From contig CAXXXD010000003.1 of the NCBI GenBank assembly GCA_963663385.2, forward strand, positions 480,001-544,000: a stretch of DNA of 64,000 nucleotides, written 5' to 3'. The position numbers and the translations under genes are program-made. The first letter of the stretch is position 1. Every line of letters starts with the position of its first letter. The notes beneath the pieces were generated by a model, which worked only from the letters and a program-made list of their open reading frames with translations, was not told the origin of the DNA and searched no databases. Positions 1-64,000 of the stretch are shown piece after piece. This DNA is from Oceanispirochaeta sp. GTDB lineage: Bacteria; Spirochaetota; Spirochaetia; DSM-2461.

Positions 1-1
1 T

Positions 2-1042
2 CTGGCTCCCATCCGTCTTAATAAGCCTGAATTAATAAATTCCGATTTTCCCGTACATATTCACCGGGAGGATGCCAACGATCTTGTAAAAAACGTAAAG
101 GGAGTGGATATCGCTTACCTGGACCCTCCCTATAACCAGCATCAGTACGGCAGTAATTATCATATGCTTAACACCATTGCCCGCTGGGATAAAATTGCCG
201 CCCCCCTTGATCTGAACTCCAAAGGGGAGCTGAAGGAAAAAGCGGCGATCCGGAAAGACTGGGTGGATACCCGGTCCAGTTACTGCTACAGGAACTCGGC
301 GGCTTCATCCTTTGCCGATCTGCTCCAGAACCTGGATGCCAGGTATATTCTTATCAGTTACAGTACGGACGGTATCATCCCCTTTGAAGAGATGAAAGAG
401 ATCTGCCGCCGGAAGGGTCGACTTAAGATTGTAACGAATGAATACACCAAATACCGGGGCGGAAAGCAGAGCAACTCCCGCCTGAATACGAATATCGAGT
501 TTATCCTGATTGTGGATACTACGGCAAAACCGACGACAGCTTCCATGCGGAAGGTGGATACGGTTATTGAACATAACAGGCTGCGTCTGCTCTTTAAAAA
601 CAGTTTTTCCGAAGCGAAACTGAGGGAACATGCCCTGACAATCAGCGGCGGTAAAGTGGTTTTCAAGATAATAGACAGGGAAATGGAGATTGATACAAGG
701 GATTATTTTGAACTTACCCCCCCGTCCGGTATGGAGAATCTGAATCTGGAAGAGGCTTATATGCTGGGGATGAAACTGAAAGGTTCCATGTGTATGACCA
801 AGGAAGAGGAGCTGGATGAGATACTGGACAAGATCGACGGGGATACGGACAGAAACCTCTATTTTATCCGTCTTATACCGGACCGTCTTAAAAAACTGGC
901 CCATAAAAAGAACAGAAACAGGTTCTACCACTACCTGGAAGCGATCCGTCGGATAGAATCGGAACATGAAGAACTTTATTCGCTGATAAAAAAAAGGATA
1001 GACAGTATTGAATCTCTGGCAGAAAAGCGGTTCAGTAATTGA
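2..1042 (+). CDS. N6-adenine DNA methyltransferase (D12/Dam-like class), 5'-partial, with long C-terminal extension
   Basis: YLDPPYNQHQYGSNYH catalytic motif IV and YILISYS motif; frame is open back to the window edge (LAPIRLNKPELIN...). Confidence 0.85.
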   Translation: MAPIRLNKPELINSDFPVHIHREDANDLVKNVKGVDIAYLDPPYNQHQYGSNYHMLNTIARWDKIAAPLDLNSKGELKEKAAIRKDWVDTRSSYCYRNSAASSFADLLQNLDARYILISYSTDGIIPFEEMKEICRRKGRLKIVTNEYTKYRGGKQSNSRLNTNIEFILIVDTTAKPTTASMRKVDTVIEHNRLRLLFKNSFSEAKLREHALTISGGKVVFKIIDREMEIDTRDYFELTPPSGMENLNLEEAYMLGMKLKGSMCMTKEEELDEILDKIDGDTDRNLYFIRLIPDRLKKLAHKKNRNRFYHYLEAIRRIESEHEELYSLIKKRIDSIESLAEKRFSN

Positions 1043-1052
1043 GGGGGGGGAC

Positions 1053-1853
1053 GTGAGAACTTCAGCAATGCAGATCAGTATAATCCGGGATCTGCCTTTC
1101 CTGCTCCGGGAGGGGTGGGAGAAAATACGGCGGCATGACCGCTTCCTGTTAATTCTATGGGCTGTATTCTATATACCCACCAATTTTTTTACCTACTTCC
1201 GCCTGGAACCCTATCTGGAACAGGCTGATATTCTGAATTTCCGGGGGGATGTCGCCTTTGCCATGCTGCTACTCAATATCCTGGGATATATTCCTATGAT
1301 TGCCATTGCCCTTCTTATGCGGGAGGAGAGTGACGAATATGACGGTCTGGTAATGGATGCTTTCCGGCATCTGCCATTTTTTATTACAACATCACTGGCC
1401 ATGGCTGTGCGTATAGTTCTGCCCGTGCTGGGGCTGTTCCTGCCCGCTGTCTTTCTGATTGTATCTCTGGCTGCCGCGGGTTTTACCTATGCCGTTTTAC
1501 AGTGGATTCTTATTCCGTATTTTATTTTCCTTTTCTGCTGGACATTTATGAGGTACTATTCATCGACAATGTTTTATCTGATGAAGGGAATCCGGAATTT
1601 TAAAGCCGCCCGCTACAGCGCCGCTCTGTTTTCTTCCAACAGAAAGCTGATGATCCGGTTGCTGGGCATTTTTATCGTGATACCCCTGTTGATTAACTAT
1701 TCGGCTGTTTTTCTTGTGGAGGACAGCCTGGTTTATATGATTGTCAGTATGATTGTGGGAGTCTACATATATATAGCCAACGGCATATATGCCAATGTCT
1801 TTCACTATCTGGACTGGGATGATAATGAGGAGAGCAGCGTTGAAAATAAATGA
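1053..1853 (+). CDS. Polytopic membrane protein of unknown function
   Basis: About 6 hydrophobic segments; GTG start at 1053 after a G-rich RBS. Confidence 0.7.
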   Translation: MRTSAMQISIIRDLPFLLREGWEKIRRHDRFLLILWAVFYIPTNFFTYFRLEPYLEQADILNFRGDVAFAMLLLNILGYIPMIAIALLMREESDEYDGLVMDAFRHLPFFITTSLAMAVRIVLPVLGLFLPAVFLIVSLAAAGFTYAVLQWILIPYFIFLFCWTFMRYYSSTMFYLMKGIRNFKAARYSAALFSSNRKLMIRLLGIFIVIPLLINYSAVFLVEDSLVYMIVSMIVGVYIYIANGIYANVFHYLDWDDNEESSVENK

Positions 1854-2007
1854 ACAGTCTGCCTTTGGTTCCTGTCTTGTCTGACGGCAGGCAGTATTCT
1901 GGGAAATCGGCAGGAGAACACGGAACTCTGCTGAAATCCACGGGATTCCTGCTGAAATGTGGAATCTTTTGAATTCCGGATTTATACTAAAATAACAGGT
2001 GTATGAA

Positions 2008-3009
2008 ATGTATACTCGAAAAAAAGAAAAATGGATTCCTGTACGGAAATCCAATCTGAAATATTATGATGATCTGAGTTTATACTATCTGAATAAAACA
2101 TCAGGGAACGTGATGCTTTATAAATCGGCGGGTATGAAAATTTCCGATTCCCGCTTGAAGGATAAACCCTATACGGGAGATTTATATATACGTCCGGAAG
2201 ACAAGAAAACCTGTCTGCGAGCGGCTCAGAAGGGTTTCAGTGTTGATCTGACTCACAAGATTATGAAAGAGGGCGTGGGAGAAGTAAAGGCCGGTTTAAT
2301 CAATCTGATTGATGAAACCCTGAACGAACCAAGAGCCGGCGGTCTGGAGGTTGTCCCTGAAACAATGGAGGCCATTGTGGACGGTTACTCCCGGCAGCCG
2401 GAGATAATTAAAAACCTGGCAAAAATATCCCACAGCGATTATACAACAACCATTCATTCCATCAATGTAATGGCACTGACTGTCGGGTACTGCTTCTACA
2501 AGAATATGAGTTTTAATACGACCGTACAATACGGACTGGCGGCTCTTTTTCATGATATCGGCAAGACCGAGATCCCCATTGATATACTGGCGGCTCCCCG
2601 GAAACTGACGGACAGTGAATTTCATACCATGCAGAACCATACGGTACTGGGGGCAGAGATTCTGCAGCTTAACGGACCGGCCGTACATTCAGCAATTCCC
2701 GGAGCTATGGAGCATCATGAAAAAATTGACGGAACCGGATACCCCGGCAATAAAAGTCAAATTTCAGAGATCGGTCAGATACTGGGTATTATTGATTCCT
2801 ATGAAGCGATAACAAATGATGAACGTTTGTATAGATCCGCCATGGAACCTCTTGATGCTCTGGCCCTTTTAAAAGAGGAAGTTGATAAAAAGAGATTAAA
2901 CAAACAGATCTTTGTGGATTTTGCCTATAGTCTGACAAATTTCTCAAAAAACGGGAGTCGAAGTCGTTATAAAGAGGTTTTTAACGGCTGGAATCTGGCC
3001 GAAGTCTGA
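2008..3009 (+). CDS. HD-GYP domain c-di-GMP phosphodiesterase-family protein
   Basis: HSINV, HDIGK and HHEKIDGTGYP motifs; start could be GTG 1999. Confidence 0.88.
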   Translation: MYTRKKEKWIPVRKSNLKYYDDLSLYYLNKTSGNVMLYKSAGMKISDSRLKDKPYTGDLYIRPEDKKTCLRAAQKGFSVDLTHKIMKEGVGEVKAGLINLIDETLNEPRAGGLEVVPETMEAIVDGYSRQPEIIKNLAKISHSDYTTTIHSINVMALTVGYCFYKNMSFNTTVQYGLAALFHDIGKTEIPIDILAAPRKLTDSEFHTMQNHTVLGAEILQLNGPAVHSAIPGAMEHHEKIDGTGYPGNKSQISEIGQILGIIDSYEAITNDERLYRSAMEPLDALALLKEEVDKKRLNKQIFVDFAYSLTNFSKNGSRSRYKEVFNGWNLAEV

Positions 3010-3058
3010 AATTATTACTTAAAAAGGCTTTCATTATGATTCAGGAAACTAATAATAC

Positions 3059-3823
3059 TTGTATACAGAATATGAGGTAACACAAGTGGTTGATGAATAT
3101 TATATGTATCTTCACCGTGATATGCCCCGTCAGGGACCGGGATCTGCCAGATCTACAGGTATTGCGTCAGGTTTACTGCCCGGGGGGAACTACAAATCCA
3201 TTCTGGATATAGGCTGTGGTCCCGGAATGCAGACGATGGACCTGGCGGAGCTCTATCCGGAAAGCAGTATCACAGGGCTGGACTATTATGAAGTCTTTCT
3301 GAATCAGCTGGAAGAATCCTGCCGGCAGAGGTCAATAGAAAATGTAGTGACATGCAGGGGGTCCATGACGGAGCTTCCTTTTCAACCTGATACTTTCGAC
3401 CTGATATGGTCGGAGGGTGCTATTTATATTATGGGGTTTGAAGAGGGCCTTAAGGAGTGGAGGAGGTTTCTGAAAAAAGACGGGTGTATTGCTGTTACAG
3501 AACTGACCTGGCTGACGGTAAATCGTCCTGATGAACTCAGGAAGTACTGGTTTGATAACTATCCCGATATGAAGGATATAAGGGAAAACCTGGAGATTAT
3601 AGAAAAAACAGGTTACCGGATTCAGGGGATCTATGTGCTTCCCGCGGTGGATTGGACGGAGAGCTACTACAACCCGTTACTGGAGAATATGCAGAAGGAA
3701 GTCGGCCGGCCTCTTACAGAGAGTCAGATGAACTGCCTCGGATCGGAATACCTGGAAATGCAGATGCAGAAAGATTACCCTACCTGTTTCAGTTATGTTT
3801 TCTATGTAATGCAGAAAGCCTGA
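3059..3823 (+). CDS. Class I SAM-dependent methyltransferase
   Basis: ILDIGCGPG motif I and FDLIWSEGAIY. Confidence 0.88.
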   Translation: MYTEYEVTQVVDEYYMYLHRDMPRQGPGSARSTGIASGLLPGGNYKSILDIGCGPGMQTMDLAELYPESSITGLDYYEVFLNQLEESCRQRSIENVVTCRGSMTELPFQPDTFDLIWSEGAIYIMGFEEGLKEWRRFLKKDGCIAVTELTWLTVNRPDELRKYWFDNYPDMKDIRENLEIIEKTGYRIQGIYVLPAVDWTESYYNPLLENMQKEVGRPLTESQMNCLGSEYLEMQMQKDYPTCFSYVFYVMQKA

Positions 3824-3843
3824 GTTAAAAGGGGTCTGATGCC

Positions 3844-4671
3844 ATGTTTTATGAATTCCCCGGTGGAAAGTTATTTTATAAGGTGACCGGAAAAGGGACT
3901 CCTCTGCTGATTGTTCATGGTTTTGCTGTGGATCACAGTATGATGGAAGCTTTTCTGGAACCGGTCCTCGGCAGATCCGAATTGTGGAAGAGGGTGTATG
4001 TTGATCTGCCCGGTATGGGAAAGAGCGATTCCCTTCCGCTGGATAAATACGCAGATGATGCCTGTGCTCTGTTAAGCCGTTTCATGGAGGACACTTTTCC
4101 GGGCGAACCCTATGGTCTGGTGAGCCATTCCTTTGGAGGGTATATTACCCGCCATCTGATCTATTCTCACCCCGGGAGAATTATTGGGGCTTTCTTTGCC
4201 GCTCCGGTGATCTATCCCATGATAAATGAGAGGACCCTGCCCCCGCGGGAACAGCGGTTCAGGGACAAATCCCTTGAATCAAGGTATCCTGAAGACTATG
4301 AATCCTATTCCAGAACCGCAGTGATTGAATCAGAGTATGGAATAAAGATGTATCTTCAGTATATCAAGCCGGTTCTGGAGAGACAGAACCGGGCGAATCT
4401 GAAATTCTATCAGAAATCAGGGTACTCCTGTTCCGTAGATATTAATCGACTGAAAAAGCCCTTCCGAAGTCCCTGTGTGTTTTTAACGGGGCGTCAGGAT
4501 GAAATTGTTGGAACCGAAGACACTCTGGTTCTTCAAAAAGACTATCCCTGTGCCGATTTTATCCAGATGGACGATGCGGGGCATAATCTTTTTTTTGAAC
4601 AGAAAGACTTCTTTGAACAGATTCTGCAGCACTGGCTGAACAGAATGGCAGAACAGGCATCTAGAAAATAA
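3844..4671 (+). CDS. Alpha/beta fold hydrolase
   Basis: VHGF, DLPGMGKS, nucleophile SHSFGG, GRQD and C-terminal AGH. Confidence 0.88.
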   Translation: MFYEFPGGKLFYKVTGKGTPLLIVHGFAVDHSMMEAFLEPVLGRSELWKRVYVDLPGMGKSDSLPLDKYADDACALLSRFMEDTFPGEPYGLVSHSFGGYITRHLIYSHPGRIIGAFFAAPVIYPMINERTLPPREQRFRDKSLESRYPEDYESYSRTAVIESEYGIKMYLQYIKPVLERQNRANLKFYQKSGYSCSVDINRLKKPFRSPCVFLTGRQDEIVGTEDTLVLQKDYPCADFIQMDDAGHNLFFEQKDFFEQILQHWLNRMAEQASRK

Positions 4672-4802
4672 TCAGGCAGTGCTTTTTCAGAGCAAAAAAG
4701 GACTGCTGCAAAAGTGATCTTTGTCTCTATTGCAGCAGTCCTATTATCAATATCTATATATAAACGGATAATCCTCTGAAAGGATCTCCGCGACTGACCC
4801 AA

Positions 4803-4821
4803 CCGCCTGCAAGGCAGGCGG
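4803..4821. terminator. Hairpin between convergent genes, likely hsp20 terminator
   Basis: CCGCCTGC-aag-GCAGGCGG 8-bp stem directly after the hsp20 stop. Confidence 0.55.
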
Positions 4822-4827
4822 CGAAAC

Positions 4828-5256
4828 TTATCCGTTAACCTTTATGGAAAGGGGGGCGGGTTTTTCCCTGCGGGGGAGTTCCAGGGTCAACAGACCGTTT
4901 TTCATTTCAGCCTGGATGCCGTCCTGTTTCAAATCCTCCGGCAGAACAAAACTTCTCTCGAAGGCAGTTTTTCTTTCCTCTTCTTTCCCCTCTTCATTCA
5001 GTCCCGCTTTGTGAAGTGCTTTGATGGTTAAAAGATTATCCTTTACCTGCAGATCCAGATCCTCAGCTCCAAAGCCGGGCAGTTCCACAGTCATGGTTAC
5101 AGCTTTTTCATCTTCCGATACGTTAACCTTGGGTTTACGCACTTCTTCTTCTCTTCTTCCTGCGGGCATGTCGAAAAAGGAATTGAACATTCTGTCCATC
5201 TCGTTCCAGGGATTTACCGCTACAGCGGGTTTTCTTCTTACTACAATATTTGTCAT
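4828..5256 (-). CDS. Hsp20/alpha-crystallin small heat shock protein
   Basis: ELPG, FERSFVLP, AEMKNGLLTLELP and C-terminal IKV motif; GGAGG RBS. Confidence 0.93.
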   Translation of the reverse strand: MTNIVVRRKPAVAVNPWNEMDRMFNSFFDMPAGRREEEVRKPKVNVSEDEKAVTMTVELPGFGAEDLDLQVKDNLLTIKALHKAGLNEEGKEEERKTAFERSFVLPEDLKQDGIQAEMKNGLLTLELPRREKPAPLSIKVNG

Positions 5257-5298
5257 ATCTGACCTCCAGATTTTATTTGCTTAATCTGCATTCTATAT

Positions 5299-5314
5299 TG
5301 CAATCCCTGTGCCA
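5299..5314 (-). promoter_or_regulatory. Sigma-54 (-24/-12) promoter of hsp20
   Basis: Minus strand reads TGGCAC-AGGGA-TTGCA, canonical spacing, ~40 nt upstream of the ATG. Confidence 0.8.
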
Positions 5315-5647
5315 ATTTTTTCTGTTTTTTTCTAATGTGTTTCAGTATAAGAAAATAGATTGATTTTTCATATAGAGCTGTTTCCAGGGGAGTACGATTT
5401 TCCTTTTTTTCTGTTTCTGATTGATTCAAACTTCTCCCAGGCTGAATAATGTGAGTCATACTGACACTCCCCGAAAACCCGTACCCTTTTTTCTGTATCA
5501 GATCAGTCAAAATGAACCGGCCTGTCTGAAAAACTATTCCAGACAGGCCTCTATTAAGGAGAAAACCGTACCCTGGAATCTATTCACAAATACACTCCCT
5601 TCCGCTATGATAATATAATACTATTCAATTTATCGGGAGTGGGGACT

Positions 5648-6940
5648 ATGACCATACAGGAACGGGCGGCAGATGCCCGCAAGGCATCCTTGAATCTGGC
5701 AGCTCTGGGCGGGAGTGTGAAAAACCGTGCCCTGGATGCCATGGCGGATGGTTTGAAGAGCCGTATGCAGGAAATACTGGATGCCAACAGGGAAGACTGC
5801 GAAAGGAGTGAGAGGGAGAATATTCCCGGACCGCTGCTAAAGCGCCTTGCTTTTGGAGAGGAAAAGATCGCTCAGGTCATTGACGGCATCCTTAGTCTTA
5901 AAAAACTCCCCGATCCTGTGGGAAAAACCCAGCTGTCAACAGAGCTGGATGAGGGACTGGAACTGTACCGTATCAGCTGCCCTATCGGGGTAGTGGGGAT
6001 TATTTTTGAATCCCGTCCCGATGCGCTTGTTCAGATATCCTCTCTTTGTCTGAAAAGCGGAAATGCCGTTCTTCTGAAGGGCGGATCGGAAGCGGCTCTC
6101 ACAAACCGGATTCTGGCGGATATAATCAGTAACGCCACGGTCGAAGCCGGTCTTCCCGAAGGCTGGATTCAGCTTGTGGAAACCAGGGCTGATGTAAACG
6201 AGATGTTTAAGCTCAGCGAAAGTATCGATCTGCTGATACCACGGGGATCCAATGCTTTTGTCAAGTATATTATGGAGAACTCCAGCATACCCGTACTGGG
6301 GCATTCTGACGGTATCTGTCATATCTATCTGCACGGTGATGCGGATCCTGCCAAGGTCATCCCGGTGCTGATAGATTCAAAAACCCAGTATGTGGCAGCC
6401 TGCAACAGTGTGGAAACCCTGCTTGTTCATAAGGATGCCGTAACTCTTCTGCCGCAGATAAAAGAGTCTCTGGAAAGCCGGAATGTGGAACTCTGCGGCT
6501 GTGAACGAACCTGTAAAGTTATAGACATCCCTTCCGCTGCCCCTGAAGACTGGGCTACCGAATACGTAGACTATAAACTGTCTATAAAGGTGGTGGATTC
6601 CCTGGACGAGGCTATTGATCATATCAATACATACGGATCGGGGCATACAGATTCCATAATGACGGAAGACAAGGGGGCCGCCGCCCGTTTTATGAACCTG
6701 GTGGATGCGGCCGGGGTGTTCTGGAACTGTTCCACCCGTTTCAGCGACGGTTTCCGTTTCGGCTTCGGGGCGGAAATCGGTATCAGCACCAGTAAAATCC
6801 ACGCCCGCGGTCCTGTCGGCCTTGAGGGCCTGATGATCTATAAATACAAGGTCCTCGGCAGCGGTCAGACGGCCGCCATGTATGCCAGCAGGGAAAGAAC
6901 TTTTAAACATGCCCCGCTGAACAGAGACTGTCCTCTGTAG
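5648..6940 (+). CDS. proA: Gamma-glutamyl phosphate reductase (glutamate-5-semialdehyde dehydrogenase)
   Basis: IFESRP, KSGNAVLLKGGSEA, ACNSVET, STRFSDGFRFGFGAEIGIST, HARGPVGL. Confidence 0.96.
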   Translation: MTIQERAADARKASLNLAALGGSVKNRALDAMADGLKSRMQEILDANREDCERSERENIPGPLLKRLAFGEEKIAQVIDGILSLKKLPDPVGKTQLSTELDEGLELYRISCPIGVVGIIFESRPDALVQISSLCLKSGNAVLLKGGSEAALTNRILADIISNATVEAGLPEGWIQLVETRADVNEMFKLSESIDLLIPRGSNAFVKYIMENSSIPVLGHSDGICHIYLHGDADPAKVIPVLIDSKTQYVAACNSVETLLVHKDAVTLLPQIKESLESRNVELCGCERTCKVIDIPSAAPEDWATEYVDYKLSIKVVDSLDEAIDHINTYGSGHTDSIMTEDKGAAARFMNLVDAAGVFWNCSTRFSDGFRFGFGAEIGISTSKIHARGPVGLEGLMIYKYKVLGSGQTAAMYASRERTFKHAPLNRDCPL

Positions 6941-6966
6941 ATAAACATTAAACAGGAGTATACCCG

Positions 6967-7494
6967 ATGAATCGTATAAATATTGAACCGAAGGATCTGA
7001 CCGTTAAGGCGACGGATATCTGGGCTGATCGATGGCTTATCCTCACGGCGGGAGATTTTAAAAGCGGTAAATATAATCCCATGACAGTGGCCTGGGGCAG
7101 TATCGGGACCATGTGGCATAAACCCTTTGCCCAGGTGGTTGTCCGGCCTCAACGATATACTTTTGAATTTATGGAACGCTACCCGGATTTTACCCTGTCC
7201 GTACTGCCTGCAGAGCAGAAGAAAGCCATGCAGCTGATGGGTTCCGTTTCCGGAAGGGACAGGGATAAAATTTCCGAGGCCGGACTGACTGTTATGGCTT
7301 CGGAAATAGTGCAGGCTCCCGCTTATGATGAGGCGGAACTGATTCTGGAATGCCGCACCCTCTACACGGATAAAATGCGCCCCGAAGGTTTCAAGGATCC
7401 AGCCCTGGATAACAACTATAAAGCCGCGGACTATCACCGGATCTACTTTGGAGAGATCCTGAGGGTATCCGGTCTGGATAAATACCGGTCCTGA
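6967..7494 (+). CDS. Flavin reductase-like (flavoredoxin family) protein
   Basis: NPMTVAWG, VRPQRYT, GSVSGRDRDK, YHRIYFGEI. Confidence 0.85.
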   Translation: MNRINIEPKDLTVKATDIWADRWLILTAGDFKSGKYNPMTVAWGSIGTMWHKPFAQVVVRPQRYTFEFMERYPDFTLSVLPAEQKKAMQLMGSVSGRDRDKISEAGLTVMASEIVQAPAYDEAELILECRTLYTDKMRPEGFKDPALDNNYKAADYHRIYFGEILRVSGLDKYRS

Positions 7495-7529
7495 TTCTAT
7501 CTGCTCCGGTCGATCCGGATACGGGGCAT

Positions 7530-8399
7530 TTAATAAATCCTGCTTTTAATGGAGAGGATCATTGTCAGGGATGAAATTATACCGATAAAAAGGATTATCC
7601 CGAAAATGACTACTTCTGCAGGATTAAGGGAAATCCCGGACAGGGTCATGGTAATCATCATGGCTGTAAGGGCCAGGGCCATAGTCAGCAGTTTCATCAA
7701 TAGAACAGCTCCCAGGGTTATTCCGAAGGCTTCCCTTTTCAGAATCTGAATCCCCGCCAGGATACAGGCGGGAACGATGACTGCCAGATCATGGGTTTGA
7801 ATGGTCAGGCTCGAGTAGTGTTCCAGGCCGTAGGGAGCTGTCCCGCTCAGCAGGGCGGGAACAATCCTCCCCAGCCATAGAAGGGTCAGCAGAATCCCCA
7901 TCCCGATCAGATAGGATCCCAGAAAACGGCGGGGAAAACGATGTGACAGGGAGGCTTTTACCTCCTCCTTGTCTATTCTCATGAATTCCCGGATCAGGGC
8001 AAACAGGGAAAGGCTGAACAGAAACACATACAGAAGGTACAGTTCGTTAAAAATACTGAGGTAGGCATAGGAACTGTAGGTATAGAGAAAATAACCCAGA
8101 CAGCCCATGTATAAAAGACGGCCCCTCATGGAACCTTTTCGCTTAAACAGGAATGACGCGATAAAAAGAGGGATCCCGAATACCAGAGTAACCGCATCCT
8201 GTCCCCGTGCCTGGGCGGCTACAGATACCGAGTCGTTTTTGTATAATCCCCTGTTTTCCAGCTGGACTATTTCATTCCGGACCGTTTCGTATGACCGGGG
8301 CGGGACTGTCCTTTCTCCCGGAAAGAAGCCTGAGATTGAAGCGATCCCCGCTCCCAGGCAGATAAAAATTAAAAGTAAAGAGGATAATCCTGATTTCAT
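7530..8399 (-). CDS. Polytopic membrane protein of unknown function
   Basis: About 8 TM segments, GQD and YFLYTY motifs; GGAG RBS. Confidence 0.75.
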   Translation of the reverse strand: MKSGLSSLLLIFICLGAGIASISGFFPGERTVPPRSYETVRNEIVQLENRGLYKNDSVSVAAQARGQDAVTLVFGIPLFIASFLFKRKGSMRGRLLYMGCLGYFLYTYSSYAYLSIFNELYLLYVFLFSLSLFALIREFMRIDKEEVKASLSHRFPRRFLGSYLIGMGILLTLLWLGRIVPALLSGTAPYGLEHYSSLTIQTHDLAVIVPACILAGIQILKREAFGITLGAVLLMKLLTMALALTAMMITMTLSGISLNPAEVVIFGIILFIGIISSLTMILSIKSRIY

Positions 8400-8770
8400 T
8401 AGTCATTTCTCCCATTGAATATATTCAGTATAACACCTGAAAAACGGATTTCTGTTATTGTATAGTTTATACTGAAAATCAATGTATTACTTATTTCAGC
8501 AGCTTACAAGAAGGGAATTCCGGCTGGTACCGGCGCCAGCTTTATCGATGATCTTCCGGCTTCGGTCCAGCTGGCTATAGGGTCGGCGGTTGTACCTGTC
8601 AAGGGGGTGAAAGACAGGAATCGCTTTGAATTATTCCTGTTTATCCCTTTTTATTTTGCTTTTCATTTTATCCGCTTTGTAATAGACTTTTACTTCTGAA
8701 AGACCGTTGACAGGCACAGCTGTGCGGATCAACTAATTGCATCAACTGTGTTTTATCGTAGGAGGACATC

Positions 8771-10441
8771 ATGAATAGCAGACCCTGGGAGTTTCTGGAA
8801 GAGTACAGAGGGGATTTTTTTACAGGAGAATGGCCGACTCTGCCGGAAGTCCTTAAAATCACTGCAAACCGTTACCCCAAAAGGCGGTCTTTTACCTCAT
8901 ATGCACCGGACCTTCTGGAATTCAACTTTTCAGAGGTTCTGGAAAAATCCGAAATGCTGGGACAGTACCTGCACTCGCTTGGTGTAAAGAAGGGGGACAG
9001 AGTCGGAGTAACCGGCAAGAACTCTCCCGAATGGGCTCTCGGTTATCTGGGTGTGCTTTTTGCCGGAGGGACTGTCGTTCCTCTGGATTACGGTCTGAAA
9101 AGCAAAGAGATTAAGGGACTGATGGAAATCTCCGAAGTGGAGATCCTGTTCTGTGATGAAGAAAAATATGATTTTTTCAAGGAGCAGGGGCTCAGGAAAA
9201 TGATCAGTCTTTCTCCCCAAAAAGATAATTATATCCTGGATATCAAATGTGATGCCCAGGAAGAGATCGAACTGCCAAAGGAAGAGGATCTGGCTGCCAT
9301 TCTGTTTACTTCCGGAACGACCGGTGTGGCCAAGGGGGTAATGCTGACTCATCAGAATTTTGTCAGCGACGCCTATCAGGCTCAGGCGCATATGAATATC
9401 TTTCATACAGATGTATTTTATGCCCTCCTTCCTCTGCATCACTCCTATTCCATGCTTGCTGTATTCATTGAATCCCTGGCGGTTGGCGCTGAAGTCGTAT
9501 TTGCCAAACATCTTGCTATACAGCAGATCCTGAAGGATCTGAAACAGGGAAAAGTCACCATGTTTCTGGGAATCCCCATGTTGTTCAACAAACTGATTAA
9601 AGGGTTGATGAAGGGCGTTCGTGAGAAGGGGATTGTTGTTTACGGGCTGATTCGAACAATGATGTGGTTGAGCGGGATTATTAAAAAATACTTCCATGTG
9701 AATCCGGGAAAGAAAATGTTCAATGGCCTCCTGGCCAAACTTTCTCTGGATACGAACCGGATCTGTATCTGCGGAGGCGGACCTCTTCCGGCGTCCACTT
9801 TTAAAATGTTCAACCAGCTTGGTATTGATTTTGTACAGGGATACGGTTTGACCGAAACCTCTCCCATTGTCGCCCTGAATCCGAAGGAAGCCTATAAGGA
9901 ATCCTCTGTGGGAAAAATGATTCCCGGAACGGATACAAAAATTCTTGATCCTGATGAAAACGGCTGCGGCGAAATTGCCATACGGGGTTCCATGATTATG
10001 AAGGGGTATTACAGGAATGAGGAGGCCACCCGGGAAGTCCTTATGGATGACGGTTTTCTTAAAACCGGAGATGTGGGGTATCTGGACAGTGATAACTACC
10101 TCTATCTGACGGGAAGGGCCAAGTCCATGATTGTTACAGAGGGTGGGAAGAATGTTTTTCCCGAAGAAATTGAAGATAAATTTCAGCTTTTTGAAGAGGT
10201 GGAACAGATTCTGGTCAGAGGGTTCCTGCTGGATGAAAAAATGAAGGTAGAGGCTATTGAGGCGTTGATCTATCCCGGAGAAGATGGAAAGGGAACCAGT
10301 GAAGAGCGTTTTCAGGAGATCATCGATGAGGTAAACCATGAGCTGAAACCCTATCAGAAAATCAATCGTTTCAAGGTCCTGGACAAACCTATGGAAATGA
10401 CGACAACTAAGAAAATAAAACGTTTTGCAGTAGACAAATAA
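8771..10441 (+). CDS. Long-chain fatty acid--CoA ligase (AMP-binding enzyme)
   Basis: FTSGTTGVAKG, QGYGLTE, KTGDVG and GKNVFPEEIE motifs; AGGAGG RBS. Confidence 0.92.
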   Translation: MNSRPWEFLEEYRGDFFTGEWPTLPEVLKITANRYPKRRSFTSYAPDLLEFNFSEVLEKSEMLGQYLHSLGVKKGDRVGVTGKNSPEWALGYLGVLFAGGTVVPLDYGLKSKEIKGLMEISEVEILFCDEEKYDFFKEQGLRKMISLSPQKDNYILDIKCDAQEEIELPKEEDLAAILFTSGTTGVAKGVMLTHQNFVSDAYQAQAHMNIFHTDVFYALLPLHHSYSMLAVFIESLAVGAEVVFAKHLAIQQILKDLKQGKVTMFLGIPMLFNKLIKGLMKGVREKGIVVYGLIRTMMWLSGIIKKYFHVNPGKKMFNGLLAKLSLDTNRICICGGGPLPASTFKMFNQLGIDFVQGYGLTETSPIVALNPKEAYKESSVGKMIPGTDTKILDPDENGCGEIAIRGSMIMKGYYRNEEATREVLMDDGFLKTGDVGYLDSDNYLYLTGRAKSMIVTEGGKNVFPEEIEDKFQLFEEVEQILVRGFLLDEKMKVEAIEALIYPGEDGKGTSEERFQEIIDEVNHELKPYQKINRFKVLDKPMEMTTTKKIKRFAVDK

Positions 10442-10449
10442 GGATGTAA

Positions 10450-11232
10450 ATGAAACTGGAAATAAGCGATTCCGTCGAAGCTCTGATTCAACGGGTAGAA
10501 GAGGAAACTGGAAAACCGGTCCGTTGGATTCAGGCGGAGGGAATGCCCTCTATGGTAGAAGTCAGGCCCGCCAGAAAGGCGGATCCTGATCATCTGATCT
10601 ATATATCGAAAGAGTTTAAGGACCCGGAAGGACAGCATCTGATTGCCTGCAAGGGGTATCAGATTCTCCGTATTTTCCGGGAGGATGAAAAAGACCGGCT
10701 GGTTCCGTCTGCCGGGCAGGATCAGCTGAATAATGCCCGGATGCGGCTGGCTGTCGATACACAGGGCAGGCCTGATCTGGCGAAGGCCCTGAACGAAGAG
10801 GAAATTGTTAAAAGCTGGGTATTCGGCGTAGTCAATCAGCTATTGAGTCAGCCGGGGGATGTGTATATCCAGAAATCCGTCAGGGAGAATCACCCCGATC
10901 TGGTAGAGGCACAGGATTCTGTTCTGGAGCAACAGTTTTCGGATTTTATATCCGCAACGGGAGAGGAAGTAAAGCTGTTCAGCCCTAAAGTGATCTATGA
11001 TGCCTCCCTGATTATGAATGCGGTATATTTGAATCTTCTGGATCAGCAGTTGGGTACAGGGTTTATCGGACGGATAGAAAAACTGCCTTTAAGCCGTAAA
11101 ATCGGACGTCTGCTGGAGGCTTCTCTGGCTGTTCTGGAGGATTCCCCTGCAGGAGACCGGCGGATGATCGAAACCTGGGCGGAGTTTCTGGGTATCCGGG
11201 ACTGGTTTGAATGGATTCCTTTTGAATCATGA
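10450..11232 (+). CDS. Hypothetical protein, possibly degenerate zincin-like
   Basis: Operonic spacing, RBS, natural composition. Confidence 0.75.
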   Translation: MKLEISDSVEALIQRVEEETGKPVRWIQAEGMPSMVEVRPARKADPDHLIYISKEFKDPEGQHLIACKGYQILRIFREDEKDRLVPSAGQDQLNNARMRLAVDTQGRPDLAKALNEEEIVKSWVFGVVNQLLSQPGDVYIQKSVRENHPDLVEAQDSVLEQQFSDFISATGEEVKLFSPKVIYDASLIMNAVYLNLLDQQLGTGFIGRIEKLPLSRKIGRLLEASLAVLEDSPAGDRRMIETWAEFLGIRDWFEWIPFES

Positions 11233-12167
11233 GATACCTTGTCAGTGCCTGTTTAACCGGCCGATCCTGCCGGTATAATGGATCTCACTGTGTTCATCCC
11301 CTCTATAAGGAGATGCTGGAAAACGGAGAAGCGGTTCCTTTCTGTCCGGAAGTTCTGGGGGGACTGAGTATTCCCCGGGACCCGGCTGAAATACGGATGA
11401 TGGATGGAGAAAAGAAAGTTCTTACCGAAGCAGGACAGGATGTTACCGCAGCCTTCATAATCGGTGCGGATTTATCGGCCGGTCTGGCCGAACGGGAGGG
11501 GATTGCATGTGCTGTTTTAAAAAACGGCAGTCCCTCCTGCGGATTCGGAAAAATCTATGATGGAAATTTCAGGGGACAGCTTATCCCCGGACAGGGGATC
11601 TGTGCTGATATACTGGCTGAAAAAGGGCTCTTTCTGTTTAATGAAGAGAGTTTCGCAGCCAGTAGGGATGTAACACTTAAAAAACTGAGGGAAGATGATT
11701 TAAAAGAACTGATTCAGATATCCAGGGACGCTTTTCTTCAGGATTCCCGGGAAAATTCTCCCTATGGAGAGGGCGGACCGGAAGGGTATGACAGCATACC
11801 CTGGCACCGGGAAGCGGTCAGCCGCGGCAGGTTTTATACAATCCGTCTGAAGAATAAGATCGTGGGCGGGCTCTTTTACTCCCTGAAAACGGATCGTTCG
11901 GGTTGGGTCAACAGAATATTTGTAAAACCGGATTTTCAGGGACGGGGCATTGGCCGGCGTGTTTTCTTTCTGCTGGAGCAGAAGCATTCAAGAATTACCA
12001 GCTGGGGACTGGACACTCCTGTCTGGGCCGAGCATAATCAGAACTTCTATAAATCCATGGGGTATGAACCCGTCCGGGAAATCTTTTCAAGGGAAGCAGG
12101 GTACAACCTTGTTGTGCTTAAGAAAATCCGAATACAGGAGGCCGGAGTACGTCCGGTTCAGTTGTAG
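11229..12167 (+). CDS. DUF523 (2-thiouracil desulfidase TudS-like) domain fused to a GNAT acetyltransferase
   Basis: N-term VSACL..CRY, CPEVLGGL..PR and SPSCG; C-term VKPDFQGRGIG and NFYKSMGY. Confidence 0.85.
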   Translation: MRYLVSACLTGRSCRYNGSHCVHPLYKEMLENGEAVPFCPEVLGGLSIPRDPAEIRMMDGEKKVLTEAGQDVTAAFIIGADLSAGLAEREGIACAVLKNGSPSCGFGKIYDGNFRGQLIPGQGICADILAEKGLFLFNEESFAASRDVTLKKLREDDLKELIQISRDAFLQDSRENSPYGEGGPEGYDSIPWHREAVSRGRFYTIRLKNKIVGGLFYSLKTDRSGWVNRIFVKPDFQGRGIGRRVFFLLEQKHSRITSWGLDTPVWAEHNQNFYKSMGYEPVREIFSREAGYNLVVLKKIRIQEAGVRPVQL

Positions 12168-12722
12168 ATGCTGACAATTAAGGAATTGATCGTTGTGGAA
12201 GGGGCTGATGATGTAGCCGCTGTGAAAAAATCCGTACAGGCGGAGGTCCTGCCTGTACATGGTTTTGCCGTCCGGTCAAAAGATACTCTGGATAAGATAC
12301 GCTTTGCCAGTGAACGGGTCGGGGTAATTGTACTGACCGATCCCGATTACGCAGGCCGTCAGATCCGGGAGACAATTGAGAAAGCCGTACCCCAGGTGAA
12401 GCATGCCTATATATCCCGCAAAGAGGGAACAAAAGGGGATAACATCGGTGTGGAAAATGCCTCACCCGAAGCTATCTGCGCCGCCCTGGAAAAAGCCCGG
12501 TATAAGATGATGGAACAGCGGGAGGAGTTCTCCCTTCAGGATATGGACTACTACGGTCTCTCCGGCGATGCCGGTTCCCGGGACCTCAGACAGAGGCTGG
12601 GAGACCGGCTTCGGATCGGATACGGGAATGCAAAGCAGTTTCTGGCCCGGCTGAACCACTATGGTATCACCAGGCAGGAGCTGGAAGATATCCTTAAAGA
12701 ACTCGACCGGGAAGAGTCCTGA
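12168..12722 (+). CDS. rnmV: Ribonuclease M5 (TOPRIM)
   Basis: IVVEG.DD, LTDPDYAG, IGVENAS, IGYGNAKQFL.RLN. Confidence 0.93.
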   Translation: MLTIKELIVVEGADDVAAVKKSVQAEVLPVHGFAVRSKDTLDKIRFASERVGVIVLTDPDYAGRQIRETIEKAVPQVKHAYISRKEGTKGDNIGVENASPEAICAALEKARYKMMEQREEFSLQDMDYYGLSGDAGSRDLRQRLGDRLRIGYGNAKQFLARLNHYGITRQELEDILKELDREES

Positions 12723-12725
12723 ACT

Positions 12726-14249
12726 TTATTCCTGCCCCGGATGGGCGTTAATTCCGCTCTCTCTGAAATAACGGCGATGCAGGGAGAGCCTTTTCAGAAA
12801 ATCCTCATAATCTTTTTTTTCCGGGGGGAGCCAGAGAACTTCCGCCAGAGCGCAGACGCGGGGGAACATCATATATTCCAGCTGCTGCAGATCCGGTATG
12901 TACTCTGTCCATAACTGCCCCTGAGAACCCAGAACCCTTTCTGTTTTGTCGGGAGACAGTTCTTCCGGAACCGGTTCGTAGCTGTATACCTTTGAGAGAG
13001 GGGAGTATCCTCCTATCGCAAGGGGCTCATCCTCTTCGGGACGGGCCTGATAGTGATCAAAGTAGGTATGGGACTGGGGAGTCATAACAACATCGTGTTC
13101 CATTCCGGCTGCCTTGATCCCTCCTTCTTCTCCGCGCCAGCTCATGACGGCTGCATTATCCGCCAGACCTCCTTCGAGAATTTCATCCCAGCCGATAGTT
13201 CTCCTTCCTTCTGATGTAAGAAAACTATCCATCCGTCGGATAAACCAGCTCTGCAGCTCCTCTTCGTCCCCCAGATTCAGCTCAGCCATCCGCTCCTGTA
13301 TGCGGATACTGTTTTCCCACTGGTATTTCGGGACTTCATCGCCGCCAATGTGGATGAATTTCCCGGGGAAGACAGCCAGTATCTCTTCCAGCACATCCTG
13401 CATAAATGAGACTGTAGACTCTTCCGCATTCAGTATGTCCTGGCTGATTCCCCAGAGGGGGCGGACGGAAGGTGTATTGAATCCGCAGCCCAGCTGCGGA
13501 TAAGCGGCAATGGCCGCCTGCATATGGCCGGGCATATCTATTTCAGGCACAATTTCAATTTCCCGTTCCCGGGCATAGGCCACAAGATCCTTCATCTCTT
13601 CCTGTGTATAGAAGCCGCCGTACCTGTTTTCTTCATATTTACGGGGTGTTTTGCTGTAATGGCCCTTAAGGGTATGGCTTCTGAAAGCGCCTGTCCGGGT
13701 CAGTTCAGGATACTTTTTTATTTCAATCCTCCACCCCTGATCATCTGTGAGGTGAAGGTGAAGCCGGTTGAAACGGTAGAGGGCAAGGTGACTGATAAAT
13801 CTCTTGATCTGTTCTGCTGAAAAGAAGTGACGGGATACATCCAGGTGCATGCCGCGCCAGCGGAAACGGGGGGAATCGCTGATCCGGCAGCAGGGGATTT
13901 CTGTACTGTCTGCGTTGATCAGCATCTGCCGGAAGGCTTGAACCCCTCTGGCCAGCCCTTCCTTTGTCACTCCCCTGATTTCTATGGATTCCCGGCTTAC
14001 GGCAATTGTGTACGCTTCTTCGGAAAATCCCGCTTCATCGTATACCGACTCTTTTTCTGTTATAAGACTGATAATCCGGGAGGATGTCTCATCGGGGGAT
14101 AGACCGAGTTCCTTTAGGTACTGCCTCAATAATCCACTCTGTTGAAAGGACAGTTTATCTGCTTTAAGAATAAATCCACTATCTAACGGGAAGGTACCCT
14201 CTTTTTTTTCGTACTCCCTGCACTGTGGAATCAGACCAGTTACTGACAT
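12726..14249 (-). CDS. Beta-N-acetylhexosaminidase (GH20)
   Basis: RGMHLDVSRHF, HLTDDQGWR, EIDMPGH, HIGGDE, WTEY. Confidence 0.95.
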   Translation of the reverse strand: MSVTGLIPQCREYEKKEGTFPLDSGFILKADKLSFQQSGLLRQYLKELGLSPDETSSRIISLITEKESVYDEAGFSEEAYTIAVSRESIEIRGVTKEGLARGVQAFRQMLINADSTEIPCCRISDSPRFRWRGMHLDVSRHFFSAEQIKRFISHLALYRFNRLHLHLTDDQGWRIEIKKYPELTRTGAFRSHTLKGHYSKTPRKYEENRYGGFYTQEEMKDLVAYAREREIEIVPEIDMPGHMQAAIAAYPQLGCGFNTPSVRPLWGISQDILNAEESTVSFMQDVLEEILAVFPGKFIHIGGDEVPKYQWENSIRIQERMAELNLGDEEELQSWFIRRMDSFLTSEGRRTIGWDEILEGGLADNAAVMSWRGEEGGIKAAGMEHDVVMTPQSHTYFDHYQARPEEDEPLAIGGYSPLSKVYSYEPVPEELSPDKTERVLGSQGQLWTEYIPDLQQLEYMMFPRVCALAEVLWLPPEKKDYEDFLKRLSLHRRYFRESGINAHPGQE

Positions 14250-14378
14250 ATTCTCTGCCTCCTTCGTATATTAAAGAATCTTTTATCCCATTCCGGAATG
14301 GAACAAAACACAGAAAAGATGTCAATAAACACAATTGCAATTTCTTTTTTAAGCATTACAGCTGTATAATATGGATTT

Positions 14379-15242
14379 ATGATAGAAGAAAGAACAGAAA
14401 ATAATCTGATTGATCTGCCCCCCTTTCCCGGGGAGCGGGAGATACACCGCAAGGCGGGTTTCCGGATAAGCTCTTTTCAAAGGGCTTCCTGCTATCCCGC
14501 TCTTATAAAGCCTTATAAAAGGATCTTCCGCTTTTATTCCCTTTCTCATCTGATTGAAGGGGAGGGATGGTTCTGGACTCCCGGAGGAGGCAGGCGAAAG
14601 TTTACTGCCGGGCAGGGGGTTCTGATTGCCCCCGGAGATATTCACTGCTACGGAGGAGACGGAACGGAGTATGTGGAGGATTCTCTGTGCTTCAACGGCG
14701 CTATGACCAGCTTTCTCCGGGAAACAGGGATACTCAGGACGGATCTTCTGAATATCGGTCTGGACCGGCGTCTGCTGCCGATTATGGATCTGGCCGGGGA
14801 TCCGTCGGATGACGGGCAGTTAAAGGCCAATTCAGAGTGTATCAGTCTGCTTACAGATCTCTATCTGGAAAACCGGAGGTTCGGTCAGGTTCTCAGTCAT
14901 GAGGACTCTTTAAACAGGCTGATCCGGGACCTTCAGAAAAATCCGGGGTATTGGCGCAGCGTGGAAGAGATGGCTGAATACTGCAGCATCAGCAAGAACT
15001 ATTTCAGAACTCTCTTTCGGAACAAAACCGGACGTTCTCCCCGTGAATATCAGGAAGAACTGCGGATCAACCGGGCGCTGGAGCAGATTGTACTGGCTGG
15101 ATCAAGCATTACGGCTATAGCCGGATCTCTGGGTTACAGGGATGTGTATCACTTCAGCAAGGTATTCAGGAAAAATACCGGTATGAGTCCGCGGTCCTAC
15201 AGACAGCAGCACAGTATCTCCCATAAAACTTCTTCTCTATAA
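14379..15242 (+). CDS. AraC family transcriptional regulator
   Basis: Cupin-like N-term; C-term GY.DVYHFSKVFRKNTGMSP; divergent from the GH20 gene. Confidence 0.92.
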   Translation: MIEERTENNLIDLPPFPGEREIHRKAGFRISSFQRASCYPALIKPYKRIFRFYSLSHLIEGEGWFWTPGGGRRKFTAGQGVLIAPGDIHCYGGDGTEYVEDSLCFNGAMTSFLRETGILRTDLLNIGLDRRLLPIMDLAGDPSDDGQLKANSECISLLTDLYLENRRFGQVLSHEDSLNRLIRDLQKNPGYWRSVEEMAEYCSISKNYFRTLFRNKTGRSPREYQEELRINRALEQIVLAGSSITAIAGSLGYRDVYHFSKVFRKNTGMSPRSYRQQHSISHKTSSL

Positions 15243-16457
15243 TGGGTCATTGATCCCGGATTTTGCATTGCCGGGAGGCAGAGTCCTTTCCCTGCCGATC
15301 TTGAGATCAATACAAATCGATATTGTCAGCAGGATAAACAGGAGCGGTATTACTCCAAAGGAGGCCCGCAGACCCCAGCGGTCACCAATCCATCCCATAA
15401 TCCAGCTTGTCAGGGCGAATCCGGGAATCCCCATGGCCGAAAGCAGAATAAACAGCATGGTGGATTCACCTTTAATTCTGTCTGCGGCATAGGACTGGAT
15501 ACTGGGCCAGAAACAGGCACAGGCCAGACCGGCCAGGAAGAGCAGAGGAAAGAGGGTCGTAAGGGAGTTAATACGGAAGAAGCCCAGACTGAATATCAAG
15601 CCGGCCAGAGCGGATATGAGGATCTGTTTATGCAGATTCTTCTGTTTAACCGATCCTCCGGCAATACGTCCTGTAATCATACCGCCTGCAAAGATGGCCG
15701 TACCGATGGCTCCGGCACGTGGTGCTGTACCGTAGTATATCTGTATATAACTGGCGCTCCAGAAGGTATAAGCTGCTTCCGCTCCGCCTCCGCAAACCAT
15801 AGCCAGTCCAAACACCCAGAAGTGTCTGTCTTTTAGAATATCCCTGGTATGATGGAGGGGATTCCCCTTGGGCGCAGGCGGGATCTGTCCGCTGCGATGG
15901 GCCTTAATACTGCTTCCCAGAAAAAACAGGGTAAAGAATAAACTGGTCAGGCTCAGTCCTATAAAGATATTCCGCCAGGAGACCTCCCATGTCAGAAGTT
16001 CTCCCACTATCAGTACGGTTGTTAAAACGCCCACTGAGAAAAACGCATTCACCACATTCAGATAGCCTCCGGAATCTTCCGGATGAAGATCCTGTACAAG
16101 GGGATTGATCAGGGCTTCAATTAATCCGCCTCCCAGTCCGACAAGGACCATGGCAAAAAGGATAAACAGGTAGGACGGCGCCAGGCTGTAGCAGAGTAGG
16201 CCTGCTGTCAGGGTTATTCCTCCCATATAGAGTACAAACGTTTTCCCCCAGCGCACTGCCGCCATCCCGCTGAAGAGCAGAATAGCCACCAGAAGGATGG
16301 CCCTGACCGCTTCTATAGTCCCCCCCTCGGTCAGATTGAGGTCCATTTCCCGGGAAAGAACCATCAGGCAGATGGGGGTGGCTACGGCGCTGGCTGCGTA
16401 AGTAATCAGGTAGGCGGAAGAGGCCCAGTCCATGGTAGTCATTTTTATCTTATTCAT
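15237..16457 (-). CDS. MFS transporter (FucP-like sugar/acid permease)
   Basis: About 12 TM segments; ATG 16457 follows TTGCAA-N17-TACAAT. Confidence 0.85.
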   Translation of the reverse strand: MNKIKMTTMDWASSAYLITYAASAVATPICLMVLSREMDLNLTEGGTIEAVRAILLVAILLFSGMAAVRWGKTFVLYMGGITLTAGLLCYSLAPSYLFILFAMVLVGLGGGLIEALINPLVQDLHPEDSGGYLNVVNAFFSVGVLTTVLIVGELLTWEVSWRNIFIGLSLTSLFFTLFFLGSSIKAHRSGQIPPAPKGNPLHHTRDILKDRHFWVFGLAMVCGGGAEAAYTFWSASYIQIYYGTAPRAGAIGTAIFAGGMITGRIAGGSVKQKNLHKQILISALAGLIFSLGFFRINSLTTLFPLLFLAGLACACFWPSIQSYAADRIKGESTMLFILLSAMGIPGFALTSWIMGWIGDRWGLRASFGVIPLLFILLTISICIDLKIGRERTLPPGNAKSGINDPL

Positions 16458-16520
16458 GAGGGTGATTGTAGAGCAGGCCCGGGAGGATTGCAAGAACAGA
16501 GTATTATTACCAGGGTTTTG

Positions 16521-17153
16521 CTACTTTTTGAAGTCGTGCATAATATGGGTGTTGAGAATGGATTCTATGAGGTTTTCTTCTCCATTTTCCATGGCTGAAA
16601 TCAGAACACTATGCTGTTTGATATACTCCTTCAGGGATTCGGATTCCAGTTTCTGATTAAGCCGGAGCAGCTGAATCCGGGCGTCCAGTTTTTCGAAAAT
16701 TTCAAAAAGACAGGTGTTGCCGCAGTTCTCTGCGATTTTTAGATGAAAGAGGCTGTCCATTTCGAAGGAACCGGCTTTGTCCTCTTTGGCATTTAAATCC
16801 AGACATTGATCGGAAATAGCCCTCAGTTCATCATAATATTCCCGGGCCGCATTACGGCTGAAAAGCTTTGCCGAAAGAATTTCCAGGTTGGTCCTGACTT
16901 CTCCGATCTCATGGGCTTCCTTTTCACTGATGATTACAACTTCCGCATAGCTGCGGGGTTTCAGGTATATCAGCCCGTAATCGCTCAACTTTTTAAGAGC
17001 TTCCCTGAGGGGGGTCCGACTGACACCGAAGAGTTTGCTCAGGGATGCTTCGGGGACCCGTTCTCCTCCTTTCAACTCTCCCGATAGAATCATGCGTTTA
17101 ATGTGGTCATACACCTGATCGGACAGGCTCTTTCTTGTGATTAATTCTTCCAT
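16521..17153 (-). CDS. GntR family (FCD) transcriptional regulator
   Basis: SLSDQVY..IKRMILSG, GVSRTPLREAL, D..FH. Confidence 0.93.
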   Translation of the reverse strand: MEELITRKSLSDQVYDHIKRMILSGELKGGERVPEASLSKLFGVSRTPLREALKKLSDYGLIYLKPRSYAEVVIISEKEAHEIGEVRTNLEILSAKLFSRNAAREYYDELRAISDQCLDLNAKEDKAGSFEMDSLFHLKIAENCGNTCLFEIFEKLDARIQLLRLNQKLESESLKEYIKQHSVLISAMENGEENLIESILNTHIMHDFKK

Positions 17154-17157
17154 GTTA

Positions 17158-17187
17158 TTATTGTATACAATAAACCATTATTGTCAA
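17158..17187 (-). promoter_or_regulatory. gntR promoter overlapped by a 16-bp palindromic operator
   Basis: TTGACA (17187-17182)-N16-TACAAT (17165-17160); palindrome TTATTGTATACAATAA at 17158-17173. Confidence 0.75.
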
Positions 17188-17257
17188 TAATGATTTGTGT
17201 TTCTCCATGGGGAGCCCCCCCGATCAGGAGGCTCATGTAATATTTAATATCAATTGC

Positions 17258-18208
17258 TTATTTGGAAGCGGTATATATATCTTCGAACTTCTGCATATAT
17301 GCTTTGGCTTCAGGGGCTGCCAGGTGATTGGGAACAAGGAGAAACTTATTGATATATCCCTCTTTCCATTTGCCGGAAGCTGCAACCTTGGCAAATACGT
17401 CAGACCAGAAATCCACAGCTGCCTGGGGCATATCGGCAGGACCTACTATTCCCCTGTAGATCTGGAACTCTATATTGTATCCCAGTTCTCCGAAGGTTGG
17501 AGCATCAAAGGGGGCGGCAAAGCGGGAAGCGCTTGCTGTTACAACAGGAACCAGTTCTCCGCTGGCAACAAGGTCGAAAGAAGCGGCGGGTTTGGCGATT
17601 GCCAGGTCAATATGAGCTCCCAGAAGCTGGGTCAGGGCTTCTCCGGTCGAGTCTGATCTCAGGTATTCCAGATCACCGCCGATTTCAGAAACCATGGCAT
17701 TATAAATCGCCTCATCGTCAGATTTGGAACCTCCGATGATAAATCTCTTTCCGCCTTTGATGGCTGTGATAATCTCTTCCATGGATTTGTAGGGAGAGTC
17801 ATGGTTTACCAGGAGGATCTGCCCGTCCAGTGCCATTACAGCCAGGGGAGTCAGGCCGTCCAGGTCTCCGCCTTCCATTTTTACGAGGGGTTCCAGGTCA
17901 CCTGAATTGAAGGTCAGAAGAGTATGGGATTCATTTTTCATCATACTCACAGCTCTTCTACCCACGGCTCCGCCGCCATCGGTTTTATAGTTGATGATAA
18001 TATCCTTGTCTACAAGGTTTTCTTCATTAATGATTTCTACAATAGTCTGTGTAAAAATAGAGGATCCGCCTCCGGCACTGGATGTTACTACCCATTCAAC
18101 ACCTTTGGTGGGACTCCAGGGGCCATCGGAAGATTCCTTTTGACCTTCAGCAAAAACAGCTGAAGCAAGGAAAGCGGTCATAAGCAGAATAGTCATAATT
18201 TTTTTCAT
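17258..18208 (-). CDS. tctC: Tripartite tricarboxylate transporter substrate-binding protein (TctC/Bug)
   Basis: Signal peptide, SAGGGS, GGGAVG, PTFGELGY, RGIVGP. Confidence 0.9.
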   Translation of the reverse strand: MKKIMTILLMTAFLASAVFAEGQKESSDGPWSPTKGVEWVVTSSAGGGSSIFTQTIVEIINEENLVDKDIIINYKTDGGGAVGRRAVSMMKNESHTLLTFNSGDLEPLVKMEGGDLDGLTPLAVMALDGQILLVNHDSPYKSMEEIITAIKGGKRFIIGGSKSDDEAIYNAMVSEIGGDLEYLRSDSTGEALTQLLGAHIDLAIAKPAASFDLVASGELVPVVTASASRFAAPFDAPTFGELGYNIEFQIYRGIVGPADMPQAAVDFWSDVFAKVAASGKWKEGYINKFLLVPNHLAAPEAKAYMQKFEDIYTASK

Positions 18209-18223
18209 TTTAAGCTCCTTTCA

Positions 18224-19732
18224 TTAAGCTTTTTTGGTTTTTCTATATTTTCCGAATACCGCGCGAATAATCGGAGAACATACAGTAAGAATAAGAAACG
18301 CCATCAGCACTGCTGATATGGGTCTCTGAAAGAATATCCAGGGGCTTCCATCAGATATAAGGAAGGACCTCCGGAAATCCCTTTCCAGCGTGGGTGCCAG
18401 AACAAATGCCAGAAGAAGAGGCGCTATCGGGTAGCCGTTTTTTTTCATGACAAATCCGAGGATACCCGAGGCCAGCATCAAACCGACTCCGTAGAGGGAG
18501 TTGCTGGCGCTGTAGGACCCCATGATACAGACAACAGTAATAATAGGGATCATCACTTTAGTCGGAACTTTCAGTATCCTGATCAGAGAAGGGATTATTG
18601 CCAGCGCAACTCCCAGAGTGATGATATTGGCCAGATACAGGGAGGCTATGAGTCCCCAGGTAAATTCCGGCTCATTCTGGAAGAGGAGCGGTCCGGGAGT
18701 AAGGCCGTACATCAGAAGACCGCCCAGGAGGACAGCTCCGGTTCCGGAACCGGGAATTCCCAGAGAGAGTAGAGGAGCGAAAGCTCCGGCCGCTGCCGAG
18801 TTGTTGGCTGCTTCCGCCGCTGCAACGCCTTCTATAACTCCTGTCCCCATAAGGTCTTTCTTCCTGCCCACCCTCTTTTCCAGCATATATCCGAGGAAGG
18901 AACCTGTAGTGGCACCGGCTCCGGGCAGGACCCCGATGAAGGTTCCCAGAAAGCTGGATCTGAGTGAGGGACCGAGAATCCGTTTGAACTCCCCTTTACT
19001 GAGAGTACTGTCTTTCAGGGAGAGCTTTTTCTGCTCGAATTCGGTCACTTTATTTCTGGTTTCCATCATCTCAATAACCTGTGAAAATCCGAATGCTCCT
19101 ATAACGAGGGGAATAAAACTGATACCTCCCAAAAGGTGAAGAGAGCCGAAATCGTAGCGGGGAGTACCCACGACAATATCAAATCCGATAGTAGCCAGTA
19201 CTATGCCGATCATAGTGGCGACGAGTCCCTTAGTGGGATTACCTCCCAGAAGCCATCCCAGTGAGGTCATGGCAACCATAAGGAGAGCTGCCATTTCTAC
19301 AGGTCCGAACTTCAGACCGATCCTTGCCAGACCGGGACCGATTATTGTCAGGATGATGATTCCGATGGTTCCGCCTATAAAGGAAGCTAAATTCGATGCA
19401 AAAAGGGCTTTTCCGGGCTTTCCTTTCTGGGCCAGAGGGTAGCCGTCCAGGGCTGTCATGACAGCGGGGCTGTCACCGGGGATATTTATCAGAATAGCGC
19501 TGTAGGATCCGCCGTACATATTGGCATAGTATATGGCGGACAGCATTATGATTCCCGTAACAGGATTGAATTTGAAGGTCAGAGGGAGAAGCAGGGCTAC
19601 TCCGGCCAGGGAACCGATACCGGGCATGGCACCCACGGCAAGGCCGAGAAGAGCGCCGACAGCCGCCGCAAGAAGGTTTTGAAACGAGAGGGCTATCTGA
19701 AACCCCTGTAAAAGTAATTGTAATGTTTCCAT
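18224..19732 (-). CDS. tctA: Tripartite tricarboxylate transporter large permease
   Basis: GAMPGIG, YGGSYSAILINIPG, EAANN, LGIPGS, PGPLLF. Confidence 0.94.
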   Translation of the reverse strand: METLQLLLQGFQIALSFQNLLAAAVGALLGLAVGAMPGIGSLAGVALLLPLTFKFNPVTGIIMLSAIYYANMYGGSYSAILINIPGDSPAVMTALDGYPLAQKGKPGKALFASNLASFIGGTIGIIILTIIGPGLARIGLKFGPVEMAALLMVAMTSLGWLLGGNPTKGLVATMIGIVLATIGFDIVVGTPRYDFGSLHLLGGISFIPLVIGAFGFSQVIEMMETRNKVTEFEQKKLSLKDSTLSKGEFKRILGPSLRSSFLGTFIGVLPGAGATTGSFLGYMLEKRVGRKKDLMGTGVIEGVAAAEAANNSAAAGAFAPLLSLGIPGSGTGAVLLGGLLMYGLTPGPLLFQNEPEFTWGLIASLYLANIITLGVALAIIPSLIRILKVPTKVMIPIITVVCIMGSYSASNSLYGVGLMLASGILGFVMKKNGYPIAPLLLAFVLAPTLERDFRRSFLISDGSPWIFFQRPISAVLMAFLILTVCSPIIRAVFGKYRKTKKA

Positions 19733-19737
19733 AAATC

Positions 19738-20187
19738 TCAACCTGTTATTGCGTTATAGATTAAGCCCGCCGGAAAGGGGACTCTGAGCCAGAGGACAAA
19801 TATCCCATAGAGGGAAAGGACCGTAATGGTCCCGGTCACAAGGGAAAATCTCAGGCTGTATTTTTCAAACCATTTCAACCAGCCGAATACAAAAAGCATT
19901 AATGCCGGAAAAAAACCGATAATCATGGCTGCGATGATTATTCCCGTTGCAGCCAGAAGCGGGTAGATATGCTCACGGAAGTATCCGGGGGAATCTTTCC
20001 CTCTTTCATCCAGAATCGCAAGTATGCTGATACCGGACAGAATCAGTCCTATGATGGATGGAAAGAAACCGCTGGCAGGACCGTTGTCACTCCACCATCC
20101 GTATTTCGTGATTCCAAGAACTACCCAGACAATTCCCGTAACGAATGTCAATGCGGGTAGAATCATTCTGGAATTTATTTTCTTCAT
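19738..20187 (-). CDS. tctB: Tripartite tricarboxylate transporter small permease
   Basis: GP.SGFFP motif, 4-5 TM segments, C-term L.VPFP.G; AAGGAG RBS. Confidence 0.88.
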   Translation of the reverse strand: MKKINSRMILPALTFVTGIVWVVLGITKYGWWSDNGPASGFFPSIIGLILSGISILAILDERGKDSPGYFREHIYPLLAATGIIIAAMIIGFFPALMLFVFGWLKWFEKYSLRFSLVTGTITVLSLYGIFVLWLRVPFPAGLIYNAITG

Positions 20188-20238
20188 CAAATCTCCTTGT
20201 GCAGAGCATTAGAAATTCCGGCTGATATTTTGATAGTG

Positions 20239-20316
20239 TATTGTATACCATATCCAAAATACACCTGAAGTATAGCCCTGCTTTTTTCAGCTGTCAAGTA
20301 AAAATTGTATACCATT
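20239..20316 (-). promoter_or_regulatory. tctBAC promoter flanked by two operator copies
   Basis: TTGACA (20297-20292)-N17-TATACT (20274-20269); TTGTATACCA at 20241 and 20305. Confidence 0.7.
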
Positions 20317-20576
20317 GGAAGAATTTTTTTAAGGTACAAAAAAGGCTGTATGAAAAATAAGTCAAAGAATCGCCTAAACATTATAAAATAAGTCTCCTAT
20401 TAAGGATAACTTAGGATTAATAATTTTTATATGTTTGCAATATAAGGAAATACTGGTTGGTAGCGAATGACCTTGAAATGGAGGAGTACAGGGTTGCCAG
20501 GGGGGTGAATAATCTTTTTCAAGGTATTGTTCTGGTCTCATTGAGTCTGTGGAGTGATGGCTTCTCCAAAAAAGTA

Positions 20577-20605
20577 TTGACAATAAGTTAAAATAGTATA
20601 CAATG
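20577..20605 (+). promoter_or_regulatory. Catabolic operon promoter with operator overlapping the -10
   Basis: TTGACA (20577)-N16-TACAAT (20599); TAGTATACAA overlaps the -10. Confidence 0.7.
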
Positions 20606-20700
20606 TGCAATGTGAGTGTAGGTAAGAGAATTCCGGCAGAATTCAAATAGAATCATACGGAGACAGTCCGGATTGTCCGTTCTGTCAGGGAGTAAATTAT

Positions 20701-21687
20701 ATGAACAGGAAAATAGCATTCATGATCGGCGATCCCGCGGGCATAGGCCCCGAGATAACCGCCAAATGTCTGAGCGCCTACAAACCCCATTCAGGTATTT
20801 CCATTCTTCTGGTGGGAGACAGGAAGAGTTTTGACAGGGCTTTGGGCATTACAGGAATTTCCCTTTCCTTTGAAGAAGTTGATAAAGCCGGAATCGTGAA
20901 GAATGACGCGCCTCTCCAGTTTCTGGATATTCCGGTTGAAAGGGGAGAGGAAATCCCTTTTGGAGAAGTTTCCGCAGAAGCGGGCGCCATGGTGTACAAA
21001 TCGCTGAAGACGATACTGGCTCTGGTGGATGATGATCTGGTGCAGGGATTTGTTTTTGCTCCTTTTAACAAGGAAGCCCTGAAAAAGGGCGGATGTCCTT
21101 TCAGCAGTGAGCTGGAAATGTATAAAGCTCACTTCAACCGCCCCGATGTGAATGGTGAAATCAACTACCTGGAACCTTTCTGGGCTAACCGGGTGACCAG
21201 CCATATCGCGGTCAAGGACATTCCCTCCTTCATAAAAAAAGACCGGATACTGGAAACGATCTCTTTTCTTGATACGGAAATGGAACGGTTCGGTGTGGAA
21301 GAAAGAAAAATTGCTGTGGCAGCTCTTAATCCCCATGGGGGAGAGAAGGGGCTGTTCGGAACGGAAGAGATAGATGAAATACGTCCTGCCGTGGAGGAAG
21401 CCCGGAAATCCGGAATATCGGTAGATGGGCCTTTTCCGGCTGATACTATCTTTCTGAAGGTTCGGAAAGGGGAGTATAACGCTGTGGTTTCCATGTATCA
21501 CGATCAGGGCCAGGTGGCAACCAAACTGATCGGGTTTGATAAGGGTGTGACTGTACACGGGGGAATGCCTGTTGCCATAGCAACCTGTGCACACGGCACG
21601 GCATTCGATATTGCCGGAACGGGCAAGGCCGATGCCAACGCCCTTATGCAGGCTTTGAAACTGGTCCTTTCATCAGTTATTGAGTAA
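20701..21687 (+). CDS. PdxA-family decarboxylating dehydrogenase (divergent, catabolic)
   Basis: GDPAGIGPE, LNPHGGE, GPFPADT, MYHDQG, HGTAFDIAG. Confidence 0.9.
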   Translation: MNRKIAFMIGDPAGIGPEITAKCLSAYKPHSGISILLVGDRKSFDRALGITGISLSFEEVDKAGIVKNDAPLQFLDIPVERGEEIPFGEVSAEAGAMVYKSLKTILALVDDDLVQGFVFAPFNKEALKKGGCPFSSELEMYKAHFNRPDVNGEINYLEPFWANRVTSHIAVKDIPSFIKKDRILETISFLDTEMERFGVEERKIAVAALNPHGGEKGLFGTEEIDEIRPAVEEARKSGISVDGPFPADTIFLKVRKGEYNAVVSMYHDQGQVATKLIGFDKGVTVHGGMPVAIATCAHGTAFDIAGTGKADANALMQALKLVLSSVIE

Positions 21688-21698
21688 AGGGGGACCAT

Positions 21699-22505
21699 AT
21701 GGCTATAAAACTCGCACTGGCCGTGGCTCCCGAAAATGCCCTGATGTCAGCTTTCGTGGTTTTCAGGGACAGACTCGATGTGAGCCTGAAGAAGGCGGCA
21801 GAACTGGGATATGACGGGGTTGAACTGGCTCTGCTCAGAAAAGACCAGGTCAATCTGACCGAAGTTAAAAGAATTCTGAAGGAAACCGGACTGGAAATCC
21901 CTATGGTTTCCACCGGACAGATTTTTGCAGATACGGGAGTGAATTTCACCCATCCCGATAGGGACAAAAGAGAGAAAGCCCTTTCGGATTTTATGGGGCT
22001 TATGGAAGTGGCTGCTGAACTGGGAAGCCTGATCAACATAGGGCGGCTCAGAGGGGAACTGCATGAAGGCAGTCCTTCGGAAGAGTATTTCATGGATTGT
22101 ATGGCTAAAGCGATGGACCGGGCGGATGAACTGGGTGTCTCTGTGGTGCTTGAACCGGTCAACCGCTATGAAATTAATTTTCTCAATACCTGTGAGCAGT
22201 GTGCTGATGTCATCCGTACACTGGGAAGAAAAAATCTGGGTATGATGCCCGATGTGTTTCATATGAATATTGAGGATCCCTCCATAGAAGGTTCCCTCTG
22301 GAAATATGCGGAACATGCAAAGTATATCCACCTGGCCGACTCCAACAGATGGGCTCCCGGACGGGGGCATCTGAATTTCCAGAGCATTATCTCCACATTG
22401 AAACAGATCGGGTATGAGGGGTGGGTCTCTGCCGAAATCCTGCCTTTCCCGGATCCGGATGTAGCCGCCTATGAGGCTGTTAATACCATCCGGAAGTATC
22501 TGTAG
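21699..22505 (+). CDS. Sugar isomerase/epimerase, TIM barrel (IolO / ketose 3-epimerase-like)
   Basis: GYDGVE, LEPVNRYE, DVFHMNIE, HLADSNR.APG.GH, SAE. Confidence 0.88.
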   Translation: MAIKLALAVAPENALMSAFVVFRDRLDVSLKKAAELGYDGVELALLRKDQVNLTEVKRILKETGLEIPMVSTGQIFADTGVNFTHPDRDKREKALSDFMGLMEVAAELGSLINIGRLRGELHEGSPSEEYFMDCMAKAMDRADELGVSVVLEPVNRYEINFLNTCEQCADVIRTLGRKNLGMMPDVFHMNIEDPSIEGSLWKYAEHAKYIHLADSNRWAPGRGHLNFQSIISTLKQIGYEGWVSAEILPFPDPDVAAYEAVNTIRKYL

Positions 22506-22516
22506 AGGAGAAGATC

Positions 22517-22903
22517 ATGAAATTTTCTGCAGAACACTGGGGGATCATGGCTGAAGATCCGGCAAAACTTGCTTCCTGGTATCGTAATGTTCTCGGTTTT
22601 GAGCATCTGTTCGTTCCCGAGGGGAAAAAGTTTCCTGTTTTTATCAAAGATGGTAACGGTCTCATTATTGAATTCTTTCCCATGAATCCGGAAATTATTA
22701 AGCCCGATGATCAGGTAAGGAAGATGCAGCATCTCAGCCTCTCTGTTACGGATTTTGAAGAAGCAGTGAACTACCTGAAAGAGCAGGGAGTGGAATTCCG
22801 GGAACAGGTCATCAATCTGTTCATGGATGCCAGGGCGCTTTTCTTTCAGGATCCTGAAGGGAACTGGATTCACCTTATCCACAGGCCCGTAATGCCCTGG
22901 TAA
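22517..22903 (+). CDS. VOC (glyoxalase-like) family protein
   Basis: H..I, WY..VLGF, HLSL.V.D, FFQDPEGN. Confidence 0.88.
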   Translation: MKFSAEHWGIMAEDPAKLASWYRNVLGFEHLFVPEGKKFPVFIKDGNGLIIEFFPMNPEIIKPDDQVRKMQHLSLSVTDFEEAVNYLKEQGVEFREQVINLFMDARALFFQDPEGNWIHLIHRPVMPW

Positions 22904-22924
22904 ATTATATTTTTGGAGTAATCT

Positions 22925-23776
22925 ATGAAAAAACTAACAGCGGAAGAGCTGCAGAACCTGGCTCAGAAATTCCGCATAGATATTATAAAAACACTGCACG
23001 AAAAAGGATCCGGTCACTGGGGCGGTTCTTCTTCAGTCGCCGATATTCTGACAACTCTGTACTTTGACAGAATCAATGTAGATCCCGATAACCCGGATTG
23101 GGACGAACGGGACAGAATCGTCTTGAGTAAAGGCCATGCCGCCCCGATCCTCTACCGGGTTCTGCAGGAAAAAGGATTTTTCCGGGAGGGACAGAACATC
23201 TCTCAACTGCGGGATATCAACAGTCCTCTGCAGGGACACCCCTGTATGCGGAAAACCCCCGGAGTCGATATGTCAACCGGAGCACTGGGACACGGCCTTT
23301 CCGTTGGTCTGGGGATGAGCCTGATGGCTGAAAAAGCAGCCAACCCCTGGTGGACCTATGTTATCGTGGGCGAAGGCTGCCTTCAGGAAGGTACGAGCTG
23401 GGAAGCTATTATGGCTGCGGGCAAGTTCGCTCCTACCCGTCTGTGTCTGATTGTTGACTATAACAAGGTTCAGCTGGACGGCACCTGCGATGAGATTATG
23501 CCGATGGATCCTCTGGCCGACAAGTTCAGAGCCTTCAACTGGAATGTCGCAGAAACATCCTATAACGGACATGATGTTAATGAGATCCGGAAGTCCTTTG
23601 CCTGGCTTGATGAGCAGAAAACCGGTCCTTCGGTTATCATTTACGATACGGTTAAAGGAAAGGGGGTTTCCTTTATGGAGAACACCAATACCTGGCATGG
23701 CGCTCCTGTACAGGACGAACACCTAGAAAAGGCTCTTCCCGAACTGGAAGCGATCCTGAAAGAGAAGGGGGAGTAA
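22925..23776 (+). CDS. Transketolase, N-terminal (TPP-binding) subunit
   Basis: SGHWGG, LSKGHA, LQGHP, GEGCLQEG...DYN, KGKGVSFME. Confidence 0.93.
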   Translation: MKKLTAEELQNLAQKFRIDIIKTLHEKGSGHWGGSSSVADILTTLYFDRINVDPDNPDWDERDRIVLSKGHAAPILYRVLQEKGFFREGQNISQLRDINSPLQGHPCMRKTPGVDMSTGALGHGLSVGLGMSLMAEKAANPWWTYVIVGEGCLQEGTSWEAIMAAGKFAPTRLCLIVDYNKVQLDGTCDEIMPMDPLADKFRAFNWNVAETSYNGHDVNEIRKSFAWLDEQKTGPSVIIYDTVKGKGVSFMENTNTWHGAPVQDEHLEKALPELEAILKEKGE

Positions 23777-23778
23777 GC

Positions 23779-24705
23779 ATGAGCAAAGCAATGAGAGAAG
23801 CCCTTGGAGAGGCACTCGTTAAAATAGGAAAAACCAACGATAAGCTTATGGTTCTGGATGCGGATGTATCCAGCAGTACAAAAACCGGACTGTTCGGCAA
23901 GGCATTTCCCGATCGTTTTTTCAATATGGGGGTAGCGGAAGCCAATATGGCCGGAACAGCCGCGGGTATGGCTGCCTGCGGTTACCGTCCGGTAATCAGC
24001 GCCTTCGCTATCTTTCTGGCCCTGAAGTCTACCGATCAGATCCGGAATGTCATCAGCTATAATAATCTTCCTGTCATTATCGCCGGCGGGTATGCCGGTT
24101 TGTCCGACTCATTTGACGGCGCCAGCCATCAGGCTCTTACGGATATTGCCATAATGCGGGCCTTTCCCAATATGACAGTAATAGTACCCGCCGATGCGCA
24201 GCAGGTTGAAGAAGCTGTGGAAGAAGCCCTGAAAATTGACGGTCCCGTTTATCTCCGGCTCTGCCGCAACCCCACACCCGAAGTAGCCGGGAAAAAGCCT
24301 CTGAAAATCGGGAAAGCCGATCTACTGGCAGAAGGGGCGGATGTAACCATTACAGCCTGTGGCGTTACCGTACCCATGGCTCTGGAAGCAGCCGAGGCTC
24401 TGAAAAAAGAAGGAGTAACAGCGGATGTGATAAATATGGCTACGATTAAACCCCTGGACCGTGATGCGGTGATCAGATCGGTTAAAAAAACCGGCTGCCT
24501 CCTCTCTGTTGAAGAGCACTCTGTCATGGGTGGTCTGGGAAGCGCTGTCAGTGAAGTTCTTGCAAGGGAGTATCCCGTACCCATGGATTTTGTGGGAGTG
24601 GACGATACCTTCACCGAATCGGGTCCCTATAACGAACTGATGGCAAAATACGGCGTCAGTGTGGAAGCTATCTGCAGCAAGGCAAAGGCTCTGGCTGCAA
24701 GATAA
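23779..24705 (+). CDS. Transketolase, C-terminal subunit
   Basis: GVAEANM, DGASHQ, GPVYLRL, KPLD, EEH..GGLG. Confidence 0.93.
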   Translation: MSKAMREALGEALVKIGKTNDKLMVLDADVSSSTKTGLFGKAFPDRFFNMGVAEANMAGTAAGMAACGYRPVISAFAIFLALKSTDQIRNVISYNNLPVIIAGGYAGLSDSFDGASHQALTDIAIMRAFPNMTVIVPADAQQVEEAVEEALKIDGPVYLRLCRNPTPEVAGKKPLKIGKADLLAEGADVTITACGVTVPMALEAAEALKKEGVTADVINMATIKPLDRDAVIRSVKKTGCLLSVEEHSVMGGLGSAVSEVLAREYPVPMDFVGVDDTFTESGPYNELMAKYGVSVEAICSKAKALAAR

Positions 24706-24773
24706 ATCAAAACAGAAAAACAGCAGAGTGTTACCGCAGGGAATGCTCTAAAGCTGTAAAAACAGGAATTGAG

Positions 24774-26048
24774 ATGAATAATATTGAAAAAGCACAGGCT
24801 ATGTTAAGAGAATTTAAAGGCGAAAATTACCTTTTCGGGGCGGGCGTTCTACCGGAAGTCGGAGCTGCAGCAAAAAAGATAGGCTCGAAAGCGATTATTA
24901 TCCGGGACAATTTCCCCGGGGCGGATGACTTTGTCGGAACCATCCGTTCCTCCCTGGAAAAATCCGGTGTGGAGATAGTTGGGGAAGAGAACGGCGCCAG
25001 ACCGAACTGTCCTCTGGAAGATCTGGAAAGGATTACGGGGGCGCTGAAAGAATCCGGAGCAGATATTATTGTCAGTTTCGGAGGGGGAAGCACAATCGAT
25101 GCAGCCAAGGCGGCAGAAGTTCTGAGAACCCTGGGCGGAACCATTGAGGATTATTTCGGTGTCGGACTGGTCAGCAAAGCCTGTGAAGAGAAAGGGATTA
25201 CCCTGACTCCCCATATTGCAGTGGAGACGGTTGCTTCTTCGGGAGCTCATCTTACCAAGTACTCCAATATTACCGATGTTGAAACAGGTCAGAAAAAACT
25301 GGTTGTAGACCCCGCCATTGTTCCTTCCCATCCTGTTTTTGATTATGAAGTAACCTATAGTCTTCCCAAAGGTGTATCAATGGACGGCGGACTGGACGGA
25401 ATCGCCCACTGTCTGGAAGTTTTCTACAGTGCAGTCGGGACTGACGGTTATGAAAAGAGTAGAGAGATTGCCGAAGTGGGAATCTCCCTGGTTGTTGAGT
25501 ATCTTCCCCGGGTCATTAACGATCCGAGAGACACTGAGGCCCGGAATGCCCTGTGTCTGGCTACGGATATGGGCGGTTACGCCATTATGGTGGGCGGTAC
25601 CAACGGCGGTCATCTGACCAGTTTCTCTCTGGTTGATGTCCTCTCCCACGGCCGGGCCTGCGCCATTATGAATCCCTACTACTCCGTTTTCTTTGCTCCG
25701 GCGGTAGAGAAAGAGCTGAGAATCGTTGGGAATATTTTTAAGAAGTACGGTTATTCCGATGTGGATTTCGAATCTCTCAGTGGAAAAGAGCTGGGAGAAG
25801 CGGCCGCCCAGGCAATGTTCGGTCTGGCAGAGGCGGTAGACTTTCCCCTGACCCTGGGAGAGGTGGACGGATTTACGGATGCTCATATCGAGAGAGCATT
25901 GACGGCTGCCAAAAACCCTCAGCTGAAGATGAAACTGCAGAATATGCCTGTTCCCCTGAATGCTGATCTGATCGATGACTATATGGGACCCATTCTGCAG
26001 GCGGCTAAAACGGGAGATCTCTCTCTCATAAAAAGTTTGAACGTTTAA
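24774..26048 (+). CDS. Iron-containing alcohol dehydrogenase family protein
   Basis: GGGSTIDAAK, DGIAHCLE, GH...HG metal ligands. Confidence 0.88.
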   Translation: MNNIEKAQAMLREFKGENYLFGAGVLPEVGAAAKKIGSKAIIIRDNFPGADDFVGTIRSSLEKSGVEIVGEENGARPNCPLEDLERITGALKESGADIIVSFGGGSTIDAAKAAEVLRTLGGTIEDYFGVGLVSKACEEKGITLTPHIAVETVASSGAHLTKYSNITDVETGQKKLVVDPAIVPSHPVFDYEVTYSLPKGVSMDGGLDGIAHCLEVFYSAVGTDGYEKSREIAEVGISLVVEYLPRVINDPRDTEARNALCLATDMGGYAIMVGGTNGGHLTSFSLVDVLSHGRACAIMNPYYSVFFAPAVEKELRIVGNIFKKYGYSDVDFESLSGKELGEAAAQAMFGLAEAVDFPLTLGEVDGFTDAHIERALTAAKNPQLKMKLQNMPVPLNADLIDDYMGPILQAAKTGDLSLIKSLNV

Positions 26049-26071
26049 AACTGCATAATATTTTACCCATT

Positions 26072-26109
26072 GAACCGGAGCTCTCTCCTCCTCTTGAGAG
26101 CTCCGGTTC
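26072..26109 (+). other. 14-bp perfect intercistronic hairpin with pyrimidine loop
   Basis: GAACCGGAGCTCTC-tcctcctctt-GAGAGCTCCGGTTC; only a weak U tail. Confidence 0.7.
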
Positions 26110-26161
26110 TTCAGCATAAGGGGAGTTTATCAGCCCTGATTTCCAAGGAGATAATACAAAG

Positions 26162-27541
26162 ATGATTAAAACAGATTTTCCAATCGGTCCTGAAAAAGAC
26201 GGACTGAAGCTGCCTGACGGGACGGATATCCTGAGGATGCCCCATCCTCCCAGACTGGATGACTATGCTTCTGCTGTTCGGCAGTCCCTTGCAGAACCTG
26301 TTGCATCAGAACGGCTGGAACAGATAATCCGCTCCAAAACTGCCGGAGGGAAAAGTGTAAACGAACTGTCCGCCTGTATTGTCATATCCGACAGCACCCG
26401 TCCCGTTCCCTACAAGGGAGAACAGGGCATTCTCTGGCCTCTGGCGGATATCCTGCTGAAAGAGGGAGTCGAGCCTGAGAATATCCTGGTTCTGGTTGCA
26501 ACAGGCACGCACCGGGCGCAGACTGAGGAAGAGCTGCGGGATATGCTGGATACCCGTATCTTTGAAAATGGCATCCGGGTTGCCAACCATGACTGTACCA
26601 ATGAACAGGCGCTGGTGAACCTCGGCACAACAAGCAAGGGCGGTAACATTATTATCAACCGGGATTATATGGAGAGCGATATCAGGATCCTGACCGGGCT
26701 GGTGGAAAGTCATTTTATGGCCGGTGCCTCGGGTGGGCGTAAGTCCATCTGTCCCGGTTTGATAGGGGAGGAGAGCACCTTTGTTTTTCACGGGGCTCCC
26801 ATGCTGGCCCATGAGAATTCCCGGGCCCTGCTTCTGGACGGCAATCCCTGCCATGAAGAGTCCAAAGAGATGGCTCTGAAAGCCGGGGCTGATTTTATCT
26901 GCAATGTCACTCTGGATGGGGATTTCAACCTGACCGGTGTGTTCTCGGGGGATCTGATAAAAGCCCATGAAGCGGCTGTGGAACATCTGAAAAGCTATAC
27001 CGCTATTCCCGTTGATAAAAAATACGACATTGTTGTAAGTCATGGCGGATTTGTAGGGATAAATCACTATCAGGTTGCCAAAGCCGGAGTGGAAGCTTCC
27101 CGAATTGTCAGGGAGAACGGTTATGTTCTGATCGGCGGTGACAATACCGATACGGATCCGGTGGGGTCCATTTACTACCGGACCGCCCTGCAGCTGCTGA
27201 AAATTCAGGGGACTGAGAACTTTGAGAAGATCCTGACTTCCCCGGACTGGGCTTTTATTCTGGAGCAGTGGCAGGTTCAGATGTGGACCAAACTGTTCAA
27301 ACTGATTCCACAGGACCACTTCTACTATTTTGCCCCCCAGTTTTCGGATGGGGAGTATATGGTGTGCGCCGGAGAGGATATGAGAAAGCTCAGCGGATCC
27401 GATTCAGCCTCCATCCCGGAACAAATCTCCCTGGCATTGGAAAACCTTATTGAAAAGGTTAAGCTGGAAACAGGCAGAGAAGAAGTCTCTGTCTGCTGGA
27501 TGGCCGACGGGCCCTATGGAGTGCCCCTGTATGAAAACTGA
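26162..27541 (+). CDS. LarA-family nickel-pincer alpha-hydroxyacid racemase/epimerase
   Basis: SDSTRP, ATGTHR, NHD, ESHFMAGASGGRKSICPG, FH, YQ..K. Confidence 0.88.
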   Translation: MIKTDFPIGPEKDGLKLPDGTDILRMPHPPRLDDYASAVRQSLAEPVASERLEQIIRSKTAGGKSVNELSACIVISDSTRPVPYKGEQGILWPLADILLKEGVEPENILVLVATGTHRAQTEEELRDMLDTRIFENGIRVANHDCTNEQALVNLGTTSKGGNIIINRDYMESDIRILTGLVESHFMAGASGGRKSICPGLIGEESTFVFHGAPMLAHENSRALLLDGNPCHEESKEMALKAGADFICNVTLDGDFNLTGVFSGDLIKAHEAAVEHLKSYTAIPVDKKYDIVVSHGGFVGINHYQVAKAGVEASRIVRENGYVLIGGDNTDTDPVGSIYYRTALQLLKIQGTENFEKILTSPDWAFILEQWQVQMWTKLFKLIPQDHFYYFAPQFSDGEYMVCAGEDMRKLSGSDSASIPEQISLALENLIEKVKLETGREEVSVCWMADGPYGVPLYEN

Positions 27542-28196
27542 AATAGCCCTGATTCATACGACACCTCTTGTTCTGGAACCTGTACAGAAGGCATTGGATC
27601 CCCTGCGGGAGAGGTATCACTTTTTTCATATGCTGGACGAAGCTGTTCTGATAAGGATGATGAAGGACGGCAATACCGGGGACCTTGCCATTCCCTGGCT
27701 GGCGGGTCTTGTCGAAAACGCTTTCAGGGGAGGAGCCGAGGGAATTATCGTAACCTGCAGCTCCCTCTCTCCCTGGGTGCGGGAAATTCAGTCCCTGTTT
27801 GAAAAGCCCGTCCTCCGTATTGATGAAGTCCTGTACCATCATGTGTTTTCCACCTGTTCCCGTCCTGCCGTACTCATGACGAATCCTACAAACGAATTCC
27901 CCGCCCGGGTTCTGACTGAAGAGATGAAAGCCCTTTGCGGTTTGCAGGCGGAAGTGCCGTTTATTGTCTGCAAGGATGCTTTCAAAGCCCTGCAGAATGG
28001 TGATCAGGAAAGCCATGACCGTGAGGTGGCCGAGACCATTGCCCGGCTGTCAGAAGACCACGACGGAATTATCCTTTCCCAGATATCCATCGAGCGGGTA
28101 AGGAACTCCCTGCCGCCGGACTTGAGGGAAATGGTATACTCCAGTCTGGATTTTATCAAGGAAACCCTGGCAAATCATGGTTTGCAGTACTGTTAA
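27531..28196 (+). CDS. Asp/Glu/hydantoin racemase-like protein
   Basis: IALIHTT, VTCSSL, PVLRIDE, IILSQIS; overlaps the larA-like stop. Confidence 0.75.
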   Translation: MKTEIALIHTTPLVLEPVQKALDPLRERYHFFHMLDEAVLIRMMKDGNTGDLAIPWLAGLVENAFRGGAEGIIVTCSSLSPWVREIQSLFEKPVLRIDEVLYHHVFSTCSRPAVLMTNPTNEFPARVLTEEMKALCGLQAEVPFIVCKDAFKALQNGDQESHDREVAETIARLSEDHDGIILSQISIERVRNSLPPDLREMVYSSLDFIKETLANHGLQYC

Positions 28197-28297
28197 TACG
28201 GCAGGACCGGAAGTGAAAATACATAGCTTTCTTTTATACAAACATTGCATTTTGCCTTTACTCCCATAGAATTCAGATTAAGGAATAAGGAGGCAGT

Positions 28298-28546
28298 ATG
28301 GAATATCAACTAGTCGCTGTAAAAGTGGGACACCGGGAGGATTCCGCTTCAAAGGTCCAATCGATACTTACATCCTTCGGGTGCAGCATCAAGGTTCGGC
28401 TTGGTCTGCATGATCTCCCGGAAGGAGCCTGTTCTCCCGCAGGGCTGATTATACTGCAGGTAACGGCAGGGGATGATGAGCTCAATAGATTCCTCGATGA
28501 TCTGAATCAGCTGGAGGATGTTGTAGCAAGATCTCTTACCATTTAG
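28298..28546 (+). CDS. Small ACT-like protein (TM1266 / iron-only hydrogenase system regulator-like)
   Basis: KVQ.ILT.FGC.IK.RLGLHD motif; AAGGAGG RBS. Confidence 0.72.
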   Translation: MEYQLVAVKVGHREDSASKVQSILTSFGCSIKVRLGLHDLPEGACSPAGLIILQVTAGDDELNRFLDDLNQLEDVVARSLTI

Positions 28547-28607
28547 TTTTAGAGATTGTACCATATGTTACAGTAGTGAAAGGCAATCTTATTTATAATC
28601 TGCGGTA

Positions 28608-28805
28608 ATGAAACTATATAAAGTACTGGCAGCCGAATATACGGAGGTATTTCCTTCTTCCCGGGAGAAAGCGGATTTTGTTGAATCGTACCTTGAAAAA
28701 CGCCTGACTCAGCAGATCCTTGATATCGGCTGTTCCAGCGGTGAGTTTGCCATTCAGTTAGCCTCTCCCAGGAGACATCCATACGGCTTCTCACCGGACC
28801 TTTGA
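28608..28805 (+). pseudogene. Truncated class I SAM methyltransferase fragment
   Basis: Y..LA..Y..VFP N-terminus and ILDIGCSSG motif I, then stops after 65 aa. Confidence 0.65.
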
Positions 28806-28897
28806 AACACATTTCCCGGAAATGTAACTATCAATATAAATTGTCACAACTCTGCAGATCGTTTAATATAATTCTATAGTATGTGGAGGTTGTAAAA

Positions 28898-29713
28898 ATG
28901 ATTCAGTGGTTATCTCAGTTCCATCCCGTAACTCAGGCTTTAATGGGCACGCTATTTACCTATGGTGTCACGGCACTGGGGGCCGCAATGGTTTTTTTCT
29001 TCAGAAGTATAAACAAAAAAGTATTGAACGGGATGCTCGGTTTTGCCGCAGGAGTTATGATAGCCGCCTCATACTGGTCCCTCCTGGCGCCGGCAATAGA
29101 AATGTCGGCAGAACTGCCCGGCCCGGAGTGGGTTCCCGCTCTAGTGGGATTCCTCCTGGGGGGTGGCTTTCTCTGGGTGATCGACAAAACTTTACCCCAT
29201 GTTCATCCCGGATTTAAACAGGGAGAGCAGGAAGGGATTAAATCAGGCTGGCAGAGAAGTGTCCTCCTTGTCCTGGCTATCACAATTCATAACTTTCCCG
29301 AAGGTCTGGCCGTCGGTGTGGCTTTTGGAGCCGTAGGGGCCGGTCTTCCCTCTGCTTCAATCGCCGGGGCCGTCGCTCTGGCTATCGGTATAGGGATTCA
29401 GAACTTTCCGGAAGGGGCCGCTGTCTCTGTCCCCCTGAGAAGAGAAGGGCTCAGCCGGAAAAAAAGTTTTGTTTACGGACAGTTTTCCGGTATGGTTGAG
29501 CCGGTTGCCGGAGTGCTGGGCGCTGCTTCGGTTATTCTCTTCCGTCCCCTTCTGCCATACGCCCTGGCCTTTGCCGCAGGCGCCATGATCTATGTTGTGG
29601 TGGAGGAACTGGTCCCCTCCGCCCAGGCGGATGAAGACCATAATGATATCTCCACAATCGGTGCCATGCTGGGATTCGCCGTTATGATGACGCTGGATGT
29701 GGCTCTGGGATAA
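28898..29713 (+). CDS. ZIP family metal transporter (ZupT/GufA-like)
   Basis: [40 protein letters not shown]. Confidence 0.93.
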
Positions 29714-29725
29714 AACCGGAAAATC

Positions 29726-30169
29726 CTACTTTTCCTTTCTTTCCAGAATCATCCGGAAAGGAATAAAAACAACCATATTCAGTATCACTGCATACAGCAT
29801 GGTAATAAGGGCGACAGCCAGATTGGGGCCGATTTTGGCTGTATCGCTTATATCCGCCAGAACGGCTATCATTCCCGTCAGAAATCCGAACAGACCCGCC
29901 GCCAGGGTATAGGCTCCCATATTTTTAAAATACCTTACTGCCTGCCTGGTGATTTCAGGTTCCGGATCTATCTGGAACACTGCCTTGAAGTAGAGGAAAC
30001 CGGGTGTCAGACCATAGAAGAAAAGGGATACAATCAGACCGAAAATCAGAATCACCAGCAGACTGGCCATATCGACATAGAACAACGGATTGGTTCGGGT
30101 CAGAACAATCAGGCTTACAACGGCACCTGAAAACAGAATCAAATACAGAAAATAACCACTCTTTTTCAT
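29726..30169 (-). CDS. Short MotA/TolQ/ExbB-like membrane protein
   Basis: D..SLLVI, G..GFL.G.I..L, IGPNLAVALIT.LY. Confidence 0.75.
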   Translation of the reverse strand: MKKSGYFLYLILFSGAVVSLIVLTRTNPLFYVDMASLLVILIFGLIVSLFFYGLTPGFLYFKAVFQIDPEPEITRQAVRYFKNMGAYTLAAGLFGFLTGMIAVLADISDTAKIGPNLAVALITMLYAVILNMVVFIPFRMILERKEK

Positions 30170-30190
30170 AAAAAACCTCACTATTTTTTT

Positions 30191-30490
30191 TCAAGTAACA
30201 GAATCGATTAAAAATGTCCGGACCTCTTCCATCCGGATACGGAACAGCTCTCCGTCCATCTGCCGGGAAGCGGGACTGAAGCGGGGATTCCCCCAGATAA
30301 CGGAGAGCAGAGTTGTCAGCCCCAGGACCAGAACGATACCGGCGCAGCGCTGAACCAGTTCTTTCTGTTTCCGGCGGTAAAAATTATCTGGTCGGGGAAG
30401 ATCCTGTTCCCTGAAGGGGAAGGGGGCTGACCGGGAAAGTTCGTTTTCAAAACCCCGCCGGATCATTTTCCTGAATATACTTTTTTTCAT
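30191..30490 (-). CDS. Single-TM protein, candidate anti-sigma factor
   Basis: Overlaps the sigma stop (ATGA); basic N-term and one TM helix. Confidence 0.6.
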   Translation of the reverse strand: MKKSIFRKMIRRGFENELSRSAPFPFREQDLPRPDNFYRRKQKELVQRCAGIVLVLGLTTLLSVIWGNPRFSPASRQMDGELFRIRMEEVRTFLIDSVT

Positions 30491-31050
30491 TTCAGCTCCT
30501 CCTCCAGTTTCTTTTTCAGGATCTTCAGCCGGTAGCGCAGGGTATCCGGAGGAATCCCCATCACCCTTGCGGCGGCCCGTCCCGACAGACCTTCAAAACC
30601 GGTCAGAAACAGGATCTGCCTGTCCCTCTCCTCCTGACGGTTCAGAAACTCTCTGACGGCTTCATCCCTTTCCCGAATCAGGTAGAGGCCCTCCGGTGTG
30701 GGAGAGTTATCCGGTATCCCGTTGATTCTTTCGTCTCTTCCATTATCTGTACTGTTCAGAATCTGACTCTCCCGTAACCCGAACACCTTTCTCCGCCAGT
30801 CTGTCAGGGTATTGCCCGCTATCCGGTAGATCCAGGTCGCCGGGGCGTAGAGAGGATTGTACCGGTCCAGAGACCGGTAGATTTTCAGCATGATCTCCTG
30901 AACCAGATCCTCCCGGTCCTCTCTGGTGAGACCGGATACAGCTTTGAGATACAGATCCAGCCGGGGAGACCAGAGGTCCCATAGCTGGCGGATGGCAGTA
31001 CCGTTTCCTGCGGCAGCCTTCTGCAGCAGGCTGCGGTCTTTTATATTCAT
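30487..31050 (-). CDS. ECF RNA polymerase sigma-70 factor
   Basis: EDLVQE, TWIYRIA.N..D..RK, region 4 HTH GLSGR.AA..MGIP..T. Confidence 0.9.
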   Translation of the reverse strand: MNIKDRSLLQKAAAGNGTAIRQLWDLWSPRLDLYLKAVSGLTREDREDLVQEIMLKIYRSLDRYNPLYAPATWIYRIAGNTLTDWRRKVFGLRESQILNSTDNGRDERINGIPDNSPTPEGLYLIRERDEAVREFLNRQEERDRQILFLTGFEGLSGRAAARVMGIPPDTLRYRLKILKKKLEEELK

Positions 31051-31341
31051 GTCTACAGTATACGGTTGCTGTACGGGAATGCGTGAAACATCGGGGTGAA
31101 AAAAGTAAAATATCCGCATGAACTCCCTACAGTCAGTTCTCCCGCAGGGATAGCAAATCTGCTCCTTATGCAGTTTATCTGTCACGGGTGATAAGTATCC
31201 GGCAAATAGACAATTCCCCGGACGGTATTCGCATCTCGCATGATATTATTAGGTGATTTCTCTAGAATAATAATGTTGACTCTGAGTGCTAGAAGCTTTA
31301 TATCAGGAAAAAATCTTATTTTTTACCGATACAAAACAATT

Positions 31342-32193
31342 CTACGGGGTGCATACACAGGGCAGAATATTCTCCAGCAGTTCATCCGGTACTGCAAAGT
31401 CTCCTTCGCCAATGCCAAGTCTGATATGCTCTCTATTTGCTCCATGGAAGTCTGTTCCGCCTGACTTCAGAAAGCCGAAATGTTCAATTAATTGAGCGCA
31501 CCGCAGTGACTCTTTTTCCGAATAGGAGGGATAAAAATACTCCATGCCATCCAATCCCATTTCTTTCAGCTCTTTCAGACGTATAAACGTTTCCTCATCG
31601 GAATAACCTTTCAGACCTATGGGCAAGTGGAAATGAGCCATAAATGCTTTTCCTCCGGCTTCATGAATAGCCGAAAACGCGTCTTCCGGTGTTATAAGTT
31701 CTCCATCAGTATACTCTATATGGTCCAGAAAATTCATCCAGGCATGCTTTATGGAAGGAGCATAACCTTCTGCAAATAAAAACTTTGCAATAGCCTGACG
31801 GTCCATATAACCGCCAGTGATATAGGGTTCCACATCTTCATGTTCAAATTGAACTCCCATGGAGTGTATTTTATTGAAAACATGGGTCAGCTTTAAAGAT
31901 CGAACCTGCCTGTACCGTGTATAAATTGACATAAAGCCCTCATTTCGGGGTTCAATTCCCAGGCCAAGGATATGGATCAACCGGTTCCTGCCGTAGGCGA
32001 CACTGAATTCAATTCCTCTGACAAGTTTTATACCCAGTCTATCGGCTTCGGATTGAGCTTCATCAATCCCGTCAATGCTGTCATGATCTGTAATGGCAAC
32101 AGCTGTCAGTCCGGCTTTCTTTGCCGCCTGTATCAATTCCCTCGGACTGACAGTTCCGTCAGAAATAGTAGTATGCGCATGTAAATCTATCAC
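31342..32193 (-). CDS. PHP domain metal-dependent phosphoesterase
   Basis: DLHAHT..SDG, AITDHD, GIE, HILG, AH, GGTDFHG. Confidence 0.92.
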   Translation of the reverse strand: MIDLHAHTTISDGTVSPRELIQAAKKAGLTAVAITDHDSIDGIDEAQSEADRLGIKLVRGIEFSVAYGRNRLIHILGLGIEPRNEGFMSIYTRYRQVRSLKLTHVFNKIHSMGVQFEHEDVEPYITGGYMDRQAIAKFLFAEGYAPSIKHAWMNFLDHIEYTDGELITPEDAFSAIHEAGGKAFMAHFHLPIGLKGYSDEETFIRLKELKEMGLDGMEYFYPSYSEKESLRCAQLIEHFGFLKSGGTDFHGANREHIRLGIGEGDFAVPDELLENILPCVCTP

Positions 32194-32305
32194 CGGAAAC
32201 TCCTATACGATTCCAATTGAGCAGAGATTATATTAGATGTTGATTATACTTAATATTCAATACATATTAAATCCATACAGAGAAGAATCTGTCGTTGATC
32301 TGAAC

Positions 32306-34402
32306 TTAACTGGTTGTAAACCTTCCGAATTTTCCTGAAAGTTCGGAAACTATATTATCAAGCTCCTTTGCTACTTCGGCTGTCCTGTTCATGAAATCGG
32401 AAGCCTGCTCGGAAGAAGCATTCATTTTTCGCATGTTTTCGGAAATAGTGACAGATTTGTTATTTACAACAGAAAGTGCCTGGTTTGTTGAGTTTATTCC
32501 GCTGCTTATTTCATTTGAACCGGAATTTACTTCGTTTGTGATGCTATTAATCAGCTCCGTTGATTCAAGTATCTGCTTACCCCCTGCATTCAGTTCCGAT
32601 ACAGCTTCTTCAATTTCAAAGAATGCATTAACTGTTGAATCAATCTCATTTCTGATGGAATCAAAAGTATTAAGTGTGTTCTCCATACTCCGGGCTGTTT
32701 TTTCAACACCGGATGTCATTTCAGTTATCATCCTGCTGATTGAATCAGCCGAGCTGCCTGATGTTTCTGCAAGTTTACGTATTTCCTCGGCAACAACAGC
32801 AAAGCCTTTGCCCGAATCACCGGCATGAGCAGCCTCAATTGCCGCATTCATAGAGAGTAAATTCGTCTGGTCGGCAATATCATTGATCACTTCAGTCATC
32901 TCTCTGATATTCGAGATATAATTGACAACACCGGAAAGTTCATTTGAAGTTTCCCGAACCTGTATCCCCCCGTCATCTATCGCCTTTTTCAGTTTCTGAG
33001 TAGAAACTTTCCTGGAGTTTGTAATAACACCCACATTATTCAGTGATGCAATCATCTCATTAATGGCGGCTGTAGATTCTTCGACTGCAGCAGTCTGCGA
33101 TGATGTAATATTATCAAACGATTCCGTACTGGCTGCTATCTGTTCAAGTGCAGTAGCACTACTTTCTAACTGATTGTTCATCTCTGTTAAGTCCAAATCA
33201 ATATTCTTAATATTGCCCTTTATACCCTCACTGGTTTCCGCCATCAGGAACGTGCTTTCAAGCATCTCGTCTTTTATTCTGGCGGTGTCCTCGATCGCAT
33301 TTTGAATATCAGAAATCAATCTGTGCAGATTCTCTATAAACTGATTAAAATTATCAGCTACTTCGCCGATTTCATCCTTTGATACATTCTCTATCCTTTT
33401 TGTTAAATCCGCATCTCCATGAGCAATTTTAGAGAGCGATCTATTTATATTGTTCAAGGGCGAAAGAATAATCTTGAGAGACAGTGTCATAACTGTCATC
33501 AAAATAACAAGAGATACAATCGAAGAGATTAATAGGGCACGGAGAATCGGTTTAAGTCTGTTCCTGAAGCTGTTTACAGGAACAGCCGCTGCAACTATGC
33601 CGTAATGAGTGTCCTGAAACGCCGTAAAGACTTCCGTCCCCTTCCAGGTATAGTATAGACTTCCGGTTCTCATTTCAAAGATCCTATCTGAAAAGTCAAA
33701 TACTGACATATTGGAACCGACCAGCCTGTGATTGGAATGATACAAGCATGTTTTTGTTTTTGCATCCAGAATATAGGCATAACCGCCCTCTTCGTAATGT
33801 GTATTATCAATCATCGTCTGTAGATCAGAAGCTTCATACAGCTCCTGTAATTCCTGCGGTTTTACACCAATCTGAACAAGTCCGTTACTATTCATCAGGG
33901 GGACACCTAAATACTGGAATAAAGCATTATCAGCTGTCCGCATCTGCGGTTCCTGGGCTAACTCATAATCCTTTTCAGTCAGCATTCGCAGGAACGGCTT
34001 TGTCTGTTTTCCCGAATTAAAATCAAAACCGAAAAACTCAGGATTCGTCCCGGATATAATTATTCCATTATGATTAACAACATGTATCTCTTCAATTCCT
34101 ATTGATGAAGCTATTTCCTTCATTTTTTCAGCAGTCATGTCTTTCGGACAGTCTTCTATATGGTTTCGAATACTTCTGGTAACCCTCAGAAGATTCATAT
34201 TATGCGATTCTTCAAGTTTTTTGGTAATTTTGTGATTCATTTCCACATTCATAACAATATCGCTCAATGTTGCCTGAGTGGAAAGCCTCATAGTTGAATC
34301 AATCTCTTTTGCAATGTTTGTATACCCGATAAATGATACAACGAATGATGCGGCAGCCAATAGTATAATTCCCGGGATTAACAGTTTCGTGCTTATTTTC
34401 AT
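32306..34402 (-). CDS. Methyl-accepting chemotaxis protein (Cache-like sensor, HAMP)
   Basis: Two TMs, [46 protein letters not shown]. Confidence 0.95.
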
Positions 34403-34505
34403 TGTGCTATCCTATTACTATTTTTTTTTAAGAATCTGAAACCATAAAAGAACCTTCCGTTTCAGCAAAATCACATAGAATGTTCCCCTGCACTGCAGTA
34501 AAACT

Positions 34506-35996
34506 CTAACCGGCAGCCTTCGGTTCCCGGTCAAAAAAAACAACGGTGTTTCTACCGGCTTCCTTAGCCTCGTAGAGGGCTTCATCAGCTCTTTTCAGCA
34601 GTTTTATTATGTCATCGTTACGATTACTGACAGTACATCCAAAGCTTGCATTGCAGGAATGGACTTCCGGGAATATATGACTTTCGATAATCTTCCGGAG
34701 TTTTTCTGCCAGATTCAGAATCCCGGCTTTATCCGTAAGAGGACAGATAATCAAAAACTCTTCTCCTCCCCATCGTCCCAGTACATCCTGATTTCTGACA
34801 TTTTCTTTCAATAACTGTGTAAATTGAATTAGAACCTGGTCGCCCATGAGATGCCCGTATGTATCGTTGATAAGTTTAAAATGATCAATATCAAGCAGAA
34901 TAATGCCGAAATAATGCTTTGTATGTAATGAACAGGCCATCTCCATTTTTAAAATTTCATCCAGTTTGAATCTGTTATTAATGCCTGTTAAACGATCTGT
35001 TGTAGCCATCCTGTTCAATGTGGTATTCTTTTTTTCCAGAGTCCTCTTGAGCGTATTCAGATCATTAAGGAGGCTTTGGATGTGTCTTTTCTCTTTGGAT
35101 ATTCTTCTGTTCCAGTAAGCAAATGCTGCAATTATGACTGCCGCAAAAGCCAGCACTCTCCAAATCAGAGAATAGTCGGCTATATCAACATTAATTCTTA
35201 TCCACCTGTTGTATATACGGTTATGTTCCTGGGGTGTTATCTGGCTCAGAACCCGGTTAAAAATGGCTACCGTTTTTTCATGCCCCGGAGGAAGGCCCAG
35301 ACGATGTTCAAATACAAACTCTGTTTTTCCGGCAATCCGCAGATCATATCCCGTTTTTTTTATGTTGTGTACAACGACTGCCATATGCCCGACGAAGGCG
35401 TATAGTTCTCCCCGATTTAAAAGCCGCAGTCCCTCTTCGACGTTCCTTACGGGAACCAGCTCAATCCCCGGATAGTTCTGCTTCAGAAAATTATGACTGG
35501 TATAATTTTCCCCCACTCCAACCCGTTTGCCCTCCAGTTCTCGGGTACTGTTTATAAAATCAATACCAGCCTGGGTAGCAATGACCAGAGGGAAGGATAA
35601 ATAGGGGTCTGTCAGCAGGACTTCCGTTCCTATGTCATCTTCCGCTGCAATAGCAGGTATAATTTCTATTTCCTTATTTCTGAATTTTTCAAGAACTTCC
35701 TGCCAGGTGCTGCTCCGGACATAGTCCATTTTCAGGCCGGTTGAGTCTGTTAGAATTTTCAGGTAGTCGGCGATAATACCGCTGTATATGGTTTCATCAA
35801 ATGTATTGGAGAGAGGCTCCCAATTCACTTCGCTGAATCGCAGACGGGCTTCCTGAGCCAACCATTCCCTTTCTTCTTCAGATAGATCCAAAGAGTGTAT
35901 TGTTTCAATGGAAAAGATCAGCAGCATTTGGAAGATGACAATTCGAACAATTCTATTCTTTATTTTTTTCTTATTAATATTCAATGAACTCATCAT
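34506..35996 (-). CDS. Diguanylate cyclase with periplasmic solute-binding (PBPb) sensor
   Basis: DRLTGINNR, DIDHFK.IND.YGH, RNQD I-site, GGEEF, ADEALYEAK..GRN. Confidence 0.93.
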   Translation of the reverse strand: MMSSLNINKKKIKNRIVRIVIFQMLLIFSIETIHSLDLSEEEREWLAQEARLRFSEVNWEPLSNTFDETIYSGIIADYLKILTDSTGLKMDYVRSSTWQEVLEKFRNKEIEIIPAIAAEDDIGTEVLLTDPYLSFPLVIATQAGIDFINSTRELEGKRVGVGENYTSHNFLKQNYPGIELVPVRNVEEGLRLLNRGELYAFVGHMAVVVHNIKKTGYDLRIAGKTEFVFEHRLGLPPGHEKTVAIFNRVLSQITPQEHNRIYNRWIRINVDIADYSLIWRVLAFAAVIIAAFAYWNRRISKEKRHIQSLLNDLNTLKRTLEKKNTTLNRMATTDRLTGINNRFKLDEILKMEMACSLHTKHYFGIILLDIDHFKLINDTYGHLMGDQVLIQFTQLLKENVRNQDVLGRWGGEEFLIICPLTDKAGILNLAEKLRKIIESHIFPEVHSCNASFGCTVSNRNDDIIKLLKRADEALYEAKEAGRNTVVFFDREPKAAG

Positions 35997-36210
35997 TATC
36001 TCCGGATACCCGAGCTCTGGCAAAATCGATTTCCAGTTTCAATTGCCTGTTCATCCGACGGGTAAATACGGCTGCATTGAGAATAATTAAAGTCAGAGCC
36101 GTCAGTCCCAGAAGAAATACAACCTGAACAATGGAATCTCCATCTGAAAAAAAAATCTCATTTGGGATATTGGCCTGAATCGTAAAAATTAAATCCTTTA
36201 TCTTTTTCAT
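35974..36210 (-). CDS. Small single-TM hypothetical protein
   Basis: AAGGA RBS, one hydrophobic helix, overlaps the GGDEF start. Confidence 0.55.
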   Translation of the reverse strand: MKKIKDLIFTIQANIPNEIFFSDGDSIVQVVFLLGLTALTLIILNAAVFTRRMNRQLKLEIDFARARVSGDNDEFIEY

Positions 36211-36270
36211 TATTTATTTTTCCTTAAATCCTCTTCTGTTTTATCTGATCCATTCGTATTGATCTGGGGT

Positions 36271-37821
36271 TCAAACCTCTTTGAGGTATTCGTATACCGA
36301 TTCGATTTCCTTCAGAGACTCCTCAAAGCATTTAAATACTTCGGGATCAAAATGCCCGCTCATATCCTCTTTCATAATCAGTAAGGCCGCTTTTATGGAA
36401 AAAGCTTTTTTATAGGATCGTTTTGAGGTCAGCGCATCGAAAACATCCGCTATTGCAATAATCCGGCCTGCTATTGGTATCTCCTGGCCGGAAAGTCCCC
36501 TTGGATATCCTGTCCCATCAAATTTCTCATGGTGGCTGCTAATAATCTCTGCAGCCATTTCCATTAAGGAGAGCGAGGAATACTGTAAAAGATTATCACT
36601 GATCTGCCGGATGACTTCTTCTCCGATAGTGACATGTCTCTGCATCTTTTTTCTCTCTTCTGCGCTTAGGCAACCAGGTTTATTAAGAATATAATCGGGG
36701 ATCCCTATCTTACCGATATCATGAAGAGGAGCGAACCAGAGAATCTCCCGGATCAGTCTGGGAGGAATATCATTGTTTTTTTCATAGTATTTACAGGCAA
36801 TAATATGGGAATAACGAGACATCCGTTGGATATGACGGGCTGTTTCATCGTCTTTTTCATGAGAAATTTTTACAAAGGCCTGTGAAATAAAGACCACGAT
36901 ATACTGGAGTATGTACTCCATATAAAGTTTGTGCTTTATTGCATCCAGAACACGGTAGCCAAAGTTGGTCTCCAGTTTACAGAACGTTCCCTCTTTTCTC
37001 AGGGCAAGGACATAACCTACGCAATGACCCTTGAACCGGATTGGAAAAATAACACAGGCTTTATAGTCCTGGTTTATCATCTCCATAGTCAGCTGTGAAA
37101 CAGGATTCTTAACGGCAAAGTTTTCAAGATTATTAATAATCAGGCTTTCTTTATCATGTAAAAGTCTTCTCAGTAGTTTTCCGTCAAAGTGACCCTTATA
37201 AAATGTTTCCATCTTCAGATCCCAGGCAGTTTCATAAATTGTCTCAACGTTGTACTTGCCCTCTCTGTCCAGAAAAGCTAATCCGAGTTTATCACTTTTC
37301 ATTTTCTGATCCAGAATCTGTTTGAACTTAACCATGACCTGTTCAAGATTGCCATGGATATCTATTTCTCCTATTTGGCGGAATAGAGAGTCTTCATTAA
37401 TAAAATCTGAGTTTTGTTCACACGTCTCCGACCGGTAGGCTCTTCTGTTTTTTCTAAATTGGAGTGATATTTCACCGGAGGGATTTCCTTCCCGGTTTCT
37501 GCCTCTGAAATAGTTTGTCTTCTGATATAAAGAAGTTATCCATGCGGCTGGGCTGAACTTTCGGGTTACTATTAAGCCGGTGACTAAAATCAGGATCAGC
37601 ATCCCATGAAGATAGGCATCCAGTGAAATGGACCAGTTCCAGATTCCTGTATTCCCATTAGGTTCCAGCGCATTTGAACTTTCCAATTTAGAAAACGGAT
37701 GACTATCGGGTGGTGTCTCCTGCAGGATAAATTGTTCTTTTAAATCGGAAAGCAAAAGTGTTAGAACCACGAGGATACTGAGGCAATAAAGGATAGTATT
37801 AAAGGATACGTTTTTTTTCAT
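36271..37821 (-). CDS. Membrane-anchored GAF-like + HD-GYP phosphodiesterase
   Basis: ET..H..R, HDIGKIGIPD, HHEKFDGTGYP, ADVFDALTS.R.YK. Confidence 0.92.
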   Translation of the reverse strand: MKKNVSFNTILYCLSILVVLTLLLSDLKEQFILQETPPDSHPFSKLESSNALEPNGNTGIWNWSISLDAYLHGMLILILVTGLIVTRKFSPAAWITSLYQKTNYFRGRNREGNPSGEISLQFRKNRRAYRSETCEQNSDFINEDSLFRQIGEIDIHGNLEQVMVKFKQILDQKMKSDKLGLAFLDREGKYNVETIYETAWDLKMETFYKGHFDGKLLRRLLHDKESLIINNLENFAVKNPVSQLTMEMINQDYKACVIFPIRFKGHCVGYVLALRKEGTFCKLETNFGYRVLDAIKHKLYMEYILQYIVVFISQAFVKISHEKDDETARHIQRMSRYSHIIACKYYEKNNDIPPRLIREILWFAPLHDIGKIGIPDYILNKPGCLSAEERKKMQRHVTIGEEVIRQISDNLLQYSSLSLMEMAAEIISSHHEKFDGTGYPRGLSGQEIPIAGRIIAIADVFDALTSKRSYKKAFSIKAALLIMKEDMSGHFDPEVFKCFEESLKEIESVYEYLKEV

Positions 37822-38050
37822 ATTTTAATAACCTGTATTTTTTGATTCTGTGTTTCTGCTTTTTTGAGGCATATCAATAGGATTCAGGATTAGCTGGAGT
37901 ATTTTTTTAATAAACTCGTTTGCGTTTTGAACAAGGGCATTGGAAGAAAAACGAAATTGCAAAAATCTAATATTATTCTGAAATTATCCTGTGTCCGCCT
38001 GTTTTTGTGTGAACGAGAAGGATCATAGGATAAATAATCTCAATCGTATA

Positions 38051-38100
38051 TACGTAATCTTACGTAATCTACAGTTTCTGCTTCTACGTAATATTACGTA
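38051..38100. promoter_or_regulatory. Two TACGTA-N4-TACGTA palindromic boxes, candidate LuxR/NarL-family operators
   Basis: TACGTAATCTTACGTA 38051-38066; perfect palindrome TACGTAATATTACGTA 38085-38100; between divergent genes. Confidence 0.65.
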
Positions 38101-38294
38101 TTTGCAAAAAAACCGGGCTGATTTTTTCTGCAGTCTTTTCTGAATACCATTTTCAGATTCGGTCCTGCCTTTGAAAATGATTTACCTGTGATGTGGTGTA
38201 GATCAGGTTCAGTAGTTTTTCTTAGATCTTTCTGGATCAAATAATAACTGCAGTCTATTGTTATTCCGTGATATTTGCTATGATAAAATTCTCT

Positions 38295-39218
38295 ATGGAA
38301 CAATATCTTCTCTGGTTTAATATACTGGGCTTTGCCTTGTTATTTGCAGCTCTGGGATCTACTTATATTGTATATAAGCCGATAAAGCCTGACTGGTTAG
38401 GATCCTACCTGCTATATATTATTGTCTATGCTTCCTTTATGATTCTTAATACATACCGTTTTTTCAGAAAGGTCTATCTAACTTTGTCATTCTATTCTAT
38501 GGATACGCAGTCTATGATGCTGGCCCTGATAGTTGCGTTGCTTCTTTTTATAGTCGTACCGCGCTTTATCTGGACACTCTGTTTTGGAAATGTTACATGG
38601 AAACAAAGATCCTTTTCCTTCGTGATGGGGATCCTTTTTTTGGCAATGTATATCATTTCAGTTCTATTTCCTGCTGTAGCTACCAGGATCAGTATCGTCG
38701 CGATCGTTTATATGAATGTTTATCTCGGGACTGTAACTCTCAATGGTTTGATCCGGCTGCGACTGCATTCCACAGTCAGTGATCGGGAAGATGCCGGTAT
38801 TGTGATTCCTTTTCTTTACATGAGCTGTTTGCTTTATTATATCGTAGCTTTACAGAGTGTTGTAATGCCGATGGTTGTATCGGAAACACTGAATAATAAG
38901 CTGAACCTTTTTACTTCGGGATGCATTTCGTTTTTATGGGGAGCCCTTTCTCTGTTGTATCTTTTCTGGAAAAATCCGGGGAAGTCGTTGTGTGGTGTTT
39001 TACTTGTTTCGGAATCATTCACAGCTCAGTACAGGATAACCCCCAGAGAAAGAGATGTGTTAGGCCTTCTCGTTAACGGAAAGAGTAATAAAGAGATAGG
39101 GGAGGCGCTATTTGTTTCTCCCCGTACGGTGGAGACTCATATTTATAATATCTATCGAAAGTGTTCCGTTAAAAATAAACTTGAACTGTTCGGTAAAATC
39201 AGAGACTGTCCCGAATAG
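38295..39218 (+). CDS. Membrane-bound LuxR-family transcriptional regulator
   Basis: About 7 TM segments plus ITPRERDVL....GKSNKEIG..LFVS.RTVETH..NIY.K HTH; start uncertain (38268-38295). Confidence 0.88.
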   Translation: MEQYLLWFNILGFALLFAALGSTYIVYKPIKPDWLGSYLLYIIVYASFMILNTYRFFRKVYLTLSFYSMDTQSMMLALIVALLLFIVVPRFIWTLCFGNVTWKQRSFSFVMGILFLAMYIISVLFPAVATRISIVAIVYMNVYLGTVTLNGLIRLRLHSTVSDREDAGIVIPFLYMSCLLYYIVALQSVVMPMVVSETLNNKLNLFTSGCISFLWGALSLLYLFWKNPGKSLCGVLLVSESFTAQYRITPRERDVLGLLVNGKSNKEIGEALFVSPRTVETHIYNIYRKCSVKNKLELFGKIRDCPE

Positions 39219-39325
39219 ATCATAAATCGCTCCAACCTACTTAGAATCCAGTTTTTCCGAGCCGTCCCAGTCAATGTTCTACCCATGGACGTGAAACCAC
39301 CTAATAAATAAGGTATAATTCCCTC

Positions 39326-40054
39326 ATGAAAAGAATAAGTCTCATAAATAACAGAATTCTTGTTACCGGCGCCTCCCGCGGAATCGGGAAAGCCTGCGCC
39401 CTGGCTCTGGCCGAGGAAGACGCCATTATCTATCTGTCGGGACGAACCCTGTCCTCTCTCAATGCTGTGAAAGAGGAAATTGAAGAGAAGGGCGGAAAGG
39501 CCGTCTGTCTCACAGCAGATTTAAGCGAACCCGGGGGAGTGGAAAAGCTCATCTCCTCTTATAAGGAACAGTCGGAGGATCTGGATGTTCTGATCAATAA
39601 CGCGGGAGTGGCCCTGTCCGCTCCCATAGAAAAAACCACCGGGGATGACTGGGACAGGATTATGGGGATCAATGCCCGGTCCCCCTACTTTCTCTGCCGG
39701 GAAGCCCTGCCCCTGATGGAATCATCACCGGTAAAGACAATAATTAATATAGCATCCGTTGTAGCGACTCAGGGGTATCCTCTGCAGTCGGCCTACACTG
39801 CATCCAAACATGCTCTTATAGGATTCAGCAAGTCCCTGGCCCGGGAACTTCAGGACAGGGGATACCGTATCCATGTCCTCTCTCCGGGGGGGGTGGCAAC
39901 CGAAATGGTGACGGGTGTCCGGCCCGATATTAATACGGAAGAACTGATCGCTCCGGAGGAACTGGCGGAATGGGTCCGTTTTCTGTTAACCGTAAAAGGA
40001 AACGGTATGGTCGACCATATTGCCATAAGAAGAGAATCCAAACTTCCCTGGTAA
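39326..40054 (+). CDS. SDR family oxidoreductase
   Basis: [24 protein letters not shown]. Confidence 0.93.
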
Positions 40055-40095
40055 AAATCTTTACAAAATTACTTATATTAAGGAATAATAGGGGC

Positions 40096-42339
40096 ATGAG
40101 AAAACACGGTCTGCTTTTGATTCTTTCATTATTTACCGGTTCTGTTCTTTTCGCACAAACCGCAGTGACAGGTGTACTGGATCTACGGAATCAGGACTGG
40201 AGTCATGCCATAGCGAAACTGAATGGAGAGTGGGAATTTCACTTCGAAGAACAGCTTTCCGGGCCGGATCCGTCTTCGGCAGTTATCGTACCGGTTCCTG
40301 CAAAATGGAATTCATACACCGGCAAAGAGGGAAAGGTGATGGGCCGTACCGGTTACGGGACGTTCTGCCTGACCGTGCTGCTCCGGGGGGACGAACCGGC
40401 TCTGGCTATTGAACTGAACCGGCCCAATAATGCTTACAGGCTTTTTATAAACGGCAGGGAAATGGGGCAGGCCGGTGTGCCGGGTACAGATAAAGATTCT
40501 ACAGTACCCCGCTACGACCGCAACCTCTATCCGGTCCCTCCCGGGATAAAAAAACTGGAAATAGGAATCCAGGTCAGCAATTTTCATCAGGCTTCCGGAG
40601 GGCTTCAGGAAAAGATCATGATAGGTGAATACCGCCGGATTTCCGGGCGGTGGAATCTGAAGCGCGGCATTGAGATGATGCTTATCGGTGTTTCCCTGGC
40701 CATGATGCTCTATTTCCTTGTTCTGTTTCTGTATATGCCCAGTGAGAAGATCTATCTTTACTTTTTTCTGTTTACCATGACGGCGGTTATACGATCCCTC
40801 GTTACAGAGTCCTACTTCCTTCAGGACCTCCTTCCCTTTATGAACTGGTATATAATGATCCGTCTGGAATACCTGACATTCGCTTTTATTATAACGGCCA
40901 TGATCGCTTTCCTCCGGAGCCTCTATCCGGATGATGTTCCGAAAATCCCTTTCAACCTGATTTTCGGATTGTCCTGTCTGTACGGCGTTATCATTCTGTT
41001 TACATCATCCGTTTTTTTTACTTCCTTTATGACTGTTCAGCAGGTGCTTATGATTCTGGAGACTTTCTTCATTGTCTACATTATGGTGCGGACTGTCCGC
41101 AGGAAACGGGAAGGGACCGCTTATGTTTTCATCGGGGTTTCCCTGCTGCTGATGGCCTTTGTCAACGATCTGCTGAATGCCATGCTTATTCTGCATACAG
41201 GCGGTGTCCTCAGCTACGGGATGCTGGGATTCCTGCTCAGTCAGGCTTTTCTCCTGGCCGGACGCTTTACCCGGGAGAAACAGAAAAGCGACCGGCTCGG
41301 CCGTGATCTGGAAATTTCATCGGGAAAGCTTGAATCCCTCTTTCAGGAGATCCGCCGTTCCGGAAGAGATCTGTCTGAATCAGGGAAAGCCCTTAACAGC
41401 AGTATGATCAGCGCTGAAAGCTCGGTAGAGGAAATAACAGCGCATATTCACGGGGTTAACAGTGAAATCAGCAGTCAGAACAGGGGCCTTCAGGATACCA
41501 GAGCGGCATCTGAGCTTATGAACTCCTTTCTCAGCGGTCTGGATGCCGGGATTCACCGGCAATCAGAAGAAACAGACAGGGCCTCCCTTACCATAAAAGC
41601 CCTTCTCAGTGAAACGGAACAGCTGTTTTCCCGATTTGAAGGAATGGATAATTCCTTTAATCTTCTGTCTGATTCCAGCGAAAAGGGCGAGGCCCTGCTG
41701 GAGAGCATGAGTCACCTGGTTCAGGGCGTGAACAGACGATCCGAAAGGCTTGTTGAAACGAACGAGCTGATAGCCGGTATTTCCAGTCAAACGAATATGC
41801 TGGCCATGAACGCCGCTATCGAGGCTGCCCATGCCGGAGAGGCGGGCAGGGGATTTGCTGTAGTAGCTGAAGAGATCCGGAAACTGGCCGAGCAGACTGC
41901 TGTGCAGTCCTCCGAATCGGATAAGGAACTGAAGGAGATTCTGAGTGAAATCCAGGAAATGGTCAGCGCAACAGAGAGGGTGGAATCCAGTTTCACAAGC
42001 ATTCAAACGGGAGTCACTGCTTTTAAAGCCGATCTGGATGAGATGAAGAATGCGCTGGATCAGCAGAACCGTCAGGGCGATGAAATCCGAAACAGCCTGT
42101 CTTCGGTACAGAACGTTTCCGATCAGGTCCTGCTGGAATCGGGTGAAATAAGGAAGAACCGGGAGGTTACGGGACACAGCCTCGAACAGCTAAGCGAATT
42201 GAGTCAGAAAGTAAACCTGAGGGTTGAGGAGATGCTCCTCAGCACGGAGAAGTTGAACAAGTCCCTTGAGGCTGCCGGTGAAATGGAGAAATCCACCCTT
42301 AAGGCTATTGAAACGCTGATTACATTGACGGAAACATAA
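40096..42339 (+). CDS. 7TM-DISM receptor fused to an MCP signalling domain
   Basis: Signal peptide, LNGEWEF/VPAKWN/VSNFH extracellular domain, 7 TM segments, [35 protein letters not shown]. Confidence 0.88.
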
Positions 42340-42416
42340 AAAAAGATTGACCCCAACCTGTTAAAGGACGTATGGTTTAATAATTGAAAGCATGGGTTTA
42401 ACCGAGGATAGGGGTC

Positions 42417-42665
42417 ATGGATATTCAAATTGAAGACTTTGAGGGATCTCGCATTATAAGGCTGCCGGGAAACGCTCTGAAAGGGTGTAAAAGCGGTGAT
42501 GTGGTCCATCTGGATATTTTGAAAGGGGCTCTGCTTGTAAAACCGGAAAACCACGAATTCCGTTCGGACTGGGCCGGGAAAATAAAACATAGCGGTCGGA
42601 AAGGGATGGAAAGCCTCCTGATAGAGGAGCCCTCCGCTATAGAAATGGATGACTGGGAATGGTAG
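42417..42665 (+). CDS. AbrB/MazE-like antitoxin
   Basis: GSRIIRLP beta motif, R..W and acidic W-x-W tail; overlaps the toxin gene. Confidence 0.72.
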   Translation: MDIQIEDFEGSRIIRLPGNALKGCKSGDVVHLDILKGALLVKPENHEFRSDWAGKIKHSGRKGMESLLIEEPSAIEMDDWEW

Positions 42666-42982
42666 TACAGCAATTTGATATCTGTCTGATAAACCTGGAC
42701 AGTGTGGTATCCATGAATATTTCCAAAACCCGTTTCTGTCTGATACTCTCTCCCTGTGAAATGATCAATTCCATGTCCACGGTGCTGATTGCACCCATGT
42801 CCACAAGGGTTATGCCCGGCCCCACCAGGCTGAATGTCACCCTGGAAGGCAAGAAGGGCCTGATCGTTCTGGATCAGATCAGAACCATCCGCAACAGCCG
42901 GATTATCCGGCGGCTGGGGCATCTGGATGAGGACTCGGTTACACAGGTAAAGAGCGTCCTGGCTGAAATTTTTCTTCTCTGA
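42659..42982 (+). CDS. PemK/MazF-like endoribonuclease toxin (divergent)
   Basis: DI.LINLD, KTR.C.I.SP, APMST, LDQIRTI. Confidence 0.82.
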   Translation: MVVQQFDICLINLDSVVSMNISKTRFCLILSPCEMINSMSTVLIAPMSTRVMPGPTRLNVTLEGKKGLIVLDQIRTIRNSRIIRRLGHLDEDSVTQVKSVLAEIFLL

Positions 42983-42997
42983 CCAATCAGAATCCTG

Positions 42998-44218
42998 TCA
43001 GACGGGAAGGGCTGATCTGTTGTAAATTTCTTCCAGTTCGGGGAACGGTTCCAGAGCGCGGGGAAGCAGTCCGTTGGCCCAGGCCAGGAACAGCCCGTAA
43101 TTCAATACGGGAACCCCTGTTTTTCTGAAAATATCCAGTCTGGAATCCATGGCTTTCCGGGTAAGCATACAGGCGGCACAGTGGATAATCAGGTCCCACT
43201 CCTGCGGATTTTCCGGGATTTTCCGGGTATGGCCGAATTCCACTTTAGAACCCACCAGCTGCCGGAACAGCCGGGGAATCTTGACGGTCCCCAGATCATC
43301 CGCCTGCCTGTGATGGGAGCAGGACTCCATTACCAGCACCCGTCCGTTTTCAGGAAAGTCCCTTAAAGCCCTCAGGCTTTCTATAAAAAGCGCAGGGTCT
43401 CCCTTTTTGCGGGCAAAAAGGATGGAAAAGGACGTGAGAGGCTGATCCTCCGGAATATCCGCCGCCACCTTATGAAAAGCCTGACTGTCCGTGATAACAA
43501 GGGAAGGTTTAATTCCCAGGTTGTTATAGAGGGAGTAGAGTTCTCTCTCTTTTACAATCAGTGCGGCGCAGTCCCTGTCCAGAAGATCTCTGATTGTTTC
43601 CACCTGAGGCAGGATCAGTCTACCCGCCGGGGCCGCCAGATCGATAGGAGTCACCAGCAGTACCAGATCATTCTCTTTGACCAGTCCTTCAACAGGGGTC
43701 ATCTCCCGGTGGATCTCCTTTTCCAGCTTTTCCATCCGGCTGATCAGGGGGAGAGAACTCTTTTCCTGCCTATTGTCCAGAACAATCCTGTTCTGGGGAG
43801 GGAAGAAATCCGCCTTTTCCGGATTGACCGGCCGATCACCGAAAGTCAGAACCCCGATCCAGGGCAGCTGTTTTTCCCCGAGCCATTCCAGAAGGTCCTT
43901 CTCTCCCTGTGACGGGAAACTGTGTCCGGGGGATACAAAAAGGATCATATCCGCCGCTTCCAGGCGCTCTCTTGTTTTTACAACCCTCTGCGCCCCGAGG
44001 TCTCCCGTATCATCCAGACCCGCCGTGTCTGTAACGGCACACATGCCGAGTCTGCCCAGTTCTATTTTCCGGGTGACCGGATCGGTGGTAGTTCCGGGGG
44101 TACTGGAAGCTATGGCAATATCCTTCTGAAAAAGATTATTCATCAGTGATGATTTGCCCGCATTCCTGACACCGGCCAGGACTATGCGGGTCATCTCCGC
44201 CAGGGGGGTGGAACTCAT
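42998..44218 (-). CDS. hydF: [FeFe]-hydrogenase H-cluster maturation GTPase HydF
   Basis: G.RNAGKSS, PGTTTDPV, DTAG, RLILPQV, TSFSILFAR.KG, CSHH...HCAAC, NYG. Confidence 0.93.
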   Translation of the reverse strand: MSSTPLAEMTRIVLAGVRNAGKSSLMNNLFQKDIAIASSTPGTTTDPVTRKIELGRLGMCAVTDTAGLDDTGDLGAQRVVKTRERLEAADMILFVSPGHSFPSQGEKDLLEWLGEKQLPWIGVLTFGDRPVNPEKADFFPPQNRIVLDNRQEKSSLPLISRMEKLEKEIHREMTPVEGLVKENDLVLLVTPIDLAAPAGRLILPQVETIRDLLDRDCAALIVKERELYSLYNNLGIKPSLVITDSQAFHKVAADIPEDQPLTSFSILFARKKGDPALFIESLRALRDFPENGRVLVMESCSHHRQADDLGTVKIPRLFRQLVGSKVEFGHTRKIPENPQEWDLIIHCAACMLTRKAMDSRLDIFRKTGVPVLNYGLFLAWANGLLPRALEPFPELEEIYNRSALPV

Positions 44219-45552
44219 GGGGTCTCTCCTTTATCGAAACTTGTCAGATTATATGTGCTGAACCGGTTTTTAAGGTAGTCGGCCTTGAGCTCTGTATTCT
44301 CTGACAGCCACTCTATCAGCTCCTCCAGGTTGGCTGGAGAAGCTTTTTTTATACGGGGTATCAGATCTTTCAGGCTGCTGTAGCCCAGGGTATCTTTAAG
44401 TGAATTCAGTAAAGCCGGGCTTACAGCCAGCCGGGCTTCCATTTTTTCCCTGTCCGGTTCAAGGTTCTCCATCAGGGGACCTGAGGCGCAATCCAGCGCC
44501 CTTGTCAGCCTTTCGGCCAGGCGGATCATCTGTTCAGCCAGAAAGGGCAGATTGGCGTTAAGCTGCAGCTGACCCGAGCGGCTGTACTCTTTAATCAGCC
44601 CTGCTGTGGAGGAGCACTCCATGCACAGGCCCCGTATCAGTTCCAGCAGAACCGGATTACTCTTGTCCGGCATTATGGTTGAACCGTACTGGACTTCTCT
44701 GTGGCGGATTTCTCCGCTCAGGGAGGATGTATAGAGCAGAAGGTCAGAGCTCATTTTATACAGGTTGTCCCCACACAATCCCATCCCCGCGGCACATTCG
44801 GCCAGATTGTCCGTATGAGCCACCTGGTCGCATAGATTCTGACTCCGGCAGAGGGGGAGGCCTGTTATCCGTTTGATCTGTTTTTCCGCTGCAAATACAT
44901 AGCTGCGGGGAGCGGAATACCCCGTGCCGATAGCGGTTCCCCCCAGAGGGATGGTTCTCAGTCTCTCTTTCAGTTTGTTCAGGCGCCAGCGATCCCGCTC
45001 AACCGGACCGGCCCAGGAGGAGAACAACTGTCCCAGAGTCAGGGGGAGGGCATCCTGCAGCTCCGTACGGCCGCACATAAGCCACTGTTCATATTCTGTT
45101 TCCCTTTTTACCAGTTCCTCCTGCAGCCGGACCGTTTTCTGTTCAATCTCCTCCAGAAAGCGGAAGGTCATTAATGTGACAGCCGTGGGAAAGGTATCAT
45201 TGGTGGACTGAAAGCGGGCCAGATGGTCCAGGGGACGGGCCCGGAAATCCCCGCTGTATTTCCGGTTTGTCCCTTCGGCCAGTACTTCGCATATATTCAT
45301 ATGCAGGCTGGTGCCTGCTCCCCCCTGACTGAGGGGCAGGGGAAAATGCCGGTCCAGATCACCCCTGATAACCTCATGGCAGGTCTCTTCCAGCAGGGGA
45401 AAATAGTCATCAGGGTAGAGACCGGCTGTCTCCTGCTGAGCTCTGACGGCCGCCAGTTTGACTTCGCCGTAGGCTCTGATGATTACCCGGGGAGTCTGTC
45501 CGGGGCCCAGTATCTCCATAGCCTTCTCTGTTTCCTGTCCGTACAGAATCAT
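44215..45552 (-). CDS. aspA: Aspartate ammonia-lyase-like protein (fumarase/aspartase family)
   Basis: QGGAGTS.HMN, QSTND.FPT, GRT.LQDA, GGTAIGTG, GSTIMP.K.NP. Confidence 0.8.
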   Translation of the reverse strand: MILYGQETEKAMEILGPGQTPRVIIRAYGEVKLAAVRAQQETAGLYPDDYFPLLEETCHEVIRGDLDRHFPLPLSQGGAGTSLHMNICEVLAEGTNRKYSGDFRARPLDHLARFQSTNDTFPTAVTLMTFRFLEEIEQKTVRLQEELVKRETEYEQWLMCGRTELQDALPLTLGQLFSSWAGPVERDRWRLNKLKERLRTIPLGGTAIGTGYSAPRSYVFAAEKQIKRITGLPLCRSQNLCDQVAHTDNLAECAAGMGLCGDNLYKMSSDLLLYTSSLSGEIRHREVQYGSTIMPDKSNPVLLELIRGLCMECSSTAGLIKEYSRSGQLQLNANLPFLAEQMIRLAERLTRALDCASGPLMENLEPDREKMEARLAVSPALLNSLKDTLGYSSLKDLIPRIKKASPANLEELIEWLSENTELKADYLKNRFSTYNLTSFDKGETP

Positions 45553-46598
45553 TTTCCCATCCTTGCAATACGGGGGGCATCCCCTCTGCTGAAACCGAGT
45601 TCCCTATCCAGCGGTTTTACACGGGCGGAAAGGCAGCCGATGCATTGGATTCCGCTTTCATCCAGACAGATCTTGCCGGGATATAAAAGGTAGTCCTTTT
45701 TGAAATCCTCCTGGGTGATGTTGGGCATCAGCACATTGGCTCCTGCGTTTATCATCCTCTCCCGTCCATCCGGCTCCAGTGTTCCCGCGGCGGTTGTCGC
45801 CGGGATATGGGTTTCGGGCAGGGCCAGCCGCAGCAGGGCGACCCCTCTCACAGCTTCTTCGATTGAGTGAAGCCGGGCATCCTTTAAAGGAGTCTCCGGG
45901 TGGGGAATAAAAGGACCGATTCCCACCATGTCCAGCTGCAGCCTCTGACAGAGCAGTATATTCTCCAGTCTTGTATCTGCCGTCTCTCCCGGAAGCCCCA
46001 GCATAAAACCGCTTCCCGTCTGAAATCCGGCCAGACGGACATTTTCCAGAGCCTGAAGCCTGTCTTTCAGGGTTTTTCCGTCCCGGATATACGCATGCAG
46101 TTCCGGGTCGGATGTTTCGAAGCGGATCAGGTAGCGGTCAGCACCAGCCTGAACCAACGCCCTGTACTCCTCCCTGCTGAGCATCCCGCAGCTGAGGGTT
46201 ACCGCCGCTTCTCCCCTGGTCTGTATCTTTATGGCTTCCACCAGGCGGCAGATCCGATCCGTTCTGTACCGGTGGTCTTCTCCGCCCTGCAAAACAAAGG
46301 TGCGAAGTCCCCTGTCGAATCCGGTCTGAACAGCTTCCAGGAGTACAGCCTCTTCTATTCTGTAGCGGTGCACCTTTTTATTCTCCCGCCGGATACCGCA
46401 GTACAGGCAGTTGCTGCTGCAGTAATTGGTAAACTCCAGCAGCCCGCGCAGCAGGACCTCACGTCCGTGTACTTCCGTACAGACTTTTTTACCCATAGCG
46501 GCCAGTTCATCTGTTGGAGCATGGTAGAAAAGGTCGGTCAGTTCCTCCGGCGACAGGGGAGCGGGAGAGCAGGACGTTGTCATTTCTTTTTCAGTCAT
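45549..46598 (-). CDS. hydE: [FeFe]-hydrogenase maturation radical SAM protein HydE
   Basis: RGLLEFTNYCSSNCLYCGIR, GPFIPHP.TP, PATTA, GANV.MPN, Y.LY.GK. Confidence 0.92.
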   Translation of the reverse strand: MTEKEMTTSCSPAPLSPEELTDLFYHAPTDELAAMGKKVCTEVHGREVLLRGLLEFTNYCSSNCLYCGIRRENKKVHRYRIEEAVLLEAVQTGFDRGLRTFVLQGGEDHRYRTDRICRLVEAIKIQTRGEAAVTLSCGMLSREEYRALVQAGADRYLIRFETSDPELHAYIRDGKTLKDRLQALENVRLAGFQTGSGFMLGLPGETADTRLENILLCQRLQLDMVGIGPFIPHPETPLKDARLHSIEEAVRGVALLRLALPETHIPATTAAGTLEPDGRERMINAGANVLMPNITQEDFKKDYLLYPGKICLDESGIQCIGCLSARVKPLDRELGFSRGDAPRIARMGK

Positions 46599-46740
46599 GA
46601 ACTTTCCTGTAAATATATTGATATTCTGTCTTGTGGATCAATAACGGTAAAACGGTCTTTATGGTTTTCCTGGATTCTGCCTCAAGCATTTTTTTATAAG
46701 GTGCCTGTCTGGATACCAGACGGTGAATTTTGTCATAATT

Positions 46741-46880
46741 AAGAAAATCTGGGTACGACATGGTTCCTCTCTTTCAGAATTCTCATTCCTCAGTGTCAGC
46801 GGGGCTGGGCCCGGTCTTATTGGTTCACCTTGAAAGCCGGTATGCCGCCTTTCTCAGATCACGTATCAGTATTTTACTAA
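46741..46880. ncRNA. Candidate structured RNA / leader upstream of hydE (unassigned)
   Basis: Intergenic segment whose ends pair (GGTACG/CGTATC, TGGTT/GATCA), with inner GCGG/CCGC and CCGG/CCGG stems. Confidence 0.3.
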
Positions 46881-46946
46881 AGTTTTGAATTTGTCAATGA
46901 TCAGGCTGTTCAATCGATAAAAAAATAACGAGAAATGCAACCAGTA

Positions 46947-47288
46947 TTACATTCTACTGTAGATTTCCACCAGGCGTTCTATCTTTGGTTCAATCATATC
47001 CATTACGATAAATTTCCCTTCCCGCAGAACTTCTTTTCCCTCTATATACAGCAGGAGCATAGGCACGGAGTACAGGGTCAGCTGCCCTGCAATCTCCGGA
47101 TCATCCGCCAGGCTGCAGTTATACCCCTTTATTTCCGGGTATTTATCGAGCAGTTCCTCAATTTTCGGTTTTATTACCCCGCAGACTCCGCAATCGGGAT
47201 GGGTAAAATAAAAAAGAGAAAGACCCATGTCCTCATTCATAATTTTCTGTACTTCAAAGAGATTATTCAGTTTTTCTGTAAATTTCAT
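46947..47288 (-). CDS. Thioredoxin family protein
   Basis: CGVC motif and SVP cis-Pro loop. Confidence 0.88.
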   Translation of the reverse strand: MKFTEKLNNLFEVQKIMNEDMGLSLFYFTHPDCGVCGVIKPKIEELLDKYPEIKGYNCSLADDPEIAGQLTLYSVPMLLLYIEGKEVLREGKFIVMDMIEPKIERLVEIYSRM

Positions 47289-47339
47289 AATTTGAATATA
47301 ATAAATAAACTATATATAGGGAAGCATAGACTATTTAGT

Positions 47340-47376
47340 AAAAAGAAACCCCTCTGCTACACCAACAGAGGGGTTT
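47340..47376 (-). terminator. Rho-independent terminator
   Basis: 11-bp stem AAACCCCTCTG/CAGAGGGGTTT followed by CTTTTT on the minus strand. Confidence 0.75.
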
Positions 47377-47551
47377 GGAAACTGTTATAAGGAATCATGT
47401 CATTGATCATCTTCAGCAAGAAGAAATCTTGTCTTAGATAGTTATAATATAATTAGTATTAACTAATTATGCAACACCTTTCTAATAATAAATACTGAAA
47501 AATGCAATTTTCTGCTGAGAATCTGAATATCAGTTCTTGTAATCCCCGATT

Positions 47552-48817
47552 TCAAACATAGGATGCCTGACCAAAGAAATTCCCCAGAATCGTACGAAGC
47601 TTCTGATCCACAGTGGCATAGGAGTAGTATTTCAGAGCCAGTTCATAGTTTTTATCGGTTATTCTCTTTACCTCATCCGGGTTATCCAGAAGCCGTTCTA
47701 CCTGGACTATGGTTTCATTGGTAATAAAATCATCGATTTCTATAACTTCAAATCCCTTAGGTCTGATGTCGGTTGCATAAATGGAATAGTTATTAACAAG
47801 AATGGGTTTCCGGAACCAGAGTGTTTCCAGAAAAGCATTTCCGAATCCTTCGATTAATGAGGGATAAGTGACAAAATCCGCATAGGGATAGAGATCCTGA
47901 AGGGTGTATACTTTCCGGCCGTCCGGCAGGATTTTTCTCTGGTTCTGTATCAGCTTGTCTACAAAAATGGCTTTTACTTTCAGCATTTCCGCATACTCTC
48001 TAACCCGGTTTTCATATTCAAAGCCTTCATCGCCCGATGCATGGGAAATAACAAAAACGCATTTTCTTTTTTTCAGACGGGAAACCATCTCAATGGCGTG
48101 CTCGATTCCCTTCCTCTGGACAACCCGGGTCGGCTGAAGGATAAGGAGTTCATCCTCGGCTATACCCAGGGACTGCCTGATATCGCTGTTGTAGTCATCT
48201 TTTCCGGGAGGATCGTGTTCAAAATCCATTACATTGGGTATCAGGGTGGAGGATATTCCCGTTCTCAGGGCCAGCTGATTCTGTCCTGAAGAGTTTATTA
48301 CAACATGATGGACACTGCTTAGATGAGGGGGGTAGCAGGAGTTGATATAATCCCATACGCAGTTAGTCAGAAAACGTTTCCTTTCCCAGAAAAAGTCATG
48401 GTGATGGGCAATGGTGGGAATGTTTGTTTCGGCAATATACTCTGTAATAGCCATGGCAAGAGGCACATTCAAGGGGATGGTAACGGCATTCTGAGGAATG
48501 AGAACGTCAATTTTGAACTTATCCACAAACTTATAGAGGGATGTTTTGTAAATATCCCGCCAGTGGTGCAGCTGATCGGTTAATTCCCTGCTTCTTACAC
48601 TGTTGTTAAAACATTCATTGTAGAGTTTTCTGGCTTCTTCATACTGATAATGCATGGATTTTACTTCCATACACCTTTCAGGGGACCTGTCCAGTTCACC
48701 GGCCAGGTAGAAGCACTGGTGCCCCATATTCTCCAGAACTTCCGCCCATTTTTCAATTTCAAGGCTGACACCATCTGTTCCTGCGATCCTGAAGGAAATA
48801 AAACCGATTTTTTTCAT
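47552..48817 (-). CDS. GT4 glycosyltransferase, mannosylglucosylglycerate synthase (MggS)-like
   Basis: RIAGTDGVSLE, HHHDFFWER, QPTRVV.RKGIE, YPS..EGFGNAFLE. Confidence 0.85.
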   Translation of the reverse strand: MKKIGFISFRIAGTDGVSLEIEKWAEVLENMGHQCFYLAGELDRSPERCMEVKSMHYQYEEARKLYNECFNNSVRSRELTDQLHHWRDIYKTSLYKFVDKFKIDVLIPQNAVTIPLNVPLAMAITEYIAETNIPTIAHHHDFFWERKRFLTNCVWDYINSCYPPHLSSVHHVVINSSGQNQLALRTGISSTLIPNVMDFEHDPPGKDDYNSDIRQSLGIAEDELLILQPTRVVQRKGIEHAIEMVSRLKKRKCVFVISHASGDEGFEYENRVREYAEMLKVKAIFVDKLIQNQRKILPDGRKVYTLQDLYPYADFVTYPSLIEGFGNAFLETLWFRKPILVNNYSIYATDIRPKGFEVIEIDDFITNETIVQVERLLDNPDEVKRITDKNYELALKYYSYATVDQKLRTILGNFFGQASYV

Positions 48818-48882
48818 GAAGAACCCCTTTCATTGATGATATTAGAATTTTAGTCTGTCAGGGAGGATTTGCCAAATGTTTT

Positions 48883-49227
48883 TTAGCGTGAAGAAATTCC
48901 TCCTGGAGGACCGAGAATATCAGCCCAGATTACCGCTTTCTGAAGAGGCGGCAATTTTTCTATCCTTTCCAGGGCTGTCGTGTTTTCCCCAGTTTCCCGG
49001 ATATCCTTCACGATTCGCCCCGGCTGTTTCAGTATAACCTGATCTTCCTCCGCATCTTTAAAGAGTTTTTCAGGCGGGGGCCTATTTCCCCCGGTTTTTT
49101 TCCTGTCCTCATATTCCTTGATTCGTTTCTGTATAATCCCCATCAGGGTAGGACTCAGAATAATAAAGAAAAGCATCAGCAGGGGGGGGAGGAATTCAAG
49201 GATCTCTTTCCACTCACCGGCTGCCAT
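48883..49227 (-). CDS. YqfB-like membrane-anchored protein
   Basis: N-term TM, C-term LQKAVIWADILGPP; follows floA. Confidence 0.7.
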   Translation of the reverse strand: MAAGEWKEILEFLPPLLMLFFIILSPTLMGIIQKRIKEYEDRKKTGGNRPPPEKLFKDAEEDQVILKQPGRIVKDIRETGENTTALERIEKLPPLQKAVIWADILGPPGGISSR

Positions 49228-50231
49228 TATTTACTTTCCCCCGGGGGGGCTGTTGTGGTTTCACCTCCGATACTTTTCCGCATTGCCGTGTCCGCCTGGA
49301 CATTCTTCATCCTGTAATAATCCATAATGCCCAGATTCCCGGAGCGGAAGGCTTCGGCCATTGCCTTGGGTACTTCTACTTCCGCCAGCACAACCTTTGC
49401 CCGGTTCTCTCTTTCAAGGGCGACGTTTTCCTGTTCCAGTGCCCGTGCCGCCGCCCGTCTCTGTTCCGCAACGGCCTGAAAGCGGCGCTTGTCTGCTTCT
49501 GCCTGATCGGCCTGGAGTTTGGCTCCCACATTTTCTCCCACATCCACATCGGCAATATCAATGGAGAGAATTTCAAATGCCGTTCCCGCATCCAGACCTT
49601 TTTCCAGAACCCGTTTGGAAATTAGATCGGGGTTTTCCAGTACTTCCTTATAGGTATTGGCCGATCCTATGGTAGTAACGATCCCTTCTCCCACACGGGC
49701 AATTATCGTTTCTTCCGTTGCGCCGCCCACCAGCCGTTCTATATTGGCTCTCACTGTTACACGCGCACGGGCTTTAAGCTGAATCCCGTCCTTGGCAACC
49801 GCATCTATGGTAATGCGGCCTTTTTTTGGATTGGGACAGTCTATTACTTTGGGATTAACACTGGTTCGGACAGCATCGAGCACATCCCGCCCGGCCAGGT
49901 CTATGGCCGCCGCTTTCTGAAAGTTAAGGGGAATATTGGCCTTGTTGGCAGCTACCAGAGCCTTGCTGACTTTGAAAACATCACCCCCTGCAAGGTAGTG
50001 GGTCTCCAGAAGATCCGAATCGGTCTGCAGCCCCGCCTTTGTCAGCATTATACGGCTGTCCACGATGATTGTGGATTTCACACGGCGTATCCACATCCCT
50101 ACAAGACGGCCCATGGCAATATGAGCTCCCGACAGGAGGGCCCTGAACCATAAGCTGAAAAACTTGAGAAAAAATGCGACGAAGATCAGTATAATGATCC
50201 CGATCAGTACATAAACTATTATTTGAAGCAT
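49227..50231 (-). CDS. floA: Flotillin-like protein FloA (YqfA)
   Basis: [48 protein letters not shown]. Confidence 0.95.
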
Positions 50232-50256
50232 TTAATCCTCCCTGTTCTTTCCCTGT

Positions 50257-50742
50257 TTATATTTCTTCCCGGACTTCTATCCGGTTTCCATTTACACTAT
50301 GAACTCGGATGCTTCTTCCTTTAGGAATATACTCTCCTCCGGTAACCACGCTGTATTTTCTTCCCTCTATAACAGCGGAGCCGGAAGGACGCAGGTCGCT
50401 GACAGCGGTCCCCCTGCAGTGAAGGAGGGGGGAAGGGGAAAACAGCGTTTGGGGCGGTTCTCCCGGTTTTTCTCCGGGATTGAAAAGGATCAGTTTTTTC
50501 CCAACCATGCTGCGGGGAAACCTCCTGAACCATAGAATAATGACAAGAGGAATAAGGATGAGCATACCCAGGAGAAAAAGGAGACCCGTCACAGTACCAT
50601 AGGTTATAAAACTCATGGAGATCCCCGTAATAATACAGGCTATTCCCACAATTCCGATTAAGCCGGCAGCTGGAACGAAAAGTTCGATTATAATGGCTGC
50701 CAACCCGATAGCAGCCAGCAGCAGGGCATAAACCATGGTCAT
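50257..50742 (-). CDS. Short NfeD-family protein (TM + OB fold)
   Basis: ELFVP..G..G, G.AVSDLRPSG, GEYI..G..I.V. Confidence 0.85.
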   Translation of the reverse strand: MTMVYALLLAAIGLAAIIIELFVPAAGLIGIVGIACIITGISMSFITYGTVTGLLFLLGMLILIPLVIILWFRRFPRSMVGKKLILFNPGEKPGEPPQTLFSPSPLLHCRGTAVSDLRPSGSAVIEGRKYSVVTGGEYIPKGRSIRVHSVNGNRIEVREEI

Positions 50743-52196
50743 ATCCGTTCCACCTTTATCCGGTTCCCTGACTGTTCCAGAACCCGGACCTTTTCTCCTG
50801 CCGGGATATATTCCCCATCCGATTCGACAGGCAGCACTTCCGTCCCGAAACGGGCTTTTCCTGCAGGGCGCAGGTCTGTCAGGGCCGTCCCGGTCATCTC
50901 TTTCTGCTTTGTTTCTTTCTGAGGGATTATTTCCTGATTCATATCAACAGGACTGGTCAGGATCAGACGGTTGAAAAGGGGAAGCCTGGGGAAAAAGGCC
51001 ATTATCAGGGCAATCAGTCCCCCCGATCCAACCAGAGCTGCCATTACAACCATCAGATTGCGTAAAAATACATCGATCTGCCACTCAAAGTCCGGGATTA
51101 TGAAATCCTGACGGGAGAGGATCAGTCCTGCGGAAATCAGAATCAGTCCCATTATTCCTGTGACTCCGAATCCCGGTATAAGAAATACTTCCACCGCCAG
51201 CAGAATAACCCCCAGTATAAAAAGGAGCAGTTCCAGGGAGTCCATTGTACCCATCAGGGCTCCCCCCAGAAAAACTATGGAAAATACAATGATGGCGACA
51301 GTTCCGGGAAAACCGAATCCGGGGCTGGAGATTTCAAGGTATACCGCAACAAGTCCTATCATAATCAGCAGACTGGTTACCACACTGCCTGTTATCAGGG
51401 CAACCAGTTTATCCGCCCGGGATTCCTCCATCACTATGACATCCTCTTCTTTCAGTCCGAACAGGGCAATCAGCTCTTCCCGGTTCGCAACAGTCCCCCG
51501 GGAAATACCGTATTTCTCCATATGCCCCGCGGTCAGGGTAAGGAGTTTTCCCGCACCGGAAATTATCGGGCCTGTTTCGAAGCTTCTATTCTCCTGCTCC
51601 GCCTTCTTTTTTAGTGAATCCAGCTGTGAATCCTGAATCAGCTGCACCCTGCCGTCAATAGTGACTTCTCTGACGATGACATCCATATCAACCATACCGA
51701 GGGCTGCCGCTTCGGGATAACCGTTTTTTTCAGCCAGGGCTGCCATCTGTCCCCGTACGGCGCTAACCGTTTTTTCCGGAGCCATCTCCATACCTTCCGA
51801 GCTCTGATAGACCGGGGCTGCGGCTCCCATGGATGTCCCCTGGGCCATATAGATCTTTTTGGCTGAAAAAGAGATAAGCGCTCCGGCGGACCAGCTGACT
51901 CCCAGTTTTTCTGCTCCTGCCGAGATAAAGGCAATCGTTTCAACATCCCTTAGGGAACCTATCAGAGTGGTTATCTGAAGGGCTGTGTCGACCCGGCCTC
52001 CGAATGTGTTTATATCGAAAATAATCCTACTGGCATCGGATGCTTTTTCGATGCTGCGCCGCAGGTAAACCAGACGGAAAGGCTCAATATCCCCCTGCAG
52101 GGGAATAATATAGGTTTGTCCCGGAAGAACCGGCGTTATGATCAGCAGCAGGAGTAATACTAAAACCGGACGGGACGGAAAAAAACAGTTTTTCAT
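50739..52196 (-). CDS. NfeD1b (YqeZ-like) membrane serine protease
   Basis: INTFGG.VD, SAGALI, GAAAPV, EK, GKLLTLT, TDLRPAG. Confidence 0.9.
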   Translation of the reverse strand: MKNCFFPSRPVLVLLLLLIITPVLPGQTYIIPLQGDIEPFRLVYLRRSIEKASDASRIIFDINTFGGRVDTALQITTLIGSLRDVETIAFISAGAEKLGVSWSAGALISFSAKKIYMAQGTSMGAAAPVYQSSEGMEMAPEKTVSAVRGQMAALAEKNGYPEAAALGMVDMDVIVREVTIDGRVQLIQDSQLDSLKKKAEQENRSFETGPIISGAGKLLTLTAGHMEKYGISRGTVANREELIALFGLKEEDVIVMEESRADKLVALITGSVVTSLLIMIGLVAVYLEISSPGFGFPGTVAIIVFSIVFLGGALMGTMDSLELLLFILGVILLAVEVFLIPGFGVTGIMGLILISAGLILSRQDFIIPDFEWQIDVFLRNLMVVMAALVGSGGLIALIMAFFPRLPLFNRLILTSPVDMNQEIIPQKETKQKEMTGTALTDLRPAGKARFGTEVLPVESDGEYIPAGEKVRVLEQSGNRIKVERI

Positions 52197-52248
52197 CCGC
52201 TGCTCCTGGATTAATTCTAGTCCAAAGGGCGCAGTAGTGCAAAAGTAC

Positions 52249-53253
52249 TTAAAAAAGTTCTATCGTACCGTCGGAAACCATGCCGGTAAAATCAAATTCA
52301 TCCACCAGCTCCGGATTCCAGTTCAGGTTGAAAATAAATTTCTGAACAATGCGGACATCCTGTTTCAGCGAAATATTATCCTTTAAAATGTATTCAAAAC
52401 AGATTTGGGGGATATCGCCTCCAAAGGAGATATATTTCTGTTTGTGGTTGATGATAATGGGAACCTGAATATCGGGCCCTCCGTTTTCATAGAACCCTTC
52501 CTTTATAAAGACGGTCTTGAAACCGCCCCACATAAGATTCGTCAGTTCGCCTATCAGGGGAGGGATCACAAACTCGGCAGGCTCTGAAAAATGGGGGTTT
52601 TTTCCGGAATTGACTAAAAACTGATGAAGTTCATCCACATCGGACTGCAGCATCATATACCCGCGGCACCAATTTGTATTGACAGGTATGAGAGTCATGA
52701 TTTCGCCGTATATGACCTTATCCCTGATTATTGAGGGAGCCGGGCAGTGAACCTGAACTCCATTGATCATGGACTTGATGCCGGATATGGAGAAATCCTG
52801 AATCTGCCGTATCATTTCAGAGGGATATTCATGGATAAATATATGGGATTTCAGAAGGGAGCTGATTTTCTCTTTGTCTTCTATGTGGAATGCCCCGTCA
52901 AAGAGCCAGGTCTTTTTTTCCGGAAGGTTCTCCTCCTCTCCAGGCTCCTCCACTCTGAGAAAGAGAGGCAGTTCCGGGCGCTGCTGTTTCAGTTTTTCCG
53001 CCAGGGGGATGAAGTCCCCCCTGTTATTCATAAAAAGAGCGCCCAGGTGGATATTTTTGTCCAATATGATATCAACAAGATCGGGCGATCCTATGGAACG
53101 CATACCTTTCAGATTGTTCTCTTCGAATATTTTTTTCAGCTGCGGGAGGATGGAAATATCCGTATCGAAGGTTAGAGCTCTGCTGGTAAGAGGCATTTTT
53201 TCATTCATGGTAAAACTCCCGAAATGATTTTCTACTCTTTCAGTGTAATACAT
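52249..53253 (-). CDS. CheX-like domain protein with a receiver-like N-terminus
   Basis: WCRGYMMLQ, GELTNL.WG.FK, QVP.I. Confidence 0.7.
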   Translation of the reverse strand: MYYTERVENHFGSFTMNEKMPLTSRALTFDTDISILPQLKKIFEENNLKGMRSIGSPDLVDIILDKNIHLGALFMNNRGDFIPLAEKLKQQRPELPLFLRVEEPGEEENLPEKKTWLFDGAFHIEDKEKISSLLKSHIFIHEYPSEMIRQIQDFSISGIKSMINGVQVHCPAPSIIRDKVIYGEIMTLIPVNTNWCRGYMMLQSDVDELHQFLVNSGKNPHFSEPAEFVIPPLIGELTNLMWGGFKTVFIKEGFYENGGPDIQVPIIINHKQKYISFGGDIPQICFEYILKDNISLKQDVRIVQKFIFNLNWNPELVDEFDFTGMVSDGTIELF

Positions 53254-53286
53254 TTCGGGAGTATTTGAATTAAAATATTCGATTAT

Positions 53287-55761
53287 TTAACGGTAACTGT
53301 CCCGCAGTGTCCGGATTTTCAATTTTTTCTCTGACAATTCTTCCGGACTGTTCCAGTAAAGGGTAATCCTGCGTTCTTCCCCTGCATCCATATCAAAATA
53401 ATTATCCGAGAAAACAGCATCCCCCTCATATAGATCCAGTTCCACAAATGCTGCATACCGTTTTGCTGTCAGGGTTATTTCATACCCTTCCGCAGCCTGC
53501 TTTAAACCTGCCTTAAGCTCCGGATCGGGCAAATCTATCTTTTTGTATTGTACGAACCAGGTCGTATCCCGCCAGATATGTCTGCCTCCTTCATCAGTCA
53601 GTTCCGCCGAAAGGTAGCGCTCCCTGTTTCTGTCACCGGCCAGCTCTCTGCTGAAATCTTCCGCTGCCAATTTGCGGGATGTCCGGGGGGCAACCTGAAC
53701 ACTTTCTTCCCCTCTGCGGATAATCCTGCCGCTGCACTCTTTAAGGGCCCATTTCAGGGTACCCTTAAACCCATCCATTCCTTCGGTGGACACATAGATT
53801 TCCGCCATCGCCCCTTCCTCCCTGCAGGAAAGGAGTACAGGCGCATAGGCTCTCTTCATGGCATAGTGAAGGGCCTTCCAGCGCCCATAGTAGTCAATGG
53901 ACGACCAGGAAGCCACGGGCCAGTTGTCATTCACCTGCCAGTAGGTGCTTCCCAGGCACCGGCCTCTGTTCTGTCTTAAGTGTTCCACCGCATAGCGACC
54001 GGCTTCCGCCTGGCTCAGCTGGGAGAGGTAGCAGTTGGCATCCATGTCTTTTCCCAGGCGGAAGTACTCGGCGGCGTACTTCATGATTTTCCGGTTACCC
54101 GCATAATCCCCGTTTCTCTGATGATCTTCCATTACGGGAGAGTAGGGGTTCCTGTCTCCTTCTTCCGTATAGGAGCAGACTGTTTTATAGGACGGGAACG
54201 ACTGAAAACCGTATTCGGACAGGAAGCGGAAGTGATGCTTTCTTAAATCCGTAAAAGGGGCGCCTCCATGCCAGACATCCCAGTAGTGGACATCGCCCCG
54301 GTCAGGATCATTGGGATTGTCAAAAAAGCCGCCAGATGAGGGAGACGCTTTCCAGTAGGGGGTCAGGGGGGTTACTTTCTTTGAGAGCTCCGGGAGAAAG
54401 TACTCATACTGCAGGGTATATTCCGCTTTGTTCCTCCCGTCCCATCTCATCTGTTCCCACTCTTCAAAGGCCCATTCCATCTCATTGTTTCCGCAGATAA
54501 GAGCCAGGCTGGGATGATGGGATATCCTGCTGAGGTTGTCCGTAATCTCAAGCCTGAGCTCCTCCCTGAATTCGGGGCAGTCCGCTTCATAGAGGGCACA
54601 GGCAAACATCAGATCCTGCCAGACCAGCAGCCCGAACCGGTCGCATATCTCGTAGAAGTCTCTGTCAGGGTAAATCCCGCCTCCCCAGACCCGTATACAG
54701 TTGAAATTGGCATCCCGGCAGTTTCCAAGGAGTTCTTCTGCTGTTTTTCTACCGGCTCTGGCATTGCAGACATCCCGGGGAATAATGTTTCCCCCCATGG
54801 CGAACAGGGTTATGCCATTCACTCTGAAACCGAAAGACTCTCCCCATTCGTCCGGGGTCCGGTCCAGTTCCACGGTTCTTAATCCGGTTTTCAGTTCCCC
54901 CCGGTCCAGAAGCTGTCCCTTGTGGAAGAGTTCGCTCTTAAGGGTATACAGGGGCTGTCCCCCGTAACCGTTGGGCCACCACAGTTCAGGATTCCCGATT
55001 ACAATATCTGCCTGCTTTCCGGGTGCGGATTCCATCTGCCAGGTTTTACCGGAAGGAGATGTCAGGGTGTACCGGATGGACGTTCCCTCAGTATTCCCTT
55101 CGGCAGTGCTGCTGCAGGAGAGGATGACCCTGTCTGTTCCGCCATTATCCTTCAGGTGTTCCTGGCTTATCCTTGTATCACCCAGTCGTGCTCTTCTGAC
55201 TGCCTTCAGGCTTAAGCTCCGCCAGATGCCCAGATCCGGAACCTGAGGACCCCAGTCCCATCCAAAGGAGGAGCTGCACTTGCGGATCCTGTTGAAACCG
55301 TCGATGATATTATCCGGGGCGCTCCAGATATACCGTTTCTCCTGTTTTTCCCGGATATAGGCCAGGCTGTTGAAGAAGGTTATTTCGATACTGTTTTCAC
55401 CCTGTTTCAAAACTCCGGTAGCATCCAGGTAGTAGCGGCGGTGCATATTCTCTGTCCTGCCTATTACAGTGCCGTTTATGCGGATCTCCGTAAGGGTATC
55501 CAGACCCTCCGCATCCAGGGATATCCGGTCTGAATCTGTCAGGAAATCATCGGGCAGTGTGAATCTCCTGCTGAACATAAAGTCCCTGTCTGCTATCTCA
55601 GGGCATTTCCTGTTGTTCTCTCTCCAGAAAAGGTCTTTCTCTCCCCAGTAACCCGACTCCTCCAGCGCCTGAAAGAGTGTTCCGGGCATATTCCCCTCAA
55701 TATCGTAAGTTCCGCAACCGGAACGAATCCGCCATACTCCTGCCAAATCGAATGCCTTCAT
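53287..55761 (-). CDS. Beta-mannosidase (GH2)
   Basis: GLDT, FGWDWGP, RVWGGG, WQDLMFAC, GNNE, SEYGFQS, WQVNDNWP. Confidence 0.93.
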   Translation of the reverse strand: MKAFDLAGVWRIRSGCGTYDIEGNMPGTLFQALEESGYWGEKDLFWRENNRKCPEIADRDFMFSRRFTLPDDFLTDSDRISLDAEGLDTLTEIRINGTVIGRTENMHRRYYLDATGVLKQGENSIEITFFNSLAYIREKQEKRYIWSAPDNIIDGFNRIRKCSSSFGWDWGPQVPDLGIWRSLSLKAVRRARLGDTRISQEHLKDNGGTDRVILSCSSTAEGNTEGTSIRYTLTSPSGKTWQMESAPGKQADIVIGNPELWWPNGYGGQPLYTLKSELFHKGQLLDRGELKTGLRTVELDRTPDEWGESFGFRVNGITLFAMGGNIIPRDVCNARAGRKTAEELLGNCRDANFNCIRVWGGGIYPDRDFYEICDRFGLLVWQDLMFACALYEADCPEFREELRLEITDNLSRISHHPSLALICGNNEMEWAFEEWEQMRWDGRNKAEYTLQYEYFLPELSKKVTPLTPYWKASPSSGGFFDNPNDPDRGDVHYWDVWHGGAPFTDLRKHHFRFLSEYGFQSFPSYKTVCSYTEEGDRNPYSPVMEDHQRNGDYAGNRKIMKYAAEYFRLGKDMDANCYLSQLSQAEAGRYAVEHLRQNRGRCLGSTYWQVNDNWPVASWSSIDYYGRWKALHYAMKRAYAPVLLSCREEGAMAEIYVSTEGMDGFKGTLKWALKECSGRIIRRGEESVQVAPRTSRKLAAEDFSRELAGDRNRERYLSAELTDEGGRHIWRDTTWFVQYKKIDLPDPELKAGLKQAAEGYEITLTAKRYAAFVELDLYEGDAVFSDNYFDMDAGEERRITLYWNSPEELSEKKLKIRTLRDSYR

Positions 55762-55859
55762 GGATTCATGTTCTCCTTGAGTAAATATTTTGTCTTATTT
55801 TATTGTTTAATAATGACGAATACTTGTTTAGGATCGGTAAAAATATGTATTATTTTGAT

Positions 55860-56702
55860 ATGGGTGTTTTAGTTTTCAAAGAGGATATGACCATGCCCGC
55901 CAACCGGGACCTGTCGGTGATGCGTCTGACCAAACAGAACAGTTTTACCCGGTACCATGGGCATGATTTCTATGAGTTTTTTTTTCTTTCAGACGGGTCA
56001 TTAACCGAAAACCGGAATGGCAGGCGGTATGTCCTGAAAACAGGCGACAGCCTGCTGATCCGTCCCGGTGATTTTCACGGGTATCCCGAATGGAGAAAGG
56101 AGGAGTTTGTCTTCTATAATCTGACTATCCGGAAATCCCTCTGGAAGGAGCTGGAACGTCTCTCTCCCACACTGCCTTTTTCCGGTTTGACCCGGGCGGA
56201 GCAGCCCCGCTTTCTGAATCTCCAGGGCGATGATTTTGAGTTCTGCCGTTATACCCTGGACTGGCTGATCCGTCTGGAGAATGAATCCAGCCGGCGTCAG
56301 GGCTGCCTGAATTTTCTTTCACGGATGGTTCTGCAGTTCTGGGGAGAATCTCACCCTTTCGTCAGCGAGGGAGCTCCTCTGTGGTTTAACAGGCTTATGA
56401 ATCGTCTGGATGAACAGAACACACTTAAGGAGGGAACCGGTTTTTTCAAAGAAGCCAGCCCTGTTTCCTACGAACACCTCTCGCGGCTGTTTAAAAAGCA
56501 TACAGGACAATCCCCCTCGGCCTTTATCCGATCCAGGAGGATAGCCCTGGCCAGGACCTTGCTGGTCGGGTCGGATCTGACTGTGGGAGAAGTGGCCGAG
56601 GAGTGCGGTTACGAAAACCTCAGCCACTTTCACCATCAGTTCCGGAGCGATACGGGCGAATCCCCCCTCCGATACCGGAAGAAGCACAGCGGTTTTCAGT
56701 AG
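55860..56702 (+). CDS. AraC family transcriptional regulator (ChbR-like cupin)
   Basis: HGHDFYE, GDFH, CGYENLSHF...F....G.SP..YRK. Confidence 0.9.
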   Translation: MGVLVFKEDMTMPANRDLSVMRLTKQNSFTRYHGHDFYEFFFLSDGSLTENRNGRRYVLKTGDSLLIRPGDFHGYPEWRKEEFVFYNLTIRKSLWKELERLSPTLPFSGLTRAEQPRFLNLQGDDFEFCRYTLDWLIRLENESSRRQGCLNFLSRMVLQFWGESHPFVSEGAPLWFNRLMNRLDEQNTLKEGTGFFKEASPVSYEHLSRLFKKHTGQSPSAFIRSRRIALARTLLVGSDLTVGEVAEECGYENLSHFHHQFRSDTGESPLRYRKKHSGFQ

Positions 56703-59131
56703 GTTTCTCTGAGATGGGTTACCCTGAACTCCGGTTTTTTATTCTTATCCCCTGAAGGAGCCGGGATAAAGCGGACGATCTTTTTCTCTTCCGGCATAAG
56801 GAGAAAACCGTTATCTGAAAAATGCCCCGGAATACCGGCTGTCAGGTAGGTAAAGAATGCCGGCCTGTCACAGGTCAGGATCAGTTCGTATTCCTCTCCA
56901 TCGGACCGGACCTTCCTGGAAATACAGCTTGCCTGAAGATCGCACATACGGGGGACATGGAGGAACAGAAAATTCCGGAGTGTTTCATCCTCCCTTTCCA
57001 GAATAAGTTCCAGGAATTCCCCCCGTCTCTCTTCCTCGCTGCAGAGATCCTCTTCCAGTATCTGTAAGGCGCTGCCGGCCTCAAGGGACAGGTTCCCCGT
57101 CAGTTCCCGTTTCAGGGATCCGTCAAAGGACCTGAAATTCAGTCTGTAGGCGGCTTTAACGCTTTCCGGTTTATCGTTAATCAGGAATGCATTCAGTTTT
57201 CCCTCTTTCATCCAGGCTGTAATATGCACGGGACGGAAAAAACGGGCGGCATTATAATGCAGGAGCTTCCAGTCTCCCGAATATTCGATCGAAGACCAGG
57301 AGGCTACGGGCCAGTTGTCATTGAGCTGCCAGTAGAGTGCTCCCATGCAGACCGGGCGGTTGCTGCGCCAGTACTCTACAGCTGTCTGAATGGCCCAGGC
57401 CTGCTGGACCTGGCTCAGGTAGAGGAAATCCGGAAAACTCCGGGGGAAACGGAAATAACGGCAGAGGGTGGATAGGATGATCTCATTGCCCCGTTCGTTT
57501 TTCTGGTGATGCATCATAGATGGGGAACTGACATTCCATTCCTCTTCGGGGGCATAGGTTTTTACCTGTTCCAGGGAGGGAAAGGATTGGAAGCCGAATT
57601 CGCTGCAGAAACGGGGAAGGATGTCGTAGTAGGATTCAAAGGGTTTTCCTTCGTGCCAGACGCTCCAGTAGTGCATATCCCCCTTTGTATCATCGTGCCA
57701 GCAGTCGGAGTAGTCTCCTTCTCCGGCTGAGGGAGAACTGGGCCACCACTGCCTTTCTGGATCCAGTTCCCTGACAGCGGTTCCCAGAATGCCTTCGTTC
57801 AGGCGGTCGTAGTCCACCAGATAGATATCCCGGTTTTTCTTCGACTCTTCAAACCATGTGAGGGCTCCCACATCTTCGTTGTTTCCGCACCAGAGCGCCA
57901 GAGACGGGTGATTCTTCAGGCGGAGAATCTGTGCCCGGGCTTCCCTGCCCACACTTTGCAGAAACGCCCTGTCCGCAGGGTAGAGAGAACAGGAAAACAT
58001 GAAATCCTGCCAGACCAGAATACCCAGTTCATCACAGATATCATAAAAATAATCCGGTTCGTACTGCCCTCCGCCCCAGACTCTTATCATATTCATATGA
58101 GCCTCTTTGGCGGAGTTCAGAAGATGAGCCGTTCTGTCTCGGGTTTGTTCTCCCGGCAGGGCATCGGTAGGGATCCAGTTTGCCCCTTTGCAGAAAATAT
58201 CCCGTCCGTTTACACGGAAAGTCATGGAGCGTCCTACAGAATCGTCTTCCACAATAACTTCAATAGTTCTGAAGCCTACACGCCGTGTCTGCGACTGATT
58301 CCCCAGTTTCAGAATCAGGTCATAAAGGGGCTGTTCTCCCTGCCCGTTAGGCCACCACAGCCCGGGAGAGGGGATATTCATCTCCCTTGTATAAGAACTG
58401 CAGCCTGCCGGGATAAATACCTTCTCTTCCAGAGTGCTGCCAGCAACAGTGACAAGAAGGGGGAGTGAGGCCGCGGCTGAGGCTTCCGTACTGAAAAAAA
58501 CTTTCAGATTCCAGTTATCCGAATCTGTCCGTTTCAGGTCATAGTGAAAATCCCGGATCAGGATAGTTTCCGGTATCAGGGCAATTTCTCCGTAGACCCC
58601 GGCTGTCATAAGGCAGGGTCCCCAGTCCCAGCCGGAATGGCACTGTACTTTCCGTACCAGGTTCCTGCCGGGAGAATAGACGGGGTAGTACATAACCGGA
58701 ACAGGGTAGGGAAGACTTTCCGCCTTATCCAGAGCCGCCTGTTCTGCCGAATCCAGGTATATGGTAAAGGTGTTACTGCCCTGCTGAAGGAACTCCTTAA
58801 CAGAGATATCTACCGGGACAAACATGTTATCAGAGGTGTAAGCGGTTTTCCCGTTGATTTCGATTCGTCCCACCGTATCCATACTCTGTATTCTGAGACG
58901 AATGGAAGGTGAGGTTGTATCTTCTTCCTGCAAGTGTACAGTGCGGGTCAGAACCCAGTCCTGTTTATTGATCCACTGTACAGCAAGTTCGTTCCGGTTC
59001 CAGTAGGGGTGTGGCAGGATACCGCTCTTGATCAAGGCATTGGCTGTATCGTCGGGAAGGTTTATTTCCGTACGGATTTTCCTGTCTCCGGAGCAAAGCT
59101 CCCATTTCCCCTGCAGATTTATATAATTCAT
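56696..59131 (-). CDS. Beta-mannosidase (GH2)
   Basis: SGWDWGP, KGANWIP, RVWGGGQYE, CGNNE, SEFGFQS, WQLNDNWP. Confidence 0.94.
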   Translation of the reverse strand: MNYINLQGKWELCSGDRKIRTEINLPDDTANALIKSGILPHPYWNRNELAVQWINKQDWVLTRTVHLQEEDTTSPSIRLRIQSMDTVGRIEINGKTAYTSDNMFVPVDISVKEFLQQGSNTFTIYLDSAEQAALDKAESLPYPVPVMYYPVYSPGRNLVRKVQCHSGWDWGPCLMTAGVYGEIALIPETILIRDFHYDLKRTDSDNWNLKVFFSTEASAAASLPLLVTVAGSTLEEKVFIPAGCSSYTREMNIPSPGLWWPNGQGEQPLYDLILKLGNQSQTRRVGFRTIEVIVEDDSVGRSMTFRVNGRDIFCKGANWIPTDALPGEQTRDRTAHLLNSAKEAHMNMIRVWGGGQYEPDYFYDICDELGILVWQDFMFSCSLYPADRAFLQSVGREARAQILRLKNHPSLALWCGNNEDVGALTWFEESKKNRDIYLVDYDRLNEGILGTAVRELDPERQWWPSSPSAGEGDYSDCWHDDTKGDMHYWSVWHEGKPFESYYDILPRFCSEFGFQSFPSLEQVKTYAPEEEWNVSSPSMMHHQKNERGNEIILSTLCRYFRFPRSFPDFLYLSQVQQAWAIQTAVEYWRSNRPVCMGALYWQLNDNWPVASWSSIEYSGDWKLLHYNAARFFRPVHITAWMKEGKLNAFLINDKPESVKAAYRLNFRSFDGSLKRELTGNLSLEAGSALQILEEDLCSEEERRGEFLELILEREDETLRNFLFLHVPRMCDLQASCISRKVRSDGEEYELILTCDRPAFFTYLTAGIPGHFSDNGFLLMPEEKKIVRFIPAPSGDKNKKPEFRVTHLRETY

Positions 59132-59158
59132 CAGATTGGACTCCTTGGAATTTCAGGA

Positions 59159-60271
59159 TCAGGTGTAGAACTTCTGAATCAGTTCCTTGCTCATAAATAT
59201 TTTGTTAATCATCATACCTGCGGCTCCATAGGCAACCGCAAATTTCCCGTGAGTGGAGTAGTGGATAGTACATCTGTCCTTGAATATTTTCCGGTAGGCC
59301 CAGTTTTTGGAAATGGCTTCCTCCAGAACAGGTGTCAGTTCTTCCTTGTACTTGACAATATCCCCGCCCAGAAATATATGATCAAGGTTGAGGGTATTGA
59401 TCAGAAAGGCCATATGCCTTGACAGCTCGTCCAGAAATTCCATAAGGGCATCCCTGTCGTGTTCCATGCGTATAATTCTTTTATTCTCAATGGAGAACTG
59501 TCTGCTTCCTTCGTCCAGGTTGATACTCCGGAATTCACCGGCGGAAAAATCCTCTCCCCTGTGAAGTTTTCCGTTTAGTACAAACCCTATACCAAGTCCT
59601 ATATAATTCTGTTCTTCACTGGTTGCATTATGAAACTCTATCAGGGTGAACATGAAGTTTTTCAGGGAGGATGTACGGTGAAACACGATTTCTCCCCAGC
59701 AGCAGGCATTGGCATCGTTATCGATAATGCAGGGAATTCCGAATCTTTTTTCGATGGTATCGGTTACCGGAAAATTATCAATACCCAACGGGATGGAGTA
59801 CGCAATGCATCCTTTCTGATAATTAACAATACCCGTAATGCCGAGACCAATTCCCAGAAGAGGCGGGAGGGGTTTGTCTGAAATCTGCAGTTCTGCCATT
59901 ATATCATCAATATAGGAGAAGAAGTTTTCACGGGTTATCAGGGATTTCCGGTAAACCGATGAGATAATCTCTCCCTCCAGATTTACAAGAACACCCATAT
60001 AGAAATCCGGGTGGATTTCTATTCCGGCAATACAGCCGTAGGATTTATTGATCATCAGTTTTACCGGTTTCCGGCCGCCTTTGGGACCGGCTTCTCCCTC
60101 TTCCACTTCAAAAACACTCTTCTTTTCCAGAAGGTTGGTTACAATAACTGTTACTGTGGATTTATCCAGTTTCAGTTTTCTGGCAATCTCTATACGGCTG
60201 ATTCCATTATTCATCCATATGGTTTTGAGAACATTTGAAGTATTAATCATTTTTGTAACTTTAATTGCCAT
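59159..60271 (-). CDS. ROK family transcriptional repressor
   Basis: ISR.EIA..L.L.KSTV HTH, GGRKP, DNDAN, GIG.G, AGEF. Confidence 0.9.
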   Translation of the reverse strand: MAIKVTKMINTSNVLKTIWMNNGISRIEIARKLKLDKSTVTVIVTNLLEKKSVFEVEEGEAGPKGGRKPVKLMINKSYGCIAGIEIHPDFYMGVLVNLEGEIISSVYRKSLITRENFFSYIDDIMAELQISDKPLPPLLGIGLGITGIVNYQKGCIAYSIPLGIDNFPVTDTIEKRFGIPCIIDNDANACCWGEIVFHRTSSLKNFMFTLIEFHNATSEEQNYIGLGIGFVLNGKLHRGEDFSAGEFRSINLDEGSRQFSIENKRIIRMEHDRDALMEFLDELSRHMAFLINTLNLDHIFLGGDIVKYKEELTPVLEEAISKNWAYRKIFKDRCTIHYSTHGKFAVAYGAAGMMINKIFMSKELIQKFYT

Positions 60272-60397
60272 ACTATTCCACTTTATTAATTTATCCCTTG
60301 GGATACGACTAATCCGCAAAGGAATAGCCAGGATAAAATCATACAGGAAAACACCCCTGTTTGGCAGTAAAAAATGCTTTTTACCGCCATTTCCTGC

Positions 60398-61252
60398 TTA
60401 TTCTTTTATTGAACCGGCGGTAAACCCGGCTGCAATCTGTTTCTGAAAGAATATGTAGAAGATAATCATGGGCGCTGTTCCCATAACCAGCGCCGCCAGC
60501 TGCATCCCGTAGTCCCTCGAACGGCCTCCCGCAAAGGAGTTGATCCCAACCGGAAGACTTCGGATGGCTGCCCGGCTGGTCAGGGTAAGAACAAGAACGA
60601 ACTCATTCCAGTTTCCCATAAAACAGAAAATAACCATGGTTGTAATAACCGGCGTACAGATGGGAACGATCAGTCTTCTGAAAATAGTCAGATACCCGGC
60701 TCCGTCGATAACCCCCGCTTCAATAAGAGAGTCGGGGATCCCTTTAATAAAGGTTGTGGCCAGGTAAACCAGCATTGGCAGTCCAAAAGCAATATAGGGG
60801 ATAATCACCCCCATCCGGGAATCATCGATCCCCAGCTTCAGTTCCAGGACAAACAGGGGAACCAGAACGGAATGCACGGTAATCAACAGCCCCAGAGTAA
60901 AAAACAGATATAAAACGGCAGTCAGTTTTCTGTATTCAAACTTGGCAAATCCGTATCCGCACATGAGAGCAAAAATTACAGTGGCAAAGGTAGCCACAAC
61001 AGAATAGAACACACTGTTCAGAAAGTATGGTCCCAGGTGTCCCAGCTTGTAGGCATCGGCATAGTTTTTGAAAAAAAGACTGGTCGGAAAAGAAAAGGCA
61101 TTTCTGATGATATCGTTATGAGGTTTAAACGAGCTGTAGATCATCCAGAAAAGGGGGCCTACTGTCAAAATGGTATAAAATATCATGATTATATAGGAGA
61201 ACACTTTCCAGGGAATATTTTCCGCTTTATTATTGATTTGTGTGTTGGACAT
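60398..61252 (-). CDS. Carbohydrate ABC transporter permease
   Basis: EAG.IDGA EAA loop, WNEF, G.T.GSIK. Confidence 0.93.
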   Translation of the reverse strand: MSNTQINNKAENIPWKVFSYIIMIFYTILTVGPLFWMIYSSFKPHNDIIRNAFSFPTSLFFKNYADAYKLGHLGPYFLNSVFYSVVATFATVIFALMCGYGFAKFEYRKLTAVLYLFFTLGLLITVHSVLVPLFVLELKLGIDDSRMGVIIPYIAFGLPMLVYLATTFIKGIPDSLIEAGVIDGAGYLTIFRRLIVPICTPVITTMVIFCFMGNWNEFVLVLTLTSRAAIRSLPVGINSFAGGRSRDYGMQLAALVMGTAPMIIFYIFFQKQIAAGFTAGSIKE

Positions 61253-61260
61253 AACAGCTC

Positions 61261-62148
61261 CTACTCGTATCTTCGTTCGAATTTGCCGAAAATCTGCTGC
61301 ACAAGTGTAATCAAACCCACACTCATGACAACAATAGCCATGGATACAGCGCTTCCGAAACCGTAGTTGTAGTATTTGAATGTTGTCTGGTACATGTAGA
61401 TAGCAATTACCTCTGTGAAGTTGGCCGGTCCACCGCCTGTCATGGCATAGATCAGGTCAAAGCTCTTCAGACTTCCTGATATGGCAAATACGCTCGTTGT
61501 AAACAGAATGCCGAGCATGGAGGGAAAGATGATTTTAAACAGGATCTGACTCTCTGAGGCTCCGTCTATAATTGCCGCCTCAATAACAGAAGGGGATACT
61601 TTCTGCATATTGGCAATAAACATGATCATATACATTCCCGTGTACATCCAGAGTATGACAAACAGTATGGGTATAATTGCCAGCTGTTTATCTTCGAACA
61701 TCTGAAACACAAAACGCGGATCATCTTTAATGGCCCTGACCAGCTGGGTAAACAGACCCTGGCTGGAAAAAATCTGTCTGAAGAGATTGGCAACTACAAC
61801 ACTTGATATGGTAATGGGGAGGAAGATCATGGACTGAAAGAAATTCCCTCCCTTGACAAGTTTTCGATAGAGGATATAAGCCAGTACGAAACCAAGAGGA
61901 ATCTGGCCGAATACTGATATGGCAACAATCAGGAGGTTGTTTCTCAGACCATGAAGGAAGCGGGGATCGCTTATCATGTTTCTGTAATGTTCCAAACCAA
62001 TAAACTGAGGTAAGCCGTATCCTGTCCATTCTGTAAAACTCAGAAAGAAACTGTATAGAATCGGTAAAACAATAACCGAAGCATAAATTAATACGGCAGG
62101 GGCAATTAATATGGCATAACTGGTCTTTTTAAGACTTTTTTCTGTCAT
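61261..62148 (-). CDS. Carbohydrate ABC transporter permease
   Basis: EAAIIDGA, FD.IY.MTGGGP, G.GSA. Confidence 0.93.
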   Translation of the reverse strand: MTEKSLKKTSYAILIAPAVLIYASVIVLPILYSFFLSFTEWTGYGLPQFIGLEHYRNMISDPRFLHGLRNNLLIVAISVFGQIPLGFVLAYILYRKLVKGGNFFQSMIFLPITISSVVVANLFRQIFSSQGLFTQLVRAIKDDPRFVFQMFEDKQLAIIPILFVILWMYTGMYMIMFIANMQKVSPSVIEAAIIDGASESQILFKIIFPSMLGILFTTSVFAISGSLKSFDLIYAMTGGGPANFTEVIAIYMYQTTFKYYNYGFGSAVSMAIVVMSVGLITLVQQIFGKFERRYE

Positions 62149-62175
62149 AACGGCTCCATTTTTTAATAGATAGAA

Positions 62176-62204
62176 GATGCAGATCCGTGTTATGGATCTG
62201 CATC
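62176..62204 (-). other. Intercistronic stem-loop after the solute-binding protein gene
   Basis: 11-bp stem GATGCAGATCC/GGATCTGCATC; typical mRNA stabiliser or partial terminator. Confidence 0.65.
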
Positions 62205-62219
62205 ATGGTGTATTATATA

Positions 62220-63518
62220 CTATTTTCGGGCTGTATCGTTTGCTGCAACCCAGGCTTCGTACTCGTCGGCAACCTGACGGGGAGTTTTAGCCCCGAGCAT
62301 CATTTCCTGTATGGCAGGATGCAGAACTCCCATACCTTCCCCATCCATTACCGCATCGATAACAGGTGTCATGGGGGTCTCTCCCAGAAAGGCAATCAGT
62401 TTTTTGATCAGAACGGGAAGATCTGCAGGAGCTTCCAGTTTGTATGAGGGAATCCAGCCGAGACTTTGTTTGATTTCAGATCCTACAGGACCGGCCCAGT
62501 ACCAGATCCATTCCCATGCGGCATCGGCTTTTTCGCCTTCCAGCTTGACATTCATACCGAATCCTGTACCGGCAACCGCATCGGTCGACCCTGACATACC
62601 TTTCTGTCCGGGTATATCGGGGAAGGTCCTGAGAGAAACATAATCCTGCTGCTGGACAGTCAGTTCGGTTGCCAGGTTCTGGGCTCTCCATCCGCCGTCA
62701 ATCAGGTATACCGCTTCTTCTCTGACAAAGGCATCAAGAGCGAGTCCGTAGGAAGCCTGATTGATTCCGGGAGAGAACATATCTTTATCAGAAAGGGTTT
62801 TAACTACATCCAGTGCATCAACAAAGGGCTGATCGCTGAAGCCGGCTCCCTTTCCGCTGATGGCTTTATTGAACCAGTCCATTCCTCCTGCTCTTTCGGT
62901 CAGGGTAGAGAGGAAACAGGACTGCATCTGCCAGCCGTCTCCATTGTCCATGGCAATGGGAATCAGGCCGGCTGCCCTGATTTTATCACCCTGGGCTATC
63001 ATCTCTTCCATCGTTTCAGGGTAGCTCAGACCCAGTTCTTTCAGAAGCCTTTCATTTACAAAAACGACATGACAGACCGTTACCTGTTCGGGAAGTTCGT
63101 ACATTTCGCCATTTACTCCCTGGGGATCCATCGCCTTTGCGGCGAATTCATCCTCATGACCCTTAAGCCAGGGGCGGAGATCCTTGATCCTTCCGGATCC
63201 GGTGACCATTCCGGTTCTTTTGGCTGGCCACAGGAACATCAGGTCCGGCAGCTGATCCGCTACAGACATAGCCTGAAGTTTGTCATGATAAGGTTCGTCT
63301 GCAATAAACTCCCAGTCAATCTCGATACCGGGATTTTCCTTCTGAAAGGCGGGGTAGATAATGTCCCAGTTTGCAACGGCTGTTTCATCGGTAATATTGA
63401 GCTGATGCATAGCTGTCAGATGAATCTTCCCATCCTCCGCCGCTTTTTCCTGCTGGCCCCCTGCCCAGATTAATGTTGTCATCATACAGACCATTGCCAG
63501 TGATAAAAGTTTTTTCAT
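62220..63518 (-). CDS. Carbohydrate ABC transporter substrate-binding protein
   Basis: Signal peptide WAGGQQE, family 1 SBP motifs (LPD, P.T.EE, DGGW); AAGGAGG RBS. Confidence 0.92.
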   Translation of the reverse strand: MKKLLSLAMVCMMTTLIWAGGQQEKAAEDGKIHLTAMHQLNITDETAVANWDIIYPAFQKENPGIEIDWEFIADEPYHDKLQAMSVADQLPDLMFLWPAKRTGMVTGSGRIKDLRPWLKGHEDEFAAKAMDPQGVNGEMYELPEQVTVCHVVFVNERLLKELGLSYPETMEEMIAQGDKIRAAGLIPIAMDNGDGWQMQSCFLSTLTERAGGMDWFNKAISGKGAGFSDQPFVDALDVVKTLSDKDMFSPGINQASYGLALDAFVREEAVYLIDGGWRAQNLATELTVQQQDYVSLRTFPDIPGQKGMSGSTDAVAGTGFGMNVKLEGEKADAAWEWIWYWAGPVGSEIKQSLGWIPSYKLEAPADLPVLIKKLIAFLGETPMTPVIDAVMDGEGMGVLHPAIQEMMLGAKTPRQVADEYEAWVAANDTARK

Positions 63519-63588
63519 TTAATAATGCCTCCTTGATTATACCATCTCCGATTCCTAAAAGTTGAGCCGGAGCCACCTTGTTTGGTAG

Positions 63589-63641
63589 GTTGGATTTAAA
63601 ACCAACTAACATCAGTATAACTCAGTTCGTTTATCTGTCAA
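63589..63641 (-). promoter_or_regulatory. ABC operon promoter and candidate ROK operator
   Basis: TTGACA (63641-63636)-N16-TATACT (63619-63614); near-perfect palindrome GTTGGATTTAAAACCAAC at 63589-63606. Confidence 0.65.
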
Positions 63642-63717
63642 GAAAAAAAGTGTATAAAAAAGGCGTTGAAAACCAACTTCCTTTACAGCCATTGAAACTG
63701 AATCAACTCAATACAAG

Positions 63718-63999
63718 TTATATAATTTCTTCTCTCAAGGCCGCTTCCTCATGAGGCATTGTCCTATGGTAGGGACGGAAATAGGTTTTGGGAGAGTAGT
63801 CATACAGATCGGACACTTTTGTCATATAGATGCAGGCATATTTCTCTACCTGTTCCGCATAGCGGCTCTCATCATAACCGGCCCGGAGTATCTCTCCCCA
63901 ATAGGGGTTGAACAGCTTCTTGTATTCCCCCAGCAGTTCGGAAATGCGGACATTCAGATCATCCATCCGGTCAAACAGGGTATTGATACGGTTCCGGGG
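63718..63999 (-). CDS. HAD-IG 5'-nucleotidase (cN-II family), C-terminal part only
   Basis: FNPYWG..LRAG..ES..A.QVE.YACIY...VS.L and MPHE motifs; frame open to the window edge. Confidence 0.8.
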   Translation of the reverse strand, partial: PRNRINTLFDRMDDLNVRISELLGEYKKLFNPYWGEILRAGYDESRYAEQVEKYACIYMTKVSDLYDYSPKTYFRPYHRTMPHEEAALREEII

Positions 64000-64000
64000 G

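Follow-up and report, generated by a model that had tools for sequence, protein, structure and literature searches.

A candidate kinase-independent route for an unphosphorylated sugar acid in a GntR-controlled gene cluster of a marine spirochaete

How can a bacterium degrade a sugar acid with a gene cluster that carries an importer, a PdxA-like dehydrogenase and a transketolase, and no sugar kinase? This question is raised by twelve genes of the marine spirochaete Oceanispirochaeta sp., located in a window of 64,000 nucleotides (the whole stretch of DNA analysed). The apparent answer is that an acid sugar loses one carbon and that transketolase, not a sugar kinase, feeds central metabolism. 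We give an even chance to the reading that the locus forms a regulon, repressed by GntR, which serves to take up an unphosphorylated hydroxy or sugar acid and to break it down without a kinase. Literature searches gave no description of this pathway, as the original prediction had anticipated.

ORF and Pfam calls confirmed all twelve genes with the families originally assigned to them (Table 1). The minus-strand order is tctB-tctA-tctC-gntR, which corrects the earlier gene order, and the racemase-fold gene probably starts at an ATG that gives an 11-nt overlap with the larA stop. None of the cluster's proteins reached an NCBIfam equivalog cut-off. The best PDB matches of TctC are TTT binding proteins, terephthalate binders among them. 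The claim that the cluster lacks a sugar kinase was upheld for the cluster and its adjoining flanks in the window, which encode GH20, AraC and MFS proteins upstream and a ZIP protein, a MotA-like fragment and an ECF sigma factor downstream.

Table 1. Genes and control elements of the cluster (positions in the window)
Feature	Position	Strand	Evidence or remark
gntR, GntR/FCD regulator	16521-17153	-	Pfam GntR 62 bits, FCD 65 bits
gntR promoter, TTGACA-16-TACAAT	17159-17187	-	11/12 matches; -10 overlaps operator 17159-17172
tctC, TTT periplasmic solute-binding protein, signal peptide	17258-18208	-	Pfam TctC 63.6 bits
tctA, TTT importer large membrane subunit	18224-19741	-	Pfam TctA 481 bits
tctB, TTT importer small membrane subunit	19738-20190	-	Pfam TctB 50 bits
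Divergent control region, tctB versus pdxA operon	20191-20700
tctB promoter	20297-20269	-	operators 20239-20252 and 20303-20316
pdxA-operon promoter	20577-20604	+	-10 within operator 20592-20605
PdxA-family NAD-dependent dehydrogenase (decarboxylating)	20701-21687	+	Pfam PdxA 281.7 bits
AP_endonuc_2 xylose-isomerase-like TIM barrel, IolO/TM0416-like	21699-22505	+	IolO model 265.4 bits
VOC/glyoxalase-fold small metalloprotein	22517-22903	+	Pfam Glyoxalase 55.8 bits
Transketolase_N, ThDP-binding subunit	22925-23776	+	Pfam 185 bits
Transket_pyr+C, transketolase C-terminal subunit	23779-24705	+	Pfam 137 and 115 bits
Fe-ADH-family oxidoreductase	24774-26048	+	Pfam Fe-ADH 116 bits, ADH_Fe_C 48 bits
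LarA-family nickel-pincer racemase (Lar_N)	26162-27541	+	Lar_N 170.7 bits
Asp_Glu_race, single-Cys fold protein	ORF 27450-28196, likely start 27531	+	Pfam 57 bits

A promoter scan of positions 16000-29000 ranked three sigma-70-like promoters at the top, those of gntR, tctBAC and the pdxA operon. Each has 11 of 12 matches and each carries the operator AATGGTATACAAT. Thus, gntR is under its own promoter with an operator (a 14-mer with two mismatches), which corrects the earlier note. The same operator-on-promoter layout was found in eight orthologous spirochaete loci (L017 and L122-L128); the GTATAC operator is kept across nine loci, and GntR is 64-83% identical in the eight orthologous ones. 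No Rfam family was found in the divergent control region. These data support the proposed import and catabolism unit under GntR, with the regulator read as its probable repressor.

The gene set is conserved as one unit. Synteny extends to all twelve genes in five of the eight orthologous loci and to ten of twelve in the remaining three; rearranged versions are found in three distant lineages, namely a distant family (L137) with the identical gene set in a different order and two metagenome loci (L166, L157) with core versions. The universal core consists of the TTT importer, the PdxA-like enzyme, the IolO/TM0416-like epimerase, the single-Cys racemase-fold protein and the split transketolase. 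The genes for Fe-ADH and LarA are an optional pair, which is absent from three of the eight orthologous clusters and from both metagenome loci; it lies between the transketolase C-terminal subunit and the racemase-fold gene in five relatives and is also present in L137. As to kinases in orthologous loci, which the original prediction had regarded as evidence against it, Pfam scanning of seven of the eight detected none within 5.5 kb except a glycerate kinase in L125, and L127 was checked by tblastn only.

Relatives add accessory genes: glycerate kinase (two loci), sulfatase (three), AKR (four) and amidohydrolase (three). Glycerate kinase and AKR lie directly downstream of the cluster in L125 and L127, an AKR lies inside the operon in L157, and a GarR-like reductase (253 bits; cut-off 340) adjoins the cluster in L017. 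The glycerate kinase and the GarR-like reductase point to tartronate semialdehyde or glycerate rather than to a neutral aldehyde. The amidohydrolases stand by the cluster in three independent lineages and are mutually homologous (39-52% identity); no orthologue was found in the genome under study. The sulfatase is cytoplasmic and encoded within the transporter operon of three relatives, and a plain aldonate substrate does not explain it.

The PdxA-like enzyme, the only PdxA homologue of the genome, belongs to an 'E137/E153/W161' subgroup below every NCBIfam equivalog cut-off. When six kinase-linked or E. coli PdxA sequences were aligned with 12 members of this clade, the metal-binding residues (His166/211/266) were invariant across both sets. 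The ten positions invariant in the first set (G135/H136/T137/M152/R159/T285/R292/S294/V295/D296) read, in this order, S (or N)/E/L/E/W/H/I/T/C-P/A in the second, which places E, L, W and I where kinase-linked enzymes have H136, T137, R159 and R292. Of these residues, H136, T137 and R292 presumably bind phosphate. PdxA H136 is reported to hydrogen-bond the substrate (PMC10471632). All 21 clade members compared, proteins from KSB3, Deltaproteobacteria and Firmicutes among them, have E137, E153 and W161. Among 80 metagenome loci surveyed for their PdxA neighbourhoods, 40 had the H137/R293 type, with DUF1537 nearby in 11 and TTT/TRAP in one, whereas 36 had the E137/non-R type, with DUF1537 in none, TTT/TRAP in 13 and split transketolase in two. 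In spirochaetes, TRAP or TTT genes directly precede the homologues, one of which (L134) has Dak1/Dak2/RpiB genes around it. DUF1537 (PF07005) was found nowhere in the 98%-complete genome. Taken together, these comparisons of pocket residues and gene neighbourhoods indicate an unphosphorylated acid as the very probable substrate. The premise that every known PdxA-family route uses a kinase was too strong: TphB (PDB 4aty) is a family member, and a PdxA-family decarboxylase of L-ascorbate catabolism reportedly takes a free sugar acid.

The proposed epimerase and transketolase functions gained support. The TIM barrel scores below the IolO cut-off of 300 bits; TM_0416 is its top PDB match (175.9 bits), and ketose 3-epimerases come next. 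It appears closest to an IolO/TM0416-like ketose (or keto-uronate) 3-epimerase, and its nearest relatives act on free sugars. The split transketolase has its catalytic set intact and should be competent: H26, H66, H100, N185 and H261 are conserved in the N-terminal subunit (D155 is replaced by E), and R358, S385, E411, D469, H473 and R520 in the C-terminal one (H461 is replaced by G). A full-length housekeeping transketolase is also encoded in the genome. A VOC gene also follows a PdxA-like gene in L134 and L129, and a role in decarboxylation is our guess. For the racemase-fold protein (AF2 model, pLDDT 95), the best PDB match was aspartate racemase 1jfl (TM 0.77); C76, S77, D98, H162, D163, Q184 and S186 are invariant, and the protein has no second Cys. 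We guess that it is an epimerase or decarboxylase at the carbon beside a carboxylate. Enzymes of this fold normally need a carboxylate beside the inverted carbon, a requirement compatible with action ahead of decarboxylation or with a substrate on which a second carboxylate remains.

LarA (459 aa; 260.9 bits, cut-off 460) has the equivalents of R75, H108, H174, K184 and H200, and the NPN cofactor genes larC-larE-larB are present elsewhere in the genome. Its specificity positions are F,M,W,Q. According to a published rule set, gluconate epimerases have E,V,A,H and LAR enzymes F,F,W,E/Q (PMC11770544). Thus, the pocket reads as lactate/glycerate type and LarA is unlikely to epimerize the imported acid; the C2 epimerization originally ascribed to it is not supported on this ground and because the gene is optional.

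On this basis, we suggest the following sequence of events. TctCBA would take up the acid, and the racemase-fold protein would adjust the centre beside the carboxylate. The PdxA-like enzyme, with its metal and NAD machinery intact and its distal anion pocket rebuilt as Glu/Glu/Trp/His, would oxidize the beta-hydroxyl and decarboxylate the product to a free 2-ketose with one carbon fewer, probably helped by the VOC protein. The TIM barrel would then epimerize C3 to the configuration of a transketolase donor. The split transketolase would pass C1-C2 on to an acceptor that carries a phosphate, in the simplest case glyceraldehyde 3-phosphate, yielding xylulose 5-phosphate; no dedicated kinase would therefore be needed for the carbon to join the pentose-phosphate pathway. 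The short aldehyde left behind would be reduced by the optional Fe-ADH (AKR in other lineages), and, upstream of glycerate kinase, the LAR-type LarA may racemize a short 2-hydroxyacid arising in this branch, probably glycerate. Candidate substrates are, in descending order, a hexonate (L-gulonate, L-galactonate or gluconate type), a pentonate, and an aldarate or ascorbate-derived dicarboxylate. Import, PdxA-like decarboxylation, epimerase and transketolase remain from the first scheme, whereas the C2 epimerization by LarA, the all-kinase premise and self-containment do not: larC-larE-larB sit elsewhere, a phosphorylated acceptor is needed and relatives add accessory genes.

A rather unlikely alternative is a dicarboxylic sugar acid, either a hexarate (glucarate/galactarate type) or tartrate. 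The PdxA-like product would then keep a carboxylate, as keto-uronate or hydroxypyruvate; the racemase-fold protein would invert a centre beside a carboxylate, and epimerization or isomerization of the keto-acid would fall to the IolO-like barrel. With keto-uronate or hydroxypyruvate as transketolase donor, tartronate semialdehyde would be left, which Fe-ADH, AKR or the GarR-like enzyme would convert to glycerate for racemization by LarA and phosphorylation by glycerate kinase. TTT systems typically carry di- or tricarboxylates, the TIM barrel scores closest to IolO, which epimerizes keto-uronates, and the Asp/Glu racemase fold binds dicarboxylates (structures with succinate and citrate). The LarA pocket, the glycerate kinase in L125 and L127 and the GarR-like reductase in L017 fit as well, and so does a sister locus of the same genome with TTT importer, two TIM barrels, split transketolase, D-2-hydroxyacid dehydrogenase and no PdxA. 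However, a PdxA pocket in which two invariant Glu and a Trp have appeared and two Arg have gone looks ill suited to a second anion, and none of Fe-ADH, LarA and glycerate kinase is obligatory. Moreover, hydroxypyruvate and keto-uronates are not established as physiological bacterial transketolase donors, and no sulfated aldarates are known. It is improbable that the twelve genes fall into two pathways, with Fe-ADH and LarA as a self-standing module for lactate/glycerate or diols, inserted into an otherwise separate operon. The absence of the pair from three orthologous clusters would be explained, as would a standalone Fe-ADH+LarA+GntR set elsewhere in the genome (C4:434041-437371), whose Fe-ADH (C4:434041-435309) is 88% identical to the window copy, compared with 56-57% for genes at the orthologous position. 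Yet the pair sits inside the operon in five relatives and accompanies L137, and a Clostridia locus links a split transketolase with an Fe-ADH from this subfamily (58%).

L-Ascorbate breakdown products (2,3-diketogulonate, or 2-carboxy-pentonates and lactones) are still less probable substrates. The PdxA-like enzyme and/or the racemase-fold protein (arylmalonate decarboxylase-like) would take a branched dicarboxylate via a pentonate to L-erythrulose, a classic transketolase donor, from which transketolase would take a C2 unit and leave glycolaldehyde; a lactonase role would fall to the amidohydrolase, and ascorbate 2-sulfate would be the substrate of the relatives' sulfatase. In Cupriavidus, a PdxA-family enzyme of the ascorbate pathway reportedly decarboxylates 2-carboxy-L-lyxonate, with an amidohydrolase-superfamily lactonase alongside. 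The homologous amidohydrolases of the three lineages fit this reading. The racemase-fold protein, with its single Cys and a conserved Ser/Gln in place of the second catalytic residue, also agrees with what we take to be a decarboxylase pattern, not that of a two-base racemase. But the genome lacks the amidohydrolase orthologue, LarA would have no role because glycolate is achiral, and the entire chain is conjectural. A phosphorylative route, in which a remote kinase acts on the acid or ketose and the PdxA-like enzyme and transketolase use phosphates as in the PdxA2 and apiose routes, is the least probable. The transketolase retains the arginines that bind sugar phosphates in the E. coli and yeast enzymes; the L134 locus carries Dak kinases, and the genome encodes a GlpK, a glycerate kinase and FGGY kinases, so that a remote kinase could act. 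Against this stand the missing DUF1537, its distribution in the survey, the replacement of residues common to all kinase-linked PdxA and the lack of sugar kinases within 5.5 kb in the seven orthologous loci scanned; an operator-like site by an FGGY operon is conserved in none of three relatives.

Several known systems resemble the kinase-independent route proposed here. In D-threonate/D-erythronate catabolism, PdxA2 is reported to take 4-phospho acids from a DUF1537 kinase (Zhang et al. 2016, as cited in PMC13753588 and PMC9997740). In both systems an acid-sugar operon encodes an NAD-dependent beta-hydroxyacid dehydrogenase/decarboxylase of the PdxA family, which a TTT importer may accompany (L020, L022), but PdxA2 keeps H136/T137/R159/R292, whereas here these are replaced, a kinase is lacking and the product would go to transketolase. 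The 2-carboxy-L-lyxonate decarboxylase, reported by Stack et al. 2020, and TphB are PdxA-family enzymes for non-phosphorylated carboxylates, TphB being paired with a TTT binding protein; they belong to a dehydratase route or act on an aromatic ring, without transketolase, epimerase or racemase-fold partner. The sulfo-TK route of sulfoquinovose uses no kinase, and Fe-ADH reduces its leftover aldehyde. Like the D-apiose route (PMC13753588), it employs a split transketolase that moves C2 from an unusual ketose to glyceraldehyde 3-phosphate. Both differ in handling neutral or sulfonated sugars with other transporters and in lacking PdxA decarboxylation, racemase-fold protein and LarA, and the apiose route uses a kinase. 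With the LAR branch (PMC7583248, PMC11770544), our LarA shares all catalytic and NPN-binding residues, a near-LAR pocket and NPN synthesis genes, but it is longer, always accompanied by Fe-ADH and below the cut-off. IolO/TM0416 and ketose 3-epimerases are of the same TIM-barrel family and act on unphosphorylated keto sugars or keto-uronates, although the IolO score is sub-threshold and the barrel stands outside an inositol or uronate catabolic context. In the Ula/Yia pathway of L-ascorbate/2,3-diketogulonate and in the mammalian glucuronate-xylulose pathway, a 3-keto-aldonate is converted to a pentulose, which meets a 3-epimerase whose TIM barrel belongs to the Pfam family seen here. These pathways use a kinase or xylitol redox steps, separate dehydrogenase and decarboxylase enzymes and no transketolase entry, but they follow the same logic of decarboxylation and subsequent epimerization.

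The cluster is best rated as a probable acid-sugar catabolic operon in which known protein families appear in a new combination. The window occupies C3:480001-544000 of its genome, and among named organisms Oceanispirochaeta has the proteins most closely related to those encoded here. Every gene named in the original prediction was recovered by ORF listing and by Pfam and NCBIfam scans (see the table), and the three subunits of a tripartite tricarboxylate transporter (TctA, TctB and TctC, TTT) are encoded together in it according to Pfam. None of the cluster's proteins reached an NCBIfam equivalog cut-off. No kinase is encoded in the flanks, where GH20, AraC and MFS genes border the cluster at one end and genes for ZIP, an ECF sigma factor and a MotA-like fragment at the other. 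The earlier statement that the cluster lacks a sugar kinase held for the cluster and its flanks; it also held for the orthologous loci, since no FGGY, PfkB or DUF1537 gene was found within 5.5 kb in the seven of them scanned with Pfam, the eighth (L127) being checked by tblastn only. The MotA-like gene is a 151-aa ORF (window 29726-30181) that matches only the C-terminal part of the MotA/PomA stator (profile positions ~137-206 of 254); it could be either a short paralogue or a fragment.

Features of the cluster, with window coordinates
Feature	Position	Strand	Basis
GntR/FCD regulator	16521-17153	-	ORF + Pfam/NCBIfam
tctC	17258-18208	-	ORF + Pfam 64 bits
tctA	18224-19741	-	ORF + Pfam 481 bits
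tctB	19738-20190	-	ORF + Pfam 50 bits
Spacer between minus- and plus-strand genes, 510 bp			
PdxA-family protein	20701-21687	+	ORF + Pfam/NCBIfam
Xylose-isomerase-like TIM barrel	21699-22505	+	ORF + Pfam/NCBIfam
VOC protein	22517-22903	+	ORF + Pfam/NCBIfam
Transketolase halves TK-N, TK-C	22925-23776, 23779-24705	+	ORF + Pfam/NCBIfam
Fe-ADH	24774-26048	+	ORF + Pfam/NCBIfam
LarA homologue	26162-27541	+	ORF + Pfam/NCBIfam
Asp/Glu-racemase-family protein	ORF from 27450, likely start 27531	+	Pfam 57 bits

The gene set is conserved as a unit. When the twelve proteins were compared by tblastn with the fetched loci, all twelve genes were found in the same order in L017, L123, L125, L127 and L128, and ten of them in L122, L124 and L126; L129 carries a truncated version. 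A locus from a different spirochaete family (L137) has eleven of the twelve (the VOC gene is absent), arranged differently and for the most part on a single strand. Among the 80 genome-contig loci retrieved with the PdxA-like protein, the set was present in L017 alone. In a class-level sample, 25 of 301 genomes gave a PdxA-like match at E ≤1e-80, and seven matches besides that of the own genome showed 67-70% identity. A metagenome scan with the clade alignment yielded two core versions next to a PrpR gene. In L166 the PdxA-like gene is followed by TctBAC, TIM barrel, racemase fold, TK-N and TK-C, and in L157 PdxA-like, TctB and TctA genes are followed further on by racemase fold, TIM barrel and an aldo-keto reductase (AKR), with GntR and TK-N at the contig end. 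Taken together with the other loci, these versions define an invariant core of TTT importer, PdxA-like protein, TIM barrel, racemase-fold protein and split transketolase.

A 14-mer, AATGGTATACAAT(A/G), recurs in the spacer and in the corresponding regions of nine loci. One copy (20592-20605) lies inside the -10 element of a plus-strand promoter, TTGACA-16-TACAAT (20577-20604), and copies at 20239-20252 and 20303-20316 are placed around the minus-strand promoter TTGACA-17-TATACT (20297-20269). A further copy (17159-17172) falls in the -10 element of a third promoter before gntR (17187-17160). These three operator-bearing promoters are the best three promoter-like matches in the whole 13-kb region, in which 30 such matches were found versus 13.8 ± 3.6 in shuffles. 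Judged from its sequence, the layout would be that of a repressor controlling transporter, enzymes and itself. A terminator scan gave 16 hits versus 14.7 expected, and Rfam recognized no family in window 15000-30000.

Of the 1120 GTATAC cores in the genome, 16 match the operator with ≤2 mismatches. The best one outside the cluster (C2:506983) is flanked by a GarR-like gene and a GntR-PBP/FGGY operon; no such site was present upstream of the orthologous genes in any of three relatives, and it was therefore rejected as a conserved regulon member. In the own genome this perfect-core operator copy sits within L142 (C2:503200-510200), where genes for three Mo-hydroxylase subunits, the GarR-like reductase and the GntR-PBP regulator adjoin each other. 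Counterparts of these genes flank the cluster in L017 (L017:19-5700 and 17800-19700), and the site may thus be the scar of a former cluster position.

The PdxA-like protein has the PF04166 fold (281.7 bits vs. a Pfam cut-off of 27). The equivalents of the metal-binding residues H166, H211 and H266 are invariant in its alignment, and the NAD-binding glycines in all PdxA sequences aligned. Its closest solved relatives are PdxA2 and PdxA (~200 bits), with TphB as a distant family member. It did not reach the PdxA equivalog models (NF002992, 281.6 vs. 470; TIGR00557, 255.5 vs. 290) or the PdxA2 model (NF002891, 224.2 vs. 583). In the 5.3-Mb, 98%-complete own genome it is the only PdxA homologue, and no DUF1537 kinase was found there.

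For residue comparison, a kinase-linked reference set (Pfam-identified homologues in the Bacillota loci L046, L061, L034, L020 and L022 plus E. coli PdxA) was set against a comparison set formed by this clade and other spirochaete homologues encoded directly after TRAP or TTT transporter genes. Thirteen alignment columns separated the two sets cleanly. G135, H136, T137, M152, R159, T285, R292, S294, V295 and D296 (E. coli numbering) are invariant in the kinase-linked set, and the same ten positions read S (or N), E, L (H/F), E, W, H, I (V), T, C/P/S and A in the comparison set. In place of G135, H136, T137, R159, R292, S294, V295 and D296 the window protein has S, E, L, W, I, T, C and A. E137, E153 and W161 of this subgroup (E-type) do not vary across 21 aligned sequences, among them proteins labelled KSB3, Deltaproteobacteria, Syntrophus and Firmicutes. 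We take R292 and T137 of PdxA to hold the substrate phosphate, and this comparative pattern of replaced residues argues that the E-type subgroup no longer binds phosphate and would act on the imported acid itself. For H136 of PdxA, a hydrogen bond to the substrate is described in PMC10471632, and beyond this bond no literature text on phosphate contacts of E. coli PdxA was found. Of 80 loci from metagenomes, 40 have the H/R signature, 11 of them with a DUF1537 gene in the fetched DNA. Another 36 are E/non-R, with DUF1537 in none, TTT or TRAP genes in 13 and split transketolase in two. Since a large share of the contigs is short, absences are weak evidence here.

Both PdxA types can coexist in one operon, as L020 (Lentibacillus) and L022 (Geomicrobium) bring together DeoR, a DUF1537 kinase, one H/R-type and one non-H/R-type PdxA and TctCBA. 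A different arrangement was seen at L134:4096-11623, where Dak1, a hexulose-phosphate-synthase-like gene, cupin, DctPQM, an E-type PdxA-like gene, VOC, Dak2 and RpiB occur together. It has the appearance of a related pathway that relies on kinases and belongs to the same E-type subgroup, and it suggests that in this lineage a free ketose product is phosphorylated afterwards.

The closest family of the TIM barrel is IolO, although it stayed below the equivalog cut-off (265.4 vs. 300 bits). Its best PDB match is T. maritima TM_0416 (175.9 bits), followed by D-allulose, D-tagatose and L-ribulose 3-epimerases; in every case, the substrates of these closest matches are unphosphorylated keto sugars. 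The split transketolase contains the ThDP, Pyr and C domains (Pfam). Of the residues to which we assign, by assumption, catalytic and binding roles, it keeps H26, H66, H100, N185, H261, E411, D469 and H473, and likewise R358, S385 and R520. D155 is replaced by Glu and H461 by Gly, the latter also in the other split enzymes examined. The own genome additionally encodes one full-length transketolase and two more split ones.

One of the split enzymes, 41-44% identical to that of the window, belongs to the kinase-free-looking locus L237 (C2:211800-221700), which carries two GntR/FCD genes, two TIM barrels, TctB, TctA and a D-2-hydroxyacid dehydrogenase but no PdxA. Another is found in L239 (C4:222000-232400) with a sugar ABC importer, a fucose-isomerase-like protein weakly resembling the sulfoquinovose isomerase SftI, DeoR and a glycerol kinase that scores above its equivalog cut-off.

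The racemase-fold protein exceeds its Pfam cut-off (57 vs. 31), and its AF2 model (pLDDT 95) fits aspartate racemase 1jfl with a TM-score of 0.77; the best matches of the model are aspartate and glutamate racemases (TM 0.73-0.78, 10-20% identity). Its relatives are few (27 clusters at E ≤1e-10, mostly spirochaetal and all unnamed). The ESM Atlas gave generic 'Asp/Glu racemase family' clusters only, and a PDB sequence search no match at E ≤0.01. C76 is the only conserved cysteine, accompanied by the conserved residues S77, D98, H162, D163, Q184 and S186. At the positions that we presume to form the catalytic motifs of Asp/Glu/hydantoin racemases, no second catalytic cysteine is present, and all 22 sequences have (S/A)Q(I/A)S as the second motif. 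A classical two-thiol racemase is unlikely.

Fe-ADH and LarA behave as a module, being jointly missing from L122, L124, L126, L166 and L157. A second set, followed by another GntR/FCD gene, is located at C4:434041-437371, where its neighbours are two sulfatases, an ABC importer and a GH4 gene; larC-larE-larB and a CbiMQO transporter are 16 kb away. The window Fe-ADH shares 88% protein identity and 78% DNA identity (over 1259 nt) with this copy (C4:434041-435309) but only 56-57% with the same-position enzymes of relatives, which are mutually 72-84% identical, while LarA is orthologous to the relatives' LarA (65-69% identity). From these identities, the window Fe-ADH looks like a paralogue that displaced the original gene. 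The surroundings of the second set (L140, C4:424700-437400: AraC, GH4, ABC importer, two sulfatases, a PIN gene, then Fe-ADH, LarA and GntR/FCD) and the nearby L141 (C4:449800-456000: CbiMQO and larC-larE-larB) probably represent a sulfated-glycan locus joined to the module and to nickel cofactor genes. In Clostridia (L033:12501-18075), an Fe-ADH-like gene belonging to the window enzyme's subfamily (58% identity) is grouped with a split transketolase, another Fe-ADH and a gene of the ADP-dependent sugar-kinase family; the adjacent PdxA is of the canonical type and stands beside a lipoate ligase.

The LarA homologue contains a Lar_N domain (170.7 bits) and the equivalents of R75, H108, H174, K184 and H200 of L. 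plantarum LarA (alignment to 5huq/6c1w), so that no catalytic or cofactor-binding residue is missing; the lactate racemase equivalog was not reached (260.9 vs. 460). Genes for synthesis of the nickel-pincer cofactor (NPN) are present at C4:452.9-456.0 kb (LarC, 488 bits; LarE, 300.6 vs. a cut-off of 150; an AIRC-type LarB-like gene). The four specificity positions read F,M,W,Q. Under the rules given in PMC11770544, whose authors caution that predictions of this kind are imperfect, these residues correspond to the lactate-racemase pattern, in the Gln variant linked there to glycerate preference, and to neither the gluconate-epimerase (E,V,A,H) nor the malate-racemase pattern. The proposal that LarA epimerizes the imported acid is not borne out by this pocket.

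Relatives carry additional genes. In L122, L124 and L126 a cytoplasmic sulfatase of the Cys type, with a CMPAR motif and lacking a signal peptide, is encoded between tctA and tctC; its presence suggests that in some lineages the substrate is taken up in sulfated form. L124 has, in addition, a PCC-domain gene and a second PdxA paralogue. In L125 and L127 the racemase-fold gene is immediately followed by genes for a glycerate kinase (489.7 bits vs. a cut-off of 168), an AKR and an IclR regulator; AKRs also occur in L128 and L157, and mutually homologous amidohydrolases (39-52%) in L137, L017 and L166. In the own genome, L238 (C2:1206000-1212400) combines LysR with TctC-TctB-TctA, a cytoplasmic sulfatase 43% identical to that inside the relatives' cluster and a 208-aa protein without family, which suggests that a sulfated carboxylate has an importer of its own.

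The evidence is best fitted by a pathway, read from the sequences, in which an unphosphorylated acid sugar would be imported and oxidatively decarboxylated to a free 2-ketose. This ketose would undergo 3-epimerization, and transketolase would move a ketol unit onto a phosphorylated acceptor. The leftover short aldehyde would be reduced by Fe-ADH or AKR; alternatively, in some lineages it might be converted to glycerate, which would be racemized by LarA and phosphorylated by glycerate kinase. The sequence data directly show which genes are present, that they are conserved together, how operators and promoters are arranged and which residues are kept or replaced; from these we infer each of the chemical steps, their order and the acceptor, as well as the roles of the VOC and racemase-fold proteins. 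Several substrates are possible: a hexonate, with pentulose and glyceraldehyde as products; a pentonate, which would give erythrulose plus glycolaldehyde; an aldarate or tartrate, leading to keto-acids and tartronate semialdehyde; or ascorbate-derived branched acids.

A more specific version, to which we give somewhat less than even weight, is a previously undescribed 'phosphate-borrowing' acid-sugar route. A remodelled PdxA-family enzyme would decarboxylate the free acid (sulfated or lactonized in some lineages), and the ketose would enter the pentose-phosphate pathway solely by transketolase transfer to glyceraldehyde 3-phosphate, so that no ATP would be spent on activation. In this version, a new Asp/Glu-racemase-fold protein with a single cysteine would have a sugar acid as its substrate, Fe-ADH would be partnered by a glycerate racemase of the LarA type, and the strategy would be used in at least three split-transketolase loci of the same organism. 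If true, anaerobic marine bacteria could feed acid sugars into the pentose-phosphate pathway without a kinase and at a saving of ATP, a large misannotated 'PdxA' subgroup now labelled as vitamin B6 enzymes would gain functions, and the chemistry of the Asp/Glu-racemase fold and the LarA family would be wider. For genome annotation, E137/E153/W161 versus H136/T137/R292 offers a simple signature by which the PdxA types can be told apart. The variants with a sulfatase are a hint that sediment spirochaetes draw on a pool of sulfated carboxylates, and several misannotated or uncharacterized subfamilies become directly testable through the cluster.

In the literature searched, no published description of this gene set was found. 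A D-apionate route with ApnO as a PdxA-family enzyme was dropped, as ApnO has a KARI-like fold according to a 2026 JBC paper (PMC13753588). The cluster belongs to none of the PdxA2/DUF1537, apiose, sulfo-TK, Ula and IolO pathways, whose defining features failed in membership tests. PdxA2/DUF1537 systems have a partner kinase and kinase-linked residues, whereas the window cluster has neither. Sulfo-TK and apiose-TK systems place a pathway-specific isomerase and a kinase (apiose) or sulfoacetaldehyde reductase beside the split transketolase; the cluster contains no such isomerase or kinase, and its Fe-ADH did not reach the sulfoacetaldehyde reductase model SarD (109.9 vs. 700). The separate locus at C4:222-236 kb looks more like these routes than the window cluster does. 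In its proposed logic, the cluster would work most like a cross between the kinase-free transketolase entry of the sulfo-TK route and the decarboxylate-then-epimerize scheme of the ascorbate and glucuronate-xylulose routes.
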